In this document: piece after piece, positions 1 to 64,000 of the stretch
Position numbering within the stretch: position 1 is the stretch's first letter
Layout: every line of letters begins with the position of its first letter
DNA from: an uncultured Coriobacteriaceae bacterium
GTDB lineage: Bacteria > Actinomycetota > Coriobacteriia > Coriobacteriales > Atopobiaceae
Assembly (NCBI GenBank): GCA_902788705.1
Contig: CADALE010000009.1
Coordinates: 1,428 to 65,427, forward strand
Length of the DNA: 64,000 bases
Direction: 5' to 3'
The notes under the pieces: generated by a model
Told to the model about the DNA's origin: nothing
Seen by the model: the letters and a program-made list of their open reading frames with translations, nothing else
The model's database searches: none
Translations under genes and position numbers: made by a program

Positions 1-1308
1 ATCGAGCGCCGCCTGCGAGCGAATTACGCGCACCGGACAGCCCGGCGCCATCGGCCGCGTGGTCTTGCACACGATGGACTCGCCCACCCCGGCATCGGCC
101 TCAACGTGCGTGGTCAGGAACTGCGAGGGATCGTCCGTGGGGCGAATCTCCAGCAGGTCGCCCTTGCCCACCGGCCGATGCAGGGCGATGGTGACCTCGG
201 CCCTGGTCACGTGCCGGAAGCGCTCGCGTCCGCCATCGGTGCCGCCGCGCCGCACGCGTGCGCCGCCCAGGTCGCGCGTGGCAACCACCTCGCCCACCAG
301 CTCGCCACGGTTGTTGGACCGCTCGTAGCTCATCATCTCGTTGCCCGAGGTGCCGCGCAGGTAGCTGTTGGTGAAGTCGCGGTTGAAGGCGCGCTTGAGC
401 TGGTCGTGGCGCTGCTGCACGCGAACCTCGTCCACCACGCCGTGCGCAAGGTCGTCAAGGGCCGACCGGTAGGCCGACACCACCGCATGCACGTAGTCGG
501 GAGCCTTCATGCGGCCCTCAAGCTTGAGCGAGGCCAGGCCCGCCGTGGCCATGGCATCGAGGTCGTCCACCGTGCAATAGTCCTTGGGGCACAGCGGGCG
601 GTCCATGCCTGGCATCGACAGCACATGTCCCCGGCCGTCTACCAGCTGATACAGCAGCCGACACGGCTGGGCGCAAAGGCCGCGGTTGGCCGAGCGCGCG
701 CCTCCCATCGAGCTGAGCAGGCACACGCCCGAGTAGCAGAAGCACAGCGCCCCGTGCGCGAAGCCCTCAAGCTCGGCCCCCTCCTGCGAGATGCGCGCAA
801 TCTCGGGCAGTGACAGCTCGCGCGAAAGCGTGACGCGTGCTGCCCCGCGCTCTCGGCACCAAGCCACCCCGCGCGCGTCGTGCACGTTGGCCTGCGTGGA
901 TATATGGCACTCTATCTGCGGGAATCGCCTGCGCACCTCGGCAAGCAGACCCCAGTCCTGGATGATGAAGGCATCGGCGCCCAGCAACCATGCGTGGCGC
1001 ACAAGCGCAAGCGCCTGAGGCATCTCGGAGGTCTTGATGACCACGTTGGTGGTCACGTACACGCGGGCGCCGGCCAGATGCGCCTTGCGACAGGCCGCCT
1101 GGAACGTCTCGTCGGTAAAGTTCTGGGCCCCGCGGCGCGCATTGAAGTCGTTGCCGAAGCCACAGAAGATGGCGTCGGCGCCGGCGGCAAGCGCGGCATC
1201 GAAGGCCTCGGGGCCGCCAGCGGGCGCCAGCAGCTCGGGCACGCGACGAAGGCGCGGCCGGTCGTGGTCGTGACCGTGGTGGGAATGGGTGTGGTCGTGG
1301 TCGTGCAT
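1..1308 (-). CDS. Peptidase U32 family protein (collagenase-like/RlhA-TrhP family). The C-terminus runs off the left window edge.
   Basis: Hand translation of the minus strand from the ATG at 1308-1306 gives MHDHDHTHSHHGHDHDRPRLRRVPELLAPAGGPEAFDAALAAGADAIFCGF...VYVTTNVVI...ISTQANV...CFCYSGVCLLSS...CAQPCR...LKLEGRMK. It is open to position 1. It is absent from the ORF track because it has no in-window stop. High GC3 in this frame. Confidence 0.85.
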   Translation of the reverse strand, partial: MHDHDHTHSHHGHDHDRPRLRRVPELLAPAGGPEAFDAALAAGADAIFCGFGNDFNARRGAQNFTDETFQAACRKAHLAGARVYVTTNVVIKTSEMPQALALVRHAWLLGADAFIIQDWGLLAEVRRRFPQIECHISTQANVHDARGVAWCRERGAARVTLSRELSLPEIARISQEGAELEGFAHGALCFCYSGVCLLSSMGGARSANRGLCAQPCRLLYQLVDGRGHVLSMPGMDRPLCPKDYCTVDDLDAMATAGLASLKLEGRMKAPDYVHAVVSAYRSALDDLAHGVVDEVRVQQRHDQLKRAFNRDFTNSYLRGTSGNEMMSYERSNNRGELVGEVVATRDLGGARVRRGGTDGGRERFRHVTRAEVTIALHRPVGKGDLLEIRPTDDPSQFLTTHVEADAGVGESIVCKTTRPMAPGCPVRVIRSQAALD

Positions 1309-1332
1309 GCGAATCCCTCGAACGCGACGGAC

Positions 1333-1417
1333 AAAAGGGATACTCCCCTTCGAAGCGTTCCAAAAGGGATGCGCCCTTTTGGTATCCGTGCCGAAGGGGA
1401 GTATCCCTTTTGGTATC
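1333..1417. repeat. Nested palindromic intergenic repeat, copy A of the CCAAAAGGGA..TCCCTTTTGG family
   Basis: A perfect 20-nt inverted repeat, aaaagggatactccccttcg (1333-1352) / cgaaggggagtatccctttt (1392-1411), encloses the inner palindrome ccaaaagggatgcgcccttttgg (1360-1382). The direct repeat cccttttggtatc occurs at 1375 and 1405. It lies between the tyrS stop and the U32 start. Confidence 0.7.
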
Positions 1418-1432
1418 GCCTTGTCAGCCGGC

Positions 1433-2653
1433 CTAGACCAGCTTGGCCCAGCGCTTCTTGCCGGCCTGGATGGCGGCGCCGGCCACAAAGGCCGCCGGCT
1501 CGACGTTGTACACCTTCGGCGCCAGCGCCTGGCCAGACACCTTCACGCCGCCGCCGTCGATGAGGCGGCGAGCCTCGCCGGCGCTCTTGGCGATGCCCAC
1601 GCTCACCAGCAGCGCAGGCAGGTACACGAGGCCCTCGTCGTTGAGCTTCACCACGTCGGCAGCGGCAAACTCGGGGGTGTCCTCGGGCATCTCGCCCTTC
1701 TTGAACTGTGCGTCAAAGGCGTCCTGGGCCTTCTGCCCCTCGCCCTCGCCGTGGTACAGGTCGACGATGTTGCGGGCAAGCTGGCGCTTGCGGTCGTACG
1801 GGTCGGCCGTGCCGGCCTTGAACTCGGCGTCGATGGCGTCGATCTCGTCGAGGCTGCAGGTGGAGCACAGGCGGAAGTACATGGGCACGATCTCGTCGGC
1901 GATGCTCATCAGCTTGCCGAACATGTCGGCCGGCTCGTCGGTGAGGCCCACGTAGTTGCCGTAGCTCTTGGACATCTTCTTGTGGCCGTCCAAGCCCACC
2001 AGCAGCGGCATCGTAAGCGCAACCTGCGGCTCCATGCCCTCGGCGCGCATGAGGTCGCGGCCGGCCAGCAGGTTGAAGATCTGGTCGTTGCCACCCATCT
2101 CGAGGTCGGCCTTGATGACCACCGAGTCGTAGGCCTGCAGCACGGGGTAGATGAACTCATGCAGGGCGATGGACTGGCCGTTGGTGTAGCGATTGTGGAA
2201 GTCCTCGCGCTCGAGGATGCGCGCCACGTTGAACTGGGCCATCAGGTGCAGCATGCTCTGCAGGTCAAGCGGCTTCAGCCAGTCGCCGTTGTGCACGATG
2301 GTGGTGCGCTCGGGATCGAGCACCTTCATGGCCTGCTCGACGTAGGTCTTGGCGTTGGCCTCCACCTGCTCCTCGGTGAGGGGCGGACGTGTGGAGTCGC
2401 GGCCCGACGGGTCGCCGATGAGGGCGGTGCCGTTGCCGATGATGAGCGTGACGTTGTGGCCAAGGTCCTGGAACTGGCGCATCTTGCGCAGCGGCACGGC
2501 ATGGCCAAGGTGCAGGTCGGGAGAGGTGGGGTCTACCCCCAGCTTGATGTTGAGCGGCACGCCCTTCTCGAGCTTCTTGCGCAGCTCGTCGAGGGGCACG
2601 ATCTGCATGGTGCCGGACGTGATGACCTTGAGCTGTTCTTCGACTGGCAGCAA
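1433..2653 (-). CDS. tyrS: Tyrosine--tRNA ligase
   Basis: Class I aaRS signatures: DPTSPDLHLGH (HIGH) and KMSKS, with a C-terminal S4-like tail. The ORF is open to 2722. I prefer the in-frame TTG at 2653, preceded by GGAGG at 8-nt spacing, which gives an N-terminus LPVEEQLKVI typical of TyrS. Alternative ATG starts are at 2689 and 2722. Confidence 0.9.
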   Translation of the reverse strand: MLPVEEQLKVITSGTMQIVPLDELRKKLEKGVPLNIKLGVDPTSPDLHLGHAVPLRKMRQFQDLGHNVTLIIGNGTALIGDPSGRDSTRPPLTEEQVEANAKTYVEQAMKVLDPERTTIVHNGDWLKPLDLQSMLHLMAQFNVARILEREDFHNRYTNGQSIALHEFIYPVLQAYDSVVIKADLEMGGNDQIFNLLAGRDLMRAEGMEPQVALTMPLLVGLDGHKKMSKSYGNYVGLTDEPADMFGKLMSIADEIVPMYFRLCSTCSLDEIDAIDAEFKAGTADPYDRKRQLARNIVDLYHGEGEGQKAQDAFDAQFKKGEMPEDTPEFAAADVVKLNDEGLVYLPALLVSVGIAKSAGEARRLIDGGGVKVSGQALAPKVYNVEPAAFVAGAAIQAGKKRWAKLV

Positions 2654-2772
2654 CGAACTTACCTCCAACGGTAGGGGCTTTGGACCCATGGGTTTCGCGA
2701 TCCGCGGCGCGCGGTCGCGCAACTATATAGCATAGCGCAGGCAGACCGTGGCGTGGGCTGGGATTGCGGGGC

Positions 2773-2778
2773 TATAAT
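2773..2778 (+). promoter_or_regulatory. Candidate -10 box (TATAAT) for the acyltransferase/phosphonate operon
   Basis: A perfect TATAAT lies 37 nt upstream of the ATG at 2815, in the tyrS-divergent intergenic region. No convincing -35 element. Confidence 0.4.
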
Positions 2779-2814
2779 GGCCGGGTACCACGCACCACTC
2801 GCAAGGAGAACCCC

Positions 2815-3870
2815 ATGGCCGCACCTGCCCGCAGACGACTTGCCTACATCGACGCGCTCAACGTGATCGCAAGCTTCGCCGTCGTGATGCTACACCTCAA
2901 CTACTGCGTCTGGCTGGGACCGGAAGGCCCGTCTTGGGTATCGGCCATCATCATCGAGACCCTCTTCGTGTGGGCGGTGCCGGTCTTCTTCATGAACACG
3001 GGCACCACGCTCATGGACTACCGCAAGCGTATGTCCACGAAGGAGTTCTTCCGCCGCCGCTTCGAGCGCACCGTGGTGCCGTGGGTGTTCTGGAGCCTGA
3101 TGGGCCTTGCCTTCACCTGCTACCTAGCCAGCGAGTTTGGCACGGCCGAAATGCCCTACCTGGGGCCGCGCTCCATCTTCAACGACATCGCCGAAAGCAA
3201 GTACATCGAGTTCTACTGGTTCTTCCCGGCGCTCTTCTCGATGTACCTCTCGCTGCCGGTGCTGTCGGCCCTCAAGAACCGCGACAGCTCGTTTCGCTAC
3301 ATCATTGCCATGGGGATACTGTTCAGCGGGGTGCTGCCTTTGGTGGGCAAGCTGATAAACACGAGCTCGTTGGGGTCGTTCGCACCTCCCGTGGCCCTGG
3401 GCTATACCCTGTACGTGCTCATCGGCTACCAGCTTTCGCACTGGAAGCCCAGCCGGCAACAGCGCCTGGGCATCTACGCGGCGGGCGTGGTGGGCTGGCT
3501 GGCGCAGCTGGCAGGCACCATGGCGCTCTCGACGGTGGAGGCAGGCGTGTCCACCGTGTTCAAGGGGCAGTTCAGCCCCTTTGCCGTGGCGCAGGCGGTG
3601 GCCGTGTACGTGCTGGTGCGCCACGCCGGCATCGACGAGGCCATCGCGGCGCGGCCGGCGCTAGGCAAGGCTCTGCAGACCCTCTCGAGCGTGACCTTTG
3701 GCATCTACCTCATGCACTGGTTCGTGCTGCGCTGGGTGCAGAACACCATGGACCCCGACCCGCATGACCTCGCGTTTCGTCTGCTGGGCGCCTTCGCTAT
3801 CTACTGGCTGTGCGCCGGCTTCACCTTCCTGCTGAAGCGGATTCCGGTGGTGCGTCGCATCGTGCCGTAG
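2815..3870 (+). CDS. Acyltransferase family 3 (membrane O-acyltransferase, OatA/WecH-like)
   Basis: Polytopic membrane protein starting MAAPARRRLAYIDALNVIASFAVVMLHLN...ETLFVWAVPVFFMNTG, typical of acyltransferase_3. The ATG at 2815 is preceded by AAGGAG. The track ORF starts earlier, at the TTG at 2764. Confidence 0.85.
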   Translation: MAAPARRRLAYIDALNVIASFAVVMLHLNYCVWLGPEGPSWVSAIIIETLFVWAVPVFFMNTGTTLMDYRKRMSTKEFFRRRFERTVVPWVFWSLMGLAFTCYLASEFGTAEMPYLGPRSIFNDIAESKYIEFYWFFPALFSMYLSLPVLSALKNRDSSFRYIIAMGILFSGVLPLVGKLINTSSLGSFAPPVALGYTLYVLIGYQLSHWKPSRQQRLGIYAAGVVGWLAQLAGTMALSTVEAGVSTVFKGQFSPFAVAQAVAVYVLVRHAGIDEAIAARPALGKALQTLSSVTFGIYLMHWFVLRWVQNTMDPDPHDLAFRLLGAFAIYWLCAGFTFLLKRIPVVRRIVP

Positions 3871-4027
3871 GGCTACGCAGTGGCGGAACGTGTTGTCGTG
3901 GCGAACGTGCTCCGAGCACTTTCGCCATTTCAGCCCCCAGAATGGCGGTTTTGCTGGGAGCACATCCGCCACGGCGGACAGCGGTATCATAGAAAAGTTA
4001 GCCCATCGGCCAAAAAAGGAGCCGTAC

Positions 4028-5332
4028 ATGCCCACCGTCTATGTAGCCGTAGCCTCCGACGTCCTCCACGAGGGCATCATCAACGTGATCGCTGCCGCAG
4101 CCCAGCTGGGCGAGGTGACCGTCGGCTTGCTGACCGACGAGGCCATCGCCTCGTACAAGCGCCTTCCCCTCCTCGACTGGGACTCGCGCTTCCAGGTGTA
4201 CTCGGCGCTGCGCGACGTGTCCCGCGTCATCCGCCAAGACACGGTCTCGTACCGTGAGAACCTGCTTGCGCTGCGCCCCGACTTCGTGGTGCACGGCGAT
4301 GACTGGCTGGTGGGCCCGCAGAGCGCGGTGCGCCAAGAGGTCATCGACATCCTGGCCACGTGGGGCGGCCAGCTGGTGGAGGTGCCCTACACCAAGGGCG
4401 TGTCTGCCACCTCGCTGGAGCGCGACCTGCGCGCGCTGTACGGCTCGCCCGACAACCGGCGTGCCGCGCTGCGCAAGGCGCTGGCCCTCAAGCCATACCT
4501 CCGCGTAATCGAGGCCTCCAACGGCCTTGCGGGGCTGGTGGTGGAGAACGCCCGCTACGAGGACGAGGCGACCGGCGAGGTGCGCACCTTCGACGGCATG
4601 TGGGTGTCCAGCCTCTGCGACTCAACCTTCAAGGGCAAGCCCGACATCGAGCTGGTTGACTTCACAAGTCGCCTGGCCACCATCCAGGAGATCATGGACG
4701 TGACCACCAGGCCCATCATCCTTGACGGCGACACCGGCGGCAAGGTTGAGCACTTCGTGTACAACGTGAAGACGCTGGAGCGCGTGGGCGTGTCGGCCAT
4801 CATCATCGAGGACAAGACCGGCCTTAAGCAGAACTCGCTCTTTGGCACCGACCGCCCGCAGGTGATGGAGGACCCGCACGTGTTTGCCGAGAAGATCGCG
4901 GCCGGCAAGCGCGCCCAGCGCACGCGCGACTTCATGATCTTTGCCCGCATCGAGAGCCTCATCGCCGGCTTGGGCATTGACGACGCCCTCATGCGTGCCG
5001 ACATCTACCTGGGCGAGGGCGGCGCCGACGGCATCATGATTCACAGCAAGGACAAGTCGGGCACCGACATCCTTACCTTCCTTGCCCGCTTCCGCGAGAA
5101 GTGGCCGGACGTGCCCGTCATCCTGGTGCCCACCACCTACAACCACCTCACCGAACGCGAGCTTGCCGAGGCGGGCGCCAGCATCATCATCCACGCGAAC
5201 CACCTGCTGAGGGCCTCGTACATGGCGATGCGCGACGTGGCGGGAACCATCCTGGAGCACGGGCGCAGCCTGGAGGCCGACAGCATGTGCCTGCCCATCA
5301 AGGACGTGCTGGCCATCGTGCCGCAGCAGTAG
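4028..5332 (+). CDS. pepM: Phosphoenolpyruvate mutase with an N-terminal TagD-like cytidylyltransferase-fold domain
   Basis: PEP mutase signature EDK-x5-NS (IIEDKTGLKQNSLFG) in an isocitrate-lyase/PEP-mutase fold. The N-terminal ~135 aa resemble glycerol-3-P cytidylyltransferase (GDDW, GVSATS). The ATG at 4028 is preceded by AAGGAG. Confidence 0.9.
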   Translation: MPTVYVAVASDVLHEGIINVIAAAAQLGEVTVGLLTDEAIASYKRLPLLDWDSRFQVYSALRDVSRVIRQDTVSYRENLLALRPDFVVHGDDWLVGPQSAVRQEVIDILATWGGQLVEVPYTKGVSATSLERDLRALYGSPDNRRAALRKALALKPYLRVIEASNGLAGLVVENARYEDEATGEVRTFDGMWVSSLCDSTFKGKPDIELVDFTSRLATIQEIMDVTTRPIILDGDTGGKVEHFVYNVKTLERVGVSAIIIEDKTGLKQNSLFGTDRPQVMEDPHVFAEKIAAGKRAQRTRDFMIFARIESLIAGLGIDDALMRADIYLGEGGADGIMIHSKDKSGTDILTFLARFREKWPDVPVILVPTTYNHLTERELAEAGASIIIHANHLLRASYMAMRDVAGTILEHGRSLEADSMCLPIKDVLAIVPQQ

Positions 5333-5389
5333 GTACCAGGCAAGCCTGGGCGAAAACCCCGCGCCGCCAAGTATGGAAAGGACCGAACG

Positions 5390-6517
5390 ATGATTGATCC
5401 CAAGGCCTTCGTGGACCAGCTGGCCGCAAACGACGTCGACTTCTTCTGCGGCGTGCCTGACTCGCTGCTTAAGGAGCTGTGCTCGTGCGTGGTGGGGTCA
5501 CTGCCTGCCGATAGGCGTCTGACCTGCGCAAACGAGGGCAACGCGGTGGGCGTTGCCTGCGGCTGGCACCTGGCCACGGGCCACGCTGCCTGCGTCTACC
5601 TGCAAAACTCCGGCGAGGGCAACGTGGTGAACCCGCTGCTGTCCATCGCCGACCCCGACGTGTACTCCATCCCCATGGTGCTGGTGATTGGCTGGCGCGG
5701 TGAGCCGGGCGTGCACGACGAGCCCCAGCACGTGAAGCAGGGCAAGGTGACGCTCGGGCTGCTTGAGGCCATGGGCGTGCCCTACGTGGTGCTCGACGCC
5801 GACGGCGACTGGTCAAAGCAGGTGGATGCGCTGCTGGCCACCATGTGTGCCGACAGCCGGCCGGTGGCCCTGGTGGTTCGCAAGGGCACCTTTGCCCCCT
5901 ACCCCGGCGTCAAGCTGCCCAAGCGCTTCGTACTCTCGCGCGAGCAGGCGCTCGAGGCGGTGCTGGACGAGCTGGACGACAACGACCTCGTGGTCTCCAC
6001 TACGGGCAAGACCAGCCGCGAGGTGTTCGAAATCCGCGAGCGCCGCGGCCAAGGCCACGCGAACGACTTCCTCACGGTGGGTGGCATGGGGCACACCAGC
6101 TCCATCGCCCTTGGCCTCGCGCTTGGGCAGGACCATGACGTGTGGTGCCTTGACGGCGACGGCTCGTTCCTCATGCACATGGGGGCCTTCCCCGTGTCGG
6201 CCGCCGTCGCGCCCGCGAACTTCCACTACGTGGTCAACGACAACGGCGCCCACGAGAGCGTGGGCGGCCAGCCCACCGTGGCCTTGGACGCCGACGTCCC
6301 GGGCATCCTGCGCGCGTCGGGCTTTGACCAGGTGATTGAGGCCACGACGGCCGACGAGATCCGCCGCGCCATGGCCATGCTTCGCACCAGCGCACGCTCT
6401 GCGCTGGTCATCTATACCGATCCCGGCTCGCGCGACGACCTTGGCCGCCCAACCACCACGCCACAGCAGAACAAGCAGGCCATGATGGAGCTCATCGGAT
6501 CGAGCAGGGAGGCATGA
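5390..6517 (+). CDS. ppd: Phosphonopyruvate decarboxylase (ThDP-dependent)
   Basis: The N-terminus MIDPKAFVDQLAANDVDFFCGVPDSLLK and the ThDP motif GDGSFLMHMG...NDNGAHESVGG match AepY/Ppd-type decarboxylases. It lies immediately downstream of pepM. Confidence 0.9.
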   Translation: MIDPKAFVDQLAANDVDFFCGVPDSLLKELCSCVVGSLPADRRLTCANEGNAVGVACGWHLATGHAACVYLQNSGEGNVVNPLLSIADPDVYSIPMVLVIGWRGEPGVHDEPQHVKQGKVTLGLLEAMGVPYVVLDADGDWSKQVDALLATMCADSRPVALVVRKGTFAPYPGVKLPKRFVLSREQALEAVLDELDDNDLVVSTTGKTSREVFEIRERRGQGHANDFLTVGGMGHTSSIALGLALGQDHDVWCLDGDGSFLMHMGAFPVSAAVAPANFHYVVNDNGAHESVGGQPTVALDADVPGILRASGFDQVIEATTADEIRRAMAMLRTSARSALVIYTDPGSRDDLGRPTTTPQQNKQAMMELIGSSREA

Positions 6518-8382
6518 TGAAGGTCATCATCTTCAACTCTGGCCTGGGAAGCAGGCTTGGCTCGCTTACCGCCAACCGCCCCAAGTGCCTCGTGCAGCTT
6601 GCGAGCGGCGAGACCATCCTGCACCGTCAGCTGCGCGTGCTTACAAGCTGCGGCCTGCGCGACTTCGTCATTACCACCGGCCCCTTTGCCCAGCTGGTGG
6701 AGGCCGAGGCGCGCGCCTTCGAGGCATGCGGCTGCACCTTCGCGTTTGTGCGCAACGAGCGCTATCAGGAGACCAACTACCTGCACTCGCTTTGGCTTGC
6801 GCGCGACGAGCTGCGCGGCCATGACGTGCTGATGCTTCACGGCGACCTCGTGTTTGACGCTTCCTACGTGCAGGGCTTGCTGGACTCGCCCGAGCCGTGT
6901 CTGGGGTCGGTAAACCCGGCCCTGCCGCTGCCCGACAAGGACTTCAAGGCGCGCGTCGTGGACGACGAGGTGCGCGAGGTAGGCGTGGGCATCTTTGGCG
7001 ACGACTGCCTGACGTTCCAGGCCCTCTACAAGCTGTCTGCCGAGGCGGTGGGCATCTGGCTGGACGAGATTGGGCGCTTCGAGGAGCGCGGCGAGACGGG
7101 CGTGTATGCCGAGAACGCCGCCAACGTGGTGTTTGGCCAGATGCACGTGCGCACCCACTCCTATGAGGGACACTACGTGGAGGAGGTGGACACGCCGGAG
7201 GACCTCGCGCGCGTGTCGGCCGGCATCCGCGCGATGGACTTCGCAAGCCAGCCCGTGTTTGAGGTTTGCGACGAGGGGCTTGAGCTGGTGGAGGGACGCA
7301 CCTATGGCGCGCTGGCCACTGCCCACAGCCTCGCTGACCTGGTGTCCGCCCTTGGCATGCGGCGGCCCCTCGTGGTGGTGGACGGGTACTTTGCCGAGCG
7401 GCTTGACGCGATTTGCGATGGCTCGCTGGTGGGCAGTCCCACGTTTGCGGGCTACGCGCCCAACCCCACCTACGAGCAGATCCTTGACGGCATCGCGGCG
7501 TTCCGCGCGGCCGGGTGCGACGGCGTGGTAAGCGTGGGCGGCGGCAGCTCCATCGACGTGGCCACGTGCATCCGCCTGTGGGCTCCCCTGCCGGGCGACG
7601 GCCGTGACCCGCGCTTTGCCGAGCTGGACCAGCAGCCCATGACGACGGTCCCCCATCTGGCCATCCCCACCACCGCGGGCACGGGCTCGGAGTCAACCCA
7701 CTTCGCGGTGATGTACCTTGACGGACGCAAGCTCTCCATCGCGCAGGAGAGCGCGCTGCCCAGCGTTGCCGTGCTCGACTCGCGCCTGCTTGCGGGACTT
7801 CCCGCCTACCAGCGCGCCTCCACCTTCCTGGACGCGCTTTGCCAGGCCGTCGAGTCGCACTGGTCGGCACGCTCGTGCGACGCGAGCCGCAGCTACTCGT
7901 CGCGCGCCATCCCGGCGCTCATGGGCAACGCCCGTGAGTATCTGGCAGGTGACGCCGACGCCGCGCATGCCGTCATGCGTGCGGCCAACCTGGCGGGCAA
8001 GGCCATCAACGTTACCACCACCACGGCACCGCACGCCCTGAGCTACAAGCTGAGCTCGCTCTACCACATCCCGCACGGCCATGCCGTGGCGCTGACGATG
8101 GCAGCGTGCTGGAAGCTGTTGCTTGAGCAGGGCGACGAGGCCACGCAGGAGCGCCTCACCGAGATTGCGCAGCTCATGACCGCCCGCGCCGATGCCCAGG
8201 CACACGATGGCCTGGAGGCGTTCGAGGAGCTGCTTGCCTCGCTTGACCTGCCAACGACGCCGCATCCCACCGAGGAGGAGCTGGAGCAGCTGGTGACCAG
8301 CGTGAACGTGCAGAGGCTGGCCAACTTCCCGCTTACGCTCTCGCCTGAGACGATACGGAGCATCTACCAGCAGCTTGCCTAG
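6514..8382 (+). CDS. Bifunctional fusion: LicC/PntC-like nucleotidyltransferase (N-terminal) plus iron-containing alcohol dehydrogenase (C-terminal, candidate phosphonoacetaldehyde reductase)
   Basis: N-terminal MKVIIFNSGLGSRLGSLTANRPKCLV carries the G-x-G-S-R-L nucleotidyltransferase motif. The C-terminal half has Fe-ADH motifs GGGSSIDVATC and PHGHAVAL. ATGA overlap with the ppd stop, and AGGGAGG RBS. Confidence 0.85.
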   Translation: MMKVIIFNSGLGSRLGSLTANRPKCLVQLASGETILHRQLRVLTSCGLRDFVITTGPFAQLVEAEARAFEACGCTFAFVRNERYQETNYLHSLWLARDELRGHDVLMLHGDLVFDASYVQGLLDSPEPCLGSVNPALPLPDKDFKARVVDDEVREVGVGIFGDDCLTFQALYKLSAEAVGIWLDEIGRFEERGETGVYAENAANVVFGQMHVRTHSYEGHYVEEVDTPEDLARVSAGIRAMDFASQPVFEVCDEGLELVEGRTYGALATAHSLADLVSALGMRRPLVVVDGYFAERLDAICDGSLVGSPTFAGYAPNPTYEQILDGIAAFRAAGCDGVVSVGGGSSIDVATCIRLWAPLPGDGRDPRFAELDQQPMTTVPHLAIPTTAGTGSESTHFAVMYLDGRKLSIAQESALPSVAVLDSRLLAGLPAYQRASTFLDALCQAVESHWSARSCDASRSYSSRAIPALMGNAREYLAGDADAAHAVMRAANLAGKAINVTTTTAPHALSYKLSSLYHIPHGHAVALTMAACWKLLLEQGDEATQERLTEIAQLMTARADAQAHDGLEAFEELLASLDLPTTPHPTEEELEQLVTSVNVQRLANFPLTLSPETIRSIYQQLA

Positions 8383-8405
8383 CCTCTTAGCGATTGAAAT
8401 CGGTG

Positions 8406-8438
8406 CAGGCCCGCCACCTCGTAAGGGTGGCGGGCCTG
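8406..8438. terminator. Bidirectional GC-rich hairpin between the convergent operons
   Basis: caggcccgccacc (8406-8418) / ggtggcgggcctg (8426-8438), a 13-bp perfect stem with a 7-nt loop. It lies between the stops at 8382 (+) and 8465 (-). Confidence 0.6.
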
Positions 8439-8464
8439 CTCAAATCGTATCGGGGACAGTGGTC

Positions 8465-10489
8465 CTAATGCTGCTTGGGCTCGGCAGCCTCGTTCTGCAC
8501 GGGGATGGGTGCCGGCTGGGCAGGCTCGTGGCTGAGCGCGATGTCCTCGCGCAGCATCTCAACCTCCTTGCTCAGCATGCCGATGCCCATCGTAAGGGAG
8601 TGCAGCTCATCGGCAAAGTGGTAGGCCGCCTCGAGCGGGATGGTGATGTTCACCACCGCCTGCGAGCCCTCGGCCGGCAGGTTCTGCAGGGCGATCGAGA
8701 GTGCCTTCGTGAGGTCGTCAGGCGCGTCGTCAGATGCGGCTTGGTCGTCTCCCTCAGACTCGTCACCTGCGGATTCGTCCTCATGGGACTCATCCTCCTG
8801 GGACTCGTCTTCCTTAGGTTCGTCGTCGCCGTCGCCTGCCGATTCGTCTCCGTCGTCCTCGGGCTGCTCCTCGCCACCCTCGGTCTGCTCATCACCCTCG
8901 GTCTGCTCATCGCCCGCAGCATCAGCGGAATCACCGTTTTCGCCCTGCGCGCCATCTTCGGCGTCAGACGAATCTCCGTCCTCGGGCTGCTCGTCGCCAC
9001 CCACAGGGGTATCCTCGCCCTCTTCGGCGTCCGCCTCCGATGCAGGGGGCACCTCCGCTGGCTCAACCTCATCGGCCGCCGCCTCCTGCGGCGTCTCCTC
9101 GACCTCGGGGATATGCAGGTTCATCGTGGAGCCTGCCTGCGACTCTGCGGCCTCCGACTCCTCGTCATCCTCGGGCACCCATGCGATATGGCGTGGCGCG
9201 ACCTCGCCATCCTCCCCATGAGCCGGAGGTGGCGTGACCGGCGAGGGCTGGCCTGTCAGCTGGGCATGCTTGGCCACCAGATAGTCAACCGTAAGCTTGG
9301 CGGCGCGGCCCGGGCATGCCCAAGCCTCCTCGCGCGCACGCGCACGACCGGCCGCAAGGCCCTCGTCGGCAATGACGGCCTCGATCACCTGGCGCATGCG
9401 CGGGAACTGGTCCTCGGACAGGGGCACGCCAAAGGTGGGGTAGGTCTCGAAGCGCCACTGCGGCTTGTCGTACCAAGCAGCGTCGTACAGCGAGCTGTCA
9501 TAGTTGGCAGGCGTGTAGATGACGGGACGGTCAAACACGAGCGCGTAGTCGAAGATGACGCCGGAGAAGTCGGTGATCATGACGTCTGCCTCGGCCAGGC
9601 ACTCGAAGTTGTCGTTGTCGAAGTTCCACGAGACACGCTGCCCGTCGGGGTACTTTTTCATGAGGCGCTCAAGCACCTCGGAATCGGAGGTGCGTGACTG
9701 CGGGTGCGGGCGAATCGTGAGGGCGAAGCCTGCATCAAGGATGGCATCAATCAGGCGCTCGCCATACACGGAGAGGATGGCATTGGGACCCCACGAGGGG
9801 GCAAGCAACACCGAGATGCCGCTGTGATAGCGCCGGTCGCCTTCGCGCGCAAGGCGCGCGGACATGGCGTCGAGGTAGGTGGAGCCCACCGTGACCAGCT
9901 CCTTGTGCGGCAGGTTACGCACATCCTCGATGGTGCGAATCTCGTCCACCTGGTACTCGCCGGCCAGCAGCACCGAGTCGTAGTAGTCCATGCCAAACAT
10001 GCGATAGCCCAGCGCCGTGCCCACCGTGTGGAAGGTATGCACGTACCAGTCCACGTCCTTGGAGCGCTTCCACTGGTACACGTCGAGGCCGGGCGTCGTG
10101 GCCAGGCACACCGTGGCGCTCATCAGGTTAAGCCGCGCGAAGGCCTTGTTCTCCTCGCCGATGAACTCGGCCTTGACGTGGCGGTACGGCTCGTTGAGCG
10201 CCGGGTCATCGGGCGAGGCCGTCCAGTAGGCCACGTCGATGCCACGGCTCTCGAACTCGTCGCAGATGGGCTTGAACACGTTCCAGTACTGCTTGCCGTC
10301 GGTGAAGATGACATAGGGCAGCTTGTTGGTGGGCACCGACCCCTTGGCCGTGCCGCCACTCGCGGCAAACTTCATCTTGATGGCCAGCTGCCTCAGCGAG
10401 AAGTAGGCCGTGGACACCACGCCGATGAACAGCGTGAACAGCATGCTGCCCGTACCGGGGTCGATATAGCGAGAGAGCTGCGTGAACAT
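8465..10489 (-). CDS. CDP-glycerol glycerophosphotransferase family (TagB/TagF-like) with an N-terminal TM helix and a ~180-aa polyacidic C-terminal extension plus a terminal helical module
   Basis: Core resembles TagF: LLAPSWGPN, IRPHPQS, VMITDFSGVIFDYALVFDRPVIY. The tail runs ...EDDEESEAAES...GDEQTEGDEQTEGGEEQPEDDGDESAGDGDDEPKEDESQEDESHEDESAGDESEGDD. GGAGG RBS before the ATG at 10489. Confidence 0.85.
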   Translation of the reverse strand: MFTQLSRYIDPGTGSMLFTLFIGVVSTAYFSLRQLAIKMKFAASGGTAKGSVPTNKLPYVIFTDGKQYWNVFKPICDEFESRGIDVAYWTASPDDPALNEPYRHVKAEFIGEENKAFARLNLMSATVCLATTPGLDVYQWKRSKDVDWYVHTFHTVGTALGYRMFGMDYYDSVLLAGEYQVDEIRTIEDVRNLPHKELVTVGSTYLDAMSARLAREGDRRYHSGISVLLAPSWGPNAILSVYGERLIDAILDAGFALTIRPHPQSRTSDSEVLERLMKKYPDGQRVSWNFDNDNFECLAEADVMITDFSGVIFDYALVFDRPVIYTPANYDSSLYDAAWYDKPQWRFETYPTFGVPLSEDQFPRMRQVIEAVIADEGLAAGRARAREEAWACPGRAAKLTVDYLVAKHAQLTGQPSPVTPPPAHGEDGEVAPRHIAWVPEDDEESEAAESQAGSTMNLHIPEVEETPQEAAADEVEPAEVPPASEADAEEGEDTPVGGDEQPEDGDSSDAEDGAQGENGDSADAAGDEQTEGDEQTEGGEEQPEDDGDESAGDGDDEPKEDESQEDESHEDESAGDESEGDDQAASDDAPDDLTKALSIALQNLPAEGSQAVVNITIPLEAAYHFADELHSLTMGIGMLSKEVEMLREDIALSHEPAQPAPIPVQNEAAEPKQH

Positions 10490-10504
10490 GGGGTGCCTCC
10501 GTGC

Positions 10505-13500
10505 CTAGTCCAGCAAGGTCCAGCAGTTGGGGTCAAAGATGTTGTCGTGCACGCTGTACCAGTGACCGCCCTCGTAGTTGAAGGTGGTGCCCGTCTGCTC
10601 GGCGGTGCGCCACTGCTCCGAGGAGTTGACCAGCACGTCTCCGTCATACTTGACCTGGTTGTTTATGGGCTGACCCGTAAACGGGTTGATGGGGTCGTAC
10701 ACGATGTCGCGCAGCGCCAAGGTGGGCGTGTCGGCATTGGTCATGAACTCGTACGAGGTCTCAAAGCCAGTCTGGCCAAAGTCCTTGACCATGAAGATGG
10801 GGTTGACGCTCTCGGCATTGAAGGAGTCGTCCACGCGCATCCAGGGGAACTGCCCCAGCGTATGGCCGTGGTCGGACACGATGATCACACGCGTGTTGTC
10901 CCAGCACCCCTGCTCTCGCAGGTAGTCGAACCACTCGCCCAGCCTCAGGATGGCCGCCATGTTGGACATGTAGTGCCGGTAGTGGAAGTCGTTGTTCATG
11001 TTGATGGTGCGCCCGTCAATCGTGAAGACGCTCGTGTCGAGGTACTGGGTGTTGTCGATGTAGAGCGACGGCACGTAGTCGGGCATCTGCAGCAGCTCGG
11101 GCGTATGTGTGGTCTGGTTGTCGATGAAGACGAAGTGGTCCTGCGCACCATCTTGCACCGACGTGATGGTGGGCATGGCCGCAAGTACGCTGTACCAGCT
11201 CAGGAACTCGTTGTTGATGGAACGGCGTCCCACGTATCCCGTGAGGAGCTGCTCCTGGAAGGCGGCATCGGCCTGGGCCTGCGCGGCCTCTGCGGCTGCA
11301 GCGGCCGCGGCAGCCTCCTCCTCGGTCATCTCCACAGGTACCTCGGGCTCGGCCTCAGGTGCCACGTATTCGGTCACGAAGAGGCTGGTCACGCTCACGC
11401 CCGCCATCCGCTGGGAAAGCAGCGTGATGCCTCGCGACTCTGCAGTGGCAACCGCAGTCGGCGCAATGACGGGCTGCTGGCGCTCCACCTCGATGGCGTC
11501 AGGGGCGGCGAGGTAGCTTCCGCCGTCGTAGATGGCCTGCTGGGCAAAGGTGGGCACCGTGCGGAAGATGGCGTACCAGCACAGGTTGCGCTTGAAGCGC
11601 TGGGCATTCTCGGCCAGTGCCTGGTCGAGGTCGAAGTCGGCGCCCTCGCCACTCTGCTTCGCGGCCAGCACGGTTGAGTACCAGCGCGTATAGGCTCCTG
11701 CGGTGTGGTAGACGCTCACGTTGGGAATGCCGTCAAAGAGCGAGTAGTCGTCCGTGTAGTAGTTGTAGCCCACAAGGGCCGGGTCGAACATGGTCACGTC
11801 AAAGCCTGCCTGCGAGAACAGCGTGGGCAGCACGCGCAGCGCCTCGCCCTGCTTGTCCACCAGATACTCCTCGAAGCGCTCGTCGGAGATGTACGGCACG
11901 TACTCGTAGCCGCCATACAGGCCCGGCGACCCAAACACCGTCTTCAGGCCGAACGACAGGGTGTTGGGATAGTAGGTGAAGCCATCGTACATCGAGGCTA
12001 TCTCGGGCTTCTCCTTCATGAGATAGGGCAGGTAGCCGCTGATGCCGCGGTCAAGGAAGACGATCACCACGTTGCGACCGTCGCGCGAGAGGTTGACGAT
12101 GGGCTGGGGGTTTCCCTCCTCGTCGAAGGGCACCTCCGTCGTTGCCTGATGCCAGAAACCGGCATCCTCCTGGGAGGTCTCCTCGGTGGGCTGCTCGTCA
12201 GATGCGTAGTCGCCTTCGCCCTCGAGCACCCAGTCAGGCGCACCCTCCTCCTGTGACGAGCCCCCGTCGAGTGTTGGCTCCACCACCACGGCAGGCTCAT
12301 CCTCGTTCTGGGCAGCCTGGTCCTGGGCCACGTCATCCTGCCCGGACGCGTCGGAGCCCTTCTGGGACCCAACCTGCACGGTTGAGGAGGCCGCATCCGT
12401 GAGCGTGACCACGGCACGCACGTTGGGCACCGCAAGGAACACGAGGCCCGCGCACATGATGGCCAGAAGCGGGTTCACCAGCTGCTGGCCACGCTTCCAC
12501 AGCACCGAGAACACGACGCACACGGCAGCAACCACGCCCAGGTTGAGCATGATGGAGGCAAGGTCGAAGACCGGACGGTACTCGTACACGAGGTCAGCGC
12601 CCAGGATGCCAAAGCCCTGGCCAAAGAAGAAGTAGCCCACCAGCGAGACCACGGCCAAAAGCGACAGGCCGAAGGAGATGGTGCGCCTGCCCGCCTCGTC
12701 GGACAGGTAGAGGTAGGTGCCCACCCACAGCACGAACAGGCCAAAGAACACGCAGCCCGTATGCAGCACGAACTGCAGCTGGTCGTCGTAGCCGTTGGCA
12801 CTCACGAACTCCTTGGGCGACGAGCCGATGAGCGCTGAGGGCACCAGCACGCCAAGCAGCACGAACAGCAGCAGCGCCGCCAGCAGGAACGTGACCACTG
12901 GGGTGGTGCCTCCGTCGGGATGCAGGCTGTGCCGAGGCTTCCATCCGAACAGCGACGCAAGGATGGGCCAGTCCACCAGCACGAAGCCAAGGGTGACCAG
13001 CAGGCCACCGCCAAAGGTGGTGATGGCGTCCGAGCCGATGAGGTAACCCCATGCCCACACCAGCGCCACCTGCACCAAGATGCCAAACACGAGCTGCGGC
13101 CGCTTGAGCACCTTGAGGAACAGGTTCTTGACCAGCGAGAACACCTGATTGCACGTCCAGTAGAACACGAGGCCCGAGGGGCTTTGGTACAGCAGCACCA
13201 AAAAGACCAGGGCCAGGCCATAGGCCTGCAGCTTGTCGCGCAGCGGCAGGTCGCGCGTGTACACAAAGGTGGACACGCAGTTGAACAGCGTCATCAGCAG
13301 CGGCATCAGGTTGAGCGTGAGGCCGCCGAGCTTGATGAGCTGGTCAGGGGCGCCAAGGTCGTTGAGGAACAGAAACGACGCGCCCTGAAGCGCCGTCGCG
13401 CTGGAGAGGTAGCTGTATGCCGCCATGAACACGGGAATCTGAAGCAGCAGCGATACCGACCCGTTGAGCGCATAGATGGGCTTGTAGCCCTGCTGACGGT

Positions 13501-13780
13501 AGTAGGTGGACAGCATCATGTACTGCTCGTCACCCTTGAACGACCGCTTGATCTGCGCCACGCGGTCGGCCATCTTGGCCTGGCGGGCACGCTCCTCGTC
13601 CTGCATGCGGTCAGCCATGCGATAGAGGGGCAGGCACAGGAAGTTGACCACCAGGCTCACGCCAACCAGGGCAAGACCGGGATCCTGCAGCAGGCGGCAG
13701 AAGAGGGAGAACGCGAGGTCCACGATGTAGACCAGCGGCATAACCACGATGTCGTAGAGCATTGAGAGCAGAGTGGCCAT
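10505..13780 (-). CDS. Fusion protein: YidC/Oxa1-like membrane domain + additional TM segments + acidic linker + extracytoplasmic alkaline-phosphatase-superfamily (LtaS/sulfatase-like) domain (paralog 1)
   Basis: N-terminal MATLLSMLYDIVVMPLVYIV...LPLYRMADRMQ...QYMMLSTYYRQQGYKPIYALNGSVSLLLQIPVFMAAY...SGLVFYWTCNQVFSL aligns by eye with the YidC core. The C-terminal part has VVIVFLDRGISGY and RVIIVSDHGHTLGQF (AP-superfamily metal-site motifs). I chose the ATG at 13780; the track ORF starts at 13861. Confidence 0.8.
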   Translation of the reverse strand: MATLLSMLYDIVVMPLVYIVDLAFSLFCRLLQDPGLALVGVSLVVNFLCLPLYRMADRMQDEERARQAKMADRVAQIKRSFKGDEQYMMLSTYYRQQGYKPIYALNGSVSLLLQIPVFMAAYSYLSSATALQGASFLFLNDLGAPDQLIKLGGLTLNLMPLLMTLFNCVSTFVYTRDLPLRDKLQAYGLALVFLVLLYQSPSGLVFYWTCNQVFSLVKNLFLKVLKRPQLVFGILVQVALVWAWGYLIGSDAITTFGGGLLVTLGFVLVDWPILASLFGWKPRHSLHPDGGTTPVVTFLLAALLLFVLLGVLVPSALIGSSPKEFVSANGYDDQLQFVLHTGCVFFGLFVLWVGTYLYLSDEAGRRTISFGLSLLAVVSLVGYFFFGQGFGILGADLVYEYRPVFDLASIMLNLGVVAAVCVVFSVLWKRGQQLVNPLLAIMCAGLVFLAVPNVRAVVTLTDAASSTVQVGSQKGSDASGQDDVAQDQAAQNEDEPAVVVEPTLDGGSSQEEGAPDWVLEGEGDYASDEQPTEETSQEDAGFWHQATTEVPFDEEGNPQPIVNLSRDGRNVVIVFLDRGISGYLPYLMKEKPEIASMYDGFTYYPNTLSFGLKTVFGSPGLYGGYEYVPYISDERFEEYLVDKQGEALRVLPTLFSQAGFDVTMFDPALVGYNYYTDDYSLFDGIPNVSVYHTAGAYTRWYSTVLAAKQSGEGADFDLDQALAENAQRFKRNLCWYAIFRTVPTFAQQAIYDGGSYLAAPDAIEVERQQPVIAPTAVATAESRGITLLSQRMAGVSVTSLFVTEYVAPEAEPEVPVEMTEEEAAAAAAAAEAAQAQADAAFQEQLLTGYVGRRSINNEFLSWYSVLAAMPTITSVQDGAQDHFVFIDNQTTHTPELLQMPDYVPSLYIDNTQYLDTSVFTIDGRTINMNNDFHYRHYMSNMAAILRLGEWFDYLREQGCWDNTRVIIVSDHGHTLGQFPWMRVDDSFNAESVNPIFMVKDFGQTGFETSYEFMTNADTPTLALRDIVYDPINPFTGQPINNQVKYDGDVLVNSSEQWRTAEQTGTTFNYEGGHWYSVHDNIFDPNCWTLLD

Positions 13781-13932
13781 GAAACCCCACCTACGCGACG
13801 GATATTGACACAAGCTAGCAGGATAGCAGGTACGTAAGCACCGCGCGGCACAGGTGGCCACATGTGAGGAAAAAAGACACGTTTTGCCACGTAGCGCTGG
13901 CCATTTGGGCCGATTCGGACGTACCGGCAGCC

Positions 13933-16611
13933 CTAGTCGAGGCGCTGCCAGTTGGACTCCTCGAAGATGTCATCGTGCACGGAGTAGACATGCGCGTCGT
14001 AGGTGTCGAAGGTGGTGCCCAGCTGGTAGGCGGAGGTATCCCAGAACAGCGACGTGTTGGTCTGCTGGGGGCGCGCCCACTTGGCATCGGAGGTCATCGC
14101 GTTTCCCGTGAAGGGGTTGACCGGGTTGTCCATGATGCCCGAAAGCGCCAGCAGCGGCGCGTCGGCGTTGGTCATGAACTCGCGCGAGGTGGAGAGCGCA
14201 CCCGTTGCGCCGAAGTCCTTCACCATGAGCAGCGCCGAGACACCCTCGACGTCCAGCTCGTCATCGTCAAATACGAGCTGGGGGAACTGCCCGAACTGGG
14301 CGCCATGGTCGGACACCACGATGATGCGCGTGTTGTCGTAGACGCCCTGCTCGCGCATCCAGTCGAACCACTCCCCCAGACGCAGCAGCGCAGCCATGTT
14401 GGTGTAGTAGTGCGTAGTGCCATCTGGCCCCAGGTTGATGGTGAGACCGTCCACCGTCATGCCGTCAACGCCCTCGAACGCCGAGTTGTCCACGTACAGG
14501 CTGGGCACACAGTCGGGCATCTGCACGTCGTCAGGGTTATGCGTGCAGAGGTTCTCCATGATAAGGAAGTTGTCGGAGGAGTCGTCGGACACCTGCGTGA
14601 GCGGGGTGAGGTTGGCGAGCACCGCGTAGTAGTCGATGAATCCCGAGCTCACCGAATGGTTGACGGCCGTGGAGAGGTAGGCACCGTCGTCGTAGAGGGC
14701 ACCGCGCAGCCCGGCAGGCATGCACTTGAAGAGGCTGTACAGGCACAGGTTGCGGGGAAACACCTGCTTGATGACCGTCTGATACTGCTCGGACACGAAC
14801 GCGTTGTACGCGCCAGCGGTGTGATAGACGTCAAGGTAGGGCGTGTCGTCAAAGATAGCGTAGCCCGCCTCGCCCCACTGGTAGTCGCATAGCGGCGGGT
14901 CGAAGAGCGTGGCGGTGAAACCAGCCTGGTAGAAGAGCGTGGGCAGCACCTTGAGCGCCTCGTTGTGCTTGTCCCTGAGCAGCATGTCGGAGCGCTCGTT
15001 CATCTCCTGGAACATGTACTCGTAGCCCCCGTAGATGGCAGGGGACCCAAACACGGTGAAGCGCCCGGAGGCAAGCGTGTTGGGATAGTAGGTAAACCCA
15101 TCGAAGGCGGCGGCCACATCGTGGCGCTGCTGCATGATGAAGGGCACGTACTCGCTGATGGCACGGTCAAGGAACAGCACCACCACGTTGCGCCCCTGGG
15201 TAGACAGGGTGACGAGCGGCACGATGGAGCCCTCGTCGTCCACCAGCTGATGAACGGTGCCGTAGGGCTGGGCCACGACGGCTGGCGCATCCTCAGCCAC
15301 CTGGGCCTCGGCCACCGCAGCGACATCGGGAAGCATGGAGGCCTTGACCTCCTCGGTGGCAGCGTAGATGCCGCGCACGTTAACCGTGCAGAGGCCCAAG
15401 ATGGCAATCAGCAGCACCGACAGCACGGGAGCGAGCAGCCGCGGCCGCAGTCGCCCCACGGCCAGGATGGCCGCGACCACGACGACGAGCGCCACGATGT
15501 TGGAGGCTACCTCCGATGCCTCGTACACGGGGGCTGTCTCAAAAGAGAGGCTGGAGGTGATGATGCCCAGGTCATGCCCGGGCAGGAAGAAGTCGCAGAG
15601 GAAGATGCCAAGCAGCACACAGAGCGCCAAGGCAAGCGCGCGGCGGCCATGTGCACCCGCAAGCGCGTAGTACACGCCCAGCCAGAGGACGAAGAGGCCG
15701 ACGAACACGCTGAGGGTGTGCACGAGGTGCCAGAGGGGGTTGACGAAGTCGTTTACGTTGATGAACTCGGTAGGTGCGCTCGCGATGAGCGCAGACGGAA
15801 TGAGCAGGCCCGTTACGAGGGCGATCGAGCAGGCGGCCAGGAGGAAGGCAGGACCGGGGATGGCCGGGGCCTCCTTGTCCGCAGCCGACGCATGGCGGAG
15901 CTCGACCGCGGCCGCCAAGGCGGGCGGCAGCGTGAGGCCCTCGCGCGGCACGAGGTTGCGTAGCAGCGAGAACACCTGGTTGCACGTCCAATACAGCACA
16001 AGCCCCGAGGGACTGCGATACAGCAGCACCAAGAACACGAGGGCCAGGCCATAGGGCTGCAGCTTCTCCTTGAGGCTCATGCCCCGCGTGTACACCGCGG
16101 TCGAGACCGCATTGAGGGCCGTCATGATCAGTGGCAGCACGTTGACGGTGGTGGTGCCCAGCGCAAGGAACGCGTCAGGCTCGCCCAGGTTGGGGATGCC
16201 CAGAAACGACGCGTGATGCAGCAGCTCCAGGTTGGAGAGGTAGGCATAGGCCGCCATGAAGAAGGGGATCTGCAGCAGCAGCGATACCGAGCTGCGCAGC
16301 GCATAGATCGGCCGGTACCCCTGCTGGCGGTAGTAGGTCGAGAGCATCATGTACTGCTCGTCGCCGCTGAAGCTGGACTTGATGTGGCTTACCCAGCGCG
16401 CAAGCGACGCCTGGCGCTCGCGCTCCTCGCGCTGCAGCCGGTCGGCCATGGCATAGAGCGGGGTGCTGAGCACGCTGACCACCAGGCTTACGCACACGAT
16501 GGCCAGACCGGGGTTTGCCACCAGGCGGTTTGCCAGCGAGAACGTGAGCTCGATAACATACACGAGGGGCGTGATCACGAGGTCATACGCAATGCCAGGC
16601 AACCGTCCCAT
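13933..16611 (-). CDS. Fusion protein: YidC/Oxa1-like domain + polytopic region + alkaline-phosphatase-superfamily domain (paralog 2)
   Basis: MGRLPGIAYDLVITPLVYVIE...TPLYAMADRLQ...QYMMLSTYYRQQGYRPIYALRSSVSLLLQIPFFMAAY...; C-terminal VVVLFLDRAISEY and RIIVVSDHGAQFGQF. The architecture is collinear with the neighbouring gene. The ATG at 16611 lies 8 nt after the upstream stop. The track N-terminal extension is R/P-rich and overlaps the upstream gene. Confidence 0.8.
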   Translation of the reverse strand: MGRLPGIAYDLVITPLVYVIELTFSLANRLVANPGLAIVCVSLVVSVLSTPLYAMADRLQREERERQASLARWVSHIKSSFSGDEQYMMLSTYYRQQGYRPIYALRSSVSLLLQIPFFMAAYAYLSNLELLHHASFLGIPNLGEPDAFLALGTTTVNVLPLIMTALNAVSTAVYTRGMSLKEKLQPYGLALVFLVLLYRSPSGLVLYWTCNQVFSLLRNLVPREGLTLPPALAAAVELRHASAADKEAPAIPGPAFLLAACSIALVTGLLIPSALIASAPTEFINVNDFVNPLWHLVHTLSVFVGLFVLWLGVYYALAGAHGRRALALALCVLLGIFLCDFFLPGHDLGIITSSLSFETAPVYEASEVASNIVALVVVVAAILAVGRLRPRLLAPVLSVLLIAILGLCTVNVRGIYAATEEVKASMLPDVAAVAEAQVAEDAPAVVAQPYGTVHQLVDDEGSIVPLVTLSTQGRNVVVLFLDRAISEYVPFIMQQRHDVAAAFDGFTYYPNTLASGRFTVFGSPAIYGGYEYMFQEMNERSDMLLRDKHNEALKVLPTLFYQAGFTATLFDPPLCDYQWGEAGYAIFDDTPYLDVYHTAGAYNAFVSEQYQTVIKQVFPRNLCLYSLFKCMPAGLRGALYDDGAYLSTAVNHSVSSGFIDYYAVLANLTPLTQVSDDSSDNFLIMENLCTHNPDDVQMPDCVPSLYVDNSAFEGVDGMTVDGLTINLGPDGTTHYYTNMAALLRLGEWFDWMREQGVYDNTRIIVVSDHGAQFGQFPQLVFDDDELDVEGVSALLMVKDFGATGALSTSREFMTNADAPLLALSGIMDNPVNPFTGNAMTSDAKWARPQQTNTSLFWDTSAYQLGTTFDTYDAHVYSVHDDIFEESNWQRLD

Positions 16612-16619
16612 GCACGAAC

Positions 16620-19600
16620 CTACTTCTTGCCCTGCAGCAGGCGTCCGATGCTCTTCAGCACCTCGCGGCGAGCTGTGCCGTACGGAGCGATGGGGTCGAT
16701 GATCCGGCGCAGCGGGCTGTCCTCGCTCACGGCCTTCTCGTGCAGGGGCATCACGAGTCCCTGCGGCGCCGCGCCGCCCACGCTCTTGGCCGTGCTCTCG
16801 GCCAGGCGACCCAGCAGCATCTCGTAGAAGGGCATGCGCCGCGCGTAGCTCCAGTACACGTCGGCGTAGTCGCAGTCGGGGTTTACCCACGGCTTCTCCC
16901 AGCCGGCATAGTGGATGACCTTCGGCGCCCGTCGCGCGGCCTGGTAGGCGTCGAACACGTCGTTCGGCGCAAAGGTGAACACGTTGGCCACGCGCCCGCC
17001 GCAGTCGTGCATCACGTTCCACTCGTTGGGCAGGCGCACCACGCGGCCCTGGCACTCGGCGTTGAGGATGTCCTGGTCGTCATAGATGTAGTCCACGCTG
17101 GACACGATGCCCATCCACTCGGCCACCGTGTGCAGGCGGCGCATCTCGGCGGTGTTCAGAACCAGCACGCCCGCCTGGAAGTAGGCGTACGGGTCGGCCA
17201 GGTGCAGCACGTCACGCGCATAGGCAAGGCGTTGCCCGTCGTTGTTGTTGAGGTTGCCCAAGAAGTCGATGTCGATGGCCGCAGCAAGCAGGTTGTTACC
17301 CAGCTCGGTGTCGAAGAGCTGCGCCACGTCGCCCTGGATGATGAGGTCGGAGTCGAGGTACAGCACCTTGTCGTAGCAGCCCAGCACCTCCTGGATGAGG
17401 AAGCGGTAGTACGTCTCCATGCTGATGTGCTCGTTGTTGGTGGAGAGGTCGTAGCCCTTGATAAGGCGCCACACGTTGTGGAAGCGCAGCGACACGTTGG
17501 GATGGTCTGCCAAGAGGTCCAGCATGGCCTGGCGGTGCCGCATCGAGATGTTCTTCTCGAAGACCACGATGTCGTAGAAGCGGTCCTTGGAGGCGTTCTC
17601 CACCATCGAGAGGATGGTGGTGGTAAGCATGGGCACGTAGGCGTCATCGGAGGCAAACACCACCGGCACGATCTTGTCGGCGTCAAGGCCGTGGCGCACC
17701 TGGGTGACGGGCAGCAGCTCGTAGGCCACATCGGGGTTCTGGAAGTGCACGCACTGAAGCTGCTTGGTCTTCCAACCCCACTCGCAGCGCGTCGCGTGCA
17801 GGTAGTAGATGTTGAAGAGCCGCTCGGTAAGGTGGCCAGGCGTGCGCAGGGCCTCCTTGCTGTAGTGGCTCATGTCGGTGGTGGCGCAGAACTCCTCCAG
17901 CACCGGGAACACCCAGGCCGCATAGGCGTCGAACAGCTCCTTGCGCATGAGGTACATGTTGCAGAAGCACGAGATGGGCCCGTCAAGGAAGCCGTCCACG
18001 TCATCGGCGTAGTCGGGATAGAGCCGCTTGACGATGTCGGCCATGCGCTCGAGGTCGGCGATGTGCAGGTAGGGTGCCTGCACGTAATGCTCGCGGGGCG
18101 TGGCAAAGCCGCCCGGGAAGCTGGCCAGCTCGTGGAAGCCGGTGGTGATGACGTCGTAGCCCTCCACGCAACGACGGATGGTGTCGTCATCCAGGCCATA
18201 GCGCTGGCAGGCGTCGGCGTCGATGAAGTCGTCCATCACCTCGCCGTACTCGTTCTCATCGTAGAACGTGTCGCTGAAGTTGAAGTAGCGGCGGTAGTGG
18301 CAGAAGCCCACGTAGTCGCAGCTCACGTTCTTCCACGCCCAATACTGGGTGGTCATCTCGCAGTACATCGGGTTGCGCTCGGAGAGGTTGTCGCCCTCGT
18401 CGTCGTGGAACGCCGTGGCAAAGCGGTCATTCTTGTTGCCCGGACCCACCTGCACCAGCTGCAGGATGGAGCTGTCGGGCACGTCTACCCGCTTGTGCGT
18501 GGTCACGAAGATGCGGATGTCCTGGGCCTCGGCGCTGGCACGGAAGGCCATGACGCGCTCCAGGTGCGCCAGGTGCGCCAGGTGCCCCTCGGCCGTGGTG
18601 CGCATGCGGCGGTAGCGGCGAGCCTCAGCCGACTGGTCGTCGTCGGCCACCTCGATCGAGCGGGCGATGTCGGCCAAGCGGAACAGCTGGTCGTCGGCCT
18701 TAGGCAGCGTGCCTCCAGCTATGAAGCCGTATGCGTGGTCACGCACGAAGCGCCACAGCTCGCGCGCCGCGACGGAGGCGCCCCACACCTCCACGAAGCG
18801 GCTGGCCGCCTCGGGCTTTTGCTGGTCGGGAACGCGCACCAGCCAGTCGTTGGCCAGCAGCTCCAGCATCTTGTGGGTCATGCCCAGCAGGCAGGTCTGC
18901 CGTACTTCGCTGGGATGCGCCTCCACGAAGGCGGCGGTGGCGTCGCGGCAGGCCATGAACTGCTCGCAGAAGCGGCCGAAGGTGTCGGCCGTGATGGTGG
19001 AGGTGCCCGTCACACCGCCGCCGTAGTGGTACACCAGGCCACGGCACGACTCGAAGGGAACCTCGTCGGCCGCAAGCGCGCTGACCACGAAGCACTCATA
19101 GCTGTCCTCCGCACGCTCGAGGCGCTGGTCAACCATGGCGGCAAACGCACGCTTGAGCAGGCGGGTACGGTAAAGGCGCTGCGTGGCGCGCCAGTCAAGC
19201 AGCTGCCCCTGCGACTTGTCGTAGATGGCGCGCAGGATGTCATCGCCCTCAAGGACCTTCGAGGGGCGGTTCACGTACGCCTCGAACGAGGCGCGCGCCT
19301 CCTCAGGAAGCCCACCCTCCGACACCACCGTGATGCCAAAGTGCACGATGTCGGCAGGCTTGCGGGCAACGAGGTCGTCCAGCTGCTCCAGCATGTCGGG
19401 GGCCAGCTCGTCGTCTCCGTCAAGGAACAGGGCGTAGTCGCCGGTGGCGGCGCGCACGCCCGTGAGGCGCGCAAGGTGCAGGCCCTGGTTTGCCTCGTGC
19501 TGGATGACCACGAAGCGAGGGTCGTCGCCCACGGAGGCCTTGATGCGCTGGGGCGTGTCGTCAGTGCTGCAGTCGTCCACGACGACGGCCTCGAAGTCAG

Positions 19601-19688
19601 CGAGCGTCTGGGCCTTGAGACTGTCAAGGCAGCGGTCGATGGACTCGCCCAGGTTGTATGCGGCTATGATCAGCGTGATGCGAGGCAT
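16620..19688 (-). CDS. Three-module glycosyltransferase: GT2 (N-terminal) - DUF4422-like - GT8 (C-terminal)
   Basis: N-terminal ITLIIAAYNLGESIDRCLDSLKAQTLADFEAVVVDDCSTDDT...LDGDDE (GT2). Middle IRIFVTTHKR...NPMYCEMTTQYWAWKN...DYVGFCHYRRYF (DUF4422 signature). C-terminal PVVFASDDAYVPM...LYLDSDLII...LPNEWN (GT8 DxD and LPxxWN). Confidence 0.85.
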   Translation of the reverse strand: MPRITLIIAAYNLGESIDRCLDSLKAQTLADFEAVVVDDCSTDDTPQRIKASVGDDPRFVVIQHEANQGLHLARLTGVRAATGDYALFLDGDDELAPDMLEQLDDLVARKPADIVHFGITVVSEGGLPEEARASFEAYVNRPSKVLEGDDILRAIYDKSQGQLLDWRATQRLYRTRLLKRAFAAMVDQRLERAEDSYECFVVSALAADEVPFESCRGLVYHYGGGVTGTSTITADTFGRFCEQFMACRDATAAFVEAHPSEVRQTCLLGMTHKMLELLANDWLVRVPDQQKPEAASRFVEVWGASVAARELWRFVRDHAYGFIAGGTLPKADDQLFRLADIARSIEVADDDQSAEARRYRRMRTTAEGHLAHLAHLERVMAFRASAEAQDIRIFVTTHKRVDVPDSSILQLVQVGPGNKNDRFATAFHDDEGDNLSERNPMYCEMTTQYWAWKNVSCDYVGFCHYRRYFNFSDTFYDENEYGEVMDDFIDADACQRYGLDDDTIRRCVEGYDVITTGFHELASFPGGFATPREHYVQAPYLHIADLERMADIVKRLYPDYADDVDGFLDGPISCFCNMYLMRKELFDAYAAWVFPVLEEFCATTDMSHYSKEALRTPGHLTERLFNIYYLHATRCEWGWKTKQLQCVHFQNPDVAYELLPVTQVRHGLDADKIVPVVFASDDAYVPMLTTTILSMVENASKDRFYDIVVFEKNISMRHRQAMLDLLADHPNVSLRFHNVWRLIKGYDLSTNNEHISMETYYRFLIQEVLGCYDKVLYLDSDLIIQGDVAQLFDTELGNNLLAAAIDIDFLGNLNNNDGQRLAYARDVLHLADPYAYFQAGVLVLNTAEMRRLHTVAEWMGIVSSVDYIYDDQDILNAECQGRVVRLPNEWNVMHDCGGRVANVFTFAPNDVFDAYQAARRAPKVIHYAGWEKPWVNPDCDYADVYWSYARRMPFYEMLLGRLAESTAKSVGGAAPQGLVMPLHEKAVSEDSPLRRIIDPIAPYGTARREVLKSIGRLLQGKK

Positions 19689-19715
19689 GGTGCTCCTCTT
19701 GTCCGTCGTTGTACC

Positions 19716-21152
19716 CTATGCGCGGCGTGTCCGCCGCAGGAGGTCGCGCGCGTGGCGCGGCAGGGCGGTCAGCGCCCTTCCGATACGAAATGATACCGAA
19801 CCAACGACGTCATCGAGCTGCTCCTTCAAATCCGCAGCAAGACGGCGCTGGGACGTCAGCTCGTCATGCAGGGCGTCACGCTCCCGCCGCGCCTCCTCCA
19901 CCATGCGGTCGGCCTCGCGCAGCATCGAGGAGACGAGGTATCCCGCCCGGTCCTCGCCCGCGCCAAGCCCGTCGCCGGAAACGGTGGCAAACACCTCGAG
20001 CCACAGCCCCTCGAAGTCGAAGTTGGCCAGCTCCCGAGCGTGAGCGCGAGCCTCCGCGCCAAGACGCTGGCGGAGGTGGTCGTCGGAAAGCAGTGACGAG
20101 ACCTGTCGCGCCAGCCCACCAACGTCACCCACGGGCGCGCAGAGCACCCCGCGGTATCCCTCCAGCAGCGTGAGATAGCCCAGGTCGTAGCAGGCGCACG
20201 GCAGGCCGCAGGCCTTTGCCTCGGCCACCGTCACGGGATAGCCCTCGAAGTGCGACGTGAGCAGCAGCACGCTTCCCTCGCGCATCACCGCGGGCAGCTC
20301 GTCGTGAGGCACCCCTCCTCGGAAGGAGACCGCCTCGAGCACGCCCCTGTCGCGTGCCTGTCCCTCGAACCACGCGCGGTCGTAGTCGCCGAAGGGCCCC
20401 ACAAACTCCAAGGTAGCATCAGGCACGTGATGCCGCACCTCGCGCAGGACGTCAAGGGCCTCGACCGGACTCTTGTCCGAGGCGATGCGTCCCACACACA
20501 AGATCCTGTGCCCGTCAAGAGGCGCGGGGCCGCTTGCAAGGAAGGCCTCGTCAGCCGCGTTCACGGTACGGAAGGCATGCGGGTTGAAGCTTGACCAAAA
20601 CTCCTGGTCATCGCGGCTTAGGCACATCACGGCGTCAACGTGCCGGTAGATGGAGGGGATGCGCAGCGCACGCGGGTCTCCCCAGCCGGTCAGTGCGCGG
20701 TGCGAGCCATGGCAGAACGCCACGAACGGCACGCCCAGCGACTTACACACCAGCAGGTCCCAGGCAATGGTTGAGCTGAGCCAAGCCCCATACACCAGGC
20801 AGTCGGGGGCGAATTCCTCCAACACCGAGGCAAGCGCGGCGCCACGTGTGGCATAGCGCTCTCGGTCGGACACGAAGGCGTCGGGCACGGTGGCCAGGGA
20901 CGCCCCCGCAGGAAGCGCGACGTTAGCCGTTCGTCCCTCATCGCAGATCACCAGCACCTCAAGCCCCATGGAGCGCCAAAGCGCGGCGAGGTCAAGCGTC
21001 ACGCGCTCGGCACCTCCCGTGCCCAGCGTGTGGTAGTACACGGCAACCCGCCTGACGGGCCGCCTCGAGGAGGGCTGGCCCAAGCCCGTGGACAAAAGGT
21101 CAAGCACCTCGACGTCGTCATCCCAGCACGACGCCGCCAAGGCCCCCACCAT
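19716..21152 (-). CDS. Glycosyltransferase family 4 (GT-B, group 1) with a C-terminal coiled-coil tail; 5' end uncertain
   Basis: VAVYYHTLGTGGAERV, GRIASDKSP, LLTSHFEGYPVTVAEAKACGLP (the E-x7-E region). The tail is rich in R/E/L heptads. The upstream part of the track ORF (to 21284) is W/R/P-rich and non-coding-like, so I prefer the ATG at 21152 (see the frameshift finding). Confidence 0.75.
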   Translation of the reverse strand: MVGALAASCWDDDVEVLDLLSTGLGQPSSRRPVRRVAVYYHTLGTGGAERVTLDLAALWRSMGLEVLVICDEGRTANVALPAGASLATVPDAFVSDRERYATRGAALASVLEEFAPDCLVYGAWLSSTIAWDLLVCKSLGVPFVAFCHGSHRALTGWGDPRALRIPSIYRHVDAVMCLSRDDQEFWSSFNPHAFRTVNAADEAFLASGPAPLDGHRILCVGRIASDKSPVEALDVLREVRHHVPDATLEFVGPFGDYDRAWFEGQARDRGVLEAVSFRGGVPHDELPAVMREGSVLLLTSHFEGYPVTVAEAKACGLPCACYDLGYLTLLEGYRGVLCAPVGDVGGLARQVSSLLSDDHLRQRLGAEARAHARELANFDFEGLWLEVFATVSGDGLGAGEDRAGYLVSSMLREADRMVEEARRERDALHDELTSQRRLAADLKEQLDDVVGSVSFRIGRALTALPRHARDLLRRTRRA

Positions 21153-21306
21153 ATCTACGAACGGCCTCCCCCAAAGGCAGGCCATCGATAGTCCTGCCCA
21201 GGTCGGACGCCACCACCGTCCCATGTGAGGCGGCGATGGCCTGCGCCAGCTTGGCAACCTTGGCCACGACGTCGCCCTGCGCACCCATCGACTGGCTCTC
21301 GCCCAA
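21118..21306 (-). other. RBS-led 62-codon ORF in a different frame, overlapping the GT4 5' end. Possibly the displaced N-terminus of the GT4 gene (frameshift), or a small upstream ORF.
   Basis: TTG at 21306 is preceded by AAGGAG at 6-nt spacing. The first ~35 codons have coding-like GC3 (GGC GAG AGC CAG TCG ATG GGT GCG CAG GGC GAC GTC GTG GCC AAG...). A C5/G5 run at 21168-21172 sits where the coding signal switches frame. Confidence 0.35.
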
Positions 21307-21371
21307 GGTTCACTCCTTCATGTTATGCCGCCCGCCCAAGGCCTCCCGGCAATCGCCCAGGCCTCGGCAGG

Positions 21372-22478
21372 CTATGCATCGCCCCCAAACCACTGCGTGG
21401 CCTTCTGGCGGGCTGACCTCACCGTGTCCTGCATGTCATAGTAGCGGTATTCGCCCAGCCTACCGCCGAAGAAGACGCCCCGCTCAGCATGCGCACGGGC
21501 TGCATACAGCTCGTAGCGCGCGCGATTCTGCTGGTCCTCGATGGGATAGTACGGCTCGATGCCGCGGCTCCAGGCCTGCGGATACTCGTACGTGACCACC
21601 GTGCATGGCTGCGTGCCAAACTCGAAGTGCTTGTGCTCGATCGAGCGCGTGTAGGGCGTTTGGGCGTCGGTGTAGTTCATGACGGCCACGCCCTGATGGT
21701 TCTCCTCGTCAAGCAGCTGATGGTCGAAGCGCAGCGAGCGCCAGGCCAGCTCACCCTCGGCGTAGTCGAAGTACGAGTCAATCGAGCCCGTGTACACCAG
21801 CGTGTCGGCAAGGGGCCGCAGCTCGGCGCGCTGGACAAGGTAGTCAACCCCCAGCCGCACGTCACAGCCCTCAAGCAGCCGCTCGAAGATGCGCGCGAAG
21901 CCGCCGATGGGAATGCCCTGGTAGGGGTCGTTGTAGTAGTTGTTGTCAAAGCGGAAGCGCAGCGGGATGCGACGCATGATGGAGGGCGGCAGCTCGCTGC
22001 AGGGCCTGCCCCACTGCTTCTCGGTGTAGCCGCGCACCAGCTTTTCGTAGATGTCGCGACCCACGAGGTTAAGCACATGTTCCTCGAGGTTGCGGGGGTT
22101 CTCGCAGGGCACGCGCTGCTCGGCGATCTTGGCCTTGGCCTCGGCGGGGGTCACGACGCCCCACAGCCGCGAGAAGGTGTTCATGTTGAACGGAAGGTTG
22201 TACAGCTCGCCCAGGTAGTTGGCAACTGGCGCGTTGACAAAGTGGTTGAACTCGCAGAACTGCGCCAGGTAGTCCCAGGTGGCCCGGTCGGAGGTGCGGA
22301 AGATGTGCGCACCGTACTCGTGCACCTGTATGCCCTCGACGTCCCTTGTGTAGCAGTTGCCCCCAATGTGGTCGCGCCGGTCCACCACCAGCACGCGCTT
22401 GCCGCGCTCAGCCGCCTCGTGCGCCACCACGGCGCCAAAGAGGCCGGCACCCACCACCAACACGTCATACTGAGCCAT
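21372..22478 (-). CDS. glf: UDP-galactopyranose mutase
   Basis: MAQYDVLVVGAGLFGAVVAHEAAERGKRVLVVDRRDHIGGNCYT...VHEYGAHIFRT...NMNTF is a full-length match to the Glf pattern, including the FAD-binding GxGxxG. Confidence 0.95.
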   Translation of the reverse strand: MAQYDVLVVGAGLFGAVVAHEAAERGKRVLVVDRRDHIGGNCYTRDVEGIQVHEYGAHIFRTSDRATWDYLAQFCEFNHFVNAPVANYLGELYNLPFNMNTFSRLWGVVTPAEAKAKIAEQRVPCENPRNLEEHVLNLVGRDIYEKLVRGYTEKQWGRPCSELPPSIMRRIPLRFRFDNNYYNDPYQGIPIGGFARIFERLLEGCDVRLGVDYLVQRAELRPLADTLVYTGSIDSYFDYAEGELAWRSLRFDHQLLDEENHQGVAVMNYTDAQTPYTRSIEHKHFEFGTQPCTVVTYEYPQAWSRGIEPYYPIEDQQNRARYELYAARAHAERGVFFGGRLGEYRYYDMQDTVRSARQKATQWFGGDA

Positions 22479-22559
22479 AGGGCCCCATCCTCTCGTAGGG
22501 CAACGGCGTCGGGCGGCGCAGACAAGCCTCGCGCCACTGGGCGACGCCTCGCCCGGCTA

Positions 22560-24458
22560 TCACCTTGCTTGCTTCAGCACCCGTCGCGCCAGGGCGTGAA
22601 AGCGTGTGCTCGTCGTACGTGCCCTTTGCGGCTCGTCAGCACGTTCCCGCTGCTCGGATGGCACATCGACCGCCTGGGCAGCCTCCACCCCGCGGAAGTG
22701 CCACACCTCCTCGGGCAGGTAGGCATAGCTTGCGCCCTCGTTTGCCGCCACCTCCATAAGCGAGCCGTCGGCAAGCGCGCCAGGCTGCTCCTTTCCCATC
22801 CGGCGCAACGTGTCGACGCGCACCGCTGCGGGACGCTCCCCCGGCAACCGCCCGTCAAAGCCGTATCCCGGCCATGCAAGGTCCTCACGCGGGTAGCGCT
22901 GGCCGGCGCACATGAAGTCGAAGCGCTCGCCTGCGGTTGCGCGGGCGGTGCCGCGCTCCAGCAGCAGGCAGTCGCTCAGCAGCACCTCGGCCGATGACGT
23001 ACGGGCCAGCCCAAGCAGGTGCGGCAGGTTGCCGGGATGGCAGAAGTCCTGGCTGCGCATCAGCTTGAGGTAGGTGCCGCGCGCCTGCGAGAGGGCATGG
23101 GCAACCGAAAGCGCCCCCACCACCTCGAGGCCCTCGAAGCCAGGCAACGCCTGCAGGCGCCGCCATGCCTCGAGGGCACCGGGTTGCGGGTTGAGCACCG
23201 CGACGGTCAGTGCGGGCGCGGCATCCCCTACCCCGAGGGCAGCGGCGCCTGGGTCGTTCTGCCGCCTGTCCCGCACGCCCTCCTGCAGCAGCGCAACCTC
23301 GCGCTCGACGGTGCGCTCCATCGAGCACACACGCGCCACCTTGTCGTGGCTTGCCTTGCTGGCACGCAGGAAGTAGGCCGGGTCGTTGTATAGCCGCTCG
23401 ATGATGTCGGCATACTCGGTGAAGTCGTCCACCTCGGCCAACAGGCCCTCCTCGCCTGCCAAGAAGTCGTTCACCGAGTCGCGCCGCGTGCTGACCACCG
23501 CAAGGCCAGACAGCGCCGCCTCGCACATCGAGACGCCCTGCACGTCAAAGCGAGTAGGAAACAGGCCGATGCCTGCCTCGGCGTGGCAGGCCGCTATCTC
23601 CTCGTGCGTGAGGAAGCGCTCGACAAGGTGCACGTTGGGAAACTGCCGAAGCGGCGCCACCAGCATGTCGTGCGCGTCGCCGGTGCCGGCAACCGTGAAC
23701 TCCATGTCGGCGAAGCACGGGCGCCTTGACAGCTCGATGATGGTGCGCACCACGGTGTCCATGGCGTAGCACGACGTGTTGCCGTGCGTCTTCACCGTGA
23801 ACACGTGCTTGCGGTGCTCGGGACCCTTCTCGCGATAGGGAAACACCCTGGGGTCGATCAGGTTTGGGATGACGTAGGCGTCGCGCCACTGAAACTCGTG
23901 CAGTTCGTTGCTTCGACGAAGGCCGAACTCCGAGACGTAGACGGCGGACACGTTGGGCAGGTCGTTCAGGCGCGCCAGCATTCGGGAGCGCTCGGCCATG
24001 TCGGCGCGCTCCTCGTTGGAGTAGTCGCGCAGCCGGTGGAAGTAGGGCGAGTCAAACTTGTTGCGCTCGGGGTATAGCGACTCCGCGCCGTTTCCCCAGA
24101 TGAGGATGCGCGTGTCCGACAGGTCGCACGACTCCAGCACGCGTGCATAGTCCATCTCGATGAAGTGGATGGCGATCGTGCGGTAGTGGGCGGTGCGCAG
24201 CAGCGTCTGCAGGTCGTCGAGGGACAGCTGCAGCACGGTGATGCCCTCGTAGTCATAGGTCTTCGAGACACCGTCGAAGGCCTTGGACACCACGACCGCC
24301 CGTAGCCCGCGCCGGCGGTACTCCCTCATGCGCGAGTGCACGAACGCGCAGAGGTAGGCGTTGTCGGGCTGGGGATACAGCGGCGTGATAACCAAGATGT
24401 CGCCCGCCACCAGGTCGGGACTCTCGCCAAGGTCGAAGGGGCGCGCCCAGTCCTGCAT
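22560..24458 (-). CDS. Glycosyltransferase, GT4-like core with an extra C-terminal domain
   Basis: FTVAGTGDAHDML...GIGLFPTRFDVQGVSMCEAALSGLAVVST is GT-B group 1-like. The C-terminal ~230 aa are of unclear family. The ATG at 24458 lies 2 nt after the upstream stop; the track N-terminal extension overlaps the GT2 gene and is G/A/R junk. Confidence 0.8.
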   Translation of the reverse strand: MQDWARPFDLGESPDLVAGDILVITPLYPQPDNAYLCAFVHSRMREYRRRGLRAVVVSKAFDGVSKTYDYEGITVLQLSLDDLQTLLRTAHYRTIAIHFIEMDYARVLESCDLSDTRILIWGNGAESLYPERNKFDSPYFHRLRDYSNEERADMAERSRMLARLNDLPNVSAVYVSEFGLRRSNELHEFQWRDAYVIPNLIDPRVFPYREKGPEHRKHVFTVKTHGNTSCYAMDTVVRTIIELSRRPCFADMEFTVAGTGDAHDMLVAPLRQFPNVHLVERFLTHEEIAACHAEAGIGLFPTRFDVQGVSMCEAALSGLAVVSTRRDSVNDFLAGEEGLLAEVDDFTEYADIIERLYNDPAYFLRASKASHDKVARVCSMERTVEREVALLQEGVRDRRQNDPGAAALGVGDAAPALTVAVLNPQPGALEAWRRLQALPGFEGLEVVGALSVAHALSQARGTYLKLMRSQDFCHPGNLPHLLGLARTSSAEVLLSDCLLLERGTARATAGERFDFMCAGQRYPREDLAWPGYGFDGRLPGERPAAVRVDTLRRMGKEQPGALADGSLMEVAANEGASYAYLPEEVWHFRGVEAAQAVDVPSEQRERADEPQRARTTSTRFHALARRVLKQAR

Positions 24459-24460
24459 GG

Positions 24461-25594
24461 CTACTGCCCCCTGCCGCGAAGCTTGTTGACGAGGGAGGCA
24501 AGGGACGAGCTGACCCTCCAGCGCTTCGACGCGTAGACTGCATCCAGCTCGGCACGCAGCCGGTCGCGGTCGGCCTCCGCCTCCCGCAGCCGTGCCTCCA
24601 GCTGTGCCACCCGCCCAGGCAGCTCCCACTCGTGAGAGTAGTACCCGTCGGGATCGGCCATGATGGCGTGGAGGGTGTCCAGCTCGTCAGGGGCAAAGTA
24701 GCGCCGGTCAAGCTCGCCGGCCTCGTCCAGCGCGCGGAACTCCTCGGCAAACCGCTGGACAAAGGAGCGCCGGAACTTCGGGCTGATGCGCCCGATGCTC
24801 CAGCAGTAGTTCCTGAATCGGAAGTACGAGCAGGCCACCAGGCACTTCTGCCGGTCGATGCCCTCCATCTCGTCAATCCGCTCGCGCACGAAGTCGTACT
24901 CGCCGTTGATGGTGAACACCTTCGAGCCATCGGCCTCGGACGAGCCGGGGTTGTCGCGACGGATCAGGTAGCACGACTTGGCAAGGTAGCGCACTCGATG
25001 CGCCGCAAAGGTTACCTGCGCCCAGAAGCTGGTGTCCTGGAACGTCGCACCCGGCGACTCATGGTAGACGATGCCCGCGCCGCGCAGGAACGAGAGCCGG
25101 TACATGCCCGGCTGCCCGCCACGCGCGAAGTATCGACCGGGATCAGCCGAGGCGTCGAACACCTCCCGGTAGCAAATCTCGGTCTCGGTAGCAGGAAGAT
25201 ACGTGAAGGTGCGCTCGTCTCCGTCACCAAAGAAGATGGAGGCATCGGCCTTGCAGAAGTCGAGGTCCTGCGACGTGCAGAACTCGTGCATTGCCTGGCA
25301 GGCGTCGGCGGGAAACGCGTCGTCCGACTCCAGCACGGTCACGTAGTCGCCATGGGCCGCCGCCGTGGCCACGTTGAGGGTGGCACCATAGCCGGAATTT
25401 GGCTTGTTTATCACCGTGAAGCGCGGGTCCGCTGCCTCGTAGGCGCGCATGATGTCCAGCGAACCGTCGGTGGAGCCATCGTTCACGCAGATGACCTCAA
25501 GGTCGGCGAGCGTCTGAGACGCCACGCTGTCAAGGCATTCGCGCAGGTACTGCGCATTGTTGTAAATAGGTATGAGCACGGACACGCTCGGCAT
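24461..25594 (-). CDS. Glycosyltransferase family 2 with a C-terminal coiled coil
   Basis: VSVLIPIYNNAQYLRECLDSVASQTLADLEVICVNDGSTDGS...LESDD (GT2 DxD). The tail is QLEARLREAEADRDRLRAELD. AGGAGGG RBS. Confidence 0.9.
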   Translation of the reverse strand: MPSVSVLIPIYNNAQYLRECLDSVASQTLADLEVICVNDGSTDGSLDIMRAYEAADPRFTVINKPNSGYGATLNVATAAAHGDYVTVLESDDAFPADACQAMHEFCTSQDLDFCKADASIFFGDGDERTFTYLPATETEICYREVFDASADPGRYFARGGQPGMYRLSFLRGAGIVYHESPGATFQDTSFWAQVTFAAHRVRYLAKSCYLIRRDNPGSSEADGSKVFTINGEYDFVRERIDEMEGIDRQKCLVACSYFRFRNYCWSIGRISPKFRRSFVQRFAEEFRALDEAGELDRRYFAPDELDTLHAIMADPDGYYSHEWELPGRVAQLEARLREAEADRDRLRAELDAVYASKRWRVSSSLASLVNKLRGRGQ

Positions 25595-25747
25595 GGGCCC
25601 TCCTGTCGTCGGCGATGGCGCTTCGCCACGTCACAATCCTATACCGAACGGCCGCGTCGTGGCGTCCGATTCGCGCTCAGAACGTGGTTATTCCTGATGC
25701 CAGGCACACGCCGTCACCATGATGGCCCGTTCGGGCCCCGCTGGCCC

Positions 25748-27808
25748 CTACCCCGTTACGCCCGCAAGCTCGTCCCAGATGCCGGTGGGCACGGCTGCCG
25801 TGCCGCCCAGCACCACGCCCTGCGAGACGTCCTTGGCGTGCTTGGCTACGAAGTCGTCGATGGCTGCGAGGTTCGTGTCGCTCACCAGCACCAGCACCGA
25901 CTCGCGCTTGCCGCACAGAGCCGCGCCCGTGAGGGCATCCCAATAGCCGCCGCTCGTGGCCACACCCATGCCCTTGGCAGAAAGCCCCTGCTCAAGGCCA
26001 TAGTTTGCCAGCGCCACGCTGGTCTCGTGCGCTGTCTTGCCCCAACACCGCGTCACCGACACGCCGATGCCCTCAAGCTGGTCGTCCACCGAGGAAGGCA
26101 CCGCAGCCGTACCGCCCGCAACCACAACGCTTGTGTAGCCACCCTTCTTGATGGCGTCCAGCGTGTCCTGCGACAGCGTGTTGGCCGACCCCTCGGTAAG
26201 GAAGATGGGCATGCCCTTGGCGTACGAGACGGGGCTGGCCGAAAGGGCGTCCCAGTAGCCCGTCCACGTGGCAACGAAGCAGGTCTTGGCATGGCCGCTG
26301 CCCAGCTCGGCGGCAACCGCACGTGCCGTGCCGGCCGCGTTCTGTCCCCACACGCGCTTCACCGTCACGACGCCTGCAGCCTTGAGCTGGGCGTCGACAT
26401 CGGCAGACACGGCAGCCGTGCCGCCCACCACGTAGGCCGTGGTGGCCCCGAGGCGCTTTATCTCGAGGGCCGTGAAGGCGTTCAGCTCGCCCTTCTGCGT
26501 CATCAGAACCGGACAGCCCAGCTTGCCCGCAAGCGCGCTTGCCGAGAGCGCGTCCCAGTAGCCGTCGGACGTAGCCACCACCACGCTCTTGCTGCTGCCG
26601 TCAGACCAGCCCTCCTGCGAGATGGCCTCCATCGTGCCGAAGGCGTTCTGGCCCCAGAGGCGCGTCCAGGCCTTGGTCTCTGCGGGGTTGGCCCAGCCGT
26701 CCTCGCCGTAGTAGAAGTTGATGTCCACGCCATCCGAGCCGTCCTCGAAGCCCTTGATGGAGCCCACGCCCGTGCACTGCCACATCTGGTAGTTGCCCTG
26801 GTACTCGCAGCGGCTGTAGTACTGCGCCACCCACTTTGGCCACGCGTCAAAGCACGTGTCGGTAAGGTAGTTCTCCCACCAGCTGGTGCTGGCGTACACG
26901 CCCGGCTGGTAGCCAGCCTTCTCGATCTCGGCGCAGAATGCCTTGCTCACCTCGGCGAGCGTCTTGCGGACGGTTGCCGCACCCTTCTCGTAGTACAGCT
27001 CGTCGAAGTGGTCCCACTCCAGGTCAAGGTACACCGGCATCGAGGGATCAAGGCCCTTGAGCTGGGCAATCGTATACTTGGCCTCCTCCTGGGCCTCCTT
27101 GGCCGTCAGCGCAGTTGAGAAGAAGTACACGCCATAGGGAATGCCCAGGCGCTCGCACTCGCTGGTGTTGCGCTTGTACTGCTCGTCACCATACAGCTTG
27201 CGCGAGGTCATGAACCGGCCGCCCACGCGGATGATGGCGAAGCTGACGTCGTTCTCCTTGGCAACTTCCCAGTTAACTTTTCCGTTCCACTCGCTCACGT
27301 CCACGCCGCGCGACACCACGCCCAGGATGGGCTTGCCGTTGCTGCTGATGTAGCGACCCTTCGAGTCCTTCTCCCACATCACGAACCCCGCCATGGCCTC
27401 AAGGACCAGGCCCTCGTCGTCCTGATCGTCCGATGTCTCCACCGACTCCTGCGACACCCTCGTCCCGTCCTGGAAGCGCCAGCCGTCTGCCTCCTTGGGC
27501 TCTGACGGCCCCTCGTCCTGGGCTGCAGCCTCGGGCTCTGCTTCCACCGGCACCTCGGCGGGCTCCGCGGCCTCGGCAGGATCGTCGGCCTCCGCCAGAG
27601 CCTCGGCCGAATCCTCGGCTTCGACCTCGACAGGGTCCTCGGCCTCTACCGCTTCCACCTCGGTGGACTCCTCGTCCGAAGCCACGTCCTGGATGACAGT
27701 TGCCTCGTCCTGTGGCTCGTCTGCAGCCATCGCCGCAGCCGGAACAAGCGCGAGCGCCATGCTCAGCGCCAGACAGCAGGACAGGGCCTTCGTAACGTTA
27801 CGCTTCAC
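25748..27808 (-). CDS. Secreted GH25 muramidase with an acidic linker and three C-terminal CWB2 cell-wall-binding repeats
   Basis: Signal peptide KRNVTKALSCCLALSMALALVPAAAMA. GH25 core GVDVSEWNGKVNWE...FAIIRVG...GIPYGVYFFS...VYLDLEWD. Three repeats of the type VATSDGYWDALSASALAGKLGCPVLM...YVVGGTAAVS. GTG at 27808 with GGGAGG RBS. Confidence 0.85.
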   Translation of the reverse strand: MKRNVTKALSCCLALSMALALVPAAAMAADEPQDEATVIQDVASDEESTEVEAVEAEDPVEVEAEDSAEALAEADDPAEAAEPAEVPVEAEPEAAAQDEGPSEPKEADGWRFQDGTRVSQESVETSDDQDDEGLVLEAMAGFVMWEKDSKGRYISSNGKPILGVVSRGVDVSEWNGKVNWEVAKENDVSFAIIRVGGRFMTSRKLYGDEQYKRNTSECERLGIPYGVYFFSTALTAKEAQEEAKYTIAQLKGLDPSMPVYLDLEWDHFDELYYEKGAATVRKTLAEVSKAFCAEIEKAGYQPGVYASTSWWENYLTDTCFDAWPKWVAQYYSRCEYQGNYQMWQCTGVGSIKGFEDGSDGVDINFYYGEDGWANPAETKAWTRLWGQNAFGTMEAISQEGWSDGSSKSVVVATSDGYWDALSASALAGKLGCPVLMTQKGELNAFTALEIKRLGATTAYVVGGTAAVSADVDAQLKAAGVVTVKRVWGQNAAGTARAVAAELGSGHAKTCFVATWTGYWDALSASPVSYAKGMPIFLTEGSANTLSQDTLDAIKKGGYTSVVVAGGTAAVPSSVDDQLEGIGVSVTRCWGKTAHETSVALANYGLEQGLSAKGMGVATSGGYWDALTGAALCGKRESVLVLVSDTNLAAIDDFVAKHAKDVSQGVVLGGTAAVPTGIWDELAGVTG

Positions 27809-27855
27809 GATACATACCTCCCGATCAACGATTGAGCAGGTTGGGAGAGATGTCC

Positions 27856-27861
27856 ATTCTA
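27856..27861 (-). promoter_or_regulatory. Candidate -10 box (TAGAAT on the minus strand) for the GH25-CWB2 gene
   Basis: Minus-strand GATAGAATGG lies ~45 nt upstream of the GTG start. The -35 element is weak. Confidence 0.3.
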
Positions 27862-27960
27862 TCGGGATTGCCCGCTGGCACGAAATTGGCAGCCATGGCT
27901 CCCCACAGGCTCGCCACGCCCCGCCCACAAGCTCGCCACAAGGCTTAGCGAAACCTTGAG

Positions 27961-28103
27961 GCGCGGACAGGGACAGCGGCGCGGACAGTGGGGACGTAGC
28001 ACTTTGTCCGCGCTTAGCAAAGAACGAGTCAAGCTGGCGCGGACAAAGTGCTACGTCCCCACTGTCCGCGCTGCCTGCCCAAGCCCGTCCCTACTGTCCG
28101 CGC
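27961..28103. repeat. Array of GCGCGGACAG / CTGTCCGCGC units, including a perfect 35-bp inverted repeat
   Basis: Arms 27979-28013 (gcgcggacagtggggacgtagcactttgtccgcgc) and 28037-28071 (the exact reverse complement), separated by a 23-nt spacer. Each arm is itself a 9-bp-stem hairpin. Extra units at 27961-27970 and 28094-28103. Intergenic between the two GH25 genes. Confidence 0.75.
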
Positions 28104-28122
28104 CCCACTGTCCGGCGGTTGG

Positions 28123-28947
28123 CTAGACGTACCAGTAGTTGAGGTCGACGTAGGTGCTGAAGCCGGGCAGCTCGCCCGCGTAGCTGCATTGCCAGAACTG
28201 GTAGCTTCCCTGGTAGTCGCACCAGTCGTTGTACTGGGCAACCCAGCGGCTCCACTGGTCGAAGCACGGATCCGTAAGCAGGTAGTCCCACCAGCTGAGG
28301 CTGGCGTACACTCCCGGCTGGTAGCCGGCCTCGGCAACTGTGGTGCAGAATGCCTCCGAGATGGCCATGAGCGTGGGAACGCTCTCGTAGTTTGCCAAGC
28401 TCTCAAGCTCGAGGTCGATGAACACCGGCAGCGTGGGGTACAGGCCCTCATCCTGCAGCAGGCTCACCACGGTCCACGCCTCGTTGTAGGCGTCCCATTC
28501 GCTCTCGGCGCCCGAGAAGAAGTAGACGCCATAGGGAATGCCCAGGCGCTCGCACTCAAGCGCGTTGCGCACGAAGCTCTCGTCGATGTAGCAAGTCTTG
28601 TCCGGCCCGTGGCTCACGCCGCAGCGCAGGATTGCGAAGCCCACACCGCCCTCGACGGCATACTCCCAGTCAACCTCGCCGTTCCACTCGCTTACGTCCA
28701 CGCCCATGATGGGGTAGCTTGACTCTTCGTATGCGGACTCGTCCTCATACCATGAATCGTCCTCGTACTCGACGTACTCGTCCTCGTACCACGAGTCGTC
28801 CTCGTGCTCGACGTCTGCCGCTTCCTCGTCCTCGTACCACGCGTCCCAGCCATCGGCAGCCTCTCCCAGCACCATGCGCGGGAAGAGCGCGAACGCCAGG
28901 CACGCTAACAGGATGAGTACTGAGAGTCGCCTTCTCGTTTTAGCCAT
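28123..28947 (-). CDS. Secreted GH25 muramidase with an acidic Trp/Tyr-rich N-terminal repeat
   Basis: Signal peptide MAKTRRRLSVLILLACLAFALFP. The repeat is EDDSWYEDEYVEYEDDSWYEDESAYEE. GH25 core GVDVSEWNGEVDWE...FAILRCG...GIPYGVYFFS...VFIDLELE. Confidence 0.85.
   Translation of the reverse strand: MAKTRRRLSVLILLACLAFALFPRMVLGEAADGWDAWYEDEEAADVEHEDDSWYEDEYVEYEDDSWYEDESAYEESSYPIMGVDVSEWNGEVDWEYAVEGGVGFAILRCGVSHGPDKTCYIDESFVRNALECERLGIPYGVYFFSGAESEWDAYNEAWTVVSLLQDEGLYPTLPVFIDLELESLANYESVPTLMAISEAFCTTVAEAGYQPGVYASLSWWDYLLTDPCFDQWSRWVAQYNDWCDYQGSYQFWQCSYAGELPGFSTYVDLNYWYV
28739..28816. repeat. Imperfect 39-nt tandem duplication inside the GH25 gene (encodes the DDSWYEDE repeats)
   Basis: 28739-28777 versus 28778-28816: tcgtcctcataccatgaatcgtcctcgtactcgacgtac / tcgtcctcgtaccacgagtcgtcctcgtgctcgacgtct. 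Confidence 0.6.
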
Positions 28948-29170
28948 GTTTGCAGCCTCTCGTCAGCCCCGTGAGGGGTTTGTGCTTTGTCATTTTACCC
29001 ATTCTATGGGTGCCACACGACGCAATTGGGCACTCTCCAGCTTGCGTCGACAACTACTAAGGCCTAGGCGCAGGCCAAAACGTCGTCTGCAGGCGCACCG
29101 TCCGCCGCCTGAAAACGACATCACGATGTGCACATTGCGTAGGCCTTCGCCGCCTGCGTCGCTCCAAACG

Positions 29171-29176
29171 TATAAT
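29171..29176 (+). promoter_or_regulatory. Candidate -10 box (TATAAT) for the PBP gene
   Basis: A perfect TATAAT lies 33 nt upstream of the ATG at 29209. GAGGAGG RBS at 29196-29202. Confidence 0.4.
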
Positions 29177-29208
29177 GGATAGAACTGTCTACTCACGAGG
29201 AGGATCGC

Positions 29209-31329
29209 ATGGGCGTCCGCCAACGCAGAGCACGCGCACATTCGAAGACCCACATCGTGGCATTTGCCATCGCCGGGTTCTTCGCCTTCCTTGCGCTCCT
29301 AGGCGCCACGCTGCTCATCTCGGTCACCGTCATGGTCAACAACTGGCTCGAGGACCTGCCCGACTACCAGTCGGCAGACGCCTACCTCGTGCCCGAGCCC
29401 ACCACGCTCTATGCGGCCGACGGTAGCGTCATCGCCGAGTATTACCTGCAGAACCGCCGCACCATCGACATCAACGAGGTGTCCCCCTTCGTCCTGAAGG
29501 CTACGGTGGACACCGAGGACATCCGCTTCTACCAGCATGACGGCGTCGATCCGGTGGGCATCGCCCGCGCCGTGCTGGTGCAGCTCACGGGCGGCTCGGA
29601 GGGCGCCTCCACCATCACCCAGCAATTGGTGCGCAACACCGTGCTTTCGGAGGAGCAGTTCGACTACTCGATCAGGCGCAAGGTGCGCGAGGCCTACATC
29701 GCCATCCAGATGGAGAAGACCTACACCAAGGACCAGATCCTCATGATGTATCTCAACACCATCTACTACGGCGACAGCTGCTACGGCATCCAGGCCGCCA
29801 GCATCGACTACTTCAACAAGAACGCCTCCGACCTCACCCTTGCCGAGGCCGCGCTGCTGTGCGGCCTGCCACAGGCCCCCTCGGCCTACAACCCCTTCGA
29901 GAACCCCGACCTGGCCGTACGCCGCCGCAACATCGTGCTTGACCGCATGTTCACCGCCGGCGACATCACGCAGGAGGAGTTCGACGCCGCCGTGGCCACG
30001 CCACTCGAGCTTAACCACGGCGCCTTCCCCGACTCCATCGGACGCTATCCGTACTTCTCCGACCACGTGCGGTCGCTTTTGCTGGAGGACTTCGACTACA
30101 ACACCATCCTTCAGGGCGGCCTGCAGGTGTACACCACGCTTGACCCCAGCTGGCAGGCGGCGGCCGAGGAGGCCGTGCACGAGCGCCTTGACTACCTGGG
30201 CGAGCCCGACCTGCAGAGCGCCCTTGTGGCCATCGACAACTCCAACGGCTACGTGAAGGCCATGGTGGGCGGGCGCGACTACAACGTAAGCCAGTTCAAC
30301 CTGGCCACCCAGGCGCGTCGCCAGCCGGGCTCCAGCTTTAAGGGCATCACCACCGTGGCTGCGCTGCAGCTGGGCATGAACCCCGACATCTACATCAACG
30401 GCAACTCGCCCATCACCCTGCTGGACAACTGGGAGGTGCAGAACTACGGCGGCGTCAGCTATGGCTACATCACCTTCTCGACGGCGCTAGCAGTGTCGTG
30501 CAACACCGTGTTCTGCCAGATAGCCGAGACCATCGGTGCCGACAAGATCGTGGCCGCGGCCAAGTCGCTGGGCATCGACGTCGACCTGCCCGCCTACCCG
30601 TCCATCACGCTAGGCACCGTGGGCGTGCCGCCCATCCAGATGGCCGAGGCCTACTCCACCATCGCCACGGGCGGCATCCACCGCGAGCCGTGCTGCATCA
30701 CTCGCATCGAGGACCGCAACGGCAACGTGGTGTACGAGCACACCGACGAGCCCGCGCAGGCCATCGACCCCGGCATCGCCGCCGTGGCCACCGAGATGCT
30801 GCAGGGCGTGTGCCGCAGCGGCGGTGGCGCCGACGTGCTGCAGTGGGAGTTCACGGCCAACGCGCCGGTTGCCGGCAAGACCGGCACCACCCAGGAGGCG
30901 CGCGACCTGTGGTTCGTGGGCTTCACCCCGCAGATCACCTGCGCGGTGTGGACCGGCTACATCGAGGAGCAGACCGTGTACTACTGGGGCAGCTATGGCC
31001 ACCCCTACAGCTCGTCGGTCATGGAGTTCGCCGGCTTCCTGAACCGCGTGCTGGCCGACGTGGAGTGGCAGGACTTCCCCGAGCCTGACACCTGGCCCAC
31101 GTACCGCGACAACAGCGAGTGGGAGTTCTCCGCAACCCAGACCTACGTAAACACCTATGGGTGGAACTGGTACGACGACACGACCACCGACGACAGCACC
31201 GAGACCACCGAGGACGGTACCGAGACCACCGACGAGTGGACCGAGACCGACGGTACCGAGACCACCGACGAGTGGACCGAGTACGACTGGTCTACCGAGG
31301 AGGACACGTCGGGAGACGAGAGCTGGTAG
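29209..31329 (+). CDS. Class A penicillin-binding protein (GT51 transglycosylase + transpeptidase) with an acidic Thr/Asp/Glu/Trp repeat tail
   Basis: TM anchor, then GT51 motifs EDIRFYQHDGVD, GASTITQQLVRN, RKVRE. Transpeptidase motifs PGSSFKG (SxxK) and KTGTT. The tail is TETTEDGTETTDEWTETDGTETTDEWTEYDW. Confidence 0.9.
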   Translation: MGVRQRRARAHSKTHIVAFAIAGFFAFLALLGATLLISVTVMVNNWLEDLPDYQSADAYLVPEPTTLYAADGSVIAEYYLQNRRTIDINEVSPFVLKATVDTEDIRFYQHDGVDPVGIARAVLVQLTGGSEGASTITQQLVRNTVLSEEQFDYSIRRKVREAYIAIQMEKTYTKDQILMMYLNTIYYGDSCYGIQAASIDYFNKNASDLTLAEAALLCGLPQAPSAYNPFENPDLAVRRRNIVLDRMFTAGDITQEEFDAAVATPLELNHGAFPDSIGRYPYFSDHVRSLLLEDFDYNTILQGGLQVYTTLDPSWQAAAEEAVHERLDYLGEPDLQSALVAIDNSNGYVKAMVGGRDYNVSQFNLATQARRQPGSSFKGITTVAALQLGMNPDIYINGNSPITLLDNWEVQNYGGVSYGYITFSTALAVSCNTVFCQIAETIGADKIVAAAKSLGIDVDLPAYPSITLGTVGVPPIQMAEAYSTIATGGIHREPCCITRIEDRNGNVVYEHTDEPAQAIDPGIAAVATEMLQGVCRSGGGADVLQWEFTANAPVAGKTGTTQEARDLWFVGFTPQITCAVWTGYIEEQTVYYWGSYGHPYSSSVMEFAGFLNRVLADVEWQDFPEPDTWPTYRDNSEWEFSATQTYVNTYGWNWYDDTTTDDSTETTEDGTETTDEWTETDGTETTDEWTEYDWSTEEDTSGDESW
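31216..31281. repeat. 36-nt-period tandem repeat (2 copies of a 30-nt core) in the PBP tail
   Basis: ggtaccgagaccaccgacgagtggaccgag occurs at 31216-31245 and again at 31252-31281. Confidence 0.7.
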
Positions 31330-31354
31330 GCCACCGCGCAAAGGCATGAAAGCA

Positions 31355-31387
31355 GGGCCCCGGAGGAGATCCTTCGGGGCCCTTTTC
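31355..31387. terminator. Bidirectional rho-independent terminator between the PBP gene (+) and argR (-)
   Basis: gggccccg (31355-31362) / cggggccc (31375-31382), followed by tttt on the plus strand and preceded by an A-rich tract. Confidence 0.6.
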
Positions 31388-31414
31388 ATGGTGCTCTGTC
31401 TTGGCTGAAGCTAC

Positions 31415-31852
31415 CTACTTGCGGACGCCCCTCAGCTTGTCGAGCATGCCTACCAGGCCCTCGGCGCTCTCGGCGGCATCGGCAACCACCAGCACGGTGT
31501 CGTTACCGGCAACCGAGCCCTTGACCTCGACGAGGTTAGCCGCGTCGATGGCCGCCGCCACACCCGGCGCCGTGCCAGGCTGAGCCTTGACCACCACAAG
31601 GTTTGCCGCGCTGTCGACATCGGTCACGAACTCAGACATCATGCGCTGCAGATGCAGGTCTTCCGACAGCACGTAGATGCCCTCGGGGAGCTTCCTCAAG
31701 CCCATGTCGGCAATATCGCGCGACACCGTTGCCTGCGTGCAGTTGTAGCCGATGCCCTGCAGCTCGTTAACGAGGGCTCGCTGCGTGCGGATTGACTTGC
31801 CCCGCACGATCTCACGGATGGCATCCTGCCTGCTGTTGCGCTGCTTTGCCAC
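31415..31852 (-). CDS. argR: Arginine repressor
   Basis: KQRNSRQDAIREIVRGKSIRTQRALVNELQGIGYNCTQATVSRDIADMGL (winged helix), and a C-terminal GTAPGVAAAIDAA...GSVAGNDTVLVV (arginine-binding/oligomerisation motif). GTG at 31852 after GGGAGGA; the track ATG at 31885 lacks an RBS. Confidence 0.85.
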   Translation of the reverse strand: MAKQRNSRQDAIREIVRGKSIRTQRALVNELQGIGYNCTQATVSRDIADMGLRKLPEGIYVLSEDLHLQRMMSEFVTDVDSAANLVVVKAQPGTAPGVAAAIDAANLVEVKGSVAGNDTVLVVADAAESAEGLVGMLDKLRGVRK

Positions 31853-31928
31853 GGTTCCTCCCCAATGGCGGCTTGGATATGTCATTTAGGAATACAGTAG
31901 CAGTTTTTACTTGATTGATGCAGCGCAG

Positions 31929-31943
31929 TGCATAAATTGTGCA
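31929..31943. promoter_or_regulatory. Candidate ARG-box-like palindrome upstream of argR
   Basis: TGCATAAATTGTGCA lies in the AT-rich divergent region, ~80 nt upstream of the argR start. The TGCAT half-site resembles actinobacterial ARG boxes. Single imperfect site only. Confidence 0.25.
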
Positions 31944-32153
31944 GTTGATTCTATCGTTGGCGATTGTAGTGGCCACTTGCGACAATGGGTGGCGTCCCTT
32001 GCCTGCGCAGGCTCCGCATGGCGATGCGATGCCCCACCACCGTATCTGCACCGTTTCCTCATTTGCAGGGCCATGCCCCTGATAACTACAATGGGACGGT
32101 AACCAACGACGATAGGCGCCACATGGGGATGGCGCCCAAGCGGGAGGCACATC

Positions 32154-33263
32154 ATGGCATACGCCGCGCCAGGAGACAGAAGGTCAGGAACGACCAGGCG
32201 CCATACGGGACGCGCGGGAGAGAGCCGCACCGGCACGGTAACAAGCTCGGGACGCAGGCAGGTTACTGCCCGTGGTGGCAGCTCCGGCCAGTACCGCAGC
32301 GGACACAACTACCAGACGGGACGCAGGAAGGACTCTTCGCTCAGCCTTCGCCAGAGCAACCTGAGGTTCAACCACAGGCGTGGCGGCCTTGTGGGCCAGG
32401 TGCTTGACGACCCCCGCCTCTTCGTCATGCTGATAGTGGCCCTGCTGTTGGTGCTGGCCGCGCTCTTTGGCATCTCCAGTTGCGTACGCAGCCGCGCCGA
32501 GGCCAACAAGGTGCCCGAGGCAAGCGAGGCCGACGCGCGTGTGTCGGCCGGCCTCTCGGCCACCATGACCGAGCGTCTGACTGCAGCCCTCGACGCAAAC
32601 GAGCAGCTTGCCACCATCGCCAGCAACGCAAACAAGCTGGATGACGAGCGCCTCATCGACCTTGCGCTCACCGAGCCCACGGCCATTGAGTACGTTGCCG
32701 GCTTCCTGGCCAACGACGCGCCCAAGAGTGCCAAGACCTACGACGGACGCGTGTCGCGCGGATCCTACCCCACCCTCTACGACTGGGACACACGCTGGGG
32801 CTACACCTCGTACGGCACGAGCGTGGTGGGCCTCAACGGGTCGGGCCTCACCAGCCTTGCCATGGCCTACTACGGCCTGACCGGCAAGGCCGAGCTCACC
32901 CCTGCGACGCTTGCGACGCGCTCCACCGAGACGGAGACCCTCAGCGAGACGTATGGCACCTCGGCCGACTTCTTCGAGACGTACGCCGGCGAGCTGGGTC
33001 TGGAGGTCGAGAAGGTCACGCCTTCGGGCGAGGCCCTGAACGACGTGCTGGACAGCGGCACGGTGGTGCTGCTGCAGCTGCGCGAGGGCACCGTGACCGA
33101 CCATGCGCACTGGGCACTCGCAGTGAGCGAGAACCTTGACGGTTCGATCATCCTGCGCGATCCCACATCGTCCAGCGTGACGGCGCATCCTTGGGATCCC
33201 GACACGCTGGCGGGTGCCTCGGAGGCCTTCTTCGCCATCTCGGCACTCGAAACCGAGGAATAA
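32154..33263 (+). CDS. Membrane-anchored peptidase C39-like (C39_2) domain protein with a basic disordered N-terminus; the catalytic Cys position reads Ser
   Basis: R/G/S/T-rich cytoplasmic head, one TM (FVMLIVALLLVLAALFGI), then YPTLYDWDTRWGYTSYG...GLNGSGLTSLAMAYYG...DHAHWALAV...ILRDP, which resembles the C39_2 layout. GGGAGG RBS. Confidence 0.7.
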   Translation: MAYAAPGDRRSGTTRRHTGRAGESRTGTVTSSGRRQVTARGGSSGQYRSGHNYQTGRRKDSSLSLRQSNLRFNHRRGGLVGQVLDDPRLFVMLIVALLLVLAALFGISSCVRSRAEANKVPEASEADARVSAGLSATMTERLTAALDANEQLATIASNANKLDDERLIDLALTEPTAIEYVAGFLANDAPKSAKTYDGRVSRGSYPTLYDWDTRWGYTSYGTSVVGLNGSGLTSLAMAYYGLTGKAELTPATLATRSTETETLSETYGTSADFFETYAGELGLEVEKVTPSGEALNDVLDSGTVVLLQLREGTVTDHAHWALAVSENLDGSIILRDPTSSSVTAHPWDPDTLAGASEAFFAISALETEE

Positions 33264-33266
33264 AAG

Positions 33267-33344
33267 GGTTCCAAAGGGGAGTATCCCTTACGGTTCGGTG
33301 CCTGCTACGGAATCGTACCGTAAGGGATACTCCTTTTTGGAACC
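33267..33344. repeat. Nested palindromic intergenic repeat, copy B of the same family
   Basis: ggttccaaaggggagtatcccttacgg (33267-33293) / ccgtaagggatactcctttttggaacc (33318-33344), a 27-nt inverted repeat with 2 mismatches. It shares the ccaaa(a)gggga/gggatactcc core with copies A and C. It starts 4 nt after the stop at 33263. Confidence 0.65.
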
Positions 33345-33353
33345 AAACCCATG

Positions 33354-33382
33354 CAAAAGGGGCGCCCCTTTCGGGACGCCCC
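33354..33382 (-). terminator. Rho-independent terminator of the phosphohexomutase gene
   Basis: On the minus strand, GGGGCGTCCCGAAAGGGGCGCCCC is followed by TTTTG. It lies 26 nt downstream of the stop at 33408. Confidence 0.6.
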
Positions 33383-33407
33383 AACAGGTGCGAAGTGCTC
33401 TGATCGC

Positions 33408-35129
33408 TTACGCGAAGATGGCCTCGGCGGCAGCCTGGAGCTTGGCGCGCACGTCCTCGGCCTCAGCACGGGTCGGGCCCTTGGCAAACAGGTAGGCCTT
33501 CACCTTGGGCTCGGTGCCGGACGGACGGAAGATGACCTTGTTGTCGCCCTCGAGGCGGTACTCGATGACGTTGGCGGCCGGCAGGTTCTGCGGGGCCTCC
33601 TTCTGCAGGCCACCCACGCGCGGCATCTCGGGGCCGGTGGCGAAGTCGGTCATGCCGATGACCTTGTAGCCAGCGATCTCGGTGAGGGGTTCCTCGCGGA
33701 GGCTCTTCATGAGGGCTGCCATCTTCTCGGCACCAGAGGCGCCCGGGAAGCTTGCGTTGACGGTGCCGTTGAGGTAGTAGCCGTACTTCTGGTACAGGGC
33801 CTCCATGGCGTCATAGAGGTCCATGCCGCGAGCGGCGTAGTCGGAGGCCATCTCGACACACAGCATCGTGGCGACGATGGCGTCCTTGTCCCGGGCGTGC
33901 GTGCCCGCGAGGTAGCCATAGGACTCCTCGAAGCCCACCAGATAGCGATCCTCCTCGCCGGCATCCTTCAGCTGGTCGATCTGGTCGCCAATGTACTTGA
34001 AGCCGGTGAGCACGCGACGGACCTCGAAGCCCCAGTCCTTGGCGAGGGCGTCGGGCATGGTGGAGGACACGATGGTGGTGACGGCCACCTTGGAGGCCAC
34101 GTCCTCGCCGTTCTTCTGGGCCTGCTGCGCCAGCCAGTCCATAAGCAGGACGCCCATCTCGTTGCCGGAGATCAGCACGTAGTCACCATCGTGCGGGATG
34201 GCGGTGCCCATGCGGTCGGCGTCGGGGTCGGTGGCCACGACCAGGTTGGGCTTGACCTCCTCGGCAAGCTTGAGGGCCAGGTCAAGCGCCTCGCGGAACT
34301 CGGGGTTGGGATAGGAGCACGTCGGGAAGTGTCCGTCGGGCTCGGCCTGCTCGGGAACGATGGAGACGTCGGTAACGCCAATCTCCTTCAGGATGCGGGT
34401 GACGCACTCGATGCCGGTGCCGTTGAGCGGGGTGTAGACCACCTTGTAGCCATCGGCGGCCTTGAAGCCCGGCACGGAGACCTTCTTGACGGCGGCGATG
34501 AAGTTGTCGAGGACCTCCTCGGGAGTCCAGACCACGAGGCCCTTCTCGATGGCCTCGTCGAAGTCCATGATGTCGATGTCAAAGGGATCGACCTTGGCGA
34601 TGTTGGCGCTGATCTCGTCAGCAGCCTCGTTGGCAATCTGGCCACCGTTGTCGTTGTACACCTTGTAGCCGTTGTACGGCGCGGGGTTGTGGGAGGCGGT
34701 GAGCACGATGCCTGCGGAGGTGTGCAGGTAGCGCACGGCGAAGGACAGCGTGGGGACCGGCTCGATGCGCGGGTACACGTACACCTTCACGCCTGCGGCA
34801 GCCAGGACGCCCGCGGCCACCTTCTGGAACTCCTCGCCCTTGAGGCGGGAGTCGCGGGCCAGGGCCAGCGTCGGGTTCTCGTAATGGGCCACGAGGTAGT
34901 CGGCAACGCCCTTGGTGGCCTGGGCAACCACGTACTCGTTCATGCGGTTGGTGCCCACGCCCAGCGTGCCGCGCAGACCGGCGGTGCCAAACTCGAGGCT
35001 GCGGTAGAAGGCGTCAAAGAGCTTGTCCTCGTCACCGGCTGCGATGAGGGCGTCAAGCTCCTCCTTGAGGTCGGGGATGGTGACCTTCTCGGCCCAAAGG
35101 TCGATTACTGCCTGAACGTCTTTGTCCAT
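33408..35129 (-). CDS. pgm: Alpha-D-phosphohexomutase (phosphoglucomutase/phosphomannomutase)
   Basis: Active-site loop TASHNPAPYNGYKVY, metal loop DPDADR, sugar loop GFEESYGY. 573 aa. Confidence 0.9.
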   Translation of the reverse strand: MDKDVQAVIDLWAEKVTIPDLKEELDALIAAGDEDKLFDAFYRSLEFGTAGLRGTLGVGTNRMNEYVVAQATKGVADYLVAHYENPTLALARDSRLKGEEFQKVAAGVLAAAGVKVYVYPRIEPVPTLSFAVRYLHTSAGIVLTASHNPAPYNGYKVYNDNGGQIANEAADEISANIAKVDPFDIDIMDFDEAIEKGLVVWTPEEVLDNFIAAVKKVSVPGFKAADGYKVVYTPLNGTGIECVTRILKEIGVTDVSIVPEQAEPDGHFPTCSYPNPEFREALDLALKLAEEVKPNLVVATDPDADRMGTAIPHDGDYVLISGNEMGVLLMDWLAQQAQKNGEDVASKVAVTTIVSSTMPDALAKDWGFEVRRVLTGFKYIGDQIDQLKDAGEEDRYLVGFEESYGYLAGTHARDKDAIVATMLCVEMASDYAARGMDLYDAMEALYQKYGYYLNGTVNASFPGASGAEKMAALMKSLREEPLTEIAGYKVIGMTDFATGPEMPRVGGLQKEAPQNLPAANVIEYRLEGDNKVIFRPSGTEPKVKAYLFAKGPTRAEAEDVRAKLQAAAEAIFA

Positions 35130-35295
35130 AAGTCTTTCCCTTCAGCTTTATGCCGACGAGTGCCGCCGACAACCGATACCCACACTTGTTAACCATAGTA
35201 TCCAACCGCGATTCGACGAATCCATGCGGATAGGTATGCGGCGCCTGCATTCGGCGAGGGGAAGGCTGTGCGACTGTTGCAGCGCGGTCAAGGCG

Positions 35296-37548
35296 TCAGG
35301 CGCGGGTTACCAGATAGCACTTGTGGATGCGCGGATTGCGCGAGAAGTCCTCGGGGATGGTCTGGGCGGTGATGTCCTTGATGGCAACCCCAGCCTTTGC
35401 CAGCGCCTCGACGTCGGGCTTGAAGGTGCGCAGGTTGCAGGAGAAGACGCACGTGCCGCCCACTCCCTCGCCCTTGCCTCGCGTCAGCAGGCGCGACACG
35501 CCGATGAGCAGCTCGACGTGGTCGCGCTGCACGTCAAACGACCGGCTGCCCATGCCCTTCGAGTTGGAGAAGGTGGGCACGTCGCAAAACACCAGGTCCC
35601 AGCGATTGGGCGTACGACGCTGCTCGCTCACCCACGCAAGCACGTCTGCCTGCACGAACTCGTGCTCGGCTCCCGTGAAGCCGTTGCGGGCCATGTTGCG
35701 GCGAGCCCAGTCCAGCGAGGGCCGCGAGAGGTCCACCGTCGTGGTGTGGCGCATGCCGCCGTCGGCCGCATAGCAGCTGGCTGTGCCCGTATAGGCAAAG
35801 AGGTTGAGGAAGCGCTTGGAACCTGCGGTGCGCTTGGCCATCTCGCGCAGCATCGCGCGCGTGTCGCGGTGGTCAAGGAAGATGCCGCAGTCAAGGCGCA
35901 GCGAGAAGTTGACCTCGAAGGTCAGGCCGCCCTCGTCAACAAGGTGGGCGCCCGGCTCGAGCGGCTGGCCCAGCGCCATCCGCGAGCGGCCTCGCGCCTG
36001 TGCCGCCTCGGACGCGTACTGCGATCCGCCACGCGACCGCTCGCGCCTGCGCACGAACACGTCCTGCGGACGCACGCCCATCACCTGCGGCGCGATGGTC
36101 AGCACGTCAAGCAGCCGGCAACGCGCGAGGTCCTCGTCCACGTCCTTGGGCGGCGCGTACTCGTAGATCTGCAGCCAGCGCCGAGGCCGCTCCCCCGCCG
36201 TCTCGAGCGACTCCTCAAAGAGGTCGATGGTCACGGCGTAGTCAGGAAGGTCCGCGTCGTACACGCGATAGCACGTCACGTCCTCGCGACGGGCCCACTT
36301 CTCGCGCAGACGCGCCACCTTCTCGAGGCGGGCTGCAAACTGGTTGCTGGTAGGCACGTACACGGCCACCTCGGCCGCGCCGACCCTCACGGTGGGAAGG
36401 CCCGCGGCTGCGGACAGGTCGTCGTACGCTCGAATCGTGGCCTCGTCGCGTCCAACCATCACGTCAAGCGTCGAGCTGGGCTGGCTGCCCACCACGGTGT
36501 CGGGGAGCGTGTCAGGCGTGAGCACCGCGATGCGGGCGGGGGCGTGGTCGCCCACGGCCTGCGCCAGCTGCGCCAAGGCAGCCACCTGCTGGGGCAGCTC
36601 GTCCTGCGGCACCCACGAGAGGTCGCCGACCAGCAGGTGCACCTGCTCGCCTGGCTTCGCGAGGCGCACCTCGGACGGCATCATGGCGGCATGCAGCATG
36701 CGTCTGGCCGAGTCCATGTCGGCGCGGCGGGTGTCGTGCCACAGAAGTCGCACGCCAAGACCCTCGTCCACCTGATCGCGCGCCCTCTGGCACTCCTGCT
36801 CCCAGGCTCCTTGGTCGTGTCCCAGCCAGCCCTCGAAGCCCCACCGGCTACGTGCAAGTCCCGGAGCCATCCCCAGGGCCATGCCAGCGGCCTCGGCAAG
36901 CACGGTGCCAGTCCCGGCGTACAGCGAAAAGAGGGCAGGCTCCTCCCCAGCCGCACGGGCCTCCTGGCACGCCGCGTCCCAACCACCCAGGCAAAGCAGG
37001 GCGGCCGCGTAGTCGGCGCGCAGGGGCGCCACCCGCTGACGACGCTGGTCGGCGCCTTCGTACCCACGCCTGAAGAGCGGGGTGCCCGAGAGGTCTATGC
37101 CCACCGTCGCGCGGCTCCGCGAGACGCGCACCGACACCGTAAGGCCGGGGTGCGCGGCGTCCACCATCGGGCGCCCTCCCCTACGGGCCAGCATCTCGTC
37201 GACGATGGCATCCTTCGCGCGCTGCGTGATGAAGGCGGTGTTTCTCAGGTTGGCGTTGGTGCCATGGGCATCCACGGCGAAGGTGGTGGAAAGCGCCAGG
37301 TGCTGGGCCCAGGGCAGGGAGCGCATGCCCTCGTACAGGGCGTCCGACGTGCTGACGTCGATGCGCCCCAGCACGGCGATCACCCGCGAGGCCAGCCGCG
37401 ACCACAGGCACGCGCGATAGGCATCGCCCAGTGGGCCGTCGAAGCTTACCTGGCCCCTGAGCGGCCGCACCTGCCCACATCCCAGGCTTCGCAGCTCCTG
37501 CGCAAGCAGCTGCTCGAATCCCTTGGGACACGTCGCAAAAAACTCCAT
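35296..37548 (-). CDS. rlmL: Bifunctional 23S rRNA methyltransferase RlmKL-like (THUMP + two SAM-methyltransferase modules)
   Basis: The N-terminus MEFFATCPKGFEQLLAQELRSLG...RVIAVL (THUMP/RlmL pattern) and the C-terminal FLNLFAYTGTASCYAA...DLVFCDVPTFS (RlmK-type motif). Confidence 0.8.
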   Translation of the reverse strand: MEFFATCPKGFEQLLAQELRSLGCGQVRPLRGQVSFDGPLGDAYRACLWSRLASRVIAVLGRIDVSTSDALYEGMRSLPWAQHLALSTTFAVDAHGTNANLRNTAFITQRAKDAIVDEMLARRGGRPMVDAAHPGLTVSVRVSRSRATVGIDLSGTPLFRRGYEGADQRRQRVAPLRADYAAALLCLGGWDAACQEARAAGEEPALFSLYAGTGTVLAEAAGMALGMAPGLARSRWGFEGWLGHDQGAWEQECQRARDQVDEGLGVRLLWHDTRRADMDSARRMLHAAMMPSEVRLAKPGEQVHLLVGDLSWVPQDELPQQVAALAQLAQAVGDHAPARIAVLTPDTLPDTVVGSQPSSTLDVMVGRDEATIRAYDDLSAAAGLPTVRVGAAEVAVYVPTSNQFAARLEKVARLREKWARREDVTCYRVYDADLPDYAVTIDLFEESLETAGERPRRWLQIYEYAPPKDVDEDLARCRLLDVLTIAPQVMGVRPQDVFVRRRERSRGGSQYASEAAQARGRSRMALGQPLEPGAHLVDEGGLTFEVNFSLRLDCGIFLDHRDTRAMLREMAKRTAGSKRFLNLFAYTGTASCYAADGGMRHTTTVDLSRPSLDWARRNMARNGFTGAEHEFVQADVLAWVSEQRRTPNRWDLVFCDVPTFSNSKGMGSRSFDVQRDHVELLIGVSRLLTRGKGEGVGGTCVFSCNLRTFKPDVEALAKAGVAIKDITAQTIPEDFSRNPRIHKCYLVTRA

Positions 37549-37605
37549 CGGGACACCCTTCGCCCGTCACAAGCCAACCAAACCATTATCGCATGCGGGC
37601 GGCCC

Positions 37606-37626
37606 CAAAACGCGGCAAGGCCGCGC
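37606..37626 (-). terminator. Short GC hairpin + T-tract downstream of the HAD gene
   Basis: On the minus strand, CGCGGC-CTT-GCCGCG is followed by TTTT. The stem is only 6 bp. Confidence 0.35.
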
Positions 37627-37661
37627 CGAAGCAAGGCCTTCACGAGCCATCCGGCAGGGGC

Positions 37662-38510
37662 CTACTCCTGACCGAGCAAGCGAAGCAGGTAGTGGCCCAC
37701 CCCACCCTCGTCGCACGAGCCGCACACGTGGTTGGCCGCGGCCTTCACCTCGTCTGACGCATTTGCCACCGCCACGCCGTCGCCCGCCACGCGCAGCATG
37801 GGCACGTCGTTTTGCGAGTCGCCAAACGCGACGGCCTTGCTGACGTCGCACCCCGCATGTTCGCACAGCCACGCGAGGGCACTCCCCTTCGAGGTGCCAC
37901 GCGCCATGAACTCGAAGTTGCGAGGGTGTGAGGTGGTCACCCCTATCTCGCCATACGACGAGAGCACCGAAAAGGCCTCGTCACGCGAAGGCTCGTCGCC
38001 CCAGTACACAGTCACCTTCTCGACGCCTTCGAAGCCCCTGATGCGCTCGGGAATGGGCACCTCTGACGGCTCGCGCAGCGAGCGGATAGTGCGCAGGTTG
38101 GCGTCGTCGATGCCAAAGTGGGCCATCGCGTCGTAGCGGCTGCGCTCGGCAAGCACGTGGCCAGGCACGAACGCGTCGAAGGTGATGTTAAGGTGCCGCA
38201 CCCGCTCGTAGATGGCCGACACCAGCTGGGTGTCCATCATCGAGCGATGCAGCACCGCGCCCGTGCGCGCGTCCACGATCACACCGCCGTTGGAGGCCAC
38301 GGCAAAGCGCGTGGCAGCATGGCCCATGAGCTGGGCGGGAATTCCGCCCACCGGCCTGCCCGTGCAGGGCACGAAGGCAATCCCCCGCTGGGCAAGCAGG
38401 TCAAGCGCCTGCGCATTTGCCTCCGGCAGACGCTTGTCCCGGGCAAGGAAGCTGTCGTCCAGATCGCTTAGCACCATGCGCACCTGGGTGTCAACGCGTG
38501 TCACGGCCAC
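37662..38510 (-). CDS. HAD-superfamily hydrolase, Cof-type (subfamily IIB)
   Basis: VLSDLDDSFL (motif I, DxD), CTGR (motif II), and AFGDSQNDVPML...VAVANA (motifs III/IV). GTG at 38510; an alternative ATG is at 38477. Confidence 0.8.
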   Translation of the reverse strand: MAVTRVDTQVRMVLSDLDDSFLARDKRLPEANAQALDLLAQRGIAFVPCTGRPVGGIPAQLMGHAATRFAVASNGGVIVDARTGAVLHRSMMDTQLVSAIYERVRHLNITFDAFVPGHVLAERSRYDAMAHFGIDDANLRTIRSLREPSEVPIPERIRGFEGVEKVTVYWGDEPSRDEAFSVLSSYGEIGVTTSHPRNFEFMARGTSKGSALAWLCEHAGCDVSKAVAFGDSQNDVPMLRVAGDGVAVANASDEVKAAANHVCGSCDEGGVGHYLLRLLGQE

Positions 38511-38513
38511 TGC

Positions 38514-39968
38514 CTACTTCCGCTCGTCGATGGGCACGTAGGAGTGGGGACGCATCACGGAGTTGTAGGCAGGCCTGATGATGCGCGCGGGACCGTAGAG
38601 CTCCTCCATGCGGTGCGCCGCCCATCCGGCCATGCGCGCAATGGCAAAGATGGGGGTAAAGAGGTCCTGCGGGATGCCCAGCATCTCGTACACGAAGCCG
38701 GTATACATGTCGATGTTGGTGGAGATGGGCTTGGTGATGCCACGAACGTCGCGCATGACCTGCGGCCCCAACCGCTCGACGCTCTTGATCAGCTCGAGCT
38801 TGGCATCCTGGCCCTTGTCGGCAGCCAGCTTGGCGGCATAGCGCTTCACGATCTCGGCACGCGGGTCGGTGACCGTGTACACCGCGTGCCCTAGGCCGTA
38901 GATGAGGCCCGTGTGGTCGAAGGCGTCGCGCTGCAGGATGCGCTCGAGGTAGCTGCACAGCTCGTCGTCGCTGTCCCAGTGCTCCACGTGCTCCGCGATG
39001 TCGTTGATCATCTCGCCGGCCTTGTAGTTGGCGCCGCCGTGCTTGGGGCCCTTCAGCGACCCCAGCGCGGCCGCATAGGCCGAGTAGGCGTCGGTGCCCG
39101 ACGACGACAGCACGCGCGTGGTGAAGGTCGAGTTGTTGCCCCCGCCGTGCTCGGCATGCAGCATCAGCATGACGTCCAGCAGCAGGGCCTCGTCGCGCGT
39201 GAAGCCCTCGTCGCCGCGCAGCACGTCAAGGATGCTCTCGGCCACCGAGTACTCCTCGCGTGCGGGAGGCACCACCAGGCGGTCGTCGTTCTGATCCGCC
39301 GCATAGGCGGCGTGCGCCACCGACGCCACGCGCGGCCAGCGGCCCAACAGCGACAGTGCGACGTCCACCTCGTGCACGGGGCGGGTGTCATCGGGCGTGG
39401 GGTCGAAGGCATACAGCAGCAGCGTGGCGCGCTGCAGCACGTTCATGATGGAGGGGCTGTACGTCATGCGCGGGAAGATGGAGAGGTAGCCCTCGGGCAG
39501 CTGGCGGCGCGAACCCACGCGGGCGCGGAAGTCGTCCAGCTGTACGGGGGTGGGAAGCTTGCCCGCGATGAGCAGATAGGCCACCTCCTCGTAGCCAAAG
39601 CGGCCCTCCTTCTGGGCCCCGCTCACGAGGTCGGCCATGTCGTAGCCGCGCAGGGTGAGGCGCCCCTCGTCGGGCGTCACCACGCCGTCCACCTTGTTGT
39701 AGCCATGCACGCTTGACACGGTGGTAAGGCCCACCAGCACGCCCGAGCCGTCCGCGTTGCGCAGGCCGCGCTTCACGTCATACAGCTCGTACAGCTCGGA
39801 CGGGACGTTGTCGGCATGGTTCATGCCGTCATACAGCTGCTGGGCCACGGAATCGATTCCCATGCCCACCGAGGGCATGGGGTAGGCGTCCATCACGCGC
39901 ATGAGCGCCGAGGTCTCCTTGGCGGAGAGTAGCCTGCGGAAGCTTCCCGGAAGCTTAGGGCTCGTCAT
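38514..39968 (-). CDS. Citrate synthase family protein
   Basis: LMLHAEHGGGNNSTF, GSLKGPKHGGAN and GLGHAVY are the catalytic His/His/Asp regions of citrate (Si)-synthases. GGAGGG RBS. Confidence 0.9.
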   Translation of the reverse strand: MTSPKLPGSFRRLLSAKETSALMRVMDAYPMPSVGMGIDSVAQQLYDGMNHADNVPSELYELYDVKRGLRNADGSGVLVGLTTVSSVHGYNKVDGVVTPDEGRLTLRGYDMADLVSGAQKEGRFGYEEVAYLLIAGKLPTPVQLDDFRARVGSRRQLPEGYLSIFPRMTYSPSIMNVLQRATLLLYAFDPTPDDTRPVHEVDVALSLLGRWPRVASVAHAAYAADQNDDRLVVPPAREEYSVAESILDVLRGDEGFTRDEALLLDVMLMLHAEHGGGNNSTFTTRVLSSSGTDAYSAYAAALGSLKGPKHGGANYKAGEMINDIAEHVEHWDSDDELCSYLERILQRDAFDHTGLIYGLGHAVYTVTDPRAEIVKRYAAKLAADKGQDAKLELIKSVERLGPQVMRDVRGITKPISTNIDMYTGFVYEMLGIPQDLFTPIFAIARMAGWAAHRMEELYGPARIIRPAYNSVMRPHSYVPIDERK

Positions 39969-39983
39969 GGTTCCCTCCGTTCA

Positions 39984-40280
39984 CTAGATGCGGTACATGA
40001 AGCGAAATACCTCTTCGCGCTGCATGGTAATCTGCACGCCCAGCGAGCCGGACAGCTCGTCAAGCTGCGACTTCAGCGCGGCGAACTCGACCTTCGAGCC
40101 CTCGAGGTCCACGAGCATCGTCATGGTGAAGATGCCCTGGAGGATGGTCTGGGAGATGTCAAGAATGTTCACGTCGTCCTGAGCAAGCACCCCGGATACC
40201 GCCGCCACGATGCCCGAGCGGTCGCTACCCAGCACGGTGATGATGGCGCGGTTGGTGGGGCCGTCGTAGGTCTGAGACAT
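39984..40280 (-). CDS. ACT domain protein (UPF0237-like)
   Basis: AIITVLGSDRSGIVAAVSGVLAQDDVNILDISQTILQGIFTMTMLVDL is a typical single ACT fold. The ATG at 40280 is preceded by GGGAGAAG. Confidence 0.75.
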   Translation of the reverse strand: MSQTYDGPTNRAIITVLGSDRSGIVAAVSGVLAQDDVNILDISQTILQGIFTMTMLVDLEGSKVEFAALKSQLDELSGSLGVQITMQREEVFRFMYRI

Positions 40281-40427
40281 TGCTTCTCCCATCGGTGTAC
40301 GTATGTGCGTCCGACCATTCTAGCCGAGCGCGCAAAGGGGCGGCAAAGCTGCAGCCCTATTGAGCCATATTGGAAACGAAAGGGCCTCGGCACTGGATGC
40401 CCAGATGACGACGCCTTTGGGCAAGCC

Positions 40428-40928
40428 CTAGTTGACCGAGTCGAACGAGGGGTCGTGCTGCTGGAAGAGGGCCACCACGTCCTCCACCGACATCTCCAGC
40501 GCTACCGACAGCTCGGCAAGCGAGCGCTCGCTGGCCTGCTTGAGGATGCGCTCGTAGGCCACGGGGGGCTTCTTGTTGCGGCTGCGTACCTCGGCGATGC
40601 GGGCGCGGAACGTCTTCACGATGCGTATCGAGTCGCGGCAGGTGCCACGGCGAATCTCGCCGCGGAAGAACTCCTCCTCGAGCGCGCCGCTGCGGCCCTC
40701 GTACTCGACGATGCCCAGGCTGTCGTAGCCCTCGATGAGCGACTGCGCCTCGTCACGCGACACCACCGGGCGCAGGCGGTCCTCTCCCGACACGGGGAAG
40801 CTGATGCGAATGGGATGACGTCCCATCAGAGGCATGAGCATGTAGGTCTGCTGGGGCTCGTCAACCACCTCATCGACCCTGCAGACTCCCTGACCCGGAT
40901 GGACGATAAACTCTCCCACTTCGTACAT
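40428..40928 (-). CDS. carD: CarD/CdnL-family RNA-polymerase-binding transcription regulator
   Basis: MYEVGEFIVHPGQGVCRVDEVVDE...YMLMP is the Tudor-like CarD_TRCF N-terminal domain, followed by a helical C-terminal domain. Confidence 0.85.
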   Translation of the reverse strand: MYEVGEFIVHPGQGVCRVDEVVDEPQQTYMLMPLMGRHPIRISFPVSGEDRLRPVVSRDEAQSLIEGYDSLGIVEYEGRSGALEEEFFRGEIRRGTCRDSIRIVKTFRARIAEVRSRNKKPPVAYERILKQASERSLAELSVALEMSVEDVVALFQQHDPSFDSVN

Positions 40929-40930
40929 GA

Positions 40931-40985
40931 GGCGCCCCTTTCGTGTGACCGCATCAGTTTATCACGAAAAGGGGCGTCTTTTGTG
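40931..40985. terminator. Strong hairpin immediately 5' of the carD start codon (between degV and carD)
   Basis: ggcgcccctttcgtg (40931-40945) / cacgaaaaggggcgtc (40963-40978). The T-tract lies on the plus strand only (40979-40982). On the coding (minus) strand, the 3' arm contains the only purine-rich RBS candidate (AAAGGGG) for carD. Confidence 0.5.
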
Positions 40986-41042
40986 CATCTATCGATTGCC
41001 TATTGCATAATCAGCGCAATCGGGTTATGTTATCCGGTTTTT

Positions 41043-41981
41043 CTAGCCTTGACGGACGCCCTTCACCCGACCGCGGGCCTTGTCTTGGCGACGATCCGGG
41101 CCCCAGCACACGCACGACAGCATGCCCGGCCCCACATGGCAGCCGATGGTGGGACCAATGTTGGAAGTGAGGACCCGTACCGTGGGGTCTTCCTCGAGAA
41201 GCATCGTACGCAAGCGCTCGAGGTCCTCGGGGCAGTCGGCGTTGCCGATGGCCACGACGGGCGGATAGTCATCGCCATGGTTCTCGGCGTAGAAGCGCAC
41301 CAGCTTCTTCATGCCTTTGGCGCGACCGCGGGTAACGCCCACGATTCCCAGCGTGCCATCGAGGTTGAAATTGAGCAGCGGCTTGGCGTCCAGGGCGCCT
41401 GCCACCAGCGCGACCGACTTGGGGATGCGCCCGCCGCGGTGCAGCGTTTCAAGGCTGTCCACCATGAACAGCACCCGGACGTTATAGCGTGCCTCGAGGG
41501 CCCAGTCGTACACCTCCCGAGCAGTCGCGCCTGCCTCGCGCATGCGTGCGGCCTCCTCCACCAGCAGGTATTGGCCCGTGGAGGTAACGCCGCAGTCCAC
41601 GATGTAGATGGGCAGGTCGTCGCGACCAAGCTCTTCCTTCAGTCGATCGAGCGCCGTCACGGCACCGTTGTACCCACCCGAGAGGCCGCTGGTGATGCAG
41701 AAGAGCACGCTGGGCAGGCCCGTGTCGAGCGCCGCACGGAAGGCCTCTTCGAACACCAGCTGGGAGGGCTGCGACGTCATGGGCGTGGCACCGTTGCGGA
41801 TGGCCTCGTAGAACTCGTGAGGCGTGCGCTCCTGGAACTGGTCGTCGATGCCATGGAAGCCACCGCCTTCCTTGCCTGCCTCGGTATAGGTGAAGGGCAG
41901 GATGGTAACCCCCATACGCGTGGAATCGTCGACGGAGAAGTCGCAAGTTGAGTCAGAGAGAAGGTTAAACAGAGCAGCCAT
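41043..41981 (-). CDS. DegV family fatty-acid-binding protein
   Basis: LLSDSTCDFS...TSQPS...ITSGLSGGYNGA...MVDSLETLHRGGRI are canonical DegV motifs. Confidence 0.9.
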   Translation of the reverse strand: MAALFNLLSDSTCDFSVDDSTRMGVTILPFTYTEAGKEGGGFHGIDDQFQERTPHEFYEAIRNGATPMTSQPSQLVFEEAFRAALDTGLPSVLFCITSGLSGGYNGAVTALDRLKEELGRDDLPIYIVDCGVTSTGQYLLVEEAARMREAGATAREVYDWALEARYNVRVLFMVDSLETLHRGGRIPKSVALVAGALDAKPLLNFNLDGTLGIVGVTRGRAKGMKKLVRFYAENHGDDYPPVVAIGNADCPEDLERLRTMLLEEDPTVRVLTSNIGPTIGCHVGPGMLSCVCWGPDRRQDKARGRVKGVRQG

Positions 41982-42048
41982 TGGCCCTCCTCAGTGATAT
42001 GTTTTTGATTATCGGAGTTACATTGTACGCAAGGAGTGCCAACGAATT

Positions 42049-42405
42049 GTGGAGGGACACCAGTTGCTTAGCCATGCTGAAGGACAAAGCCCAGCGTCAG
42101 GGCCACGCAGCCAGGCAAACGGCGTGCGGCGTCTCCATCTTGTCTTCACGGGCGAGGTGCAGGGCGTCGGGTTTCGATGGACCGCCCAGCGCGTCGCGCA
42201 GCAGCTGCGAATGACCGGCTGGGTGCGAAACGAGTACGACCGGTCGGTCACGATGGAGCTGCAAGGCACCGACACCCAGATCTCGGAGTTCTTTGGGCGC
42301 TTCAACAGGGCATATGCGAGCTACCCCATCGACTACGTGATTGAGGAGAAGCGCGAGGTTGCGGTGGTGGAGAGCGAGCGGGACTTCCATGTGAGGTTCT
42401 CGTAG
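42049..42405 (+). CDS. acyP: Acylphosphatase
   Basis: LHLVFTGEVQGVGFRWTAQRVAQQLRMTGWVRNEYDRSVTMELQG contains the V-x-G-x-V-Q-G-V-x-F-R and GWVRN signatures. Start uncertain: GTG at 42049, or TTG at 42064 after GGAGGG. Confidence 0.8.
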   Translation: MEGHQLLSHAEGQSPASGPRSQANGVRRLHLVFTGEVQGVGFRWTAQRVAQQLRMTGWVRNEYDRSVTMELQGTDTQISEFFGRFNRAYASYPIDYVIEEKREVAVVESERDFHVRFS

Positions 42406-42430
42406 CGATTGGGGCCACATAACTTTCTTG

Positions 42431-42459
42431 TTGACTCGCGTCGTTGGGTGCTATATAGT
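42431..42459 (+). promoter_or_regulatory. Sigma-70-type promoter of tRNA-Phe
   Basis: TTGACT (42431-42436), a 17-nt spacer, then TATAGT (42454-42459). It lies ~20 nt upstream of the tRNA 5' end. Confidence 0.6.
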
Positions 42460-42479
42460 TATTACTTGCTGAAGCACTT

Positions 42480-42555
42480 GGCTGGGTAGCTCAGTTGGTA
42501 GAGCAGGGGACTGAAAATCCCTGTGTCGGGGGTTCGACTCCCTCCCCAGCCACCA
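42480..42555 (+). tRNA. tRNA-Phe (anticodon GAA), CCA encoded
   Basis: Cloverleaf folded by hand. Acceptor GGCTGGG/CCCAGCC, D arm GCTC-AGTTGGTA-GAGC, anticodon arm GGGGA-CTGAAAA-TCCCT, T arm GGGGG-TTCGACT-CCCTC, discriminator A, then CCA. Confidence 0.97.
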
Positions 42556-42567
42556 TCGAATTTAGGG

Positions 42568-42600
42568 CCTCTGACCTGCATATATGGTCAGAGGTTTTTT
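42568..42600 (+). terminator. Rho-independent terminator after tRNA-Phe
   Basis: cctctgacc (42568-42576) / ggtcagagg (42586-42594), followed by tttttt. Confidence 0.8.
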
Positions 42601-42615
42601 CATGCCTTGATTCTG

Positions 42616-42666
42616 TTCACCCGCCGATTCACCCTGAGTTCACCCAAAAGGCCGGATTCGGGTGAG
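42616..42666. repeat. Three phased TTCACCC heptamers plus one inverted copy
   Basis: TTCACCC at 42616, 42628 and 42639 (spacing 12 and 11 nt). The inverted copy GGGTGAG is at 42660-42666. Non-coding DNA between the tRNA terminator and the DUF2207 gene terminator. Confidence 0.5.
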
Positions 42667-42746
42667 CCAAACGTCTTTGGACGGGATCGTTGGGACATGT
42701 GCAAGGCAGCGGATTTTGCTCCGAGCGCTTCCGCCATTCTCCCTCC

Positions 42747-42784
42747 CACAAAACGAGGGTGGCCCTGTTGCCAAGGCCACCCTC
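42747..42784 (-). terminator. Rho-independent terminator of the tad/DUF2207 transcription unit
   Basis: gagggtggcc (42755-42764) / ggccaccctc (42775-42784). On the minus strand it is followed by GTTTTGTG. It lies 38 nt downstream of the stop at 42822. Confidence 0.65.
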
Positions 42785-42821
42785 ATGAGTTAGCTGCGCG
42801 GAATGCCCGGCTTGGCACACC

Positions 42822-44780
42822 TTAGAAGGCGCCGCCTCCGCCGCCTCCGCCAAAGCCGCCCCCTCCACCGCCGGAGAAGCCGCCGCCACCGCCACCGCCA
42901 CTGCTGTCAGAGGAGGCGGCCAGCTTGGCCGCACCCACGGAATGCGCGGAGGACGCGGCCTCGGTGAACGAGCTCACGGGAGACCTTGCGCTGCTGGCGT
43001 AGTACCAACCGTAGGTAGACGCAAGGTAGGGATCGTCCAGAACCTGCGGAGCTGCCACGCGAAGCTGCCTGATTACCTCGTCCGACACGCCAAGCACCAC
43101 AGCCATCACCAGCAGGCGATTCCACAGCACGACGTCCTGCGGCACGGCCTCCTCAAGGCGCGTGAAGTCCTTCAGCCAATTCTTCAGGGCCTTGAGCTTT
43201 GCCTTGAGCTCAATCGCCTCCTGCGACTCCTTCTTCGTCCTTCCTGCGATGACGAACAGGGCGAGACCCGCAAGCATGCATACCGAAGGAATGACGAGAA
43301 TCTGCAGGAACGAGGCGTCAAACATGATGAACAGCACGAAGGACGCTACAGAGATTACGATGTTCAGGATACCGAGGGCGATGAGCAGCCCGCGTCCCGA
43401 CTTCCGGTCATCGGTGAAGAACCCGCGGACCCTGCACGTGGCCTCGACCGTGTTCATCCAGCTTTCACGATAGCCCTCGAAGCTCTCCGGATACTTGCGG
43501 GCCACCTTTTCGAGGCTGCCAAAGAAAAGCGTATCAGCGTTGTCGGTGACGCGTGCCGACAACCGCAGCAGGCGGTCGAACATCAGCCGCATCGTCTCGA
43601 AGTCGATGAGCTCGGCGTTCGTCTCGTGGTCGGTGCGTTCGGGCCACCGAAGCGCTGTGAGGGCGTAGTCCTCCTCCATCTTCTCGCGACCAAAGAGGCC
43701 CTTCTTGGTGGTCTTGACCAGCTCAAGCTTGGCAAAGCCCCCGTCGGTGAGGCGCATGAGCGACGCGGTGAGGCACTCGTCGGTGGGATGGCCGCCCTCG
43801 AGCAGGGCCCCGAGCACTGCCGGGTGGTCGTCAGACGGGACGTCGCGGAAGTACTTGTCGTCAAACTGAGCCTTATGCGAGCGCTTATAGGAACCCCAGG
43901 CAGTCAGTGCGTAGAGAAGCGAGAGCAGGGGCACTGCGGCAGAGATGCCCGTCGACCCCATGACGGCCACGCGCGCACGGGCACGCCGCGCGTTTGCCTC
44001 GTCGGCCCATTGCTGTTCCTCGGCAAGGATGGTGTCAAGCTGCGCGTACCCAACCGACTCGGTCTCGGACAGCCACTCCGCCGGGAAGGTGATGCGAGCC
44101 TCGGCGAACTCCGACGTGCCGACGCCCGGCACCTCATAGACGACGTCGCCGTTCGAGAATCCCAGCGAGGCATCCAGCGGCCCGTGGCCCCACGCACGCA
44201 CATTGTCTCCGCCAATCACTTCCTGACCCCCTGGAACGGGAAGCTTCACGACGCAGGTAACGTTCTGAGACTCGACGTCCCACCCATCCGAGACGAACTT
44301 CCAGTACAGCTCGGACGTGTCGTCATACCGCGTGGCCAGGTTCGTGTCGCGGTAGATGAGGGCAAACTGTGCCTTCTCGTCCTCGTGCGAGGAATAGAGC
44401 TTCACCTGCACGTAGGTTGAGTTCTGCTCAAGCTCGTAGGTATGCTCGGCCCCCGAGTAGCCTTCCTCGAACTCGACATAGGCCCCATCGATGATCTCGC
44501 CGACGGAGAGCACCGACGTCTCGATCTGGCGACCCTGGTAGTACCCCGTGGGAATCTTCCAGTAGACGCCGTGGAACGACCCGTCGAAGTCGAACTCGCG
44601 CACCTCCTTGACCGACAGCGAACCGTCGGTACCCACCGTGGCCTCGATGTCCACCTGGTCAATCGAATAGTCGCGCGCGAGGGCAACGCGAGGCCCAAGG
44701 AAGAGCACCGCAAACGCGAGGGAAAGCGAGATCAGGAGCCGAGCCATGCGCGGCCTCATGGTATGCATGCCACCCATCAT
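42822..44780 (-). CDS. DUF2207-family membrane protein with a poly-Gly C-terminal tail
   Basis: Signal peptide, then DYSIDQVDIEATVGTDGSLSVKEVREFDFDGSFHGVYWKIP (DUF2207 N-terminal pattern), three TM helices, and a tail SSGGGGGGGFSGGGGGGFGGGGGGGAF. The ATG at 44780 (Met19 of the track ORF) follows GGAGGTG. Confidence 0.8.
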   Translation of the reverse strand: MMGGMHTMRPRMARLLISLSLAFAVLFLGPRVALARDYSIDQVDIEATVGTDGSLSVKEVREFDFDGSFHGVYWKIPTGYYQGRQIETSVLSVGEIIDGAYVEFEEGYSGAEHTYELEQNSTYVQVKLYSSHEDEKAQFALIYRDTNLATRYDDTSELYWKFVSDGWDVESQNVTCVVKLPVPGGQEVIGGDNVRAWGHGPLDASLGFSNGDVVYEVPGVGTSEFAEARITFPAEWLSETESVGYAQLDTILAEEQQWADEANARRARARVAVMGSTGISAAVPLLSLLYALTAWGSYKRSHKAQFDDKYFRDVPSDDHPAVLGALLEGGHPTDECLTASLMRLTDGGFAKLELVKTTKKGLFGREKMEEDYALTALRWPERTDHETNAELIDFETMRLMFDRLLRLSARVTDNADTLFFGSLEKVARKYPESFEGYRESWMNTVEATCRVRGFFTDDRKSGRGLLIALGILNIVISVASFVLFIMFDASFLQILVIPSVCMLAGLALFVIAGRTKKESQEAIELKAKLKALKNWLKDFTRLEEAVPQDVVLWNRLLVMAVVLGVSDEVIRQLRVAAPQVLDDPYLASTYGWYYASSARSPVSSFTEAASSAHSVGAAKLAASSDSSGGGGGGGFSGGGGGGFGGGGGGGAF

Positions 44781-44859
44781 CCGAGCACCTCCGAACAGAC
44801 AGCTTGGGACACACGTACACTCAGAGGAAAGCATACCAAACTGGGCAAGGCTCTGTTAC

Positions 44860-45441
44860 CTAAGCCACAGGCGCATCATCAAGCAAGGACACGAGAGTCA
44901 TGAGCGTCCCACACACATTGATGGTGTCACCTGCAGAAAGGTGTCTTGAGCCAACCACCTCCCTACCCTTGAGCACGATGGGGTTGGTTGCCCCGCAGTC
45001 CTCCACGAGCGCCCCGTCGCCTTCGTATGAGATGCGGGCGTGGAGCGCCGAGACCGCCCTGGAATGCAGCACCACGTCGTTCGTGGGCATGCGGCCCACC
45101 AGAAGCCCTTGCCTCGGAAGAGGCACCACCACGTCCACATCGCCGGTCTGCACGAAGAGGGCGAGGCCCTGCTCCCCAAGCGCGGTGGCGCCATCCCTCC
45201 ACCTGTCGACCGCGCCCACCTGACCGACAAGCGATGCGCCATGCGGCAATGGCTCGGCGTCGTCGACCATAACCTCGGGCAACCCCGAGGGCACCTTCCG
45301 CGACCTCGAGAAGTCATAGAGACAGCCGTAGCAGATGTCCATGTCCTCGAAGAGCACCTGGCCGCACTGCGGGCAGGTCTTCGTCCTTGGTACCTCGCAG
45401 CCCTCTACCTCGTCCAATGCGTCAAGCACCTGCTCCATCAT
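44860..45441 (-). CDS. Zinc-ribbon + FHA domain protein
   Basis: N-terminal CPQCGQVLFEDMDICYGCLYDF (CxxC...CxxC). C-terminal LLVGRMPTNDVVLHSRAVSALHARISYEGDGALVEDCGATNPIVLKG (FHA G-R, S-x-x-H, N). AGGAGGGA RBS before the ATG at 45441. Confidence 0.8.
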   Translation of the reverse strand: MMEQVLDALDEVEGCEVPRTKTCPQCGQVLFEDMDICYGCLYDFSRSRKVPSGLPEVMVDDAEPLPHGASLVGQVGAVDRWRDGATALGEQGLALFVQTGDVDVVVPLPRQGLLVGRMPTNDVVLHSRAVSALHARISYEGDGALVEDCGATNPIVLKGREVVGSRHLSAGDTINVCGTLMTLVSLLDDAPVA

Positions 45442-45913
45442 CCGCTCCCTCCTGATCGTTAGCATCAAACTGCAGCCGAATGCGCATGCGCTCGCCAACA
45501 TGGGGCCATGGTCGTGACGAGGCTGGCCGCTCGATCACATGCCTGGCCCTGTGCGATGACACCACGCGACCCGGCGGCACGGCGAGGCAAGCCTTGAGAA
45601 CCGCCCCGTCATCGTCAACAAATACCAGGTCGATGGGATAGACCATCCCAAAGGTGTGGATCGACCGACAGCCCACCAACATGACCGGTCGTGCCTGGTC
45701 ATCGCTGCCCAGAAGGCCTCGCAGGCGCTCTCCCCAGCTTGCGAGAAGGCGCACGTCCATATCGTGGACCTCCCGTGACTGCCCATCCGTGGGCCGACCG
45801 CGAACGCCCTCCGTGGCCGTGCCACCCAATCCTCCCAAGCTGAGGATGCCCTCGCCCATCCCTTTTGTCTCCCCTCTGGGCATTCCCGCTGCCCCACATG
45901 CCAAACGACTCAT
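45422..45913 (-). CDS. DUF192 (COG1430)-like protein
   Basis: ASWGERLRGLLGS...PVMLVGCRSIHTFGMVYPIDLVFVDDDGAVL matches the DUF192 pattern (RxxGLmg...h.~gM.fplD..f.d). The start at 45913 makes an ATGA overlap with the upstream stop; an alternative ATG is at 45760. Confidence 0.65.
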   Translation of the reverse strand: MSRLACGAAGMPRGETKGMGEGILSLGGLGGTATEGVRGRPTDGQSREVHDMDVRLLASWGERLRGLLGSDDQARPVMLVGCRSIHTFGMVYPIDLVFVDDDGAVLKACLAVPPGRVVSSHRARHVIERPASSRPWPHVGERMRIRLQFDANDQEGADDGAGA

Positions 45914-46389
45914 AGGACCACCCCCGCCCTAAAGCGGTCCACCACAAGCTCTCGCTCGTGCACAAGCGCGACGGGGCTTTGGTAGGCGACGCCCACCAGC
46001 ACGAACGACGAGGGCCACGGCACGTACCGAAGCGTGCACGTGAACCTGGTGAGCAACGGGGACACCGGAAAGGTCAGCCCCTCGCCACCGGCTCCGCCCT
46101 GTCGTGCCGAGCTGGCCTGCACGCTCACCTCGCAACGCGGCGACGCAAGGGCCTCGCGGATGCAGGAGGCCACCTCCTCGGTAGCCACGCCCTCCACCTG
46201 CATTCCCGCCGGCGCCACACCCTGCGAGACGATGGCGTCAAGCGCGACGCGGTCGAAGGTGGCGCAGAGGCAGACGAACTGCATCAGGTTGAGCACCGTG
46301 AGGGCGACCACGATGACGACAGGCACCAGCACGGCAAGCTCCACCACCATCTGTCCGGATTCAGACCTCAGCCCTCCCATCGCCCTCAT
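45910..46389 (-). CDS. TadE/TadF-like pseudopilin
   Basis: N-terminal ...SESGQMVVELAVLVPVVIVVAL is the TadE-type class III signal (G/QxxxE followed by a hydrophobic helix). ATGA overlap with the upstream gene. Confidence 0.75.
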   Translation of the reverse strand: MRAMGGLRSESGQMVVELAVLVPVVIVVALTVLNLMQFVCLCATFDRVALDAIVSQGVAPAGMQVEGVATEEVASCIREALASPRCEVSVQASSARQGGAGGEGLTFPVSPLLTRFTCTLRYVPWPSSFVLVGVAYQSPVALVHERELVVDRFRAGVVL

Positions 46390-48479
46390 GACGCACCGAC
46401 CAGCGTGTCGAGGTCTATCGTGAGTGGTATGCCCCCGCCCTCCACCCCGGGGATGGGCAGCGTCGCGATGGTGATGGTCCCATACCCCAGCTCGTCCAAG
46501 ATACGCACGATTGCCTGGGCGTTGATCTCCTGGGCGCTTTGTGGCAGCTGTGACACGATGCGACGCGCCTGGCCCAGGGTGGTGAGGCCAGCCTTGTCAA
46601 GCACCTGCTGCGAAAAGACCAGCACGGGCTTCCGTACGCTCAGGTCGCAAGGCTCGAGCCCTATGGAGTCTACGATCTGCCCAAGCTTGCCCCGTAGCCA
46701 GCTGGCGGCCTTCTCCCCAAGGAGCGAACCGATGCCATCCACCATCCGGTCGGTAGCGGAGGAGACGTTCTCATACGAAGAGCCATACCCCATCAGGAGC
46801 GTTCCCCAGAGCTCCGTCACCCTTCCCAGCACGTCGAGCGGAGAAGGCACCCTCGAGCGCACCCCATCAAGCAGATGCGCCAGGACCGTGTTGCCGTCAC
46901 CCGTCGAGTCGGGGGCAAGGGTGGCCGCCGAGAGCGCTGCCCCGGGCGGCAGCTCCGAACCCGAGATGAATGATGAGGTGAGCTCTGCAGGTACCATCGA
47001 CCCCTGTTTCCTTACCACCATGCTCACGCATCCCCACGCACCTGCCGGGCAGATGCTGGGACGCTTGAGGGAAAGCGCCTCGATTGCCTGGTCAAACGCA
47101 CTGGCCCCATCTTCGGCAAGCTCCTGCATGCGCGCCTCTGCATCGCGGGCATCGTCGCGAGCCTCCTGATAGTCCCGTGATGCCTGCACGACGATGCGCC
47201 AGTAGTGCTCGAACCCGTTGTCGATGTTGGTCGAGGCATCGGCAACGCTTCCCATCACCGAGACATCCATGCCGCAGACGTCGCAGCGCTCGACCCCACC
47301 TTCCTCCAGCTGCGCCAACGACGCATAGCAGACGCACGGCCCCTCAGCGGCAGGGCACGCGAGCGTGGAGTGCAGCGTCACAACGCCGACGTCCTCAACA
47401 GCCCCCTCTCCCCCTCCTTCGCCGGTCTCCACGACGATCTCGGTACAGGGCCACCGCAGGTCGGTATACAGGCTCGTGTCGCGTACGGTAGCGCTCGTGT
47501 GAGGAAGCTCGGGCAGCCAAAGGCTTGTCTGCTCATCCGTCTCGATACAAGTAGCGTTGCAGATGGCGTCGTACGCGTACTCATAGAACGCCTGCCTCGC
47601 CGCCGAGCGGCTAAGCTCCTCGGGATCGCTGGACCACGGGGCCTCGTTGCTCGCACGGGTGAGGTAGTAGTTTCTGGCGCGCTGGCACGCAAACGAGAAG
47701 CGCCACTCACCTGCCAGCGGATAGTTAGGGTTGGAGGTCCCATACAGGCCTGCCAACGTCTCGGCACGGCTGCGCATGCACATGGGATCGTCCACGCAGT
47801 CAGCCCGCCAAGCACGCTGCTTGGCCTCGTTGGCACGCTCGAGGGCACGCTCCTTCTGCGCCGTTGCCTCGGCAAGGCGCTTGGCAGAATCCTCCACCTC
47901 GTTGACCTCGAGGGTGTCGGTCAATGCCGAGTAGTCACTCTGCGACTCCTCGGGAAAGGGCACCGCACAGCCGAAGTACTCGATTCCGCCCGTGCAGTTG
48001 GCCGATACGCAGGAGGCGGAGTTGGCCATGATGAGCGCGGGCAGCGCGCGCTCGAGGTGCTGCAGGCCCTGCAAAGCAGTGGTTGAGAAGTCGCGCCGTG
48101 CATTCAGGATGCTCTTACCAACGTCGAGGATGCCCGGAGCATGCGCCTGGAGTCCTGGGACGGCAGACACCACGAGGCCGGCAGCGCTCACCACAAGCCC
48201 CGTAAGTCCCATGCTCAGCACGCAGGCATCCACCACCTGGACCACCGTCGAGAAGGCTGCCACGCAGTTCTCGCCCGCCAGTGCCGTGGCGTCGGCAACC
48301 TCCTGTACGTCGGCGGACCTCGCAAGCGCCCACTCGCCTGCCGCAGCGCTGAACACCAGCGCCAGGGTTACGAGGAGCGCCACCGCAACCGCGACGGTAG
48401 TGTACCCACCATCGTCATCCCTGAAGGTCGCCACGGATAGCACGCAGCGCTCACGACCACATCGAGATCCACGAACCAT
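46386..48479 (-). CDS. Large TadG-like pilus-associated protein
   Basis: N-terminal DDDGGYTTVAVAVALLVTLALVFSAAAGEWALARSADVQEVADATALAGEN resembles the TadG N-terminal domain. The remaining ~600 aa are Cys-rich with no family I recognise. ATG at 48479 after a G-rich RBS. Confidence 0.7.
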   Translation of the reverse strand: MVRGSRCGRERCVLSVATFRDDDGGYTTVAVAVALLVTLALVFSAAAGEWALARSADVQEVADATALAGENCVAAFSTVVQVVDACVLSMGLTGLVVSAAGLVVSAVPGLQAHAPGILDVGKSILNARRDFSTTALQGLQHLERALPALIMANSASCVSANCTGGIEYFGCAVPFPEESQSDYSALTDTLEVNEVEDSAKRLAEATAQKERALERANEAKQRAWRADCVDDPMCMRSRAETLAGLYGTSNPNYPLAGEWRFSFACQRARNYYLTRASNEAPWSSDPEELSRSAARQAFYEYAYDAICNATCIETDEQTSLWLPELPHTSATVRDTSLYTDLRWPCTEIVVETGEGGGEGAVEDVGVVTLHSTLACPAAEGPCVCYASLAQLEEGGVERCDVCGMDVSVMGSVADASTNIDNGFEHYWRIVVQASRDYQEARDDARDAEARMQELAEDGASAFDQAIEALSLKRPSICPAGAWGCVSMVVRKQGSMVPAELTSSFISGSELPPGAALSAATLAPDSTGDGNTVLAHLLDGVRSRVPSPLDVLGRVTELWGTLLMGYGSSYENVSSATDRMVDGIGSLLGEKAASWLRGKLGQIVDSIGLEPCDLSVRKPVLVFSQQVLDKAGLTTLGQARRIVSQLPQSAQEINAQAIVRILDELGYGTITIATLPIPGVEGGGIPLTIDLDTLVGAS

Positions 48480-48918
48480 AGTCACCCCCCAACCACTTTG
48501 GCCTCACTCGCTCCGAGACCGACACCTCAATGACCGTCCCCGCCGAATCGCCCGCACCCAAGGCAGACATGGCCACTCCGAAGAGCGGCAAGAGACGCAC
48601 ATGACCCCTGATGCTCACCGTGGCCGTGCCGCCATCACAGCCAACCCCCACCACCCAGTCATCGCGACCCCCAACGTGAAACGGGGCGACCTCGGGTACC
48701 GCCGCCAGCCTCCGAAGCACATAGTCCTCGCATTCGCCAAGTGACGAGGTGGGAAGCGTAGCCAGCACGCGGGCACTCGAGGCGGCCGCCGAGCACATCA
48801 CCATTCGCGTGTACAGGATGCAAGCCGGCTGAAGCAGCAGGGCGAGCAAGACCATCACCGTGGGAAGCAGGACCGCCGCTTCCACAGTGGACTGGCCCCG
48901 CACGCTACGCCAAGCCAC
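48451..48918 (-). CDS. TadE-like pseudopilin
   Basis: ...WRSVRGQSTVEAAVLLPTVMVLLALLL (G/QSTVE + helix). The track ORF extends to 49176, but that part is R/S/C-rich junk overlapping the flp-like gene. I placed the start at the GTG at 48918, which is uncertain. Confidence 0.65.
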   Translation of the reverse strand: MAWRSVRGQSTVEAAVLLPTVMVLLALLLQPACILYTRMVMCSAAASSARVLATLPTSSLGECEDYVLRRLAAVPEVAPFHVGGRDDWVVGVGCDGGTATVSIRGHVRLLPLFGVAMSALGAGDSAGTVIEVSVSERVRPKWLGGDYGSWISMWS

Positions 48919-48955
48919 ACGCCCATGTTGCGAACCCCCTAGATGCTGAGATGCC

Positions 48956-49183
48956 CTAGAAGAGAAGCAGGTCTTTTGAAGACCCCACCGGGTCCGTGCC
49001 CGAAAGAGCGTGCGGGGCCGAACGGACTGCCTGGCGCAGCAGCGCCCCGTCGCGGACCCCATGCCAGATGAGGCCAAGCGACATGATCGACGCGATGAAC
49101 GCAAAGAGCACGAGGGCATACTCGAGGGTGCCCTGCCCACGACTCCACCTGCCACGGGCCGTGCCATCTGCCCCATGGACCAT
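48956..49183 (-). CDS. Flp-family type IVb pilin-like protein (second copy, long C-terminus)
   Basis: MVHGADGTARGRWSRGQGTLEYALVLFAFIASIMSLGLIW fits the Flp motif G/xxxxEY followed by a hydrophobic helix. GGGAGGG RBS; TGATG overlap with the upstream stop. Confidence 0.6.
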   Translation of the reverse strand: MVHGADGTARGRWSRGQGTLEYALVLFAFIASIMSLGLIWHGVRDGALLRQAVRSAPHALSGTDPVGSSKDLLLF

Positions 49184-49797
49184 CACTTCCCTCCCGCATC
49201 GAGTTCCTTGAGCGCGCGCTCCCACTCGGATACATCCATGTGCACCACCGTCACCTCCGAACCAGCCTCCTTCTGCCTTTGCGAAACCAACCGCACCTCA
49301 ACCCAACCGTCGCCCTGCACAAGGCAGCCCCACGTACCGCCAGTGACTTCGAGATAGCCCGAGCCAACCAAGACGCACGGTTCCCCATCTCGGTAGGCCT
49401 CCAGCGCCTGGGCTGCCTCGTCCTGGAGCTCAAGGGGCGACGAATACCTCACCACCTCATCGCCAAGCAGCTCTGCGGCCGAATCCCCAAGCTCTTCGCC
49501 CACGACGCGGGTGGCCGAGCCGACCGCGTCTGGCACGGCCTGCGCATCGGCAGGCCCGAGCTCCCTACCACGGGGCGTCGTGGGATCCACGATGGCTAGG
49601 GGATGGTCGGCATGGCCAGAGATGCTCACCACACCCCATGCCCCCTCTGCCGCTGGCCGCGTGGCCTCTGGGCCCCACGCAGAGCCTTCCTCCACGTCAG
49701 GCTGGCGCAGGACCCAGAAGGCCGCGAGGGCAATCATGACGAGCGTGGCCAACGCACCCCTTGCCAGGAGCGAGCCCCTTGTCGTCCTTGCCCGCAT
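49183..49797 (-). CDS. Hypothetical N-terminally anchored protein between the two flp-like genes
   Basis: MRARTTRGSLLARGALATLVMIALAAFWVL (one TM), then an acidic soluble domain. No motif recognised. Coding-like GC3. It starts 3 nt after the flp stop. Confidence 0.55.
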   Translation of the reverse strand: MRARTTRGSLLARGALATLVMIALAAFWVLRQPDVEEGSAWGPEATRPAAEGAWGVVSISGHADHPLAIVDPTTPRGRELGPADAQAVPDAVGSATRVVGEELGDSAAELLGDEVVRYSSPLELQDEAAQALEAYRDGEPCVLVGSGYLEVTGGTWGCLVQGDGWVEVRLVSQRQKEAGSEVTVVHMDVSEWERALKELDAGGK

Positions 49798-49800
49798 CGG

Positions 49801-50016
49801 CTACAGCGAGCCGATGCCGCTTGCGATGGCGTCCCACAGCTCCTGGACCCGGCCGCGGAACGTGACGATGGAGAGGATCGCCATGACCACAAGAACCCCG
49901 ACAAGGATTGCGTACTCGGTGGTTCCCTGGCCCGACTCGTCACGCAGCAGGCTCCGAACAGAGCACATGCGCTCGTACATGGGCAAACCCGTGCAGCCAA
50001 TAAACCTCAAATCCAT
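49801..50016 (-). CDS. flp: Flp-family type IVb prepilin
   Basis: ...MCSVRSLLRDESGQGTTEYAILVGVLVVMAILSIV is the classic Flp leader (DExGQ-G/xxxxEY) plus a hydrophobic helix. Start ambiguous: the ATG at 50016 has an AAAGGGG RBS; ATGs at 49980 and 49968 would give the usual short leader. Confidence 0.7.
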   Translation of the reverse strand: MDLRFIGCTGLPMYERMCSVRSLLRDESGQGTTEYAILVGVLVVMAILSIVTFRGRVQELWDAIASGIGSL

Positions 50017-50063
50017 GTTGAACCCCTTTCTCTCGTGCCTTCGGTCCATACCGAAGGCAGCTT

Positions 50064-50714
50064 TCACATGAAGGCGACCGAAGAGCCCAGGAGGGGACCC
50101 ATGATCGACAGGAGCATCGCCGGCACGATGAGCGTGCCAAGCGGGATGAGCATCTTGACCGGGACGCGCTCTATCTCGGCCTCCATCTCGCTGCGTTGCT
50201 CGTCACGGATGGCCTGAGCCTGCAGCTCGAGCGTCTCTACCAGCGGCGCGCCAAAGGCAAGCGACTGGCTGACGGCACTGGCGAACCTCCGCAGCGCCGC
50301 AACGTCCAGCTGCTCGGCAAGCTGCGAGAGCGCGTCGTCGCGGGCCAGGGCACCCATGCGCCACGACAGGAGCGCCTCCCCGAGCGCGTCGGCAAGCCGC
50401 GTGTGGTAGCGCTGGCAGTAGAGCTCGAGCGACGCATCGAACGACAACCCTGCCGACAATCCCAGCGTGACCACGTCAAGCATGGTAGGCAGCTCCCGTA
50501 TGGCGTTGGAGCGACGCTCGGCACGACGGGCGCGCTCGCGAGCCATCCGCACGGGAGGCAGCGACGCGAGGACGGCAAGCGCACGGGAAAGTCCTCCAGC
50601 CGAAGCGGCATCTCGCACGGACGCGATTCCCGGGTACCCCATTGCGACCAGCGATCCCATGAACGTCGAGACCCCGACGGCCATGCCGCAGGACACGAGC
50701 GGGACGTCCATCAC
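50064..50714 (-). CDS. tadC: Type II secretion system F-family protein TadC
   Basis: LPTMLDVVTLGLSAGLSFDASLE...QSLAFGAPLVETLELQAQAIRDEQRSEMEAEIERVPVKMLIPLGTLIVPAMLL is a T2SSF domain. ATGA overlap with tadB. Confidence 0.85.
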   Translation of the reverse strand: MMDVPLVSCGMAVGVSTFMGSLVAMGYPGIASVRDAASAGGLSRALAVLASLPPVRMARERARRAERRSNAIRELPTMLDVVTLGLSAGLSFDASLELYCQRYHTRLADALGEALLSWRMGALARDDALSQLAEQLDVAALRRFASAVSQSLAFGAPLVETLELQAQAIRDEQRSEMEAEIERVPVKMLIPLGTLIVPAMLLSIMGPLLGSSVAFM

Positions 50715-51649
50715 AGCACCCCTTCCATCAACCGACGGATGATGAGCAGCGCAACGCCATCCATCAGCGCAGCTACCAATACGCTTCCCATGCCTGCGGG
50801 GGTAAGGAGCCCATGCTGAAAGTCGGGCGATATCAGCGAGAGCCCAGCTACCATCACGGCAGGCAGCAGGCAGACGATGCGTGCCGACAGGCGTACCTGC
50901 GCCGTCTTAACCGAGAGCAGCCGCTCGAACTCGCCCTGGCGCTCGACCAGCACGGCTGAGCGCTGGAAGAGCGCCATGAGCGGACTGCCCGTGCGCTGCG
51001 AGATGAGCAGCGCCGTGACCAGCAGGCCGATACCCGGGGCATCAAGCTCGCCGATGAGCTTGCCCAGTGCCTCCTGGGCGGTGGACCCGCAGCTCATGCG
51101 CAGTGACGCACGTCGAAACGCCCTGCCAGCGATGCCCCGCTCGTGCGAGCCGACGTAGGCAACCGCCTGGGCAAGCGTCTCGCCCGAGCCGAGCGCGAGG
51201 GACAGCGTCCTGAAGACGCCCGGCATCTCGGATGCCAGGGCCTGTGCCCGCAGCTCATGCTCGTGCGTTGCCCAGAGCGGTATGCCCACGACACACGCAA
51301 GCAGCGGCACCGCACAGCCCACCACCGAGCGGGCAAGCATCGCGCTGAGGCACATGGCCAGCCCAACCGCACACACGAGCGCACCACAGGCGTCCTCACG
51401 TGAGAGGGCCATGGTCTGCGTTCCCAGCACCAGCATGAGTCGATCGCAGAGCTCGGAGACGCTCTCCAGGGCAAGCAGGCTCTCCACCAGCGTGGTGCGG
51501 CCCACGCCACGGGCAACGCGCAGCGCCTTCCTCATGACCACACCCACGACGGCACCCCAGCCAGCCTCCCTCCTTCCGAAGGCCCCGACCAGCACAAATA
51601 CGGCCATCCACGACAGTGCCGCACACGCTATGACACCGCCTCCCGCCAT
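50711..51649 (-). CDS. tadB: Type II secretion system F-family protein TadB
   Basis: EMPGVFRTLSLALGSGETLAQAV...ALLISQRTGSPLMALFQRSAVLVERQGEFERLLSVKTAQVRLSARIVCLLP is a T2SSF domain. The ATG at 51649 follows AAGGAGGAGGTGA. Confidence 0.85.
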   Translation of the reverse strand: MAGGGVIACAALSWMAVFVLVGAFGRREAGWGAVVGVVMRKALRVARGVGRTTLVESLLALESVSELCDRLMLVLGTQTMALSREDACGALVCAVGLAMCLSAMLARSVVGCAVPLLACVVGIPLWATHEHELRAQALASEMPGVFRTLSLALGSGETLAQAVAYVGSHERGIAGRAFRRASLRMSCGSTAQEALGKLIGELDAPGIGLLVTALLISQRTGSPLMALFQRSAVLVERQGEFERLLSVKTAQVRLSARIVCLLPAVMVAGLSLISPDFQHGLLTPAGMGSVLVAALMDGVALLIIRRLMEGVL

Positions 51650-52956
51650 GCCCTCACCTCCTCCTTGGACAACAGCCCCATCTCGAGGCCCTCCTCCACC
51701 AACGCAGGCTCCTCGACGAGGTGCCACGAACGCCCTGCCAGGTCAAACGACACGCACTCCTCCAGCTGCACACCCCCTCCCTCGGCCCGCCGCACGCTGG
51801 ACAGCGAGGTGATGCGACGCGATCCGTCCACCAGGCGCTGCGACATGACGATGAAGTCGAGCGCCGTGGCGATTTGCTCCTCGATGATCGCGGTGGGCAG
51901 GTCCATGCCAAACCGGGCCATCAGCACCAGCCGCATTACCGCCTCCTCGGCGCTTCCCGCGTGCAGCGTGGTAAGCGACCCATCGTGCCCGGTGTTCATG
52001 GCCTGCAGCATGTCGATGGCCTCGGACCCTCGCACCTCGCCCACCACGATGCGGTCGGGACGCATGCGCAGCGCGTTCTTCACGAGGTCGCGGATGGTTA
52101 TCTCGCCCGTGCCCTCGATGGACGCGTCGCGCGCCTCCAGCCTTGCCACGTCGGGATGCGTGTCAAAGCGCAGTTCGGCTGAGTCCTCTATCGTCACGAT
52201 GCGCTCCGAATGCGGGATCTCGGTAGAGAGCGCGTTGAGGAGCGTGGTCTTGCCCGAGCCCGTGCCGCCAGCCACGGCAATGTCCTTCCGCAGCCTGACG
52301 ACCCATGAGAGCAGTGTCGCGTACCAGTGCGGCAGGGCCCCAAGCGCCACCAGTCCCTCGAGCGTGGAGATGCGGTTGGAGAACTTGCGGATGGTCACGT
52401 AGGGCCCATCGATCGCGATGGGCTGCGCGACGGCATTCACGCGGTCGCCGTTTGCCAGACGGGCGTTGACGATGGGGCTCGCCCGGTCAAGCCTCCTTCC
52501 CAAGGGCGCCAGGATACGGTCGAGCACCATGAGAATCTGGTCGGACGTGTCGAATACCGTCCGCGCCTCGTGGATGACGCCATCGCGCTCGAACCGAAGC
52601 GACTTGCAACCATTAACCATGATCTCGGTGACCGACTCGTCATCGAGGAGCGGCTGCAGCGGGCCAAGCCCGCACACCTCGTCGAGCACACGGCCCACCA
52701 GCGCGTGGCGGTCCTCGACTCCCAGCCCCTCGAACTCGGGTAGGTTGAGTATGGCCTGGCAGGCGATGCCAAGCTCGCTGCGTGCGCGGACGAGGTCGCC
52801 CGAGGAGACCATCTCGGCCATCACGGCAAGGCCGAGCCGCTCGACAAGCCGGTCCTTGAGCAGGGTGGCAAGCCGCGCGGCGCCCGTGTAACCCTCGTAG
52901 GCCTCGACGACGCGCGCGCTCTGCTCCTGCTCGCGGACACGCTCCAGGACCGTCAT
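51628..52956 (-). CDS. tadA: Tad pilus secretion ATPase TadA/CpaF
   Basis: Walker A VAGGTGSGKTTLLNAL, then TIEDSAELRF, Walker B RIVVGEVRG and His box MNTGHDGSLTTLHA. TGATG junction with tadZ. Confidence 0.95.
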   Translation of the reverse strand: MTVLERVREQEQSARVVEAYEGYTGAARLATLLKDRLVERLGLAVMAEMVSSGDLVRARSELGIACQAILNLPEFEGLGVEDRHALVGRVLDEVCGLGPLQPLLDDESVTEIMVNGCKSLRFERDGVIHEARTVFDTSDQILMVLDRILAPLGRRLDRASPIVNARLANGDRVNAVAQPIAIDGPYVTIRKFSNRISTLEGLVALGALPHWYATLLSWVVRLRKDIAVAGGTGSGKTTLLNALSTEIPHSERIVTIEDSAELRFDTHPDVARLEARDASIEGTGEITIRDLVKNALRMRPDRIVVGEVRGSEAIDMLQAMNTGHDGSLTTLHAGSAEEAVMRLVLMARFGMDLPTAIIEEQIATALDFIVMSQRLVDGSRRITSLSSVRRAEGGGVQLEECVSFDLAGRSWHLVEEPALVEEGLEMGLLSKEEVRAWREAVS

Positions 52957-54179
52957 CAGGCCACCTCCCGCCTGCGACCGAAGAGACGCCGGGGCCCACG
53001 GCCACGGCGGGGATCTGCCGCCCTCTGGGCGTCCTCCGACTCGGGAAGGCTCCCGAGCTCGCGAAGCAGCGCGGCCAGCAGGAGGGAGATCCGCGCAACG
53101 GCATCGCCACCCAATGACCGCAGCTCCTCGACATGCCCCTCGGAGAGCTGCTCGCACAGCTCGTCGCCCGCATCGGGTATGCGGAACACGCGCGCCGTCT
53201 CCAAACCGACCTCGGCCCGGGGAAGCACCCTGCGCTCAAGCTCGCGTGGGTTGCAGCCATTCTCGACCCGTACGATGCGGGTGCGCGCCACCCCAAGCCT
53301 CACCGCCAGTGCGCTCATCCGTGCCAGCGACGCCACGGCGCCGGGGGCGCAGTCCTGCACCAGCACGAGGCGGTCTGCCATCTGCATGGCTTGGGCCACG
53401 GCATCGGTGCAGGTGGACGACGTGTCCACCAGCACGAGCCCGTAGGTGGCCGAAAGCCGGTCGATGAGCTGGGCGGCAAGCGGCATAGCACGCTCGGCCA
53501 TCTCGGGAAGGGCACAGGGGCCCCAGAGCGTGATGCCCTCATGGCATGGCAGGCCCTCCTGCTCCCACCCTTCGACCAGCTGACCGTCCTCCCCCAGCAG
53601 GGAGGCCAGGTCGGAGGGATTGGGCATGCCGAAGCTGGCATAGAGGTTTCCGCAGGCAAGGTCAAGGTCAAGCAGGGCAACCCTCATGCCCCAGTGCGCC
53701 GCCACGCACGCCATGATCGCGACGATGGCCGACTTGCCCACCCCGCCACGTCCCGACGCAAGCACCACCACCGGGGCATGTCCATCGCCGTCGGTAGGTG
53801 CGACGCGCGGCCTCCCCGCAAGCGGTGCCGTAGCCATCAGCTCCTCCTCGGGCACCTCGTCCAGCTCGATGACCCGCGAGACCCCGGCCTGCGCGGCGCG
53901 CGACCGCAACGATCCTGATGCCTCGCGCACGACCAGCACGACCTCGGAGGCCAGACCGTCAGACGCGATGGCGGCAGCAAGGTTCACGTCGGACACGCCG
54001 CTCTCGGACAGCCCCACGATGGCGCCAACCGTCCCTGGCTCCTCATCGCGCAGTCTGCAGCGCGCGTCGGCGGCATCGCGGGCAAAGACAAGTCGCGAGC
54101 CGGGCTTGACGTACGCAAGGGCGCGCTCCAGCTCCTCCTGCCCACGCGGGGAGGTGCACCCAATCCACAGCCTCGTCAT
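52956..54179 (-). CDS. tadZ: TadZ/CpaE-like protein (receiver-like N-domain + MinD/ParA-type ATPase)
   Basis: VVVLASGRGGVGKSAIVAIMA (deviant Walker A), LLDLDL, and VLVDTSS. The N-terminal ~110 aa are CheY-fold-like without an obvious phospho-acceptor context. Confidence 0.8.
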   Translation of the reverse strand: MTRLWIGCTSPRGQEELERALAYVKPGSRLVFARDAADARCRLRDEEPGTVGAIVGLSESGVSDVNLAAAIASDGLASEVVLVVREASGSLRSRAAQAGVSRVIELDEVPEEELMATAPLAGRPRVAPTDGDGHAPVVVLASGRGGVGKSAIVAIMACVAAHWGMRVALLDLDLACGNLYASFGMPNPSDLASLLGEDGQLVEGWEQEGLPCHEGITLWGPCALPEMAERAMPLAAQLIDRLSATYGLVLVDTSSTCTDAVAQAMQMADRLVLVQDCAPGAVASLARMSALAVRLGVARTRIVRVENGCNPRELERRVLPRAEVGLETARVFRIPDAGDELCEQLSEGHVEELRSLGGDAVARISLLLAALLRELGSLPESEDAQRAADPRRGRGPRRLFGRRREVA

Positions 54180-55039
54180 GACGCACCGCCCCCTTCCCTC
54201 GAGCCAGCTTGACCTTCCGTGGCCGACTCCTCGGCGGCCTGGCCTCCCCCATCGTTCTTCGCGGCTTCGGCCGCACGTGCATCTCCTTCGCCTGCCTGCG
54301 CGCCGGCTGCCTCGCCAGCATCCTGACCGGAGGCCTCACCTTCCAAAGCGCCCCCATCAACCTGGCCCGCCACGTCCTCGACGCTTGCCGGGGGCTGCGT
54401 CTCGACGACGGTCGCCTCCCCCGCAGGCATCACGAGCCTGAGGTCGCCCGAGGCGCTGGCCGTAAGCACGGCGGCCACGTCATCGGGCAGCAGGGACAAC
54501 GTAAGCTGCCCTCCTGAGCCCAATGCCGTTGCCACGGGAGCGGCCAGCACCGTCATCTCACCTGACACGAGGCGCGTGCCCTCGTTGGTGACGGCATAGG
54601 CCACGAGCGTGGCGCCTTGGCCGATGCCTCGGGGAACGCCCAGCTTGTCGGTAAGCGGGATGGACAGGGCCACATGCCCGTCGGGTACGTCCGCAAGGTC
54701 GGATGACGATCGAAACGTGAGCTGCGTAAGCGGCGCACCCTTCTCGGTTGCCACGCCCACCTCGCGGCCGAGGGCGTCCGCCAGGCTCACCACCGCACCC
54801 TCTGGCGCGAGGTCGGCCACCCACTCTCGCGTGGACACATTGGACTGGCTCACCACGTCACCCGGCTCCAGGCGCGTGGAGGCCACGACGAGCGTGACGA
54901 CCTCCCCGCCATAGCGCTCCAGCACCTCGGCCCTCACGCGCTCGGCCTCCTCGCGCACGCCGCTTGCGTAGGCAAGGCATGCCATGACGGCCAAAAGAGC
55001 GCATGCCGAGGACAGCACGACCCTAAAGCGCAGCGACAT
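54176..55039 (-). CDS. cpaB: Flp pilus assembly protein CpaB/RcpC-like (SAF domain) with an acidic Gly/Ala/Glu tail
   Basis: TM anchor, then VVASTRLEPGDVVSQSNV (SAF) and ALSIPLTDKLGVPRGIGQGATLVAY. First gene of the operon, with a GGGAGGAGG RBS. Confidence 0.8.
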   Translation of the reverse strand: MSLRFRVVLSSACALLAVMACLAYASGVREEAERVRAEVLERYGGEVVTLVVASTRLEPGDVVSQSNVSTREWVADLAPEGAVVSLADALGREVGVATEKGAPLTQLTFRSSSDLADVPDGHVALSIPLTDKLGVPRGIGQGATLVAYAVTNEGTRLVSGEMTVLAAPVATALGSGGQLTLSLLPDDVAAVLTASASGDLRLVMPAGEATVVETQPPASVEDVAGQVDGGALEGEASGQDAGEAAGAQAGEGDARAAEAAKNDGGGQAAEESATEGQAGSREGGGAS

Positions 55040-55250
55040 TCCTCCGACCTCCTCCCACAGGCGAACCCTCGCGTTCGCGTGAGAGCATTCTCAGGCCTTT
55101 GGAGTCATGTTTTCGCAGGTATTTTGCGTGAGCTGGCACATCGCTTGCGTATATATGGCACTTAGCTGGCGAGTTTTCATCAAACGCCAGCACGGAAGGC
55201 TGGGGCTCTACCCGCCTTCTTTAAAAACCGTGCCGAACAAGTTGTGGCGA

Positions 55251-56423
55251 CTATATGACGACGTCTGGATCGAGGCTGGTAGCGCTCTCGCGCATCTCGC
55301 GGGCCAGCAAAAGGTATGCATCAAGGCGTTCCGGAGCGAACGCCCCCGCACCGGCACGCGCTAGCACCTCGCATCCTGGCTCGTGGGTATGCGTACAGTC
55401 ACGAAAGCGGCAGCCTCGTGCAGCCTCGGATATCTCGGGAAACACCAGCGCAAGCCCGCGCTCGTGGCCCACCATGGGCAGGCTGCGCAGTCCCGGCTCG
55501 TCCACGATCACCCCAGCACCCGGCAGCGACACCATGCGCCTTGCCACGGTGGTATGCCGCCCCGCGTCGTCACGCTCGCGCACGGCGCCCGTCTCGAGAG
55601 CCTCGCGCCCCAGCAGCGCATTGAGCAGCGTGGACTTCCCCGCGCCAGACTCCCCCAGCATGATGGCCACGGTCTGCTCGGGCACGAGCGAGCGCACCCC
55701 GTCGTTTCCCCAGGCTGCCCCATGAGCCCGTGCCTGCGCCTCGAGGGCGTCCTCGTCCTGGGATCCGTGCGCGGTGGTGACGGCAATGCTCACGTCGTCT
55801 CCCAGCACCGTGCGCAGGCGCGTGAGGTCGCGCGCAAGCAGCTCGGCCCCGGCACGGTCGGCCTTGGTAAGCACCACGGCCACCTTCGCTCCACAGTCGC
55901 GCGCCACCACCGCCGAGCGCGCCACCCGGTCGCACGACACGAGGTCGGGGCCCAGCGCCTGCACCACCAGCACCACGTCGACGTTGGCGGCAAGCGTCTG
56001 GCGCTCCCCACGCGCGCCGCCCTTCCACCGGGCGATGTCGCTTTCGCGGGGAAGCACCTCCTGGATGAGGGCCATGTCATGGTCGTCGGGCACGCGCAGG
56101 CACACCCAGTCTCCCACGGCCACGCGCGAGAACGACCCCTTGGTGAGCTGGGCGGCAAACTCGGCACGCACCACGCCGGAGGCCAGGCGCACCGCGGGGT
56201 ACGACCGGTCAAGCCGCACCACGCAGCCCATGGCAAGCTGGTCTCTTGGCACCAGCTCCTGGGTCTCCAGGCGCTCGCAAGCCTGTTCGAAGGACTGCAG
56301 CTGCCGCTCGCTAGCCCGCAGCTTGCCAAGGTCGGGAAGGTCGGTCAGGGAAGAAAGTGCCGGCAGGGCAAGGTCTGCCCCACCGGCACGGTTGGTACGT
56401 CTTCTTTGCGGGCGCTTCGCCAT
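55251..56423 (-). CDS. rsgA: Ribosome small-subunit-dependent GTPase A
   Basis: Circularly permuted GTPase: VLTKADR (G4), LGESGAGKSTLLNAL (G1), DEPG (G3). The C-terminal zinc knuckle is CRFRDCTHTHEPGC. Confidence 0.9.
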   Translation of the reverse strand: MAKRPQRRRTNRAGGADLALPALSSLTDLPDLGKLRASERQLQSFEQACERLETQELVPRDQLAMGCVVRLDRSYPAVRLASGVVRAEFAAQLTKGSFSRVAVGDWVCLRVPDDHDMALIQEVLPRESDIARWKGGARGERQTLAANVDVVLVVQALGPDLVSCDRVARSAVVARDCGAKVAVVLTKADRAGAELLARDLTRLRTVLGDDVSIAVTTAHGSQDEDALEAQARAHGAAWGNDGVRSLVPEQTVAIMLGESGAGKSTLLNALLGREALETGAVRERDDAGRHTTVARRMVSLPGAGVIVDEPGLRSLPMVGHERGLALVFPEISEAARGCRFRDCTHTHEPGCEVLARAGAGAFAPERLDAYLLLAREMRESATSLDPDVVI

Positions 56424-56429
56424 GGGGCG

Positions 56430-59147
<2,718 letters not shown>

Positions 59148-59440
59148 GTTTCCCTCCTGGGTCCACGGGCCGAGCGCCTCGATTCCCGATCATAATTCCC
59201 CAGGAGGGGCAAGGGCTCATCAGGGCTTGTCTGCTAGGCCTAGTGCTATGACCTACCTATATTACCCAAATTGCGAAGCGTTATGACGCACCAAAGCATG
59301 CAACTTGTGACTTCTCCCCAACTGGTGCACGAAGGCTCGCAGGGAGCGATGTCCCCATCATCATGCAGCCAACCGGACAACAACGCACGTATGCCGGAAA
59401 GCAAGCGTTCGTGTGTTCACCATAAGCTACACTTTATAGG

Positions 59441-59458
59441 TCCATGCAGATGCATGGA
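59441..59458. promoter_or_regulatory. Perfect palindrome TCCATGCA-GA-TGCATGGA upstream of the lactate dehydrogenase gene
   Basis: 8+8 perfect inverted repeat ending 32 nt upstream of the ATG at 59490, in a 340-bp lower-GC divergent region. Confidence 0.3.
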
Positions 59459-59489
59459 CATGCCGTCATCGTCCGGAAGGGAGCAGCGC

Positions 59490-60590
59490 ATGAAGATTCT
59501 GTTCTATGGCACCAGGGACTACGACCGAGAGTCGTTCAGCAAGGTAATGGCCGACTATCCCGACGTCGAGATCGAGTTCACGAAGACCAACCTCACATGG
59601 CGTACCGCCATCCTGGCCAAGGGCTACGACGCGGTGTGCGCGTTCGTGAACGCCAACATCCGCGATGCCCTCACGCTCGAGATTCTTGCCGGCTTTGGCA
59701 TCAAGCTCATCCTCATGCGCTGCGCCGGCTTCGACGCCGTCAACATCCCCATGGCCAAGGAGCTGGGCATCCGCGTGTGCAACGTGCCCGCCTACAGCCC
59801 CGAGGCAATCGCCGAGCACGCCATGGCGCTGGGCCTGGCCGCCAACCGCCGCATCGTCAAGGGCTACAACCGCGTCCGCGAGAACAACTTCGACCTCAAC
59901 TACCTGGTGGGCGTCACCCTCAAGGGCCGCACCGCCGGCATCATCGGCACCGGCCGCATCGGCGCCGCCCTCTGCCGCATCTGCAAGGGCTTTGGCATGA
60001 AGGTCATCGGTGCCGACCTCGGCCCCGTCAAGGCGCTCGTGGACGAAGGCGTCGTTGACGAGTACGTGCCCGTGTACGACAAGGACGGCAACATGGTGTA
60101 CGACGAGAAGGGCAACTGCCTGATCGAGGGCGTTGGCTTCGGCGACCGTCGCGTGAGCTACGACCCCCTGTACGCCCAGGCCGACTTTATCTCGCTGCAC
60201 GCCTTCCTTAACGCCGACAGCTACCACATGATCGACGACGAGGCCATCTCCAAGATGAAGGACAAGGTCATCTTCGTGAACACCGGCCGTGGCGGCCTGG
60301 TTGACACCGAGGCCCTCATCCGCGGCATCTTGTCGGGCAAGATCGGCGCCGCCGGCATCGACGTGTACGAGGAGGAGAACGAGAACGTCTACAAGAACCG
60401 CTCCGGCGAGGTGTACGAGACCGTCACCGCCCGCCTGTGCTCCTTCCCCAACGTGGTCGTGACCAGCCACCAGGCATTCTTCACCGAGGAAGCCCTGGCC
60501 GAGATCGCACGCGTGACGCTGCAGAACGCCACCGCCTACGCCAAGGGCGCCCCCGACTCCGAGTACGTCTTCCGCAGCATCGTGTGCTAG
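59490..60590 (+). CDS. ldhA: D-lactate dehydrogenase / D-isomer-specific 2-hydroxyacid dehydrogenase
   Basis: MKILFYGTRDYDRESF..., NAD motif GIIGTGRIGAALCRICKGFGM, and NTGRGGLVDTEAL...DVYEEE...TSHQAFFT. GGAAGGGAG RBS. The track ORF starts upstream at 59271. Confidence 0.9.
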   Translation: MKILFYGTRDYDRESFSKVMADYPDVEIEFTKTNLTWRTAILAKGYDAVCAFVNANIRDALTLEILAGFGIKLILMRCAGFDAVNIPMAKELGIRVCNVPAYSPEAIAEHAMALGLAANRRIVKGYNRVRENNFDLNYLVGVTLKGRTAGIIGTGRIGAALCRICKGFGMKVIGADLGPVKALVDEGVVDEYVPVYDKDGNMVYDEKGNCLIEGVGFGDRRVSYDPLYAQADFISLHAFLNADSYHMIDDEAISKMKDKVIFVNTGRGGLVDTEALIRGILSGKIGAAGIDVYEEENENVYKNRSGEVYETVTARLCSFPNVVVTSHQAFFTEEALAEIARVTLQNATAYAKGAPDSEYVFRSIVC

Positions 60591-60629
60591 CAACAAATAA
60601 CTAGTCTTTCGCACAGACAGCATGATACG

Positions 60630-60663
60630 TTTGGGAGGTTTCCGTGAAAGGAAGCCTCCCAAA
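60630..60663 (+). terminator. 14-bp hairpin downstream of ldhA (no U-tract)
   Basis: tttgggaggtttcc (60630-60643) / ggaagcctcccaaa (60650-60663), with a 6-nt loop. Confidence 0.45.
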
Positions 60664-60755
60664 TGCACTATAAGGCCCCCGTGTCCCAATGGGTTTACAA
60701 TAGTATGCATGGCCTGACACACAGGCGACCGCATGAACCGATCGGAGCACTCGCC

Positions 60756-62213
60756 ATGAAGCAGATACGCAAGCTCACCAAGAAGAAGACCAAGATCGTA
60801 TGCACGATGGGTCCGGCAACCGAGGACGACGAGGTCCTGCGGCAGCTGGTCCTGGAGGGCATGAACGTCGCCCGATTCAACTTTAGCCACGGCAGCCACG
60901 ACTACCACCGTCGCAACATCCAGCGCGTGCGGGCCATCTCGCGCGAGCTGAACATCCCCATCGCCATCATGCTGGACACCAAGGGCCCCGAAATTCGCAC
61001 GGGCGAGCTGGTGGGCCACAAGAGCGTGACGCTCGAGGCCGGTTCGCATGTGGTCCTGACCACGCGCGTGGTGCTGGGTAACGCCGAGTGCTTCTCCATC
61101 GACTACGACAACCTTCCCAACGAGGTGTCGCTGGACACCACCATCCTGCTGGCCGACGGCCTCATCGCCCTGAAGGTGACCGAGATCGACGGCCACGACA
61201 TCCACTGCACCGTGGTGAACGGCGGCGAGCTGGGCGAGAAGAAGGGCGTCAACATCCCCAACGTCGACGTGGGGCTGCCCTCCGTAACCGAGCAGGACGT
61301 GGCTGACATCATGTTTGGCTGCGAGCTGGGCATCGACGCCATTGCCGCCTCGTTCATCCGCAACGCCGAGGCCGTGGCCGAGATTCGCTCCATCTGCGCC
61401 AAGTCGGGCGCGCCAGACACCATGATCTTCTCCAAGATCGAGAGCGCCACCGCCGTGAAGAACTTCGACCAGATCCTCGCGGCCTCCGACGGCATCATGG
61501 TGGCCCGCGGCGACCTGGGCGTCGAGATCGACGCCGCGAAGCTCCCCCACATCCAGAAGACCATCATCCGCAGGTGCAACGACGCCTACAAGCCCGTCAT
61601 CACGGCCACCCAGATGCTGGACTCGATGATCCACAACCCGCGCCCCACGCGCGCCGAGGTGACCGACGTGGCCAACGCCATCTACGACGGCACCGACTGC
61701 GTGATGCTGTCGGGCGAGACTGCGGCTGGCCAGTGGCCCGTCGACGCCGTGCGAACCATGTCGGACATCTGCAAGGAGACCGAGCGCTACCTTGACGAGC
61801 GCCACGACTACCACGAGCGTGGCGGCCTGAAGAACGTGAACAGCTCCATCGGCTATGCCGCCGTGACCACGGCCGAGCGGGTAGGCGCCAAGGCCATCCT
61901 GTGCCCCACGCACTCCGGCCGCACCGCGCGGCTCATCTCCACCTTCAAGCCCAGCCATCCCTTCTGGGCCACGTCGCCCTCCGAGGTGGCCATCCGGCGC
62001 ACGTGCTTCAACTGGGGCTGCTACGCGTTCCTCTCGCAGGAGCAGCCGTCGCTCATGCCCACGCTGCACAACGCCATCGAGGTGGCCAAGGCCAACGGCG
62101 TGGTGCAGACGGGCGACATCGTGGTGCTTACCGCAGGAGATCGCGTCACCGTGCCGCGGGACGACAACTACACCAGCTCGACCAACATGCTGATGGTGGC
62201 CCAGGTGGACTAG
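60756..62213 (+). CDS. pyk: Pyruvate kinase
   Basis: KKTKIVCTMGPATEDDEVLRQLVLEGMNVARFNFSHGSHDYH, MLDTKGPEIRTG, VARGDLGVEI, and MLSGETAAGQWP. Confidence 0.95.
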   Translation: MKQIRKLTKKKTKIVCTMGPATEDDEVLRQLVLEGMNVARFNFSHGSHDYHRRNIQRVRAISRELNIPIAIMLDTKGPEIRTGELVGHKSVTLEAGSHVVLTTRVVLGNAECFSIDYDNLPNEVSLDTTILLADGLIALKVTEIDGHDIHCTVVNGGELGEKKGVNIPNVDVGLPSVTEQDVADIMFGCELGIDAIAASFIRNAEAVAEIRSICAKSGAPDTMIFSKIESATAVKNFDQILAASDGIMVARGDLGVEIDAAKLPHIQKTIIRRCNDAYKPVITATQMLDSMIHNPRPTRAEVTDVANAIYDGTDCVMLSGETAAGQWPVDAVRTMSDICKETERYLDERHDYHERGGLKNVNSSIGYAAVTTAERVGAKAILCPTHSGRTARLISTFKPSHPFWATSPSEVAIRRTCFNWGCYAFLSQEQPSLMPTLHNAIEVAKANGVVQTGDIVVLTAGDRVTVPRDDNYTSSTNMLMVAQVD

Positions 62214-62228
62214 CGGCAAGGGCCAGGC

Positions 62229-62330
62229 GTACCGAAAGAAGGGATGCTCCCCTTTGGCACTGTGCCGAGGGGAGCATCCCCTTTTAGCGCGTTTCCAAAA
62301 GGGAGCATCCCTTTTGGTACGGTCTTTCGT
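62229..62330. repeat. Nested palindromic intergenic repeat, copy C of the same family
   Basis: gggatgctcccc (62241-62252) / ggggagcatccc (62269-62280); the palindrome ccaaaagggagcatcccttttgg (62295-62317); and an outer accgaaaga / tctttcgt pairing. It lies between the convergent pyk and GH13 genes. Confidence 0.65.
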
Positions 62331-62335
62331 GTCTC

Positions 62336-63667
62336 CTAGCGCTCGCAGCGCACGAAGCGCACCTCGAAGGGCCCAAGCTCCGAGCCTGCGCCAAAGTCAT
62401 GCTCGGCGCCGGAGATAAGGTCGACCCCTCGCCCACACTGGGCGTCAAAGTGCAGCACCGCAGGCTCGTCCGCAGCGTTGACCAGCACGATCACGCGCTC
62501 GTGGTCGGTGCGGCGCTGGAACGCAAGCTGCCTCGGGGACACGCAGAGCTGGGTGTAGTCGCCCCAGCGCAGGGCCTCGCTGGCGTGGCGGGCCTTCGCG
62601 AGCGCACCGATCCAATCGGTGAGCTCGTTCCACTCGGGCTCCTCGAGGGCCGGGCGCAGCTCGTGGTCGCCGAAGTGCTGCTCGCCCTCGATGCCCCACT
62701 CGCTGCCGTAGTACACGCAGGGAACGCCGCACATGCCAAACAGGATGCCGTACAGCGGACGCAGCTGGCGCTGGTCGTCCAGCTTGGTGGCGATACGCGG
62801 AACGTCGTGGTTGTCGGCAAAGTTGAGCAGGTGCTTGCCGGTGTAGAGGTCCCAAGGGTGGCTGCCGCTCTGGCGTTCGAGCGCGTAGGCCACCTCGTGC
62901 ATGTTGGCCGCGTTCATGCTGCTCCACAGGCCCTTGTACACCTCGTAGTTGGTCACCGAGTCGCAGGCGTGATCGTTCATCCAGCGGTTGTAGTCGCCAA
63001 ACATGGTCTCGCCCAGCAGCAGGAACTTCTCGCCGCGCTTGGCCGTAAGCTCGTCGGCCACCTGGCGCAGATAGCCAAGAAAGCCCAGGTCAAGGCAGTA
63101 GGCCACATCGAGGCGAAGCCCGTCGATGCCGTAGTCGCGCTCCCAGGCACGCATGGCGTCAGCGCAGTGCTCGTTGCAGGCAGGGTCGTGGTGGTTCAGC
63201 TTCACCAGGTAGGGCACCCCAGCCCACGTCTCGTAGCCAAAGCCGTCGTCGTACTCGTTGTTGGCGCCCCAGTTGATGTTGAACCAGCCGGCATAGGGAC
63301 TGGCCTCGCGGCGCTCGCGCACGTCGGCAAACGCCCAGAAGCTGCGGCCCACGTGGTTGAACACGCCGTCCAGAAGCACGCGGATGCCCTTGGCGTGGCA
63401 GGCGTCCACCACGCGGCGCAGGTCGTCGTGGGTGCCCAGGCGCACGTCAACCTGGTGGTAATCGATGGTGTCGTAGCCGTGGGCCTCGCTCTGGAACACG
63501 GGGTTCAGCACGAGACAGGTCACGCCAAGCCGCGCCATGTGGTCAATCCAGCCGTTTTCAATCAGCTGAAGCAGGCGATGCTGCAGCACGCCATCGTTCT
63601 CGTATGGCGCACCGGTCAGGCCCAGCGGATAGATCTGGTAGGCAACGGCATCCTCGTACCACGACAT
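62336..63667 (-). CDS. Glycoside hydrolase family 13 (alpha-amylase family, intracellular)
   Basis: MSWYEDAVAYQIYPL..., DGVFNHVG (region I), GLRLDVAYCL (region II, nucleophile Asp), LLGETM (region III), and FADNHDVPR (region IV). GAAGGGAG RBS before the ATG at 63667. Confidence 0.9.
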   Translation of the reverse strand: MSWYEDAVAYQIYPLGLTGAPYENDGVLQHRLLQLIENGWIDHMARLGVTCLVLNPVFQSEAHGYDTIDYHQVDVRLGTHDDLRRVVDACHAKGIRVLLDGVFNHVGRSFWAFADVRERREASPYAGWFNINWGANNEYDDGFGYETWAGVPYLVKLNHHDPACNEHCADAMRAWERDYGIDGLRLDVAYCLDLGFLGYLRQVADELTAKRGEKFLLLGETMFGDYNRWMNDHACDSVTNYEVYKGLWSSMNAANMHEVAYALERQSGSHPWDLYTGKHLLNFADNHDVPRIATKLDDQRQLRPLYGILFGMCGVPCVYYGSEWGIEGEQHFGDHELRPALEEPEWNELTDWIGALAKARHASEALRWGDYTQLCVSPRQLAFQRRTDHERVIVLVNAADEPAVLHFDAQCGRGVDLISGAEHDFGAGSELGPFEVRFVRCER

Positions 63668-63796
63668 GGCAGCTCCCTTCACGTCTTTGCGGACCGTACG
63701 ATTATACGCAGGCCGCCCACGCTTCGCAAAAGGGGTGGCGGATCTGCTGGGAGCAAAACCGCCCACCAGCAAAACCGCCACCCGCCATCCGTACAG

Positions 63797-64000
63797 CTAC
63801 TTGGCCTTGAAGTACTCCAGACTCGCGTCCGACACGGCGGCACGGCCACCGAACACGTGGCCCTCGATCACTTGGGCCGGATCGTACACCGCGTCGAAGG
63901 CGGTATAGCCACCCGTGGGGCTTACCAGCACCAGCACCGAGCTCTCCTGGCCGCAGAGCGCCGCACCGGTGAGCGCGTCCCAGTAGCCGTTGGAGGTGGC
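63797..64000 (-). CDS. C-terminal end of a second CWB2 cell-wall-binding-repeat protein (the 5' part is beyond the window edge)
   Basis: Hand translation gives ATSNGYWDALTGAALCGQESSVLVLVSPTGGYTAFDAVYDPAQVIEGHVFGGRAAVSDASLEYFKAK*. It closely parallels the last CWB2 repeat of the 25748-27808 protein. It is not in the ORF track because the ORF is open at the edge. Confidence 0.6.
   Translation of the reverse strand, partial: ATSNGYWDALTGAALCGQESSVLVLVSPTGGYTAFDAVYDPAQVIEGHVFGGRAAVSDASLEYFKAK

Follow-up and report, generated by a model that had tools for sequence, protein, structure and literature searches.

The window analyzed here is a stretch of 64 kb, carrying on its + strand (positions 2815-8382) a four-gene operon that encodes a membrane acyltransferase, a PEP mutase (Ppm), a phosphonopyruvate decarboxylase (Ppd) and a 622-aa protein that joins a LicC/PntC-like nucleotidyltransferase to an Fe-dependent alcohol dehydrogenase (ADH). 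The host of the cassette is a gut-type actinobacterium. As noted in an earlier, sequence-only reading of this DNA, the operon is headed by an acyltransferase-3 gene (Acyl_transf_3, 2815-3870, +, 351 aa; PF01757, E = 1.5e-31); its ATG at 2815 agrees with the 351-aa gene call in L081-L083, contigs nearly identical to the window.

A second set of genes, on the - strand, converges on the operon. Nearest to the operon lies a gene for a 674-aa TagF-like (Glyphos_transf) membrane protein (8465-10489); the protein has an acidic tail at its C-terminus, matches PF04464 over a partial span of ~90 residues (35.3 bits; GA 22.1) and has no significant match in the PDB. Beyond it are a 1091-aa protein with a YidC-like (60KD_IMP) N-terminus and an alkaline-phosphatase-superfamily, sulfatase-like C-terminus (10505-13780; PF02096 + PF00884; best PDB match 2w8s, E = 7e-6, in the SDHG region only) and an 892-aa paralogue with 41% identity to it (13933-16611; PF02096, weak PF01663). 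The starts of both genes were set with the help of gene calls in the near-identical contigs. Pfam scans place glycopolymer genes at 16620-25630, encoding a GT2+DUF4422+GT8 protein (16620-19688), a GT4 (19716-21284), a UDP-galactopyranose mutase (21372-22556), a GT1 (22560-24686) and a GT2 (24461-25630). Between the convergent operons is a GC-rich inverted repeat, GGCCCGCCACC-tcgtaag-GGTGGCGGGCC (8408-8436), which is terminator-like without a T tract; it is absent from the output of the terminator scan because the scan demands a T run.

The PEP mutase ORF spans 3890-5332 (+), with its true start at ATG 4028 behind a Shine-Dalgarno sequence (AAGGAG). The resulting 434-aa protein (4028-5332; PF01467 + PF13714) is of the bifunctional type, with a cytidylyltransferase (CyTase) domain preceding the mutase domain (about 4460-5329; PF13714; PDB 5unc, E = 2.8e-42). 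EDKTGLKQNS, read at 4808-4837, is an instance of the EDKxxxxxNS motif that defines PEP mutases (PMC6697681), and the protein scores 359.5 bits against TIGR02320 (cut-off 319.55). The ThDP-dependent Ppd (5390-6517, +, 375 aa; TPP_enzyme_N + TPP_enzyme_C) scores 420.1 bits against TIGR03297 (cut-off 312.5) and carries the ThDP motif GDG...NDN at 6155-6244. Both are NCBIfam equivalog models, and with both cut-offs exceeded the two proteins belong to the families that the sequence-only reading had named. The ATGA overlap by which it coupled the fusion to ppd can be read directly (ATG 6514-6516, TGA 6515-6517), with GGGAGG at 6507-6512.

The fusion gene (6514-8382, +) starts with the LicC/PntC-like domain (aa 1-245, 6514-7248; PF12804, PF00483), in which the NTP_transf_3/NTP_transferase match spans aa 3-125; its best PDB match is LicC (1jyk, E = 4.7e-9), and Tde1415 (6pd1) matches with E = 2.5e-5. 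A Group III (Fe/Zn) ADH makes up the remainder (aa about 263-622, 7300-8382; PF00465 + PF25137), with the Fe-ADH + ADH_Fe_C match spanning aa 270-620 and matches to PDB 8zrl and 6jko/6jkp at E = 1e-31 to 1e-33. Its NAD and metal site is complete, comprising GGGSSID (7537-7557), TTAGTGSE and the metal ligands D440, Q444, H507 and H521; GGGSSID and PHGHAVAL (8071-8094), the two motifs on which the domain had originally been recognized, are both present.

We found 57 loci, from Clostridia, Bacteroidales, Actinomycetota, Spirochaetes, Chloroflexi, Thermoplasmata and Promethearchaeota, that share the PntC, CyTase, Ppm, Ppd and ADH modules in shuffled fusions, arranged as [CyT-Ppm][Ppd][PntC-ADH], [PntC-CyT-Ppm][ADH][Ppd] or [Ppm][Ppd][ADH][PntC]. 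Across these 57 loci, Ppm and Ppd have the ADH fused or adjacent to them, and the protein database contains over 100 full-length PntC-ADH fusions.

Y511 of the ADH domain is the equivalent of PhpC Tyr264, a tyrosine reported to be strictly conserved in, and diagnostic for, PhpC-type phosphonoacetaldehyde (PnAA) reductases (PMC13576164); in the sulfoacetaldehyde reductase 6jkp this position is instead occupied by Phe. Y511, K406 and R601 all recur in 55/56 cassette-linked and 23/23 lone ADH homologues (78/79). Counting against a PhpC-type assignment, the score of the domain against TIGR03405 (phosphonate-associated Fe-ADH), 121.9 bits, is under the 423.7 cut-off and no better than that against a lactaldehyde reductase model (130.4 bits). 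From the PhpC-type signature and the gene context, we infer that the domain is a PhpC-type PnAA reductase.

Such enzymes double as HEP (2-hydroxyethylphosphonate) dehydrogenases in degradative clusters (PMC13576164), and 23 ADH homologues in our scan occur without Ppm and Ppd, five of them adjoining a PhnX-like phosphonatase; the family therefore appears to handle HEP/PnAA in catabolic settings too. This raises the alternative that the genes are catabolic, with the ADH oxidizing environmental HEP, or that they make a diffusible small-molecule phosphonate rather than a surface decoration. We consider this very improbable: Ppm and Ppd are biosynthetic, the window contains no PhnX, PhnA, PhnY or C-P lyase and none of the peptide-ligase, NRPS or export genes that usually accompany phosphonate antibiotics, and nucleotidyl activation, LicD/TagF-type transferases and neighboring glycosyltransferases suggest attachment to a polymer.

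That the cassette yields HEP rather than AEP, as originally proposed, is supported by the conservation of Y511, K406 and R601, by the linkage to Ppm and Ppd across the 57 loci and by the absence of an aminotransferase. Pfam/NCBIfam scans of every ORF with coding-like GC3 found no aminotransferase in the window (1-64000), in agreement with the sequence-only reading, and none is encoded in the additional ~3.7 kb of upstream sequence that L081 provides, where an adjacent AEP transaminase had been a concern. AEP is nevertheless the commonest outcome of Ppm-Ppd pathways (56% of neighborhoods; PMC8942020), and AEP clusters occur in A. rimae and O. uli, two related Coriobacteriia from the mouth (PMC6697681). 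The PntC-like pocket also retains an acidic residue, E200, aligned with the amine-contacting D192 of LicC, whose counterpart in Tde-PntC is E196 by the equivalence of Rice et al.; the sequence alone thus leaves room for an amino substrate. With 64 kb of the genome visible, the pathway could conceivably end in 2-AEP or another phosphonate by way of a transaminase or tailoring enzyme encoded elsewhere, the ADH serving as a side or salvage activity. This is improbable given that the ADH shares a polypeptide with an activating enzyme and that its translation is coupled to that of Ppd. Moreover, AEPT-type Aminotran_5 is no regular neighbor of related cassettes (outside the 25 commonest families among 112 ORFs near 50 cassettes), and no HEP-consuming oxygenase or radical-SAM genes adjoin the operon.

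The N-terminal CyTase of the PEP mutase (aa 1-134, about 4028-4432; PF01467) is of the Fom1 type (PDB 5x3d, E = 2e-43), so the cassette has two nucleotidyltransferase domains, not one. The sequence-only reading, which assigned activation of HEP to the LicC-like domain, was right that this domain is present and overlooked the second. PntC makes CMP-AEP and Fom1 makes CMP-HEP; Fom1 is the sole enzyme demonstrated to do so (PMC6697681). Where Fom1 has HPGH, the window CyTase has HEGI (4067-4078), a variant of the HxGH motif with the second His changed to Ile; catalysis is described as depending critically on both His residues (PMC6060094). HxG(I/V) replaces HxGH in 113/121 close homologues, and of the more distant homologues counted, 47/48 retain HxGH. 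Since the second His is lost in its clade, the window CyTase is probably impaired or repurposed. The decay of CyTase motifs coincides with the presence of PntC: in addition to HxG(I/V) in the window clade, TxG(I/V/L)S is missing from all 30 PntC-CyT-Ppm triple fusions, and both motifs have the Fom1 form in 5/6 loci without PntC.

A different division of labor has the Fom1-like CyTase still making CMP-HEP, with the LicC-like domain activating another head group for the same polymer or the two domains taking successive intermediates. (Phosphocholine, another phosphonate and a sugar phosphate are among the head groups that would suit the LicC-like domain on this view.) In its favor, besides the match to Fom1, conservation indicates that the CyTase is under purifying selection (mean identity 66% vs 75% for Ppm; ≥97% conservation at 34/135 positions; YTKGVSAT retained), and such a well conserved domain may remain a working HEP cytidylyltransferase. 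HxGH is also intact in more distant [CyT-Ppm][Ppd][PntC-ADH] loci, suggesting that two active enzymes coexisted ancestrally, and pairs of nucleotidyltransferases are a common, unexplained feature of AEP clusters as well (PMC6697681, PMC8942020). Against the lost CyTase motifs, however, stands a PntC domain invariant at every catalytic position (G10, G12, R14, K24, H109-G110-D111, E200, E224 and D226) across 76 homologues. PntC is joined to the predicted HEP-producing enzyme here and to Ppm in other lineages, which is best fit by the pathway's own product as its substrate, as in Tde1415, and scans of the window turned up neither a choline kinase nor another head-group pathway. We therefore regard continued CMP-HEP synthesis by the CyTase as rather unlikely, and activation of HEP by the LicC-like domain, as first suggested, as the better supported assignment.

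The TagF family uses CDP-activated donors and releases CMP, and the TagF-like protein of the window is a candidate CMP-HEP:acceptor phosphonyltransferase. Its homologues adjoin the cassette in eight loci (L006, L016, L025, L031, L042, L070, L080 and L084), and LicD-like ORFs, which likewise represent CMP-releasing transferases, occur in 23/57, fused to PntC-ADH in L084, L003 and L005. Glycosyltransferases and sugar-nucleotide enzymes predominate among the 112 ORFs near 50 cassettes. Transfer onto the glycopolymer of the convergent operon, also part of the sequence-only reading, gains support from the convergent TagF-like gene and from L031 (a Clostridiales MAG), in which the cassette is preceded by three paralogues of the 1091-aa YidC-sulfatase-like protein and followed by a homologue of the TagF-like gene at 45% identity, all co-directional. 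Among the fetched loci, BLAST matches to the acyltransferase gene are confined to L081-L083, and Acyl_transf_3 proteins account for 5/112 ORFs near other cassettes, one being L081's own copy; from adjacency in close relatives only, this enzyme might O-acylate the same polymer.

Taken together, we propose that Ppm would convert PEP to phosphonopyruvate and that Ppd would decarboxylate this to PnAA, pulling the unfavorable mutase equilibrium. The ADH domain would reduce PnAA to HEP with NAD(P)H, and the LicC/PntC-like domain, by analogy with Tde1415 and from its fusion to Ppm or LicD elsewhere, would couple HEP to CTP, giving CMP-HEP; the Fom1-like CyTase could represent a second, ancestral route to this product. 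The TagF-like protein would then transfer hydroxyethylphosphonyl to a hydroxyl group on a polymer that contains galactofuranose and is made by the neighboring glycosyltransferases, or on its lipid-linked precursor. The + strand operon is thus likely to be a phosphonyl-tailoring cassette that provides CMP-activated HEP for a cell-envelope glycopolymer, a reading supported computationally, with product, nucleotide and acceptor all predicted. The chemistry and pathway logic are already published; the PntC-reductase fusion layout is not previously described, and may be viewed as an analogue of the PntC-transaminase fusion Tde1415.

The phosphonate cassette that the sequence-only reading had placed at 2815-8382 is real: four co-directional genes with the proposed domains were defined there from ORFs with high third-position GC (the window is ~65% GC). 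The first (2815-3870, +) encodes an Acyl_transf_3 protein (PF01757, E = 1.5e-31), the second (4028-5332, +) a 434-aa protein joining a cytidylyltransferase-like domain (CyTase) to a PEP mutase (Ppm; TIGR02320, 359.5 bits, cut-off 319.55), and the third (5390-6517, +) a phosphonopyruvate decarboxylase (Ppd; TIGR03297, 420.1 bits, cut-off 312.5). The fourth (6514-8382, +) encodes a 622-aa fusion of a LicC/PntC-like nucleotidyltransferase (NTP_transf_3/NTP_transferase match at aa 3-125, domain ~1-245), here called the PntC domain, with an iron-dependent alcohol dehydrogenase (ADH, aa 270-620). Direct reading of the DNA confirms the translational coupling of the fusion to ppd through an ATGA overlap, with a GGGAGG Shine-Dalgarno sequence, and the starts of the cassette genes agree with the gene calls of three nearly identical metagenomic contigs (L081-L083). 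A GC-rich hairpin (8408-8436) parts the cassette from a convergent operon, and the partial ORF at the left window edge encodes a U32 peptidase-family protein. Promoter/terminator, Rfam and tRNA scans returned nothing bearing on the cassette operon.

The family assignments for the first two enzymatic steps are firm, and both had been recognized from the sequence. The Ppm protein carries EDKTGLKQNS at aa 261-270 (4808-4837), an instance of the catalytic motif EDKxxxxxNS that distinguishes Ppm from other isocitrate-lyase superfamily members and is present in 121/121 homologues; the next-best family model, phosphonopyruvate hydrolase, scores only 143 bits (cut-off 374). The thiamine diphosphate (ThDP) motif of Ppd (6155-6244) reads GDGSFLMHMGAFPVSAAVAPANFHYVVNDN, in agreement with a GDG-x(24-27)-NN type pattern. 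Residues 1-134 of the Ppm protein match the crystallised CyTase domain of Fom1 (PDB 5x3d, E = 2e-43), a Streptomyces fosfomycin enzyme shown to convert 2-hydroxyethylphosphonate (HEP) and CTP to CMP-HEP (PMC6697681); Rice et al. (PMC6697681) found a PF12804 and/or PF01467 nucleotidyltransferase joined to about 60% of Ppm proteins. The cassette thus has two nucleotidyltransferase domains. The LicC-like domain that the sequence-only reading had found fused to the reductase is present, but this second, Fom1-like domain on Ppm was overlooked, and it is the Fom1-like domain, not the LicC-like one invoked for activation, that has direct precedent for CMP-HEP formation.

The ADH domain has the expected fold and site motifs (PF00465 and PF25137; GGGSSID, TTAGTGSE), and its nearest solved relatives are the methanol dehydrogenase 8zrl and 6jko/6jkp; 6jkp is a sulfoacetaldehyde reductase that served as the structural reference for the HEP dehydrogenase PhpC (PMC13576164). 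Residues D440, Q444, H507 and H521 align with the 6jkp metal ligands, which in PhpC are Asp191, His195, His260 and His274 (PMC13576164). Tyr264 of Paraburkholderia fungorum PhpC, predicted to hydrogen-bond the phosphonate, is strictly conserved in PhpC and replaced by Phe in sulfoacetaldehyde reductases (PMC13576164); the window protein has Y511 four residues past H507, aligned to the 6jkp Phe. PhpC is also described as clamping the phosphonate through Lys157/Arg349 salt bridges (PMC13576164), and K406 and R601 stand at clamp-like spacing from the metal ligands, a correspondence mapped by spacing only. Y511, K406 and R601 are invariant in 29 fusion homologues and, among the matches listed in the genome scan, conserved in 55/56 cassette-linked and 23/23 lone homologues. 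Counting against this signature, the domain scores only 121.9 bits against TIGR03405, the phosphonate-associated Fe-ADH model of the PsrA group (cut-off 423.7), and 130.4 against lactaldehyde reductase. Because PhpC enzymes are reported to be highly divergent (PMC13576164), the TIGR03405 miss excludes only the PsrA subgroup; our PhpC-type assignment was made by the published diagnostic residues. Five lone ADH homologues among the matches listed adjoin a PhnX-like phosphonatase (TIGR03351, 180 bits; TIGR01422, 112 bits), which is the catabolic PhpC arrangement (PMC13576164), and the ADH family thus appears to act on the HEP/phosphonoacetaldehyde pair in biosynthesis and degradation alike. For the window we considered and rejected a catabolic role, since it encodes Ppm and Ppd but neither PhnX nor PhnA or PhnY. 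From this signature and its gene context, the ADH domain is predicted to use NAD(P)H to reduce phosphonoacetaldehyde to HEP (EC 1.1.1.309).

As the sequence-only reading had claimed, the window lacks an aminotransferase: a domain scan of all coding-like ORFs of the 64 kb found none. In L081, which extends ~3.7 kb further upstream, only peptidase U32, NifU and one partial gene at the contig end are encoded.

The PntC domains, whether fused to ADH or to Ppm, form one subfamily in which N8, S9, G10, G12, R14, K24, H109-G110-D111, K142, D143, K145, Y198, A199, E200, E224 and D226 are invariant (76/76). These include the GxGxR(L) loop, the Lys and the Asp/Glu-x-Asp metal ligands (G10, G12, R14, K24, D111, E224, D226), with E224 and D226 aligned to E216 and D218 of LicC. 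The head-group pocket was judged by D105/D192 and the aromatic box of LicC and by E104/E196 of Treponema denticola PntC. E200 aligns with the amine-contacting LicC D192, A199 stands for LicC W191, and H109-G110-D111 can be set against LicC D105-A-D107 in registers 1-2 residues apart. With one acidic contact kept and the register of the other ambiguous, the pocket residues were dropped as arbiter between HEP and 2-aminoethylphosphonate (AEP). The PntC domain is predicted to form a CMP-phosphonate in a CTP-dependent manner.

The CyTase domain departs from the HxGH signature, with HEGI at aa 14-17 where Fom1 has HPGH. Across the window protein and its 120 closest homologues (64-99% identical; the named ones from Eggerthellaceae, Gordonibacter and Adlercreutzia), HxG(I/V) is found in 113/121 sequences and HxGH in only 8; both histidines are described as critical for catalysis in the superfamily (PMC6060094). 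The second, RTEG(I/V)ST(S/T)-type signature is retained (YTKGVSAT, aa 121-128; YTPGISST in Fom1), mean identity is 66% for the CyTase domain and 75% for the Ppm domain, and 34/135 CyTase positions are ≥97% conserved. Since it is conserved and keeps its second signature, the domain is not a decaying remnant; these sequence features point to an enzyme either catalytically altered or repurposed.

Full-length NTP_transf_3-Fe-ADH fusions occur in more than 100 database clusters, a few with an additional C-terminal LicD domain, and are named in the sources only “iron-containing alcohol dehydrogenase”; the window fusion protein itself has no exact match on record. A scan of genome contigs recovered at least 80 loci, drawn mainly from distant relatives and not from the closest Coriobacteriia genomes, and among the matches listed Ppm and/or Ppd accompany an ADH homologue in 57 of the 84 loci compared. 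The window arrangement, [CyT-Ppm][Ppd][PntC-ADH], recurs in Propionibacteriaceae, Yeguia hominis, a Muribaculaceae MAG, a Thermoplasmata archaeon and others. A [PntC-CyT-Ppm] triple fusion with separate ADH and Ppd occurs, among the matches listed, in about 30 Clostridia and Bacteroidales of rumen or gut, six listed loci have [CyT-Ppm][Ppd][ADH] without PntC, and the archaeal loci L073 and L077 have [Ppm][Ppd][ADH][PntC]. The recurrence of the five modules in such varied fusion states strongly supports their joint action in a single pathway.

The state of the CyTase domain varies with the position of PntC. Among the matches listed, the TxG(I/V/L)S signature is lost in 30/30 triple fusions, and both signatures are Fom1-like in five of the six loci truly without PntC; where PntC is on a separate ORF, the motif state is mixed. 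A strict rule by which the presence of PntC means a dead CyTase was rejected, as 11 separate-PntC loci keep HxGH, six of these keep both motifs, and the window CyTase domain is itself still well conserved. Signature loss in the triple fusions, together with HEGI in the window clade, suggests that PntC is the dependable HEP activator and that the CyTase may be dispensable for catalysis where PntC is present, a trend rather than a rule.

Coriobacteriia, Clostridia and Bacteroidales of gut and rumen commonly carry the cassette family, cultured carriers being Yeguia hominis NSJ-40 (L004), Gordonibacter sp. An230 and Adlercreutzia sp. ZJ304. It extends to the archaea, where Thermoplasmata and Promethearchaeota MAGs have it (L007, L073, L077). 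L007 has exactly the window architecture at ~34% identity, which implies transfer between the domains among anaerobes of gut or sediment. In a Propionibacteriaceae MAG, a large ORF directly downstream of a PntC-ADH-LicD fusion (L003:12771-17375) matches PntC, ADH and LicD more weakly and looks like a tandem duplicated, diverged copy. Another locus encodes an ADH homologue and a LicD-like domain in one ORF (L013:9884-11878) with no Ppm/Ppd within 10 kb; salvage of exogenous HEP, or biosynthetic genes elsewhere, are possible explanations.

The convergent operon encodes, in order, a TagF-like protein, two YidC-like/sulfatase-like membrane proteins, a GT2-DUF4422-GT8 protein, a GT4, a UDP-galactopyranose mutase, a GT1 and a GT2, with GH25 muramidases, one bearing CWB2 repeats, farther along. 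GT2, DUF4422 and GT8 are combined in a single 1022-aa protein (16620-19688, -), followed by the GT4, UDP-galactopyranose mutase, GT1 and GT2 genes; the gene set suggests a galactofuranose-containing polymer. The muramidase genes (25748-28090, -; 28123-28962, -) adjoin this glycopolymer locus, and the larger product carries three CWB2 repeats, a wall-binding domain type for anionic secondary wall polymers. A HEP-modified polymer could be the ligand of this muramidase. Elsewhere in the window, coding-like ORFs without a Pfam match at E ≤ 1e-4 encode proteins of 228 and 705 aa (45910-48503, -), upstream of Tad/type II secretion-like genes (T2SSE and T2SSF at 50-53 kb), and of 386 aa (32103-33263, +).

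Enzymes of the LicD and TagF families use CDP-activated donors and release CMP. Among the matches listed, LicD-like ORFs occur in 23 of 57 cassette loci, often abutting the cassette, and TagF-like ORFs related to the window protein flank it in eight; in L084, L003 and L005 a LicD domain is fused to PntC-ADH itself. The window TagF-like protein scores 35.3 bits against PF04464 (gathering threshold 22.1), with only aa 244-335 matched, and a PDB search gave no significant match for it. Its C-terminal ~240 aa (8465-9200, -) form a long, highly acidic tail of low complexity in which D/E, G, S and Q abound, with no domain match. The L084 locus is teichoic-acid-like: it contains Stealth, a pair of Glyphos_transf genes, a TarI/TarJ-like fusion and genes for an ABC-2 transporter. 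The Clostridiales MAG L031 carries an unbroken, co-directional run of three YidC-like/sulfatase-like genes, the cassette and a TagF-like gene with 45% identity to that of the window, so that parts convergent in the window are linked across phyla.

The two YidC-like genes of the window (10505-13780, -; 13933-16611, -) are paralogues of ~900-1100 aa with a YidC/Oxa1-like (60KD_IMP) N-terminus, many TM segments and a C-terminal, divergent alkaline-phosphatase-superfamily domain; three such paralogues lie directly upstream of the HEP cassette at L031:3-7807. The best PDB match of the C-terminal domain is the phosphonate monoester hydrolase 2w8s (E = 7e-6), across the SDHG motif only, and these proteins may act on a phosphonate ester outside the cell.

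A Pfam census of 112 mid-sized ORFs within 6 kb of 50 cassettes was dominated by glycosyltransferases and sugar-nucleotide enzymes. It also contained five Acyl_transf_3 proteins (one being the L081 copy of the operon’s own acyltransferase), four Glyphos_transf proteins, four DegT-type sugar aminotransferases and two class I/II aminotransferases. Aminotran_5, the AEP transaminase family, was outside the 25 most frequent census families and thus has at most two members there. Polyprenyl-phosphate glycosylphosphotransferases, Wzx, Wzm-type permeases, WecB, IspD/TarI-like enzymes and an ABC ATPase also recur beside the cassettes. The ATPase, of the nitrate/taurine/AEP-transporter type (best NCBIfam model SaoA, 224 bits; PhnT2, 191 bits), is near the cassette in 12 loci among the matches listed, including L057:1087-1869 and L041:566-1540; the window has no copy.

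Taken together, we infer, as the best supported model, a pathway in which Ppm would convert PEP to phosphonopyruvate, Ppd would decarboxylate this to phosphonoacetaldehyde, and the ADH domain would reduce the aldehyde to HEP. The PntC domain of the same polypeptide would then form CMP-HEP, the Fom1-like domain providing an additional route that is probably weakened, and the TagF-like protein would pass the hydroxyethylphosphonyl group on to a wall polymer containing galactofuranose or to the lipid-linked precursor of that polymer. The TagF-like enzyme might instead polymerise CMP-HEP through the free hydroxyl of HEP, giving poly(hydroxyethylphosphonate) or a mixed chain, a scheme we regard as very improbable. 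Its product would be a teichoic-acid analogue with C-P bonds in the backbone, resistant to phosphodiesterases, which the YidC-like/alkaline-phosphatase-superfamily proteins would export or move to the wall and which would serve as anionic ligand of the neighbouring CWB2-domain muramidase; the HEGI CyTase on Ppm would in this scheme be a CMP-phosphonate-sensing regulatory pseudoenzyme. 

Under the preferred reading, transfer of HEP to a glycopolymer, HEP-modified wall polymers would be frequent among gut anaerobes. The logic from PEP to HEP and CMP-HEP was already published (PMC6697681, PMC8942020); HEP is the branch point in 8.5% of ppm neighbourhoods, and nucleotidyl activation is predominant in phosphonate biosynthesis (PMC6697681 / PMC8942020). 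Our literature search, with most subscription journals beyond its reach, found no paper on a PntC-reductase fusion, an HxG(I/V) CyTase clade or HEP in Coriobacteriia. Bacterial surface phosphonates are widespread in genomes and chemically almost uncharacterised, HEP is a major, unexplained part of environmental organic phosphorus, and why many phosphonate clusters have two nucleotidyltransferases is still a question in the field. CyTase-Ppm and PntC-ADH offer a compact, self-contained protein pair for reconstituting CMP-HEP formation, and a natural experiment in which one of two cytidylyltransferases lacks a catalytic His; the recurrent link to LicD/TagF-type transferases nominates candidates for the missing phosphonyl-transfer step.

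Among known systems, the cassette shares its first three enzymes with the Streptomyces fosfomycin pathway (Fom1/Fom2/FomC), including the N-terminal PF01467 domain of Ppm, and the predicted intermediates are alike (phosphonopyruvate, phosphonoacetaldehyde, HEP, CMP-HEP; PMC6697681). The cassette differs in lacking Fom3, Fom4 and FomD-type tailoring genes, in the HEGI of its CyTase, in the extra LicC-like nucleotidyltransferase on its ADH and in its setting among cell-wall glycopolymer genes of an anaerobe-type Coriobacteriia genome rather than in an antibiotic cluster. With PhpC, FomC, DhpG, AglG and the degradative PhpC of P. fungorum the ADH shares the PF00465 fold, a D/(H or Q)/H/H metal site, the Tyr (Y511) four residues past the first metal His, and clustering with ppm and ppd, and its conserved Lys and Arg could clamp the phosphonate; it is distinguished by its fusion to a nucleotidyltransferase, a score far below the TIGR03405 cut-off and Gln instead of His as second metal ligand, as in 6jkp.

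The LicC/LicD phosphocholine and TagD/TagF teichoic acid systems follow the same logic, cytidylyl activation of a small phosphoryl head group and CMP-releasing transfer to a wall polymer, and LicD and TagF homologues adjoin the cassette or form fusions with it; in the window a TagF-like gene is present and LicD is absent, and the donor would be CMP-HEP, a phosphonate anhydride that would leave the polymer with a phosphonate monoester. HEP-bearing phosphonoglycans are known from Stackebrandtia nassauensis and Glycomyces sp. (Yu et al. 2014, cited in PMC8942020), and the predicted end product of the cassette would likewise be an actinobacterial HEP-decorated glycan, a likeness at the level of the product; the window organism, its taxon read from the names of homologues (Atopobiaceae, Eggerthellaceae, Gordonibacter, Adlercreutzia), belongs to a different, gut or rumen type class, the Coriobacteriia.

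The closest architectural precedent is Tde1415 of Treponema denticola (PDB 6PD1), which with Ari-PntC represents the phosphonyl tailoring (Pnt) pathway (Rice et al. 2019, PMC6697681). Tde1415 is a 624-aa PntC-AEP-transaminase that makes CMP-AEP, and the 622-aa window fusion follows the same logic, an N-terminal LicC-like cytidylyltransferase joined to an enzyme that turns phosphonoacetaldehyde into the head group. Fusion of Ppm to a second nucleotidyltransferase and LicD or glycosyltransferase neighbours are further likenesses. The window PntC domain is distant from that of Tde1415 (6pd1, E = 2.5e-5) and belongs to its own tightly conserved subfamily, marked by NSG for AAG before GxR, by H109 and by A199 for the LicC Trp. 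The C-terminal domain is an Fe-ADH and not a class V aminotransferase, and with this replacement the head group would be HEP rather than AEP.

Follow-up and report, generated by a model that had tools for sequence, protein, structure and literature searches.

The 64,000-nucleotide stretch of DNA analysed here (the window), which comes from an uncultured Coriobacteriaceae bacterium, carries two adjacent paralogous genes, geneA and geneB. Each of them encodes three parts in the order YidC/Oxa1 core, second membrane module and extracytoplasmic domain of the alkaline phosphatase (AP) superfamily. The features of the locus are the following, in window positions:

2764-3870, plus strand: polytopic membrane acyltransferase of the Acyl_transf_3 family (Pfam, hydropathy)
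3890-5332, plus strand: fusion of a CTP_transf_like (cytidylyltransferase-like) domain to PEP mutase, with Fom1-like architecture (Pfam, TIGR02320)
5390-6517, plus strand: phosphonopyruvate decarboxylase, Ppd (TIGR03297, 420.1 bits against 312.5)
6514-8382, plus strand: fusion of a nucleotidyltransferase to an iron-dependent alcohol dehydrogenase (Pfam NTP_transf_3, Fe-ADH and ADH_Fe_C)
8465-10489, minus strand: TagF-like (Glyphos_transf) partner, starting 15 nt downstream of geneB
10505-13780, minus strand: geneB, 1091 aa, start MATLLSML (open reading frame, Pfam, residue mapping, hydropathy); key residues by residue mapping N46, D577, T614 and D970-H971
13933-16611, minus strand: geneA, 892 aa, start MGRLPGIAYDL (open reading frame, Pfam and NCBIfam matches, AlphaFold model, independent contigs)
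13936-15213, minus strand: AP-superfamily domain of geneA, aa 467-892, predicted extracytoplasmic (residues, model, Foldseek)
15367-15855, minus strand: second membrane module of geneA, five helices, aa 253-415, in the position of the EptA/MCR-1 membrane domain
15943-16512, minus strand: YidC/Oxa1-like core of geneA, aa 34-223 (TM1, cytoplasmic hairpin, TM2-5; 60KD_IMP match aa 35-221)
16620-25594, minus strand: glycopolymer genes upstream of geneA, encoding GT2-DUF4422-GT8, GT4, UDP-galactopyranose mutase, GT1 and GT2 proteins (Pfam)

GeneB is 48% identical to geneA and contains acidic, Ala-rich low-complexity inserts. All the motifs on which an earlier note on this DNA had based its proposal of a fusion occur in both proteins. 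Those of the YidC-like core stand at the same positions in the two (PLY at aa 51, QYMMLSTYY at 86, LLLQIP at 111 and YWTCNQVFS at 207), and those of the AP domain at 480/575 (FLDR), 519/614 (TVFGSP) and 767/969 (SDHG) in geneA/geneB. Profile matches and the structure model agree that a YidC/Oxa1 core is truly joined to an extracytoplasmic AP-superfamily domain in both proteins. Misassembly, which would have been a trivial source of such a fusion, is ruled out: independent assemblies call both the 892- and the 1091-aa gene in unchanged order, a protein identical to that of geneA (P0001) is found on independent contigs, and at least 553 loci in species-representative genomes contain the fusion, which is represented by about 954 protein clusters. 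Its carriers are Clostridia, Atopobiaceae/Coriobacteriales and Treponema, in which it is annotated as a membrane protein insertase ('insertase YidC') or as hypothetical. Up to six tandem copies occur at one locus, the YidC-like core being kept in each of the six. The best explanation is that these three-module proteins are a large uncharacterised family of envelope enzymes.

The homology of the N-terminal region with YidC, which had been recognised by eye, is far beyond chance. Pfam 60KD_IMP (PF02096, cutoff 35 bits) matches geneB with 74.9 bits and geneA with 67.2 bits (E 9.8e-21 and 2.2e-18), covering model positions 2-161 of 163; for TIGR03592 (cutoff 84.3 bits) the scores are 87.1 and 80.0 bits, so that geneA falls just short. 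A profile of the fusion family matches E. coli YidC structures with an E-value of 1e-12, and the alignment is unbroken across profile positions 24-216. The core helices in the AlphaFold model of geneA (34-80, 83-96, 102-125, 158-174, 180-197 and 202-223) give the five-helix core with a cytoplasmic helical hairpin between helices 1 and 2 that defines the YidC/Oxa1 family. Five-helix core, hairpin and polar groove are features shared with E. coli YidC and B. halodurans YidC2.

The groove arginine of these proteins (R366 in E. coli, R72 in B. halodurans), which the earlier note had suggested looking for, is never present in the fusion. None of 89 members has Arg or Lys in the column aligned to R366, which is occupied by Asn (66), Ser (15), Gln (6), Cys (1) or Thr (1); the residue is S46 in geneA and N46 in geneB. 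The other polar residues of the groove are conserved across the family, Gln114 aligning with the Gln of LLIQMPIF in E. coli YidC and Asn211 with the Asn of VSNL. E. coli YidC tolerates the loss of R366, and the absence of the arginine is therefore in itself compatible with insertase activity. Further differences from YidC/Oxa1/Alb3 proteins are that the core of the fusion has no free C-terminal tail and runs on into further helices and an external domain of 430 aa, that it occurs in tandem copies, and that sequence conservation within the family is unusually high. Columns conserved at 95% or more in the 89 members number 32 of 123 in TM2-5, 49 of 426 in the AP domain and 6 of 163 in the five-helix module, which makes the YidC-like core the most conserved domain of the protein. 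Between tandem paralogues the identity is 0.51-0.96 in the core, 0.20-0.73 in the five-helix module and 0.40-0.71 in the AP domain. As the core stays alike while the other two modules diverge, the alignments suggest that the YidC part faces a constant partner or ligand and that specificity varies elsewhere in the protein. General insertion of membrane proteins is probably not the function of this domain.

These data bear on a reading which we regard as unlikely, namely that the fusion and the adjacent TagF-like enzyme work independently. LicD and TagF decorate lipid-linked polymer precursors inside the cell. If the TagF-like enzyme did the same, the fusion could be a transferase of the LtaS/GacH/EptA type drawing on bulk phospholipid, its YidC part serving as a built-in insertase or chaperone for its own chain or for nearby proteins. 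The strong match over the full length of the YidC model and the conservation of the polar groove residues besides the arginine speak for such a helper. On the other hand, the arginine is missing from all 89 members, LtaS, EptA and GacH work without any YidC-like module, and a helper would hardly be the most conserved domain or be retained in all six tandem copies. Moreover, the AP domain has about 430 residues, whereas the segments that YidC translocates are typically shorter than 30 residues (PMC8675477).

The YidC domain had been taken for the membrane module of the AP enzyme. The AP domain, however, has a membrane module of its own, and the number of helices after the core, estimated before at about six, is five in geneA (model and hydropathy) and about seven in geneB (hydropathy). 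Since this module sits directly before the AP domain, as in EptA and MCR-1, the YidC core is an added N-terminal module and not a replacement. The helices of the geneA module span 253-278, 293-317, 320-342, 365-388 and 390 to about 415 in the model, and the hydropathy peaks concur. Loops 2-3 and 4-5 are short and Arg-rich (HGRR, RLRPR) and are for this reason predicted to be cytoplasmic; together with the count of five plus five helices, this places the AP domain outside the membrane.

The AP domain of geneA has D482 and D768-H769 as candidate metal ligands and T519 as candidate nucleophile. None of these residues varies among 40 sequences, and among 89 each is conserved at 95% or more. The model (pLDDT 85.8, pTM 0.77) places D482 after the strand 475-481, T519 at the N-terminus of the helix 519-528 and D768-H769 after the strand 761-766; by motif and secondary structure, the putative metal site and Thr nucleophile thus occupy positions typical of the superfamily, and the Thr/Ser nucleophile that the earlier note expected has a candidate. 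Foldseek searches with the model retrieved MCR-1, EptA, LtaP/LtaS and sulfatases (E 2.5e-7 to 1e-5, probability 1.00). Full-length MCR-1 and EptA came first, in alignments of 653-744 columns, and LtaP/LtaS next. The Pfam Sulfatase family (PF00884, cutoff 25 bits) is passed by geneB (36.2 bits) and failed by geneA (14.4 bits), and covers only the DHG region in both. Hence the proposed LtaS/sulfatase-like domain stands as an AP-superfamily domain by fold, but a divergent one that reaches the Pfam Sulfatase cutoff in geneB only.

Sequence and fold searches do not separate transferases from hydrolases. A hydrolytic role of the AP domain, as an extracytoplasmic phosphodiesterase, phosphonate-ester hydrolase or sulfatase that trims or remodels envelope polymers or scavenges nutrients, is nevertheless very improbable in our judgement. 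At the DHG motif its nearest sequence matches are indeed enzymes of two such classes, phosphonate monoester hydrolases and sulfatases, to which the Asp of the first strand aligns as well, and the Foldseek E-values of sulfatases are close to those of transferases. The nucleophile motif, however, is T-x-F-G-x-P (family consensus T-[VN]-F-G-x-P, with the Thr invariant), and the formylglycine motif C/S-x-P-x-R of sulfatases is absent at this position. With PF00884 confined to the DHG region, this consensus speaks against an S1 formylglycine sulfatase. A membrane module directly preceding the AP domain, full-length MCR-1 and EptA as top structural matches, and the tight linkage to a biosynthetic phosphotransferase and donor-synthesis genes described below also argue against a hydrolase. 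Transfer through a phospho-Thr, as in EptA/LtaS-type enzymes, is probably the chemistry of the fusion as well, judging from motif and model.

The product of the TagF-like gene consists of an N-terminal YIDPGTGSML stretch, one membrane helix with basic residues after it, and a GT-B domain on the cytoplasmic side; in the window it also has an acidic C-terminal tail. It matches PF04464 with 35.3 bits (cutoff 22.1) in its C-terminal half only, and none of the NCBIfam models. Its model resembles TagF (3l7k_D, E 8e-11) and Cps3D (8qoy, E 2e-10) in GT-B fold, and it retains the stretches APSW, RPHPQ and ITDFSGVIFDY, which we take to be motifs of the TagF family. Unlike TagF/TagB/TarL and Cps3D, it has the YIDPGTGSML stretch (Y8-L17, invariant in 36 aligned partners from different phyla) with its membrane helix, and it is encoded almost always beside a YidC-AP fusion. 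Its homologues are 55-75% identical across phyla, the partner being more conserved than the fusion. Sequence and model fit a cytoplasmic, membrane-anchored enzyme using donors of the CDP-alcohol type.

The earlier note had suggested that the fusion might track glycopolymer or pepM loci; the association with the TagF-like gene is far stronger. Among 79 fusion loci, 54 contain a TagF-like gene, mostly less than 100 bp away and on the same strand, as against 6 with pepM. Of the 54 loci with open reading frames on both sides of the fusion, 32 have the TagF-like gene directly next to it, 7 have it at another place in the locus and 15 have none within 10 kb; at the locus with six tandem fusions no TagF-like gene is in view. 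Starting from the TagF-like gene, a fusion is adjacent in 65 of 80 metagenome loci and nearby in 6 more, that is, in 71 of the 73 informative loci, the remaining 2 having none despite at least 600 bp on both sides. Three further TagF-like genes that we picked all have an adjacent fusion, and Lachnospiraceae carry bare two-gene operons of TagF-like gene and fusion. A single partner gene is often shared by several fusion paralogues. This linkage would equally arise from two enzymes acting independently on one polymer, and certain fusion loci have no TagF-like gene nearby. Near-obligate adjacency in both directions, the bare operons and the conservation of the partner across phyla nevertheless point to a functional unit.

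How such a unit might be held together is suggested by the N-terminus of the partner, which with its short Asp-bearing tail, helix and basic residues resembles a classic N-tail substrate of YidC. The YidC-like groove might permanently hold this tail and helix like a trapped substrate and so serve for docking only, giving a trans-membrane complex in which translocation is left to another factor or is not needed. The first ten aligned residues of the partner are invariant across phyla, the partner is more conserved than the fusion, and paralogues diverge outside a constant YidC-like core, all of which would suit a docking site. As the whole role of the groove, docking seems distinctly unlikely to us: one partner gene often serves several fusion paralogues, and the crossing of the membrane by the activated group would be left without explanation. 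Docking is, besides, part of the mechanism that we prefer and not opposed to it.

The genes on the plus strand indicate what donor could be supplied at this locus. PEP mutase exceeds the cutoff of the equivalog model TIGR02320 (359.5 bits against 319.55), as phosphonopyruvate decarboxylase does that of its own, so that a phosphonate pathway does adjoin the fusion genes. The PEP mutase gene possibly starts at 4028, independent assemblies calling a protein of 434 aa, and its EDKTGLKQNS matches the motif EDKXXXXXNS by which PEP mutases are recognised (PMC6697681). The product of 6514-8382 stays below the cutoff of every NCBIfam alcohol dehydrogenase model it matches, Phn_Fe-ADH included; it likely reduces phosphonoacetaldehyde to hydroxyethylphosphonate, which it may possibly also activate. 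The local phosphonate product would then probably be CMP-hydroxyethylphosphonate. PEP mutase and the decarboxylase recur in 6 fusion loci of Clostridia, and the donor pathways near fusion loci vary, comprising phosphonate, choline kinase and amino-alcohol enzymes. Among 47 well-flanked fusion loci, 24 have a nucleotidyltransferase, fused to or beside varied enzymes, no more than 4 kb away; with the queries used, none was found in about 38% of well-flanked loci. The glycopolymer genes, of which the last glycosyltransferase gene ends 8 nt from geneA, are the likely source of the acceptor polymer in the source organism. A hydropathy scan of all genes between 1 and 33 kb agrees with the earlier statement that the locus encodes no polytopic membrane proteins besides the two fusions and the acyltransferase. 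Likewise, the genes of the 64-kb window that were scanned with Pfam include no member of a Wzx/Wzy, TagGH or LCP family, and the locus has no obvious polymer flippase or ligase.

We tentatively propose, while giving it somewhat less than an even chance, that the fusion and the TagF-like enzyme form one machine which adds phospho-alcohol or phosphonate groups to extracytoplasmic polymers by way of a lipid-linked donor. Starting from the observed architecture, conserved residues, distribution and gene linkage, we infer the chemistry at every step, the existence of a lipid intermediate and what the YidC-like module does. Cytoplasmic enzymes that differ from locus to locus would build a donor activated with cytidine. 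At this locus, 2-hydroxyethylphosphonate made by PEP mutase, phosphonopyruvate decarboxylase and the Fe-alcohol dehydrogenase would be activated as CMP-HEP, and other loci may supply CDP-choline or CDP-ethanolamine, CDP-glycerol or amino-alcohol phosphates. The TagF-like enzyme, anchored by its invariant N-terminus at the inner face of the membrane, would load the phospho- or phosphono-alcohol onto a hydroxyl of a membrane lipid. The arginine-less polar groove would move the head group to the outer leaflet, dock the N-terminal anchor of the partner, or do both. The membrane-plus-AP module would accept the group on its Thr and hand it to an extracytoplasmic acceptor, in this organism probably the product of the upstream glycosyltransferases, a polymer containing galactofuranose. 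Tandem paralogues may serve separate acceptors or head groups. That the groove handles a lipid-linked donor, as the earlier note speculated, fits the loss of the arginine, the high conservation of the core, a partner that is cytoplasmic and membrane-anchored, and the scrambling of phospholipids in vitro by purified E. coli YidC (PMC11047089).

Like EptA, MCR-1, LtaS, GacH and BcsG, the fusion has a membrane module (five helices in geneA, the likeness being one of position) followed by an extracytoplasmic AP fold with a putative metal site and Thr nucleophile. It differs from them in the highly conserved YidC-like core at its N-terminus and in its tight linkage to a TagF-like cytoplasmic enzyme and cytidine-activated donor pathways, and its sequence similarity to them is very low. 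LtaS/EptA-type enzymes use bulk phospholipids and so need no dedicated flippase. The linkage of the fusion suggests a dedicated donor instead. Membrane-anchored AP-superfamily enzymes move phospholipid head groups to diverse acceptors (10.64898/2026.09.23.753746), a precedent for the transfer proposed here; the use of bulk phospholipid by known relatives of the AP module favours independent action of the two enzymes.

The proposed sequence of loading, flipping and use has parallels. In the GtrB/CsbB-GtrA/GtcA-GtrC/YfhO and YpfP-LtaA-LtaS pathways, a lipid is first loaded by a transferase in the cytoplasm, then flipped by a small membrane module and finally used by an enzyme that faces outwards. 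Unlike in these three-component pathways, the cargo would here be a phospho-alcohol or phosphonate and not a sugar, the loader would be TagF-like and not a GT2 enzyme, and the presumed flippase would have a YidC fold and be fused to the final transferase. The second of these parallels itself offers an alternative. YpfP makes a glycolipid, LtaA flips it and LtaS polymerises using phospholipid. By analogy, the TagF-like enzyme could make a phospho-alcohol lipid anchor, the YidC-like core flip it and the AP domain polymerise on it or extend it with ordinary phospholipid. The same logic of GT-B-fold cytoplasmic enzyme, translocating module and LtaS-like domain is present, and LtaP and LtaS are among the top Foldseek matches. 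We nonetheless see only a small chance that this synthesis resembling that of lipoteichoic acid is correct: a single primer residue would hardly justify the cost of donor pathways that are dedicated and very varied, groups of the choline type are not extendable, and up to six paralogues per locus suit varied acceptors better than one polymerase.

Returning to the loading of a dedicated donor, a wider proposal, which we put forward more tentatively still, is that a YidC/Oxa1 fold has been turned from an insertase into a translocation groove and docking site. With a TagF-like loader and an EptA/LtaS-like transferase it would make up an unrecognised, widespread three-step pathway, including the missing phosphonyl transfer of some phosphonoglycan clusters. 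If true, this would be a natural case of the universal insertase fold recruited beyond general protein insertion, and the lipid scrambling by insertases in vitro would gain a possible physiological setting. The names under which the fusion is annotated are probably misleading. TagF-like enzyme and fusion form a compact, testable module, with about a thousand protein clusters that come from Clostridia of rumen and gut, from Atopobiaceae and from Treponema. The two are candidate enzymes for attaching phosphonates, and probably also phosphocholine, phosphoglycerol and amino-alcohol phosphates, to surface polymers; decorations of this kind shape charge, recognition by phages and antibodies, and the binding of surface proteins in gut bacteria.

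No description of the fusion and TagF-like system was found in the literature searched; the loss of the groove arginine, the conservation of the core, the two-way linkage to the TagF-like gene and the frequent presence of cytidine-activated donor genes nearby are new here. The nearest published context is that of the Pnt phosphonyl-tailoring clusters, which have fusions of Ppm (PEP mutase) and cytidylyltransferase (Rice et al. 2019, PMC6697681). Phosphonate production or gene expression is on record for Olsenella, Atopobium and Treponema, relatives of fusion-carrying taxa (PMC6697681). The window shares with Pnt clusters a CTP_transf_like-Ppm fusion and Ppd. The downstream machinery of Pnt clusters consists of LicD-like phosphotransferases or glycosyltransferases, with later steps termed enigmatic (PMC6697681), whereas the candidates here are the TagF-like enzyme and the YidC-AP fusion. 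An Fe-alcohol dehydrogenase stands in place of the aminotransferase, and hydroxyethylphosphonate, not aminoethylphosphonate, is therefore the product to be expected at this locus.

Two adjacent paralogous fusion genes, geneA and geneB, encode a YidC/Oxa1-like core, a second membrane module and an extracytoplasmic domain of the alkaline phosphatase (AP) superfamily, and lie next to a gene for a TagF-like partner:

8465-10489, minus strand: TagF-like partner (Glyphos_transf), 674 aa, 15 nt after geneB
10505-13780, minus strand: geneB, ORF of 1091 aa
13933-16611, minus strand: geneA, ORF of 892 aa

The YidC homology of the N-terminal region, proposed in an earlier note from motifs that are all found in both proteins, is confirmed by profile searches. 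Pfam 60KD_IMP covers aa 35-222 of geneB and geneA, nearly the whole model, with 74.9 and 67.2 bits respectively (E 9.8e-21 and 2.2e-18; cutoff 35 bits). With NCBIfam TIGR03592 (cutoff 84.3 bits) geneB scores 87.1 bits and geneA, just below the cutoff, 80.0 bits, and with a fusion-family profile of 40 sequences structures of E. coli YidC were matched at E 1e-12. The GC content of the window is high (about 65%), and the geneA/geneB pair is called in unchanged order on independent assemblies, a 207-kb ENA rumen scaffold and a Logan contig.

A word-indexed search with 8000 scored candidates returned 855 homologues at E <= 1e-5. The best 120 of these are 842-1171 aa long and all carry PF02096; the few named ones among them are called 'membrane protein insertase YidC', 'YidC/Oxa1 family membrane protein insertase' or 'hypothetical'. 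Scanning one genome per species located full-length fusions in at least 553 loci, and exhaustive phmmer searching, for which the query was restricted to the YidC-like part, yielded 954 clusters (50% identity) at E <= 1e-30, the short sequences among its matches being contig-end fragments. Together with the independent assemblies, these numbers exclude misassembly or a chance fusion, a concern raised in the earlier note. The 79 loci kept for neighbourhood counts, for the most part from rumen or gut MAGs, comprise about 65 from Clostridia (Lachnospiraceae, Oscillospiraceae, Ruminococcaceae, Acutalibacteraceae and others), 10 from Atopobiaceae/Coriobacteriales-type Actinobacteria and 4 from Treponema. 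Carriers available in culture include Coriobacteriales bacterium OH1046, Ruminococcaceae bacterium YRB3002 and strains of Olsenella or Agathobacter. Tandem arrays are common. Besides the two copies in the window, related loci from other genomes carry full-length paralogues as follows:

L066, 9995-18119: three fusions
L083, 78-12580: four fusions
L076, 2291-17702: six fusions, with no TagF-like gene found in the examined region

Consecutive fusion genes in L076 and L066 abut or overlap by a few bases.

AlphaFold, run on the alignment of the family, gave a confident model of geneA (mean pLDDT 85.8, pTM 0.77), whose helices match the hydropathy peaks of the protein:

aa 34-223: YidC core
after the core: disordered cytoplasmic linker
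aa 253-278, 293-317, 320-342, 365-388 and 390 to about 415: second membrane module of five helices
between the five-helix module and the alpha/beta domain: disordered linker
aa 467-892: alpha/beta (AP) domain

Hydropathy indicates about seven helices in the second membrane stretch of geneB. Loops 2-3 and 4-5 of the five-helix module of geneA are short and Arg-rich (HGRR, RLRPR), which places them in the cytoplasm and the final domain outside the cell. The geneA model, compared with the PDB by Foldseek, matched best full-length MCR-1 (E 2.5e-7, 653 columns) and full-length EptA (744 columns), which indicates that the AP domain has its own membrane module, placed as in EptA/MCR-1. The YidC core is additional to these five helices, which corrects the picture of the earlier note, where it was itself the membrane module. 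LtaP and LtaS come next, in a mixture with sulfatases and phosphonate monoester hydrolases whose E-values are similar. An LTA-like series of priming, flipping and polymerisation seems to us improbable.

The C-terminal domain of both proteins is a very divergent member of the AP superfamily. Pfam Sulfatase scores 36.2 bits in geneB, which passes, and 14.4 bits in geneA, below threshold, with a match around the DHG motif only. Searched against PDB sequences, the AP-domain profile found sulfatases, phosphonate monoester hydrolases and, weakly, YejM, through the DHG region only, and did not reach LtaS/EptA; the putative link of the domain to transferases rests on structure, as compared by Foldseek. 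Residues D482, T519 and D768-H769 of geneA are invariant in the fusion family. In the geneA model D482 ends strand 1, T519 starts a helix and D768-H769 follow a later strand, so that they are predicted to sit at the usual superfamily positions for metal ligands and nucleophile. The nucleophile motif of the family is T-x-F-G-x-P, as opposed to C-x-P-x-R in sulfatases, and a formylglycine sulfatase is ruled out by the absence of CxPxR from the fusions. There is a slight chance, the smallest that we give to any reading, that the AP domain acts as a hydrolase.

The earlier note proposed to look for a Thr/Ser nucleophile and for the YidC groove arginine; a candidate Thr is present, the arginine is not. 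By profile alignment, E. coli R366 corresponds to position 46 of geneA, and this column holds N (66), S (15), Q (6), C (1) or T (1) in 89 fusion members, never R or K. Even so, conservation within the fusion protein is highest in the YidC-like module:

Conservation of the parts of the fusion (mean top-residue frequency; columns at least 95% conserved)
YidC TM2-5: 0.70; 32 of 123
AP domain: 0.56; 49 of 426
Five-helix module: 0.44; 6 of 163

Identity among tandem paralogues is 0.51-0.96 in the YidC-like part, 0.20-0.73 in the five-helix module and 0.40-0.71 in the AP domain. It looks as if the YidC-like part has a constant function or partner and the remaining parts a variable specificity. The fusion and the TagF-like partner could be independent enzymes, with the YidC-like part as a built-in insertase. 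We regard this as unlikely, though worth keeping in mind, because the groove arginine is missing, the conservation pattern disfavours it and the segments translocated by YidC are limited to about 30 residues (PMC8675477).

The gene most closely linked to the fusion is the TagF-like one. The possibility, raised earlier, that the fusion tracks pepM or glycopolymer loci did not hold as the main link: PEP mutase (Ppm) was found in 6 of the 79 loci and the glycosyltransferases of the window in 0-8, against 54 for the TagF-like family. The TagF-like gene is mostly less than 100 bp away, on the same strand and on either side. Where the fusion has an ORF on both sides (54 loci), it is the immediate neighbour in 32, lies elsewhere in the locus in 7 and was not seen within 10 kb in 15. 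Among 125 neighbour ORFs of the fusion, Glyphos_transf leads the Pfam families by a wide margin (20 members), followed by nucleotidyltransferases (7 and 6 members); Wzx, LCP and ABC-2 families are absent from the top 25 neighbour families. The reverse linkage is stronger than the forward one. Starting from the TagF-like protein, a fusion is adjacent in 65 of 80 metagenome loci and present in 6 more; the flanks are too short in 7, and 2 have no fusion despite at least 600 bp on both sides. All three further TagF-like homologues chosen regardless of the fusion also adjoin one. In one MAG from Lachnospiraceae the TagF-like gene and the fusion make up an operon by themselves, surrounded by unrelated genes.

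The TagF-like partner is 55-75% identical across phyla, a higher conservation than that of the fusion, and no NCBIfam model matches it. Its predicted model has a GT-B fold like those of TagF and the TagF-like capsule polymerase Cps3D. Residues 8-17 of the partner are invariant in all 36 aligned partners from Actinobacteria, Clostridia and Treponema:

10460-10489, minus strand: YIDPGTGSML, the first ten aligned residues of the partner

Such invariance is unusual for a simple membrane anchor. The motif is followed by one hydrophobic helix and then by basic residues, which by the positive-inside rule puts the catalytic domain in the cytoplasm and leaves a short tail outside; YidC substrates of the classic 'N-tail' type have this form. 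That the YidC-like part serves for docking only is a reading to which we give a rather low probability. The window partner also has an acidic low-complexity C-terminal tail of roughly 245 aa (8465-9199, minus strand), rich in E, D, G, S and Q. It is absent from most homologues, whose length is about 420 aa, and a few relatives of 593-687 aa have a long tail too.

We found no description of the YidC-AP fusion or of its module with the TagF-like gene in the literature. Two papers on phosphonates, PMC6697681 among them, call the later tailoring steps enigmatic, point to LicD-like phosphotransferases or glycosyltransferases encoded nearby, make no mention of YidC and mention sulfatases for Selenomonas only. 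Since the component families are already known, the finding is not categorically new. Specialists in either field would be surprised by the recruitment of the YidC fold, by the systematic loss of its hallmark arginine and by its almost obligate association with a TagF-like enzyme whose anchor is invariant.

TagF-type enzymes use a CDP-alcohol as donor and attach its phospho-alcohol to a hydroxyl. Membrane-anchored AP-superfamily enzymes have been reported to pass phospholipid head groups to diverse acceptors (10.64898/2026.09.23.753746), and purified E. coli YidC scrambles phospholipids, as Oxa1-family proteins do in simulations (PMC11047089). We tentatively propose a three-step model, which has a reasonable chance of being correct but a greater one of being wrong. 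At the inner leaflet, the TagF-like enzyme would attach a phospho(no)-alcohol to the hydroxyl of a lipid; the YidC-like groove, polar without the arginine, would carry the head group across, hold the invariant anchor of the partner, or both; and the membrane-plus-AP module would pass the group to an outside acceptor via Thr519 (geneA) or Thr614 (geneB). The acceptor here would probably be a galactofuranose-containing polymer made by the glycosyltransferase genes at 16620-25594, which run in the same direction as the fusion genes, and each paralogue would have its own acceptor or head group. Apart from architecture, conservation and linkage, we infer the whole of this model. Against it stand the 15 loci lacking a nearby TagF-like gene, the tolerance of E. 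coli to loss of R366 and the fact that relatives of the AP module are not known to need a dedicated flippase.

The TagF-like gene and the fusion form a constant core, and the activated compound is the variable part. Divergent from the fusion, on the plus strand (3890-8382), the window encodes a cytidylyltransferase-like/Ppm fusion (TIGR02320, 359.5 bits, cutoff 319.55; EDKTGLKQNS motif present), phosphonopyruvate decarboxylase (Ppd; TIGR03297, 420 bits, cutoff 312.5) and, by Pfam, a nucleotidyltransferase/Fe-alcohol dehydrogenase fusion. The cluster thus has two separate nucleotidyltransferase domains, one on Ppm and one on the dehydrogenase. The scan of genes in 1-40 kb of the window revealed no aminotransferase, and this combination points to hydroxyethylphosphonate (HEP) rather than aminoethylphosphonate as the product. 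The Ppm fusion has the architecture of Fom1, whose cytidylyltransferase domain produces CMP-HEP (PMC6697681), so that CMP-HEP is the likely activated donor. Ppm, Ppd and Fe-alcohol dehydrogenase accompany the module in six Clostridia loci, and 24 of 47 well-flanked loci encode a nucleotidyltransferase no more than 4 kb away. The fusion partners of the nucleotidyltransferase are diverse: an aminotransferase-family domain and choline kinase in L084 (8261-10075 and 12677-14260), and a GFO/IDH/MocA oxidoreductase fused to the cytidylyltransferase, with an aminotransferase adjacent, in L086 (5599-6936). This diversity is a hint that many kinds of head group are transferred. In L085 (8223-8942), a Treponema locus, a plain nucleotidyltransferase stands beside the TagF-like/fusion pair and an Asp/Glu racemase lies between the two. 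Two neighbour proteins in the alignment of neighbour ORFs (L005-L083) have choline-binding repeats (PF19127), and several loci contain a choline/ethanolamine kinase; both fit phosphocholine as one decoration.

By hydropathy, three products alone of the genes in 1-33 kb are polytopic, namely the two fusions and the Acyl_transf_3 protein, and Pfam scans of the main ORFs of the 64-kb window found no Wzx/Wzy, TagGH or LCP families, both in agreement with the earlier note. The missing flippase could be encoded elsewhere in the genome. A single 1022-aa protein combining GT2, DUF4422 and GT8 (16620-19688) is encoded 8 nt directly upstream of geneA. Three ORFs with coding-like codon bias have no Pfam match: 46386-48485 (699 aa), 32154-33263 (369 aa) and 45910-46389 (159 aa). 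The window also contains tyrS, a class A PBP gene, argR, central-metabolism genes, a P-type ATPase gene and the following:

25748-27928: GH25 muramidase with three CWB2 repeats
28123-28947: second GH25 muramidase
50064-55039: Tad/Flp-type pilus cluster (two T2SSF, T2SSE ATPase, ParA/CpaE-like ATPase, SAF-domain protein)

CWB2 repeats have been reported to bind the anionic wall polymer PSII in Clostridioides difficile (PMC4973711), and by analogy the polymer from this locus could be the ligand of the CWB2-bearing muramidase.
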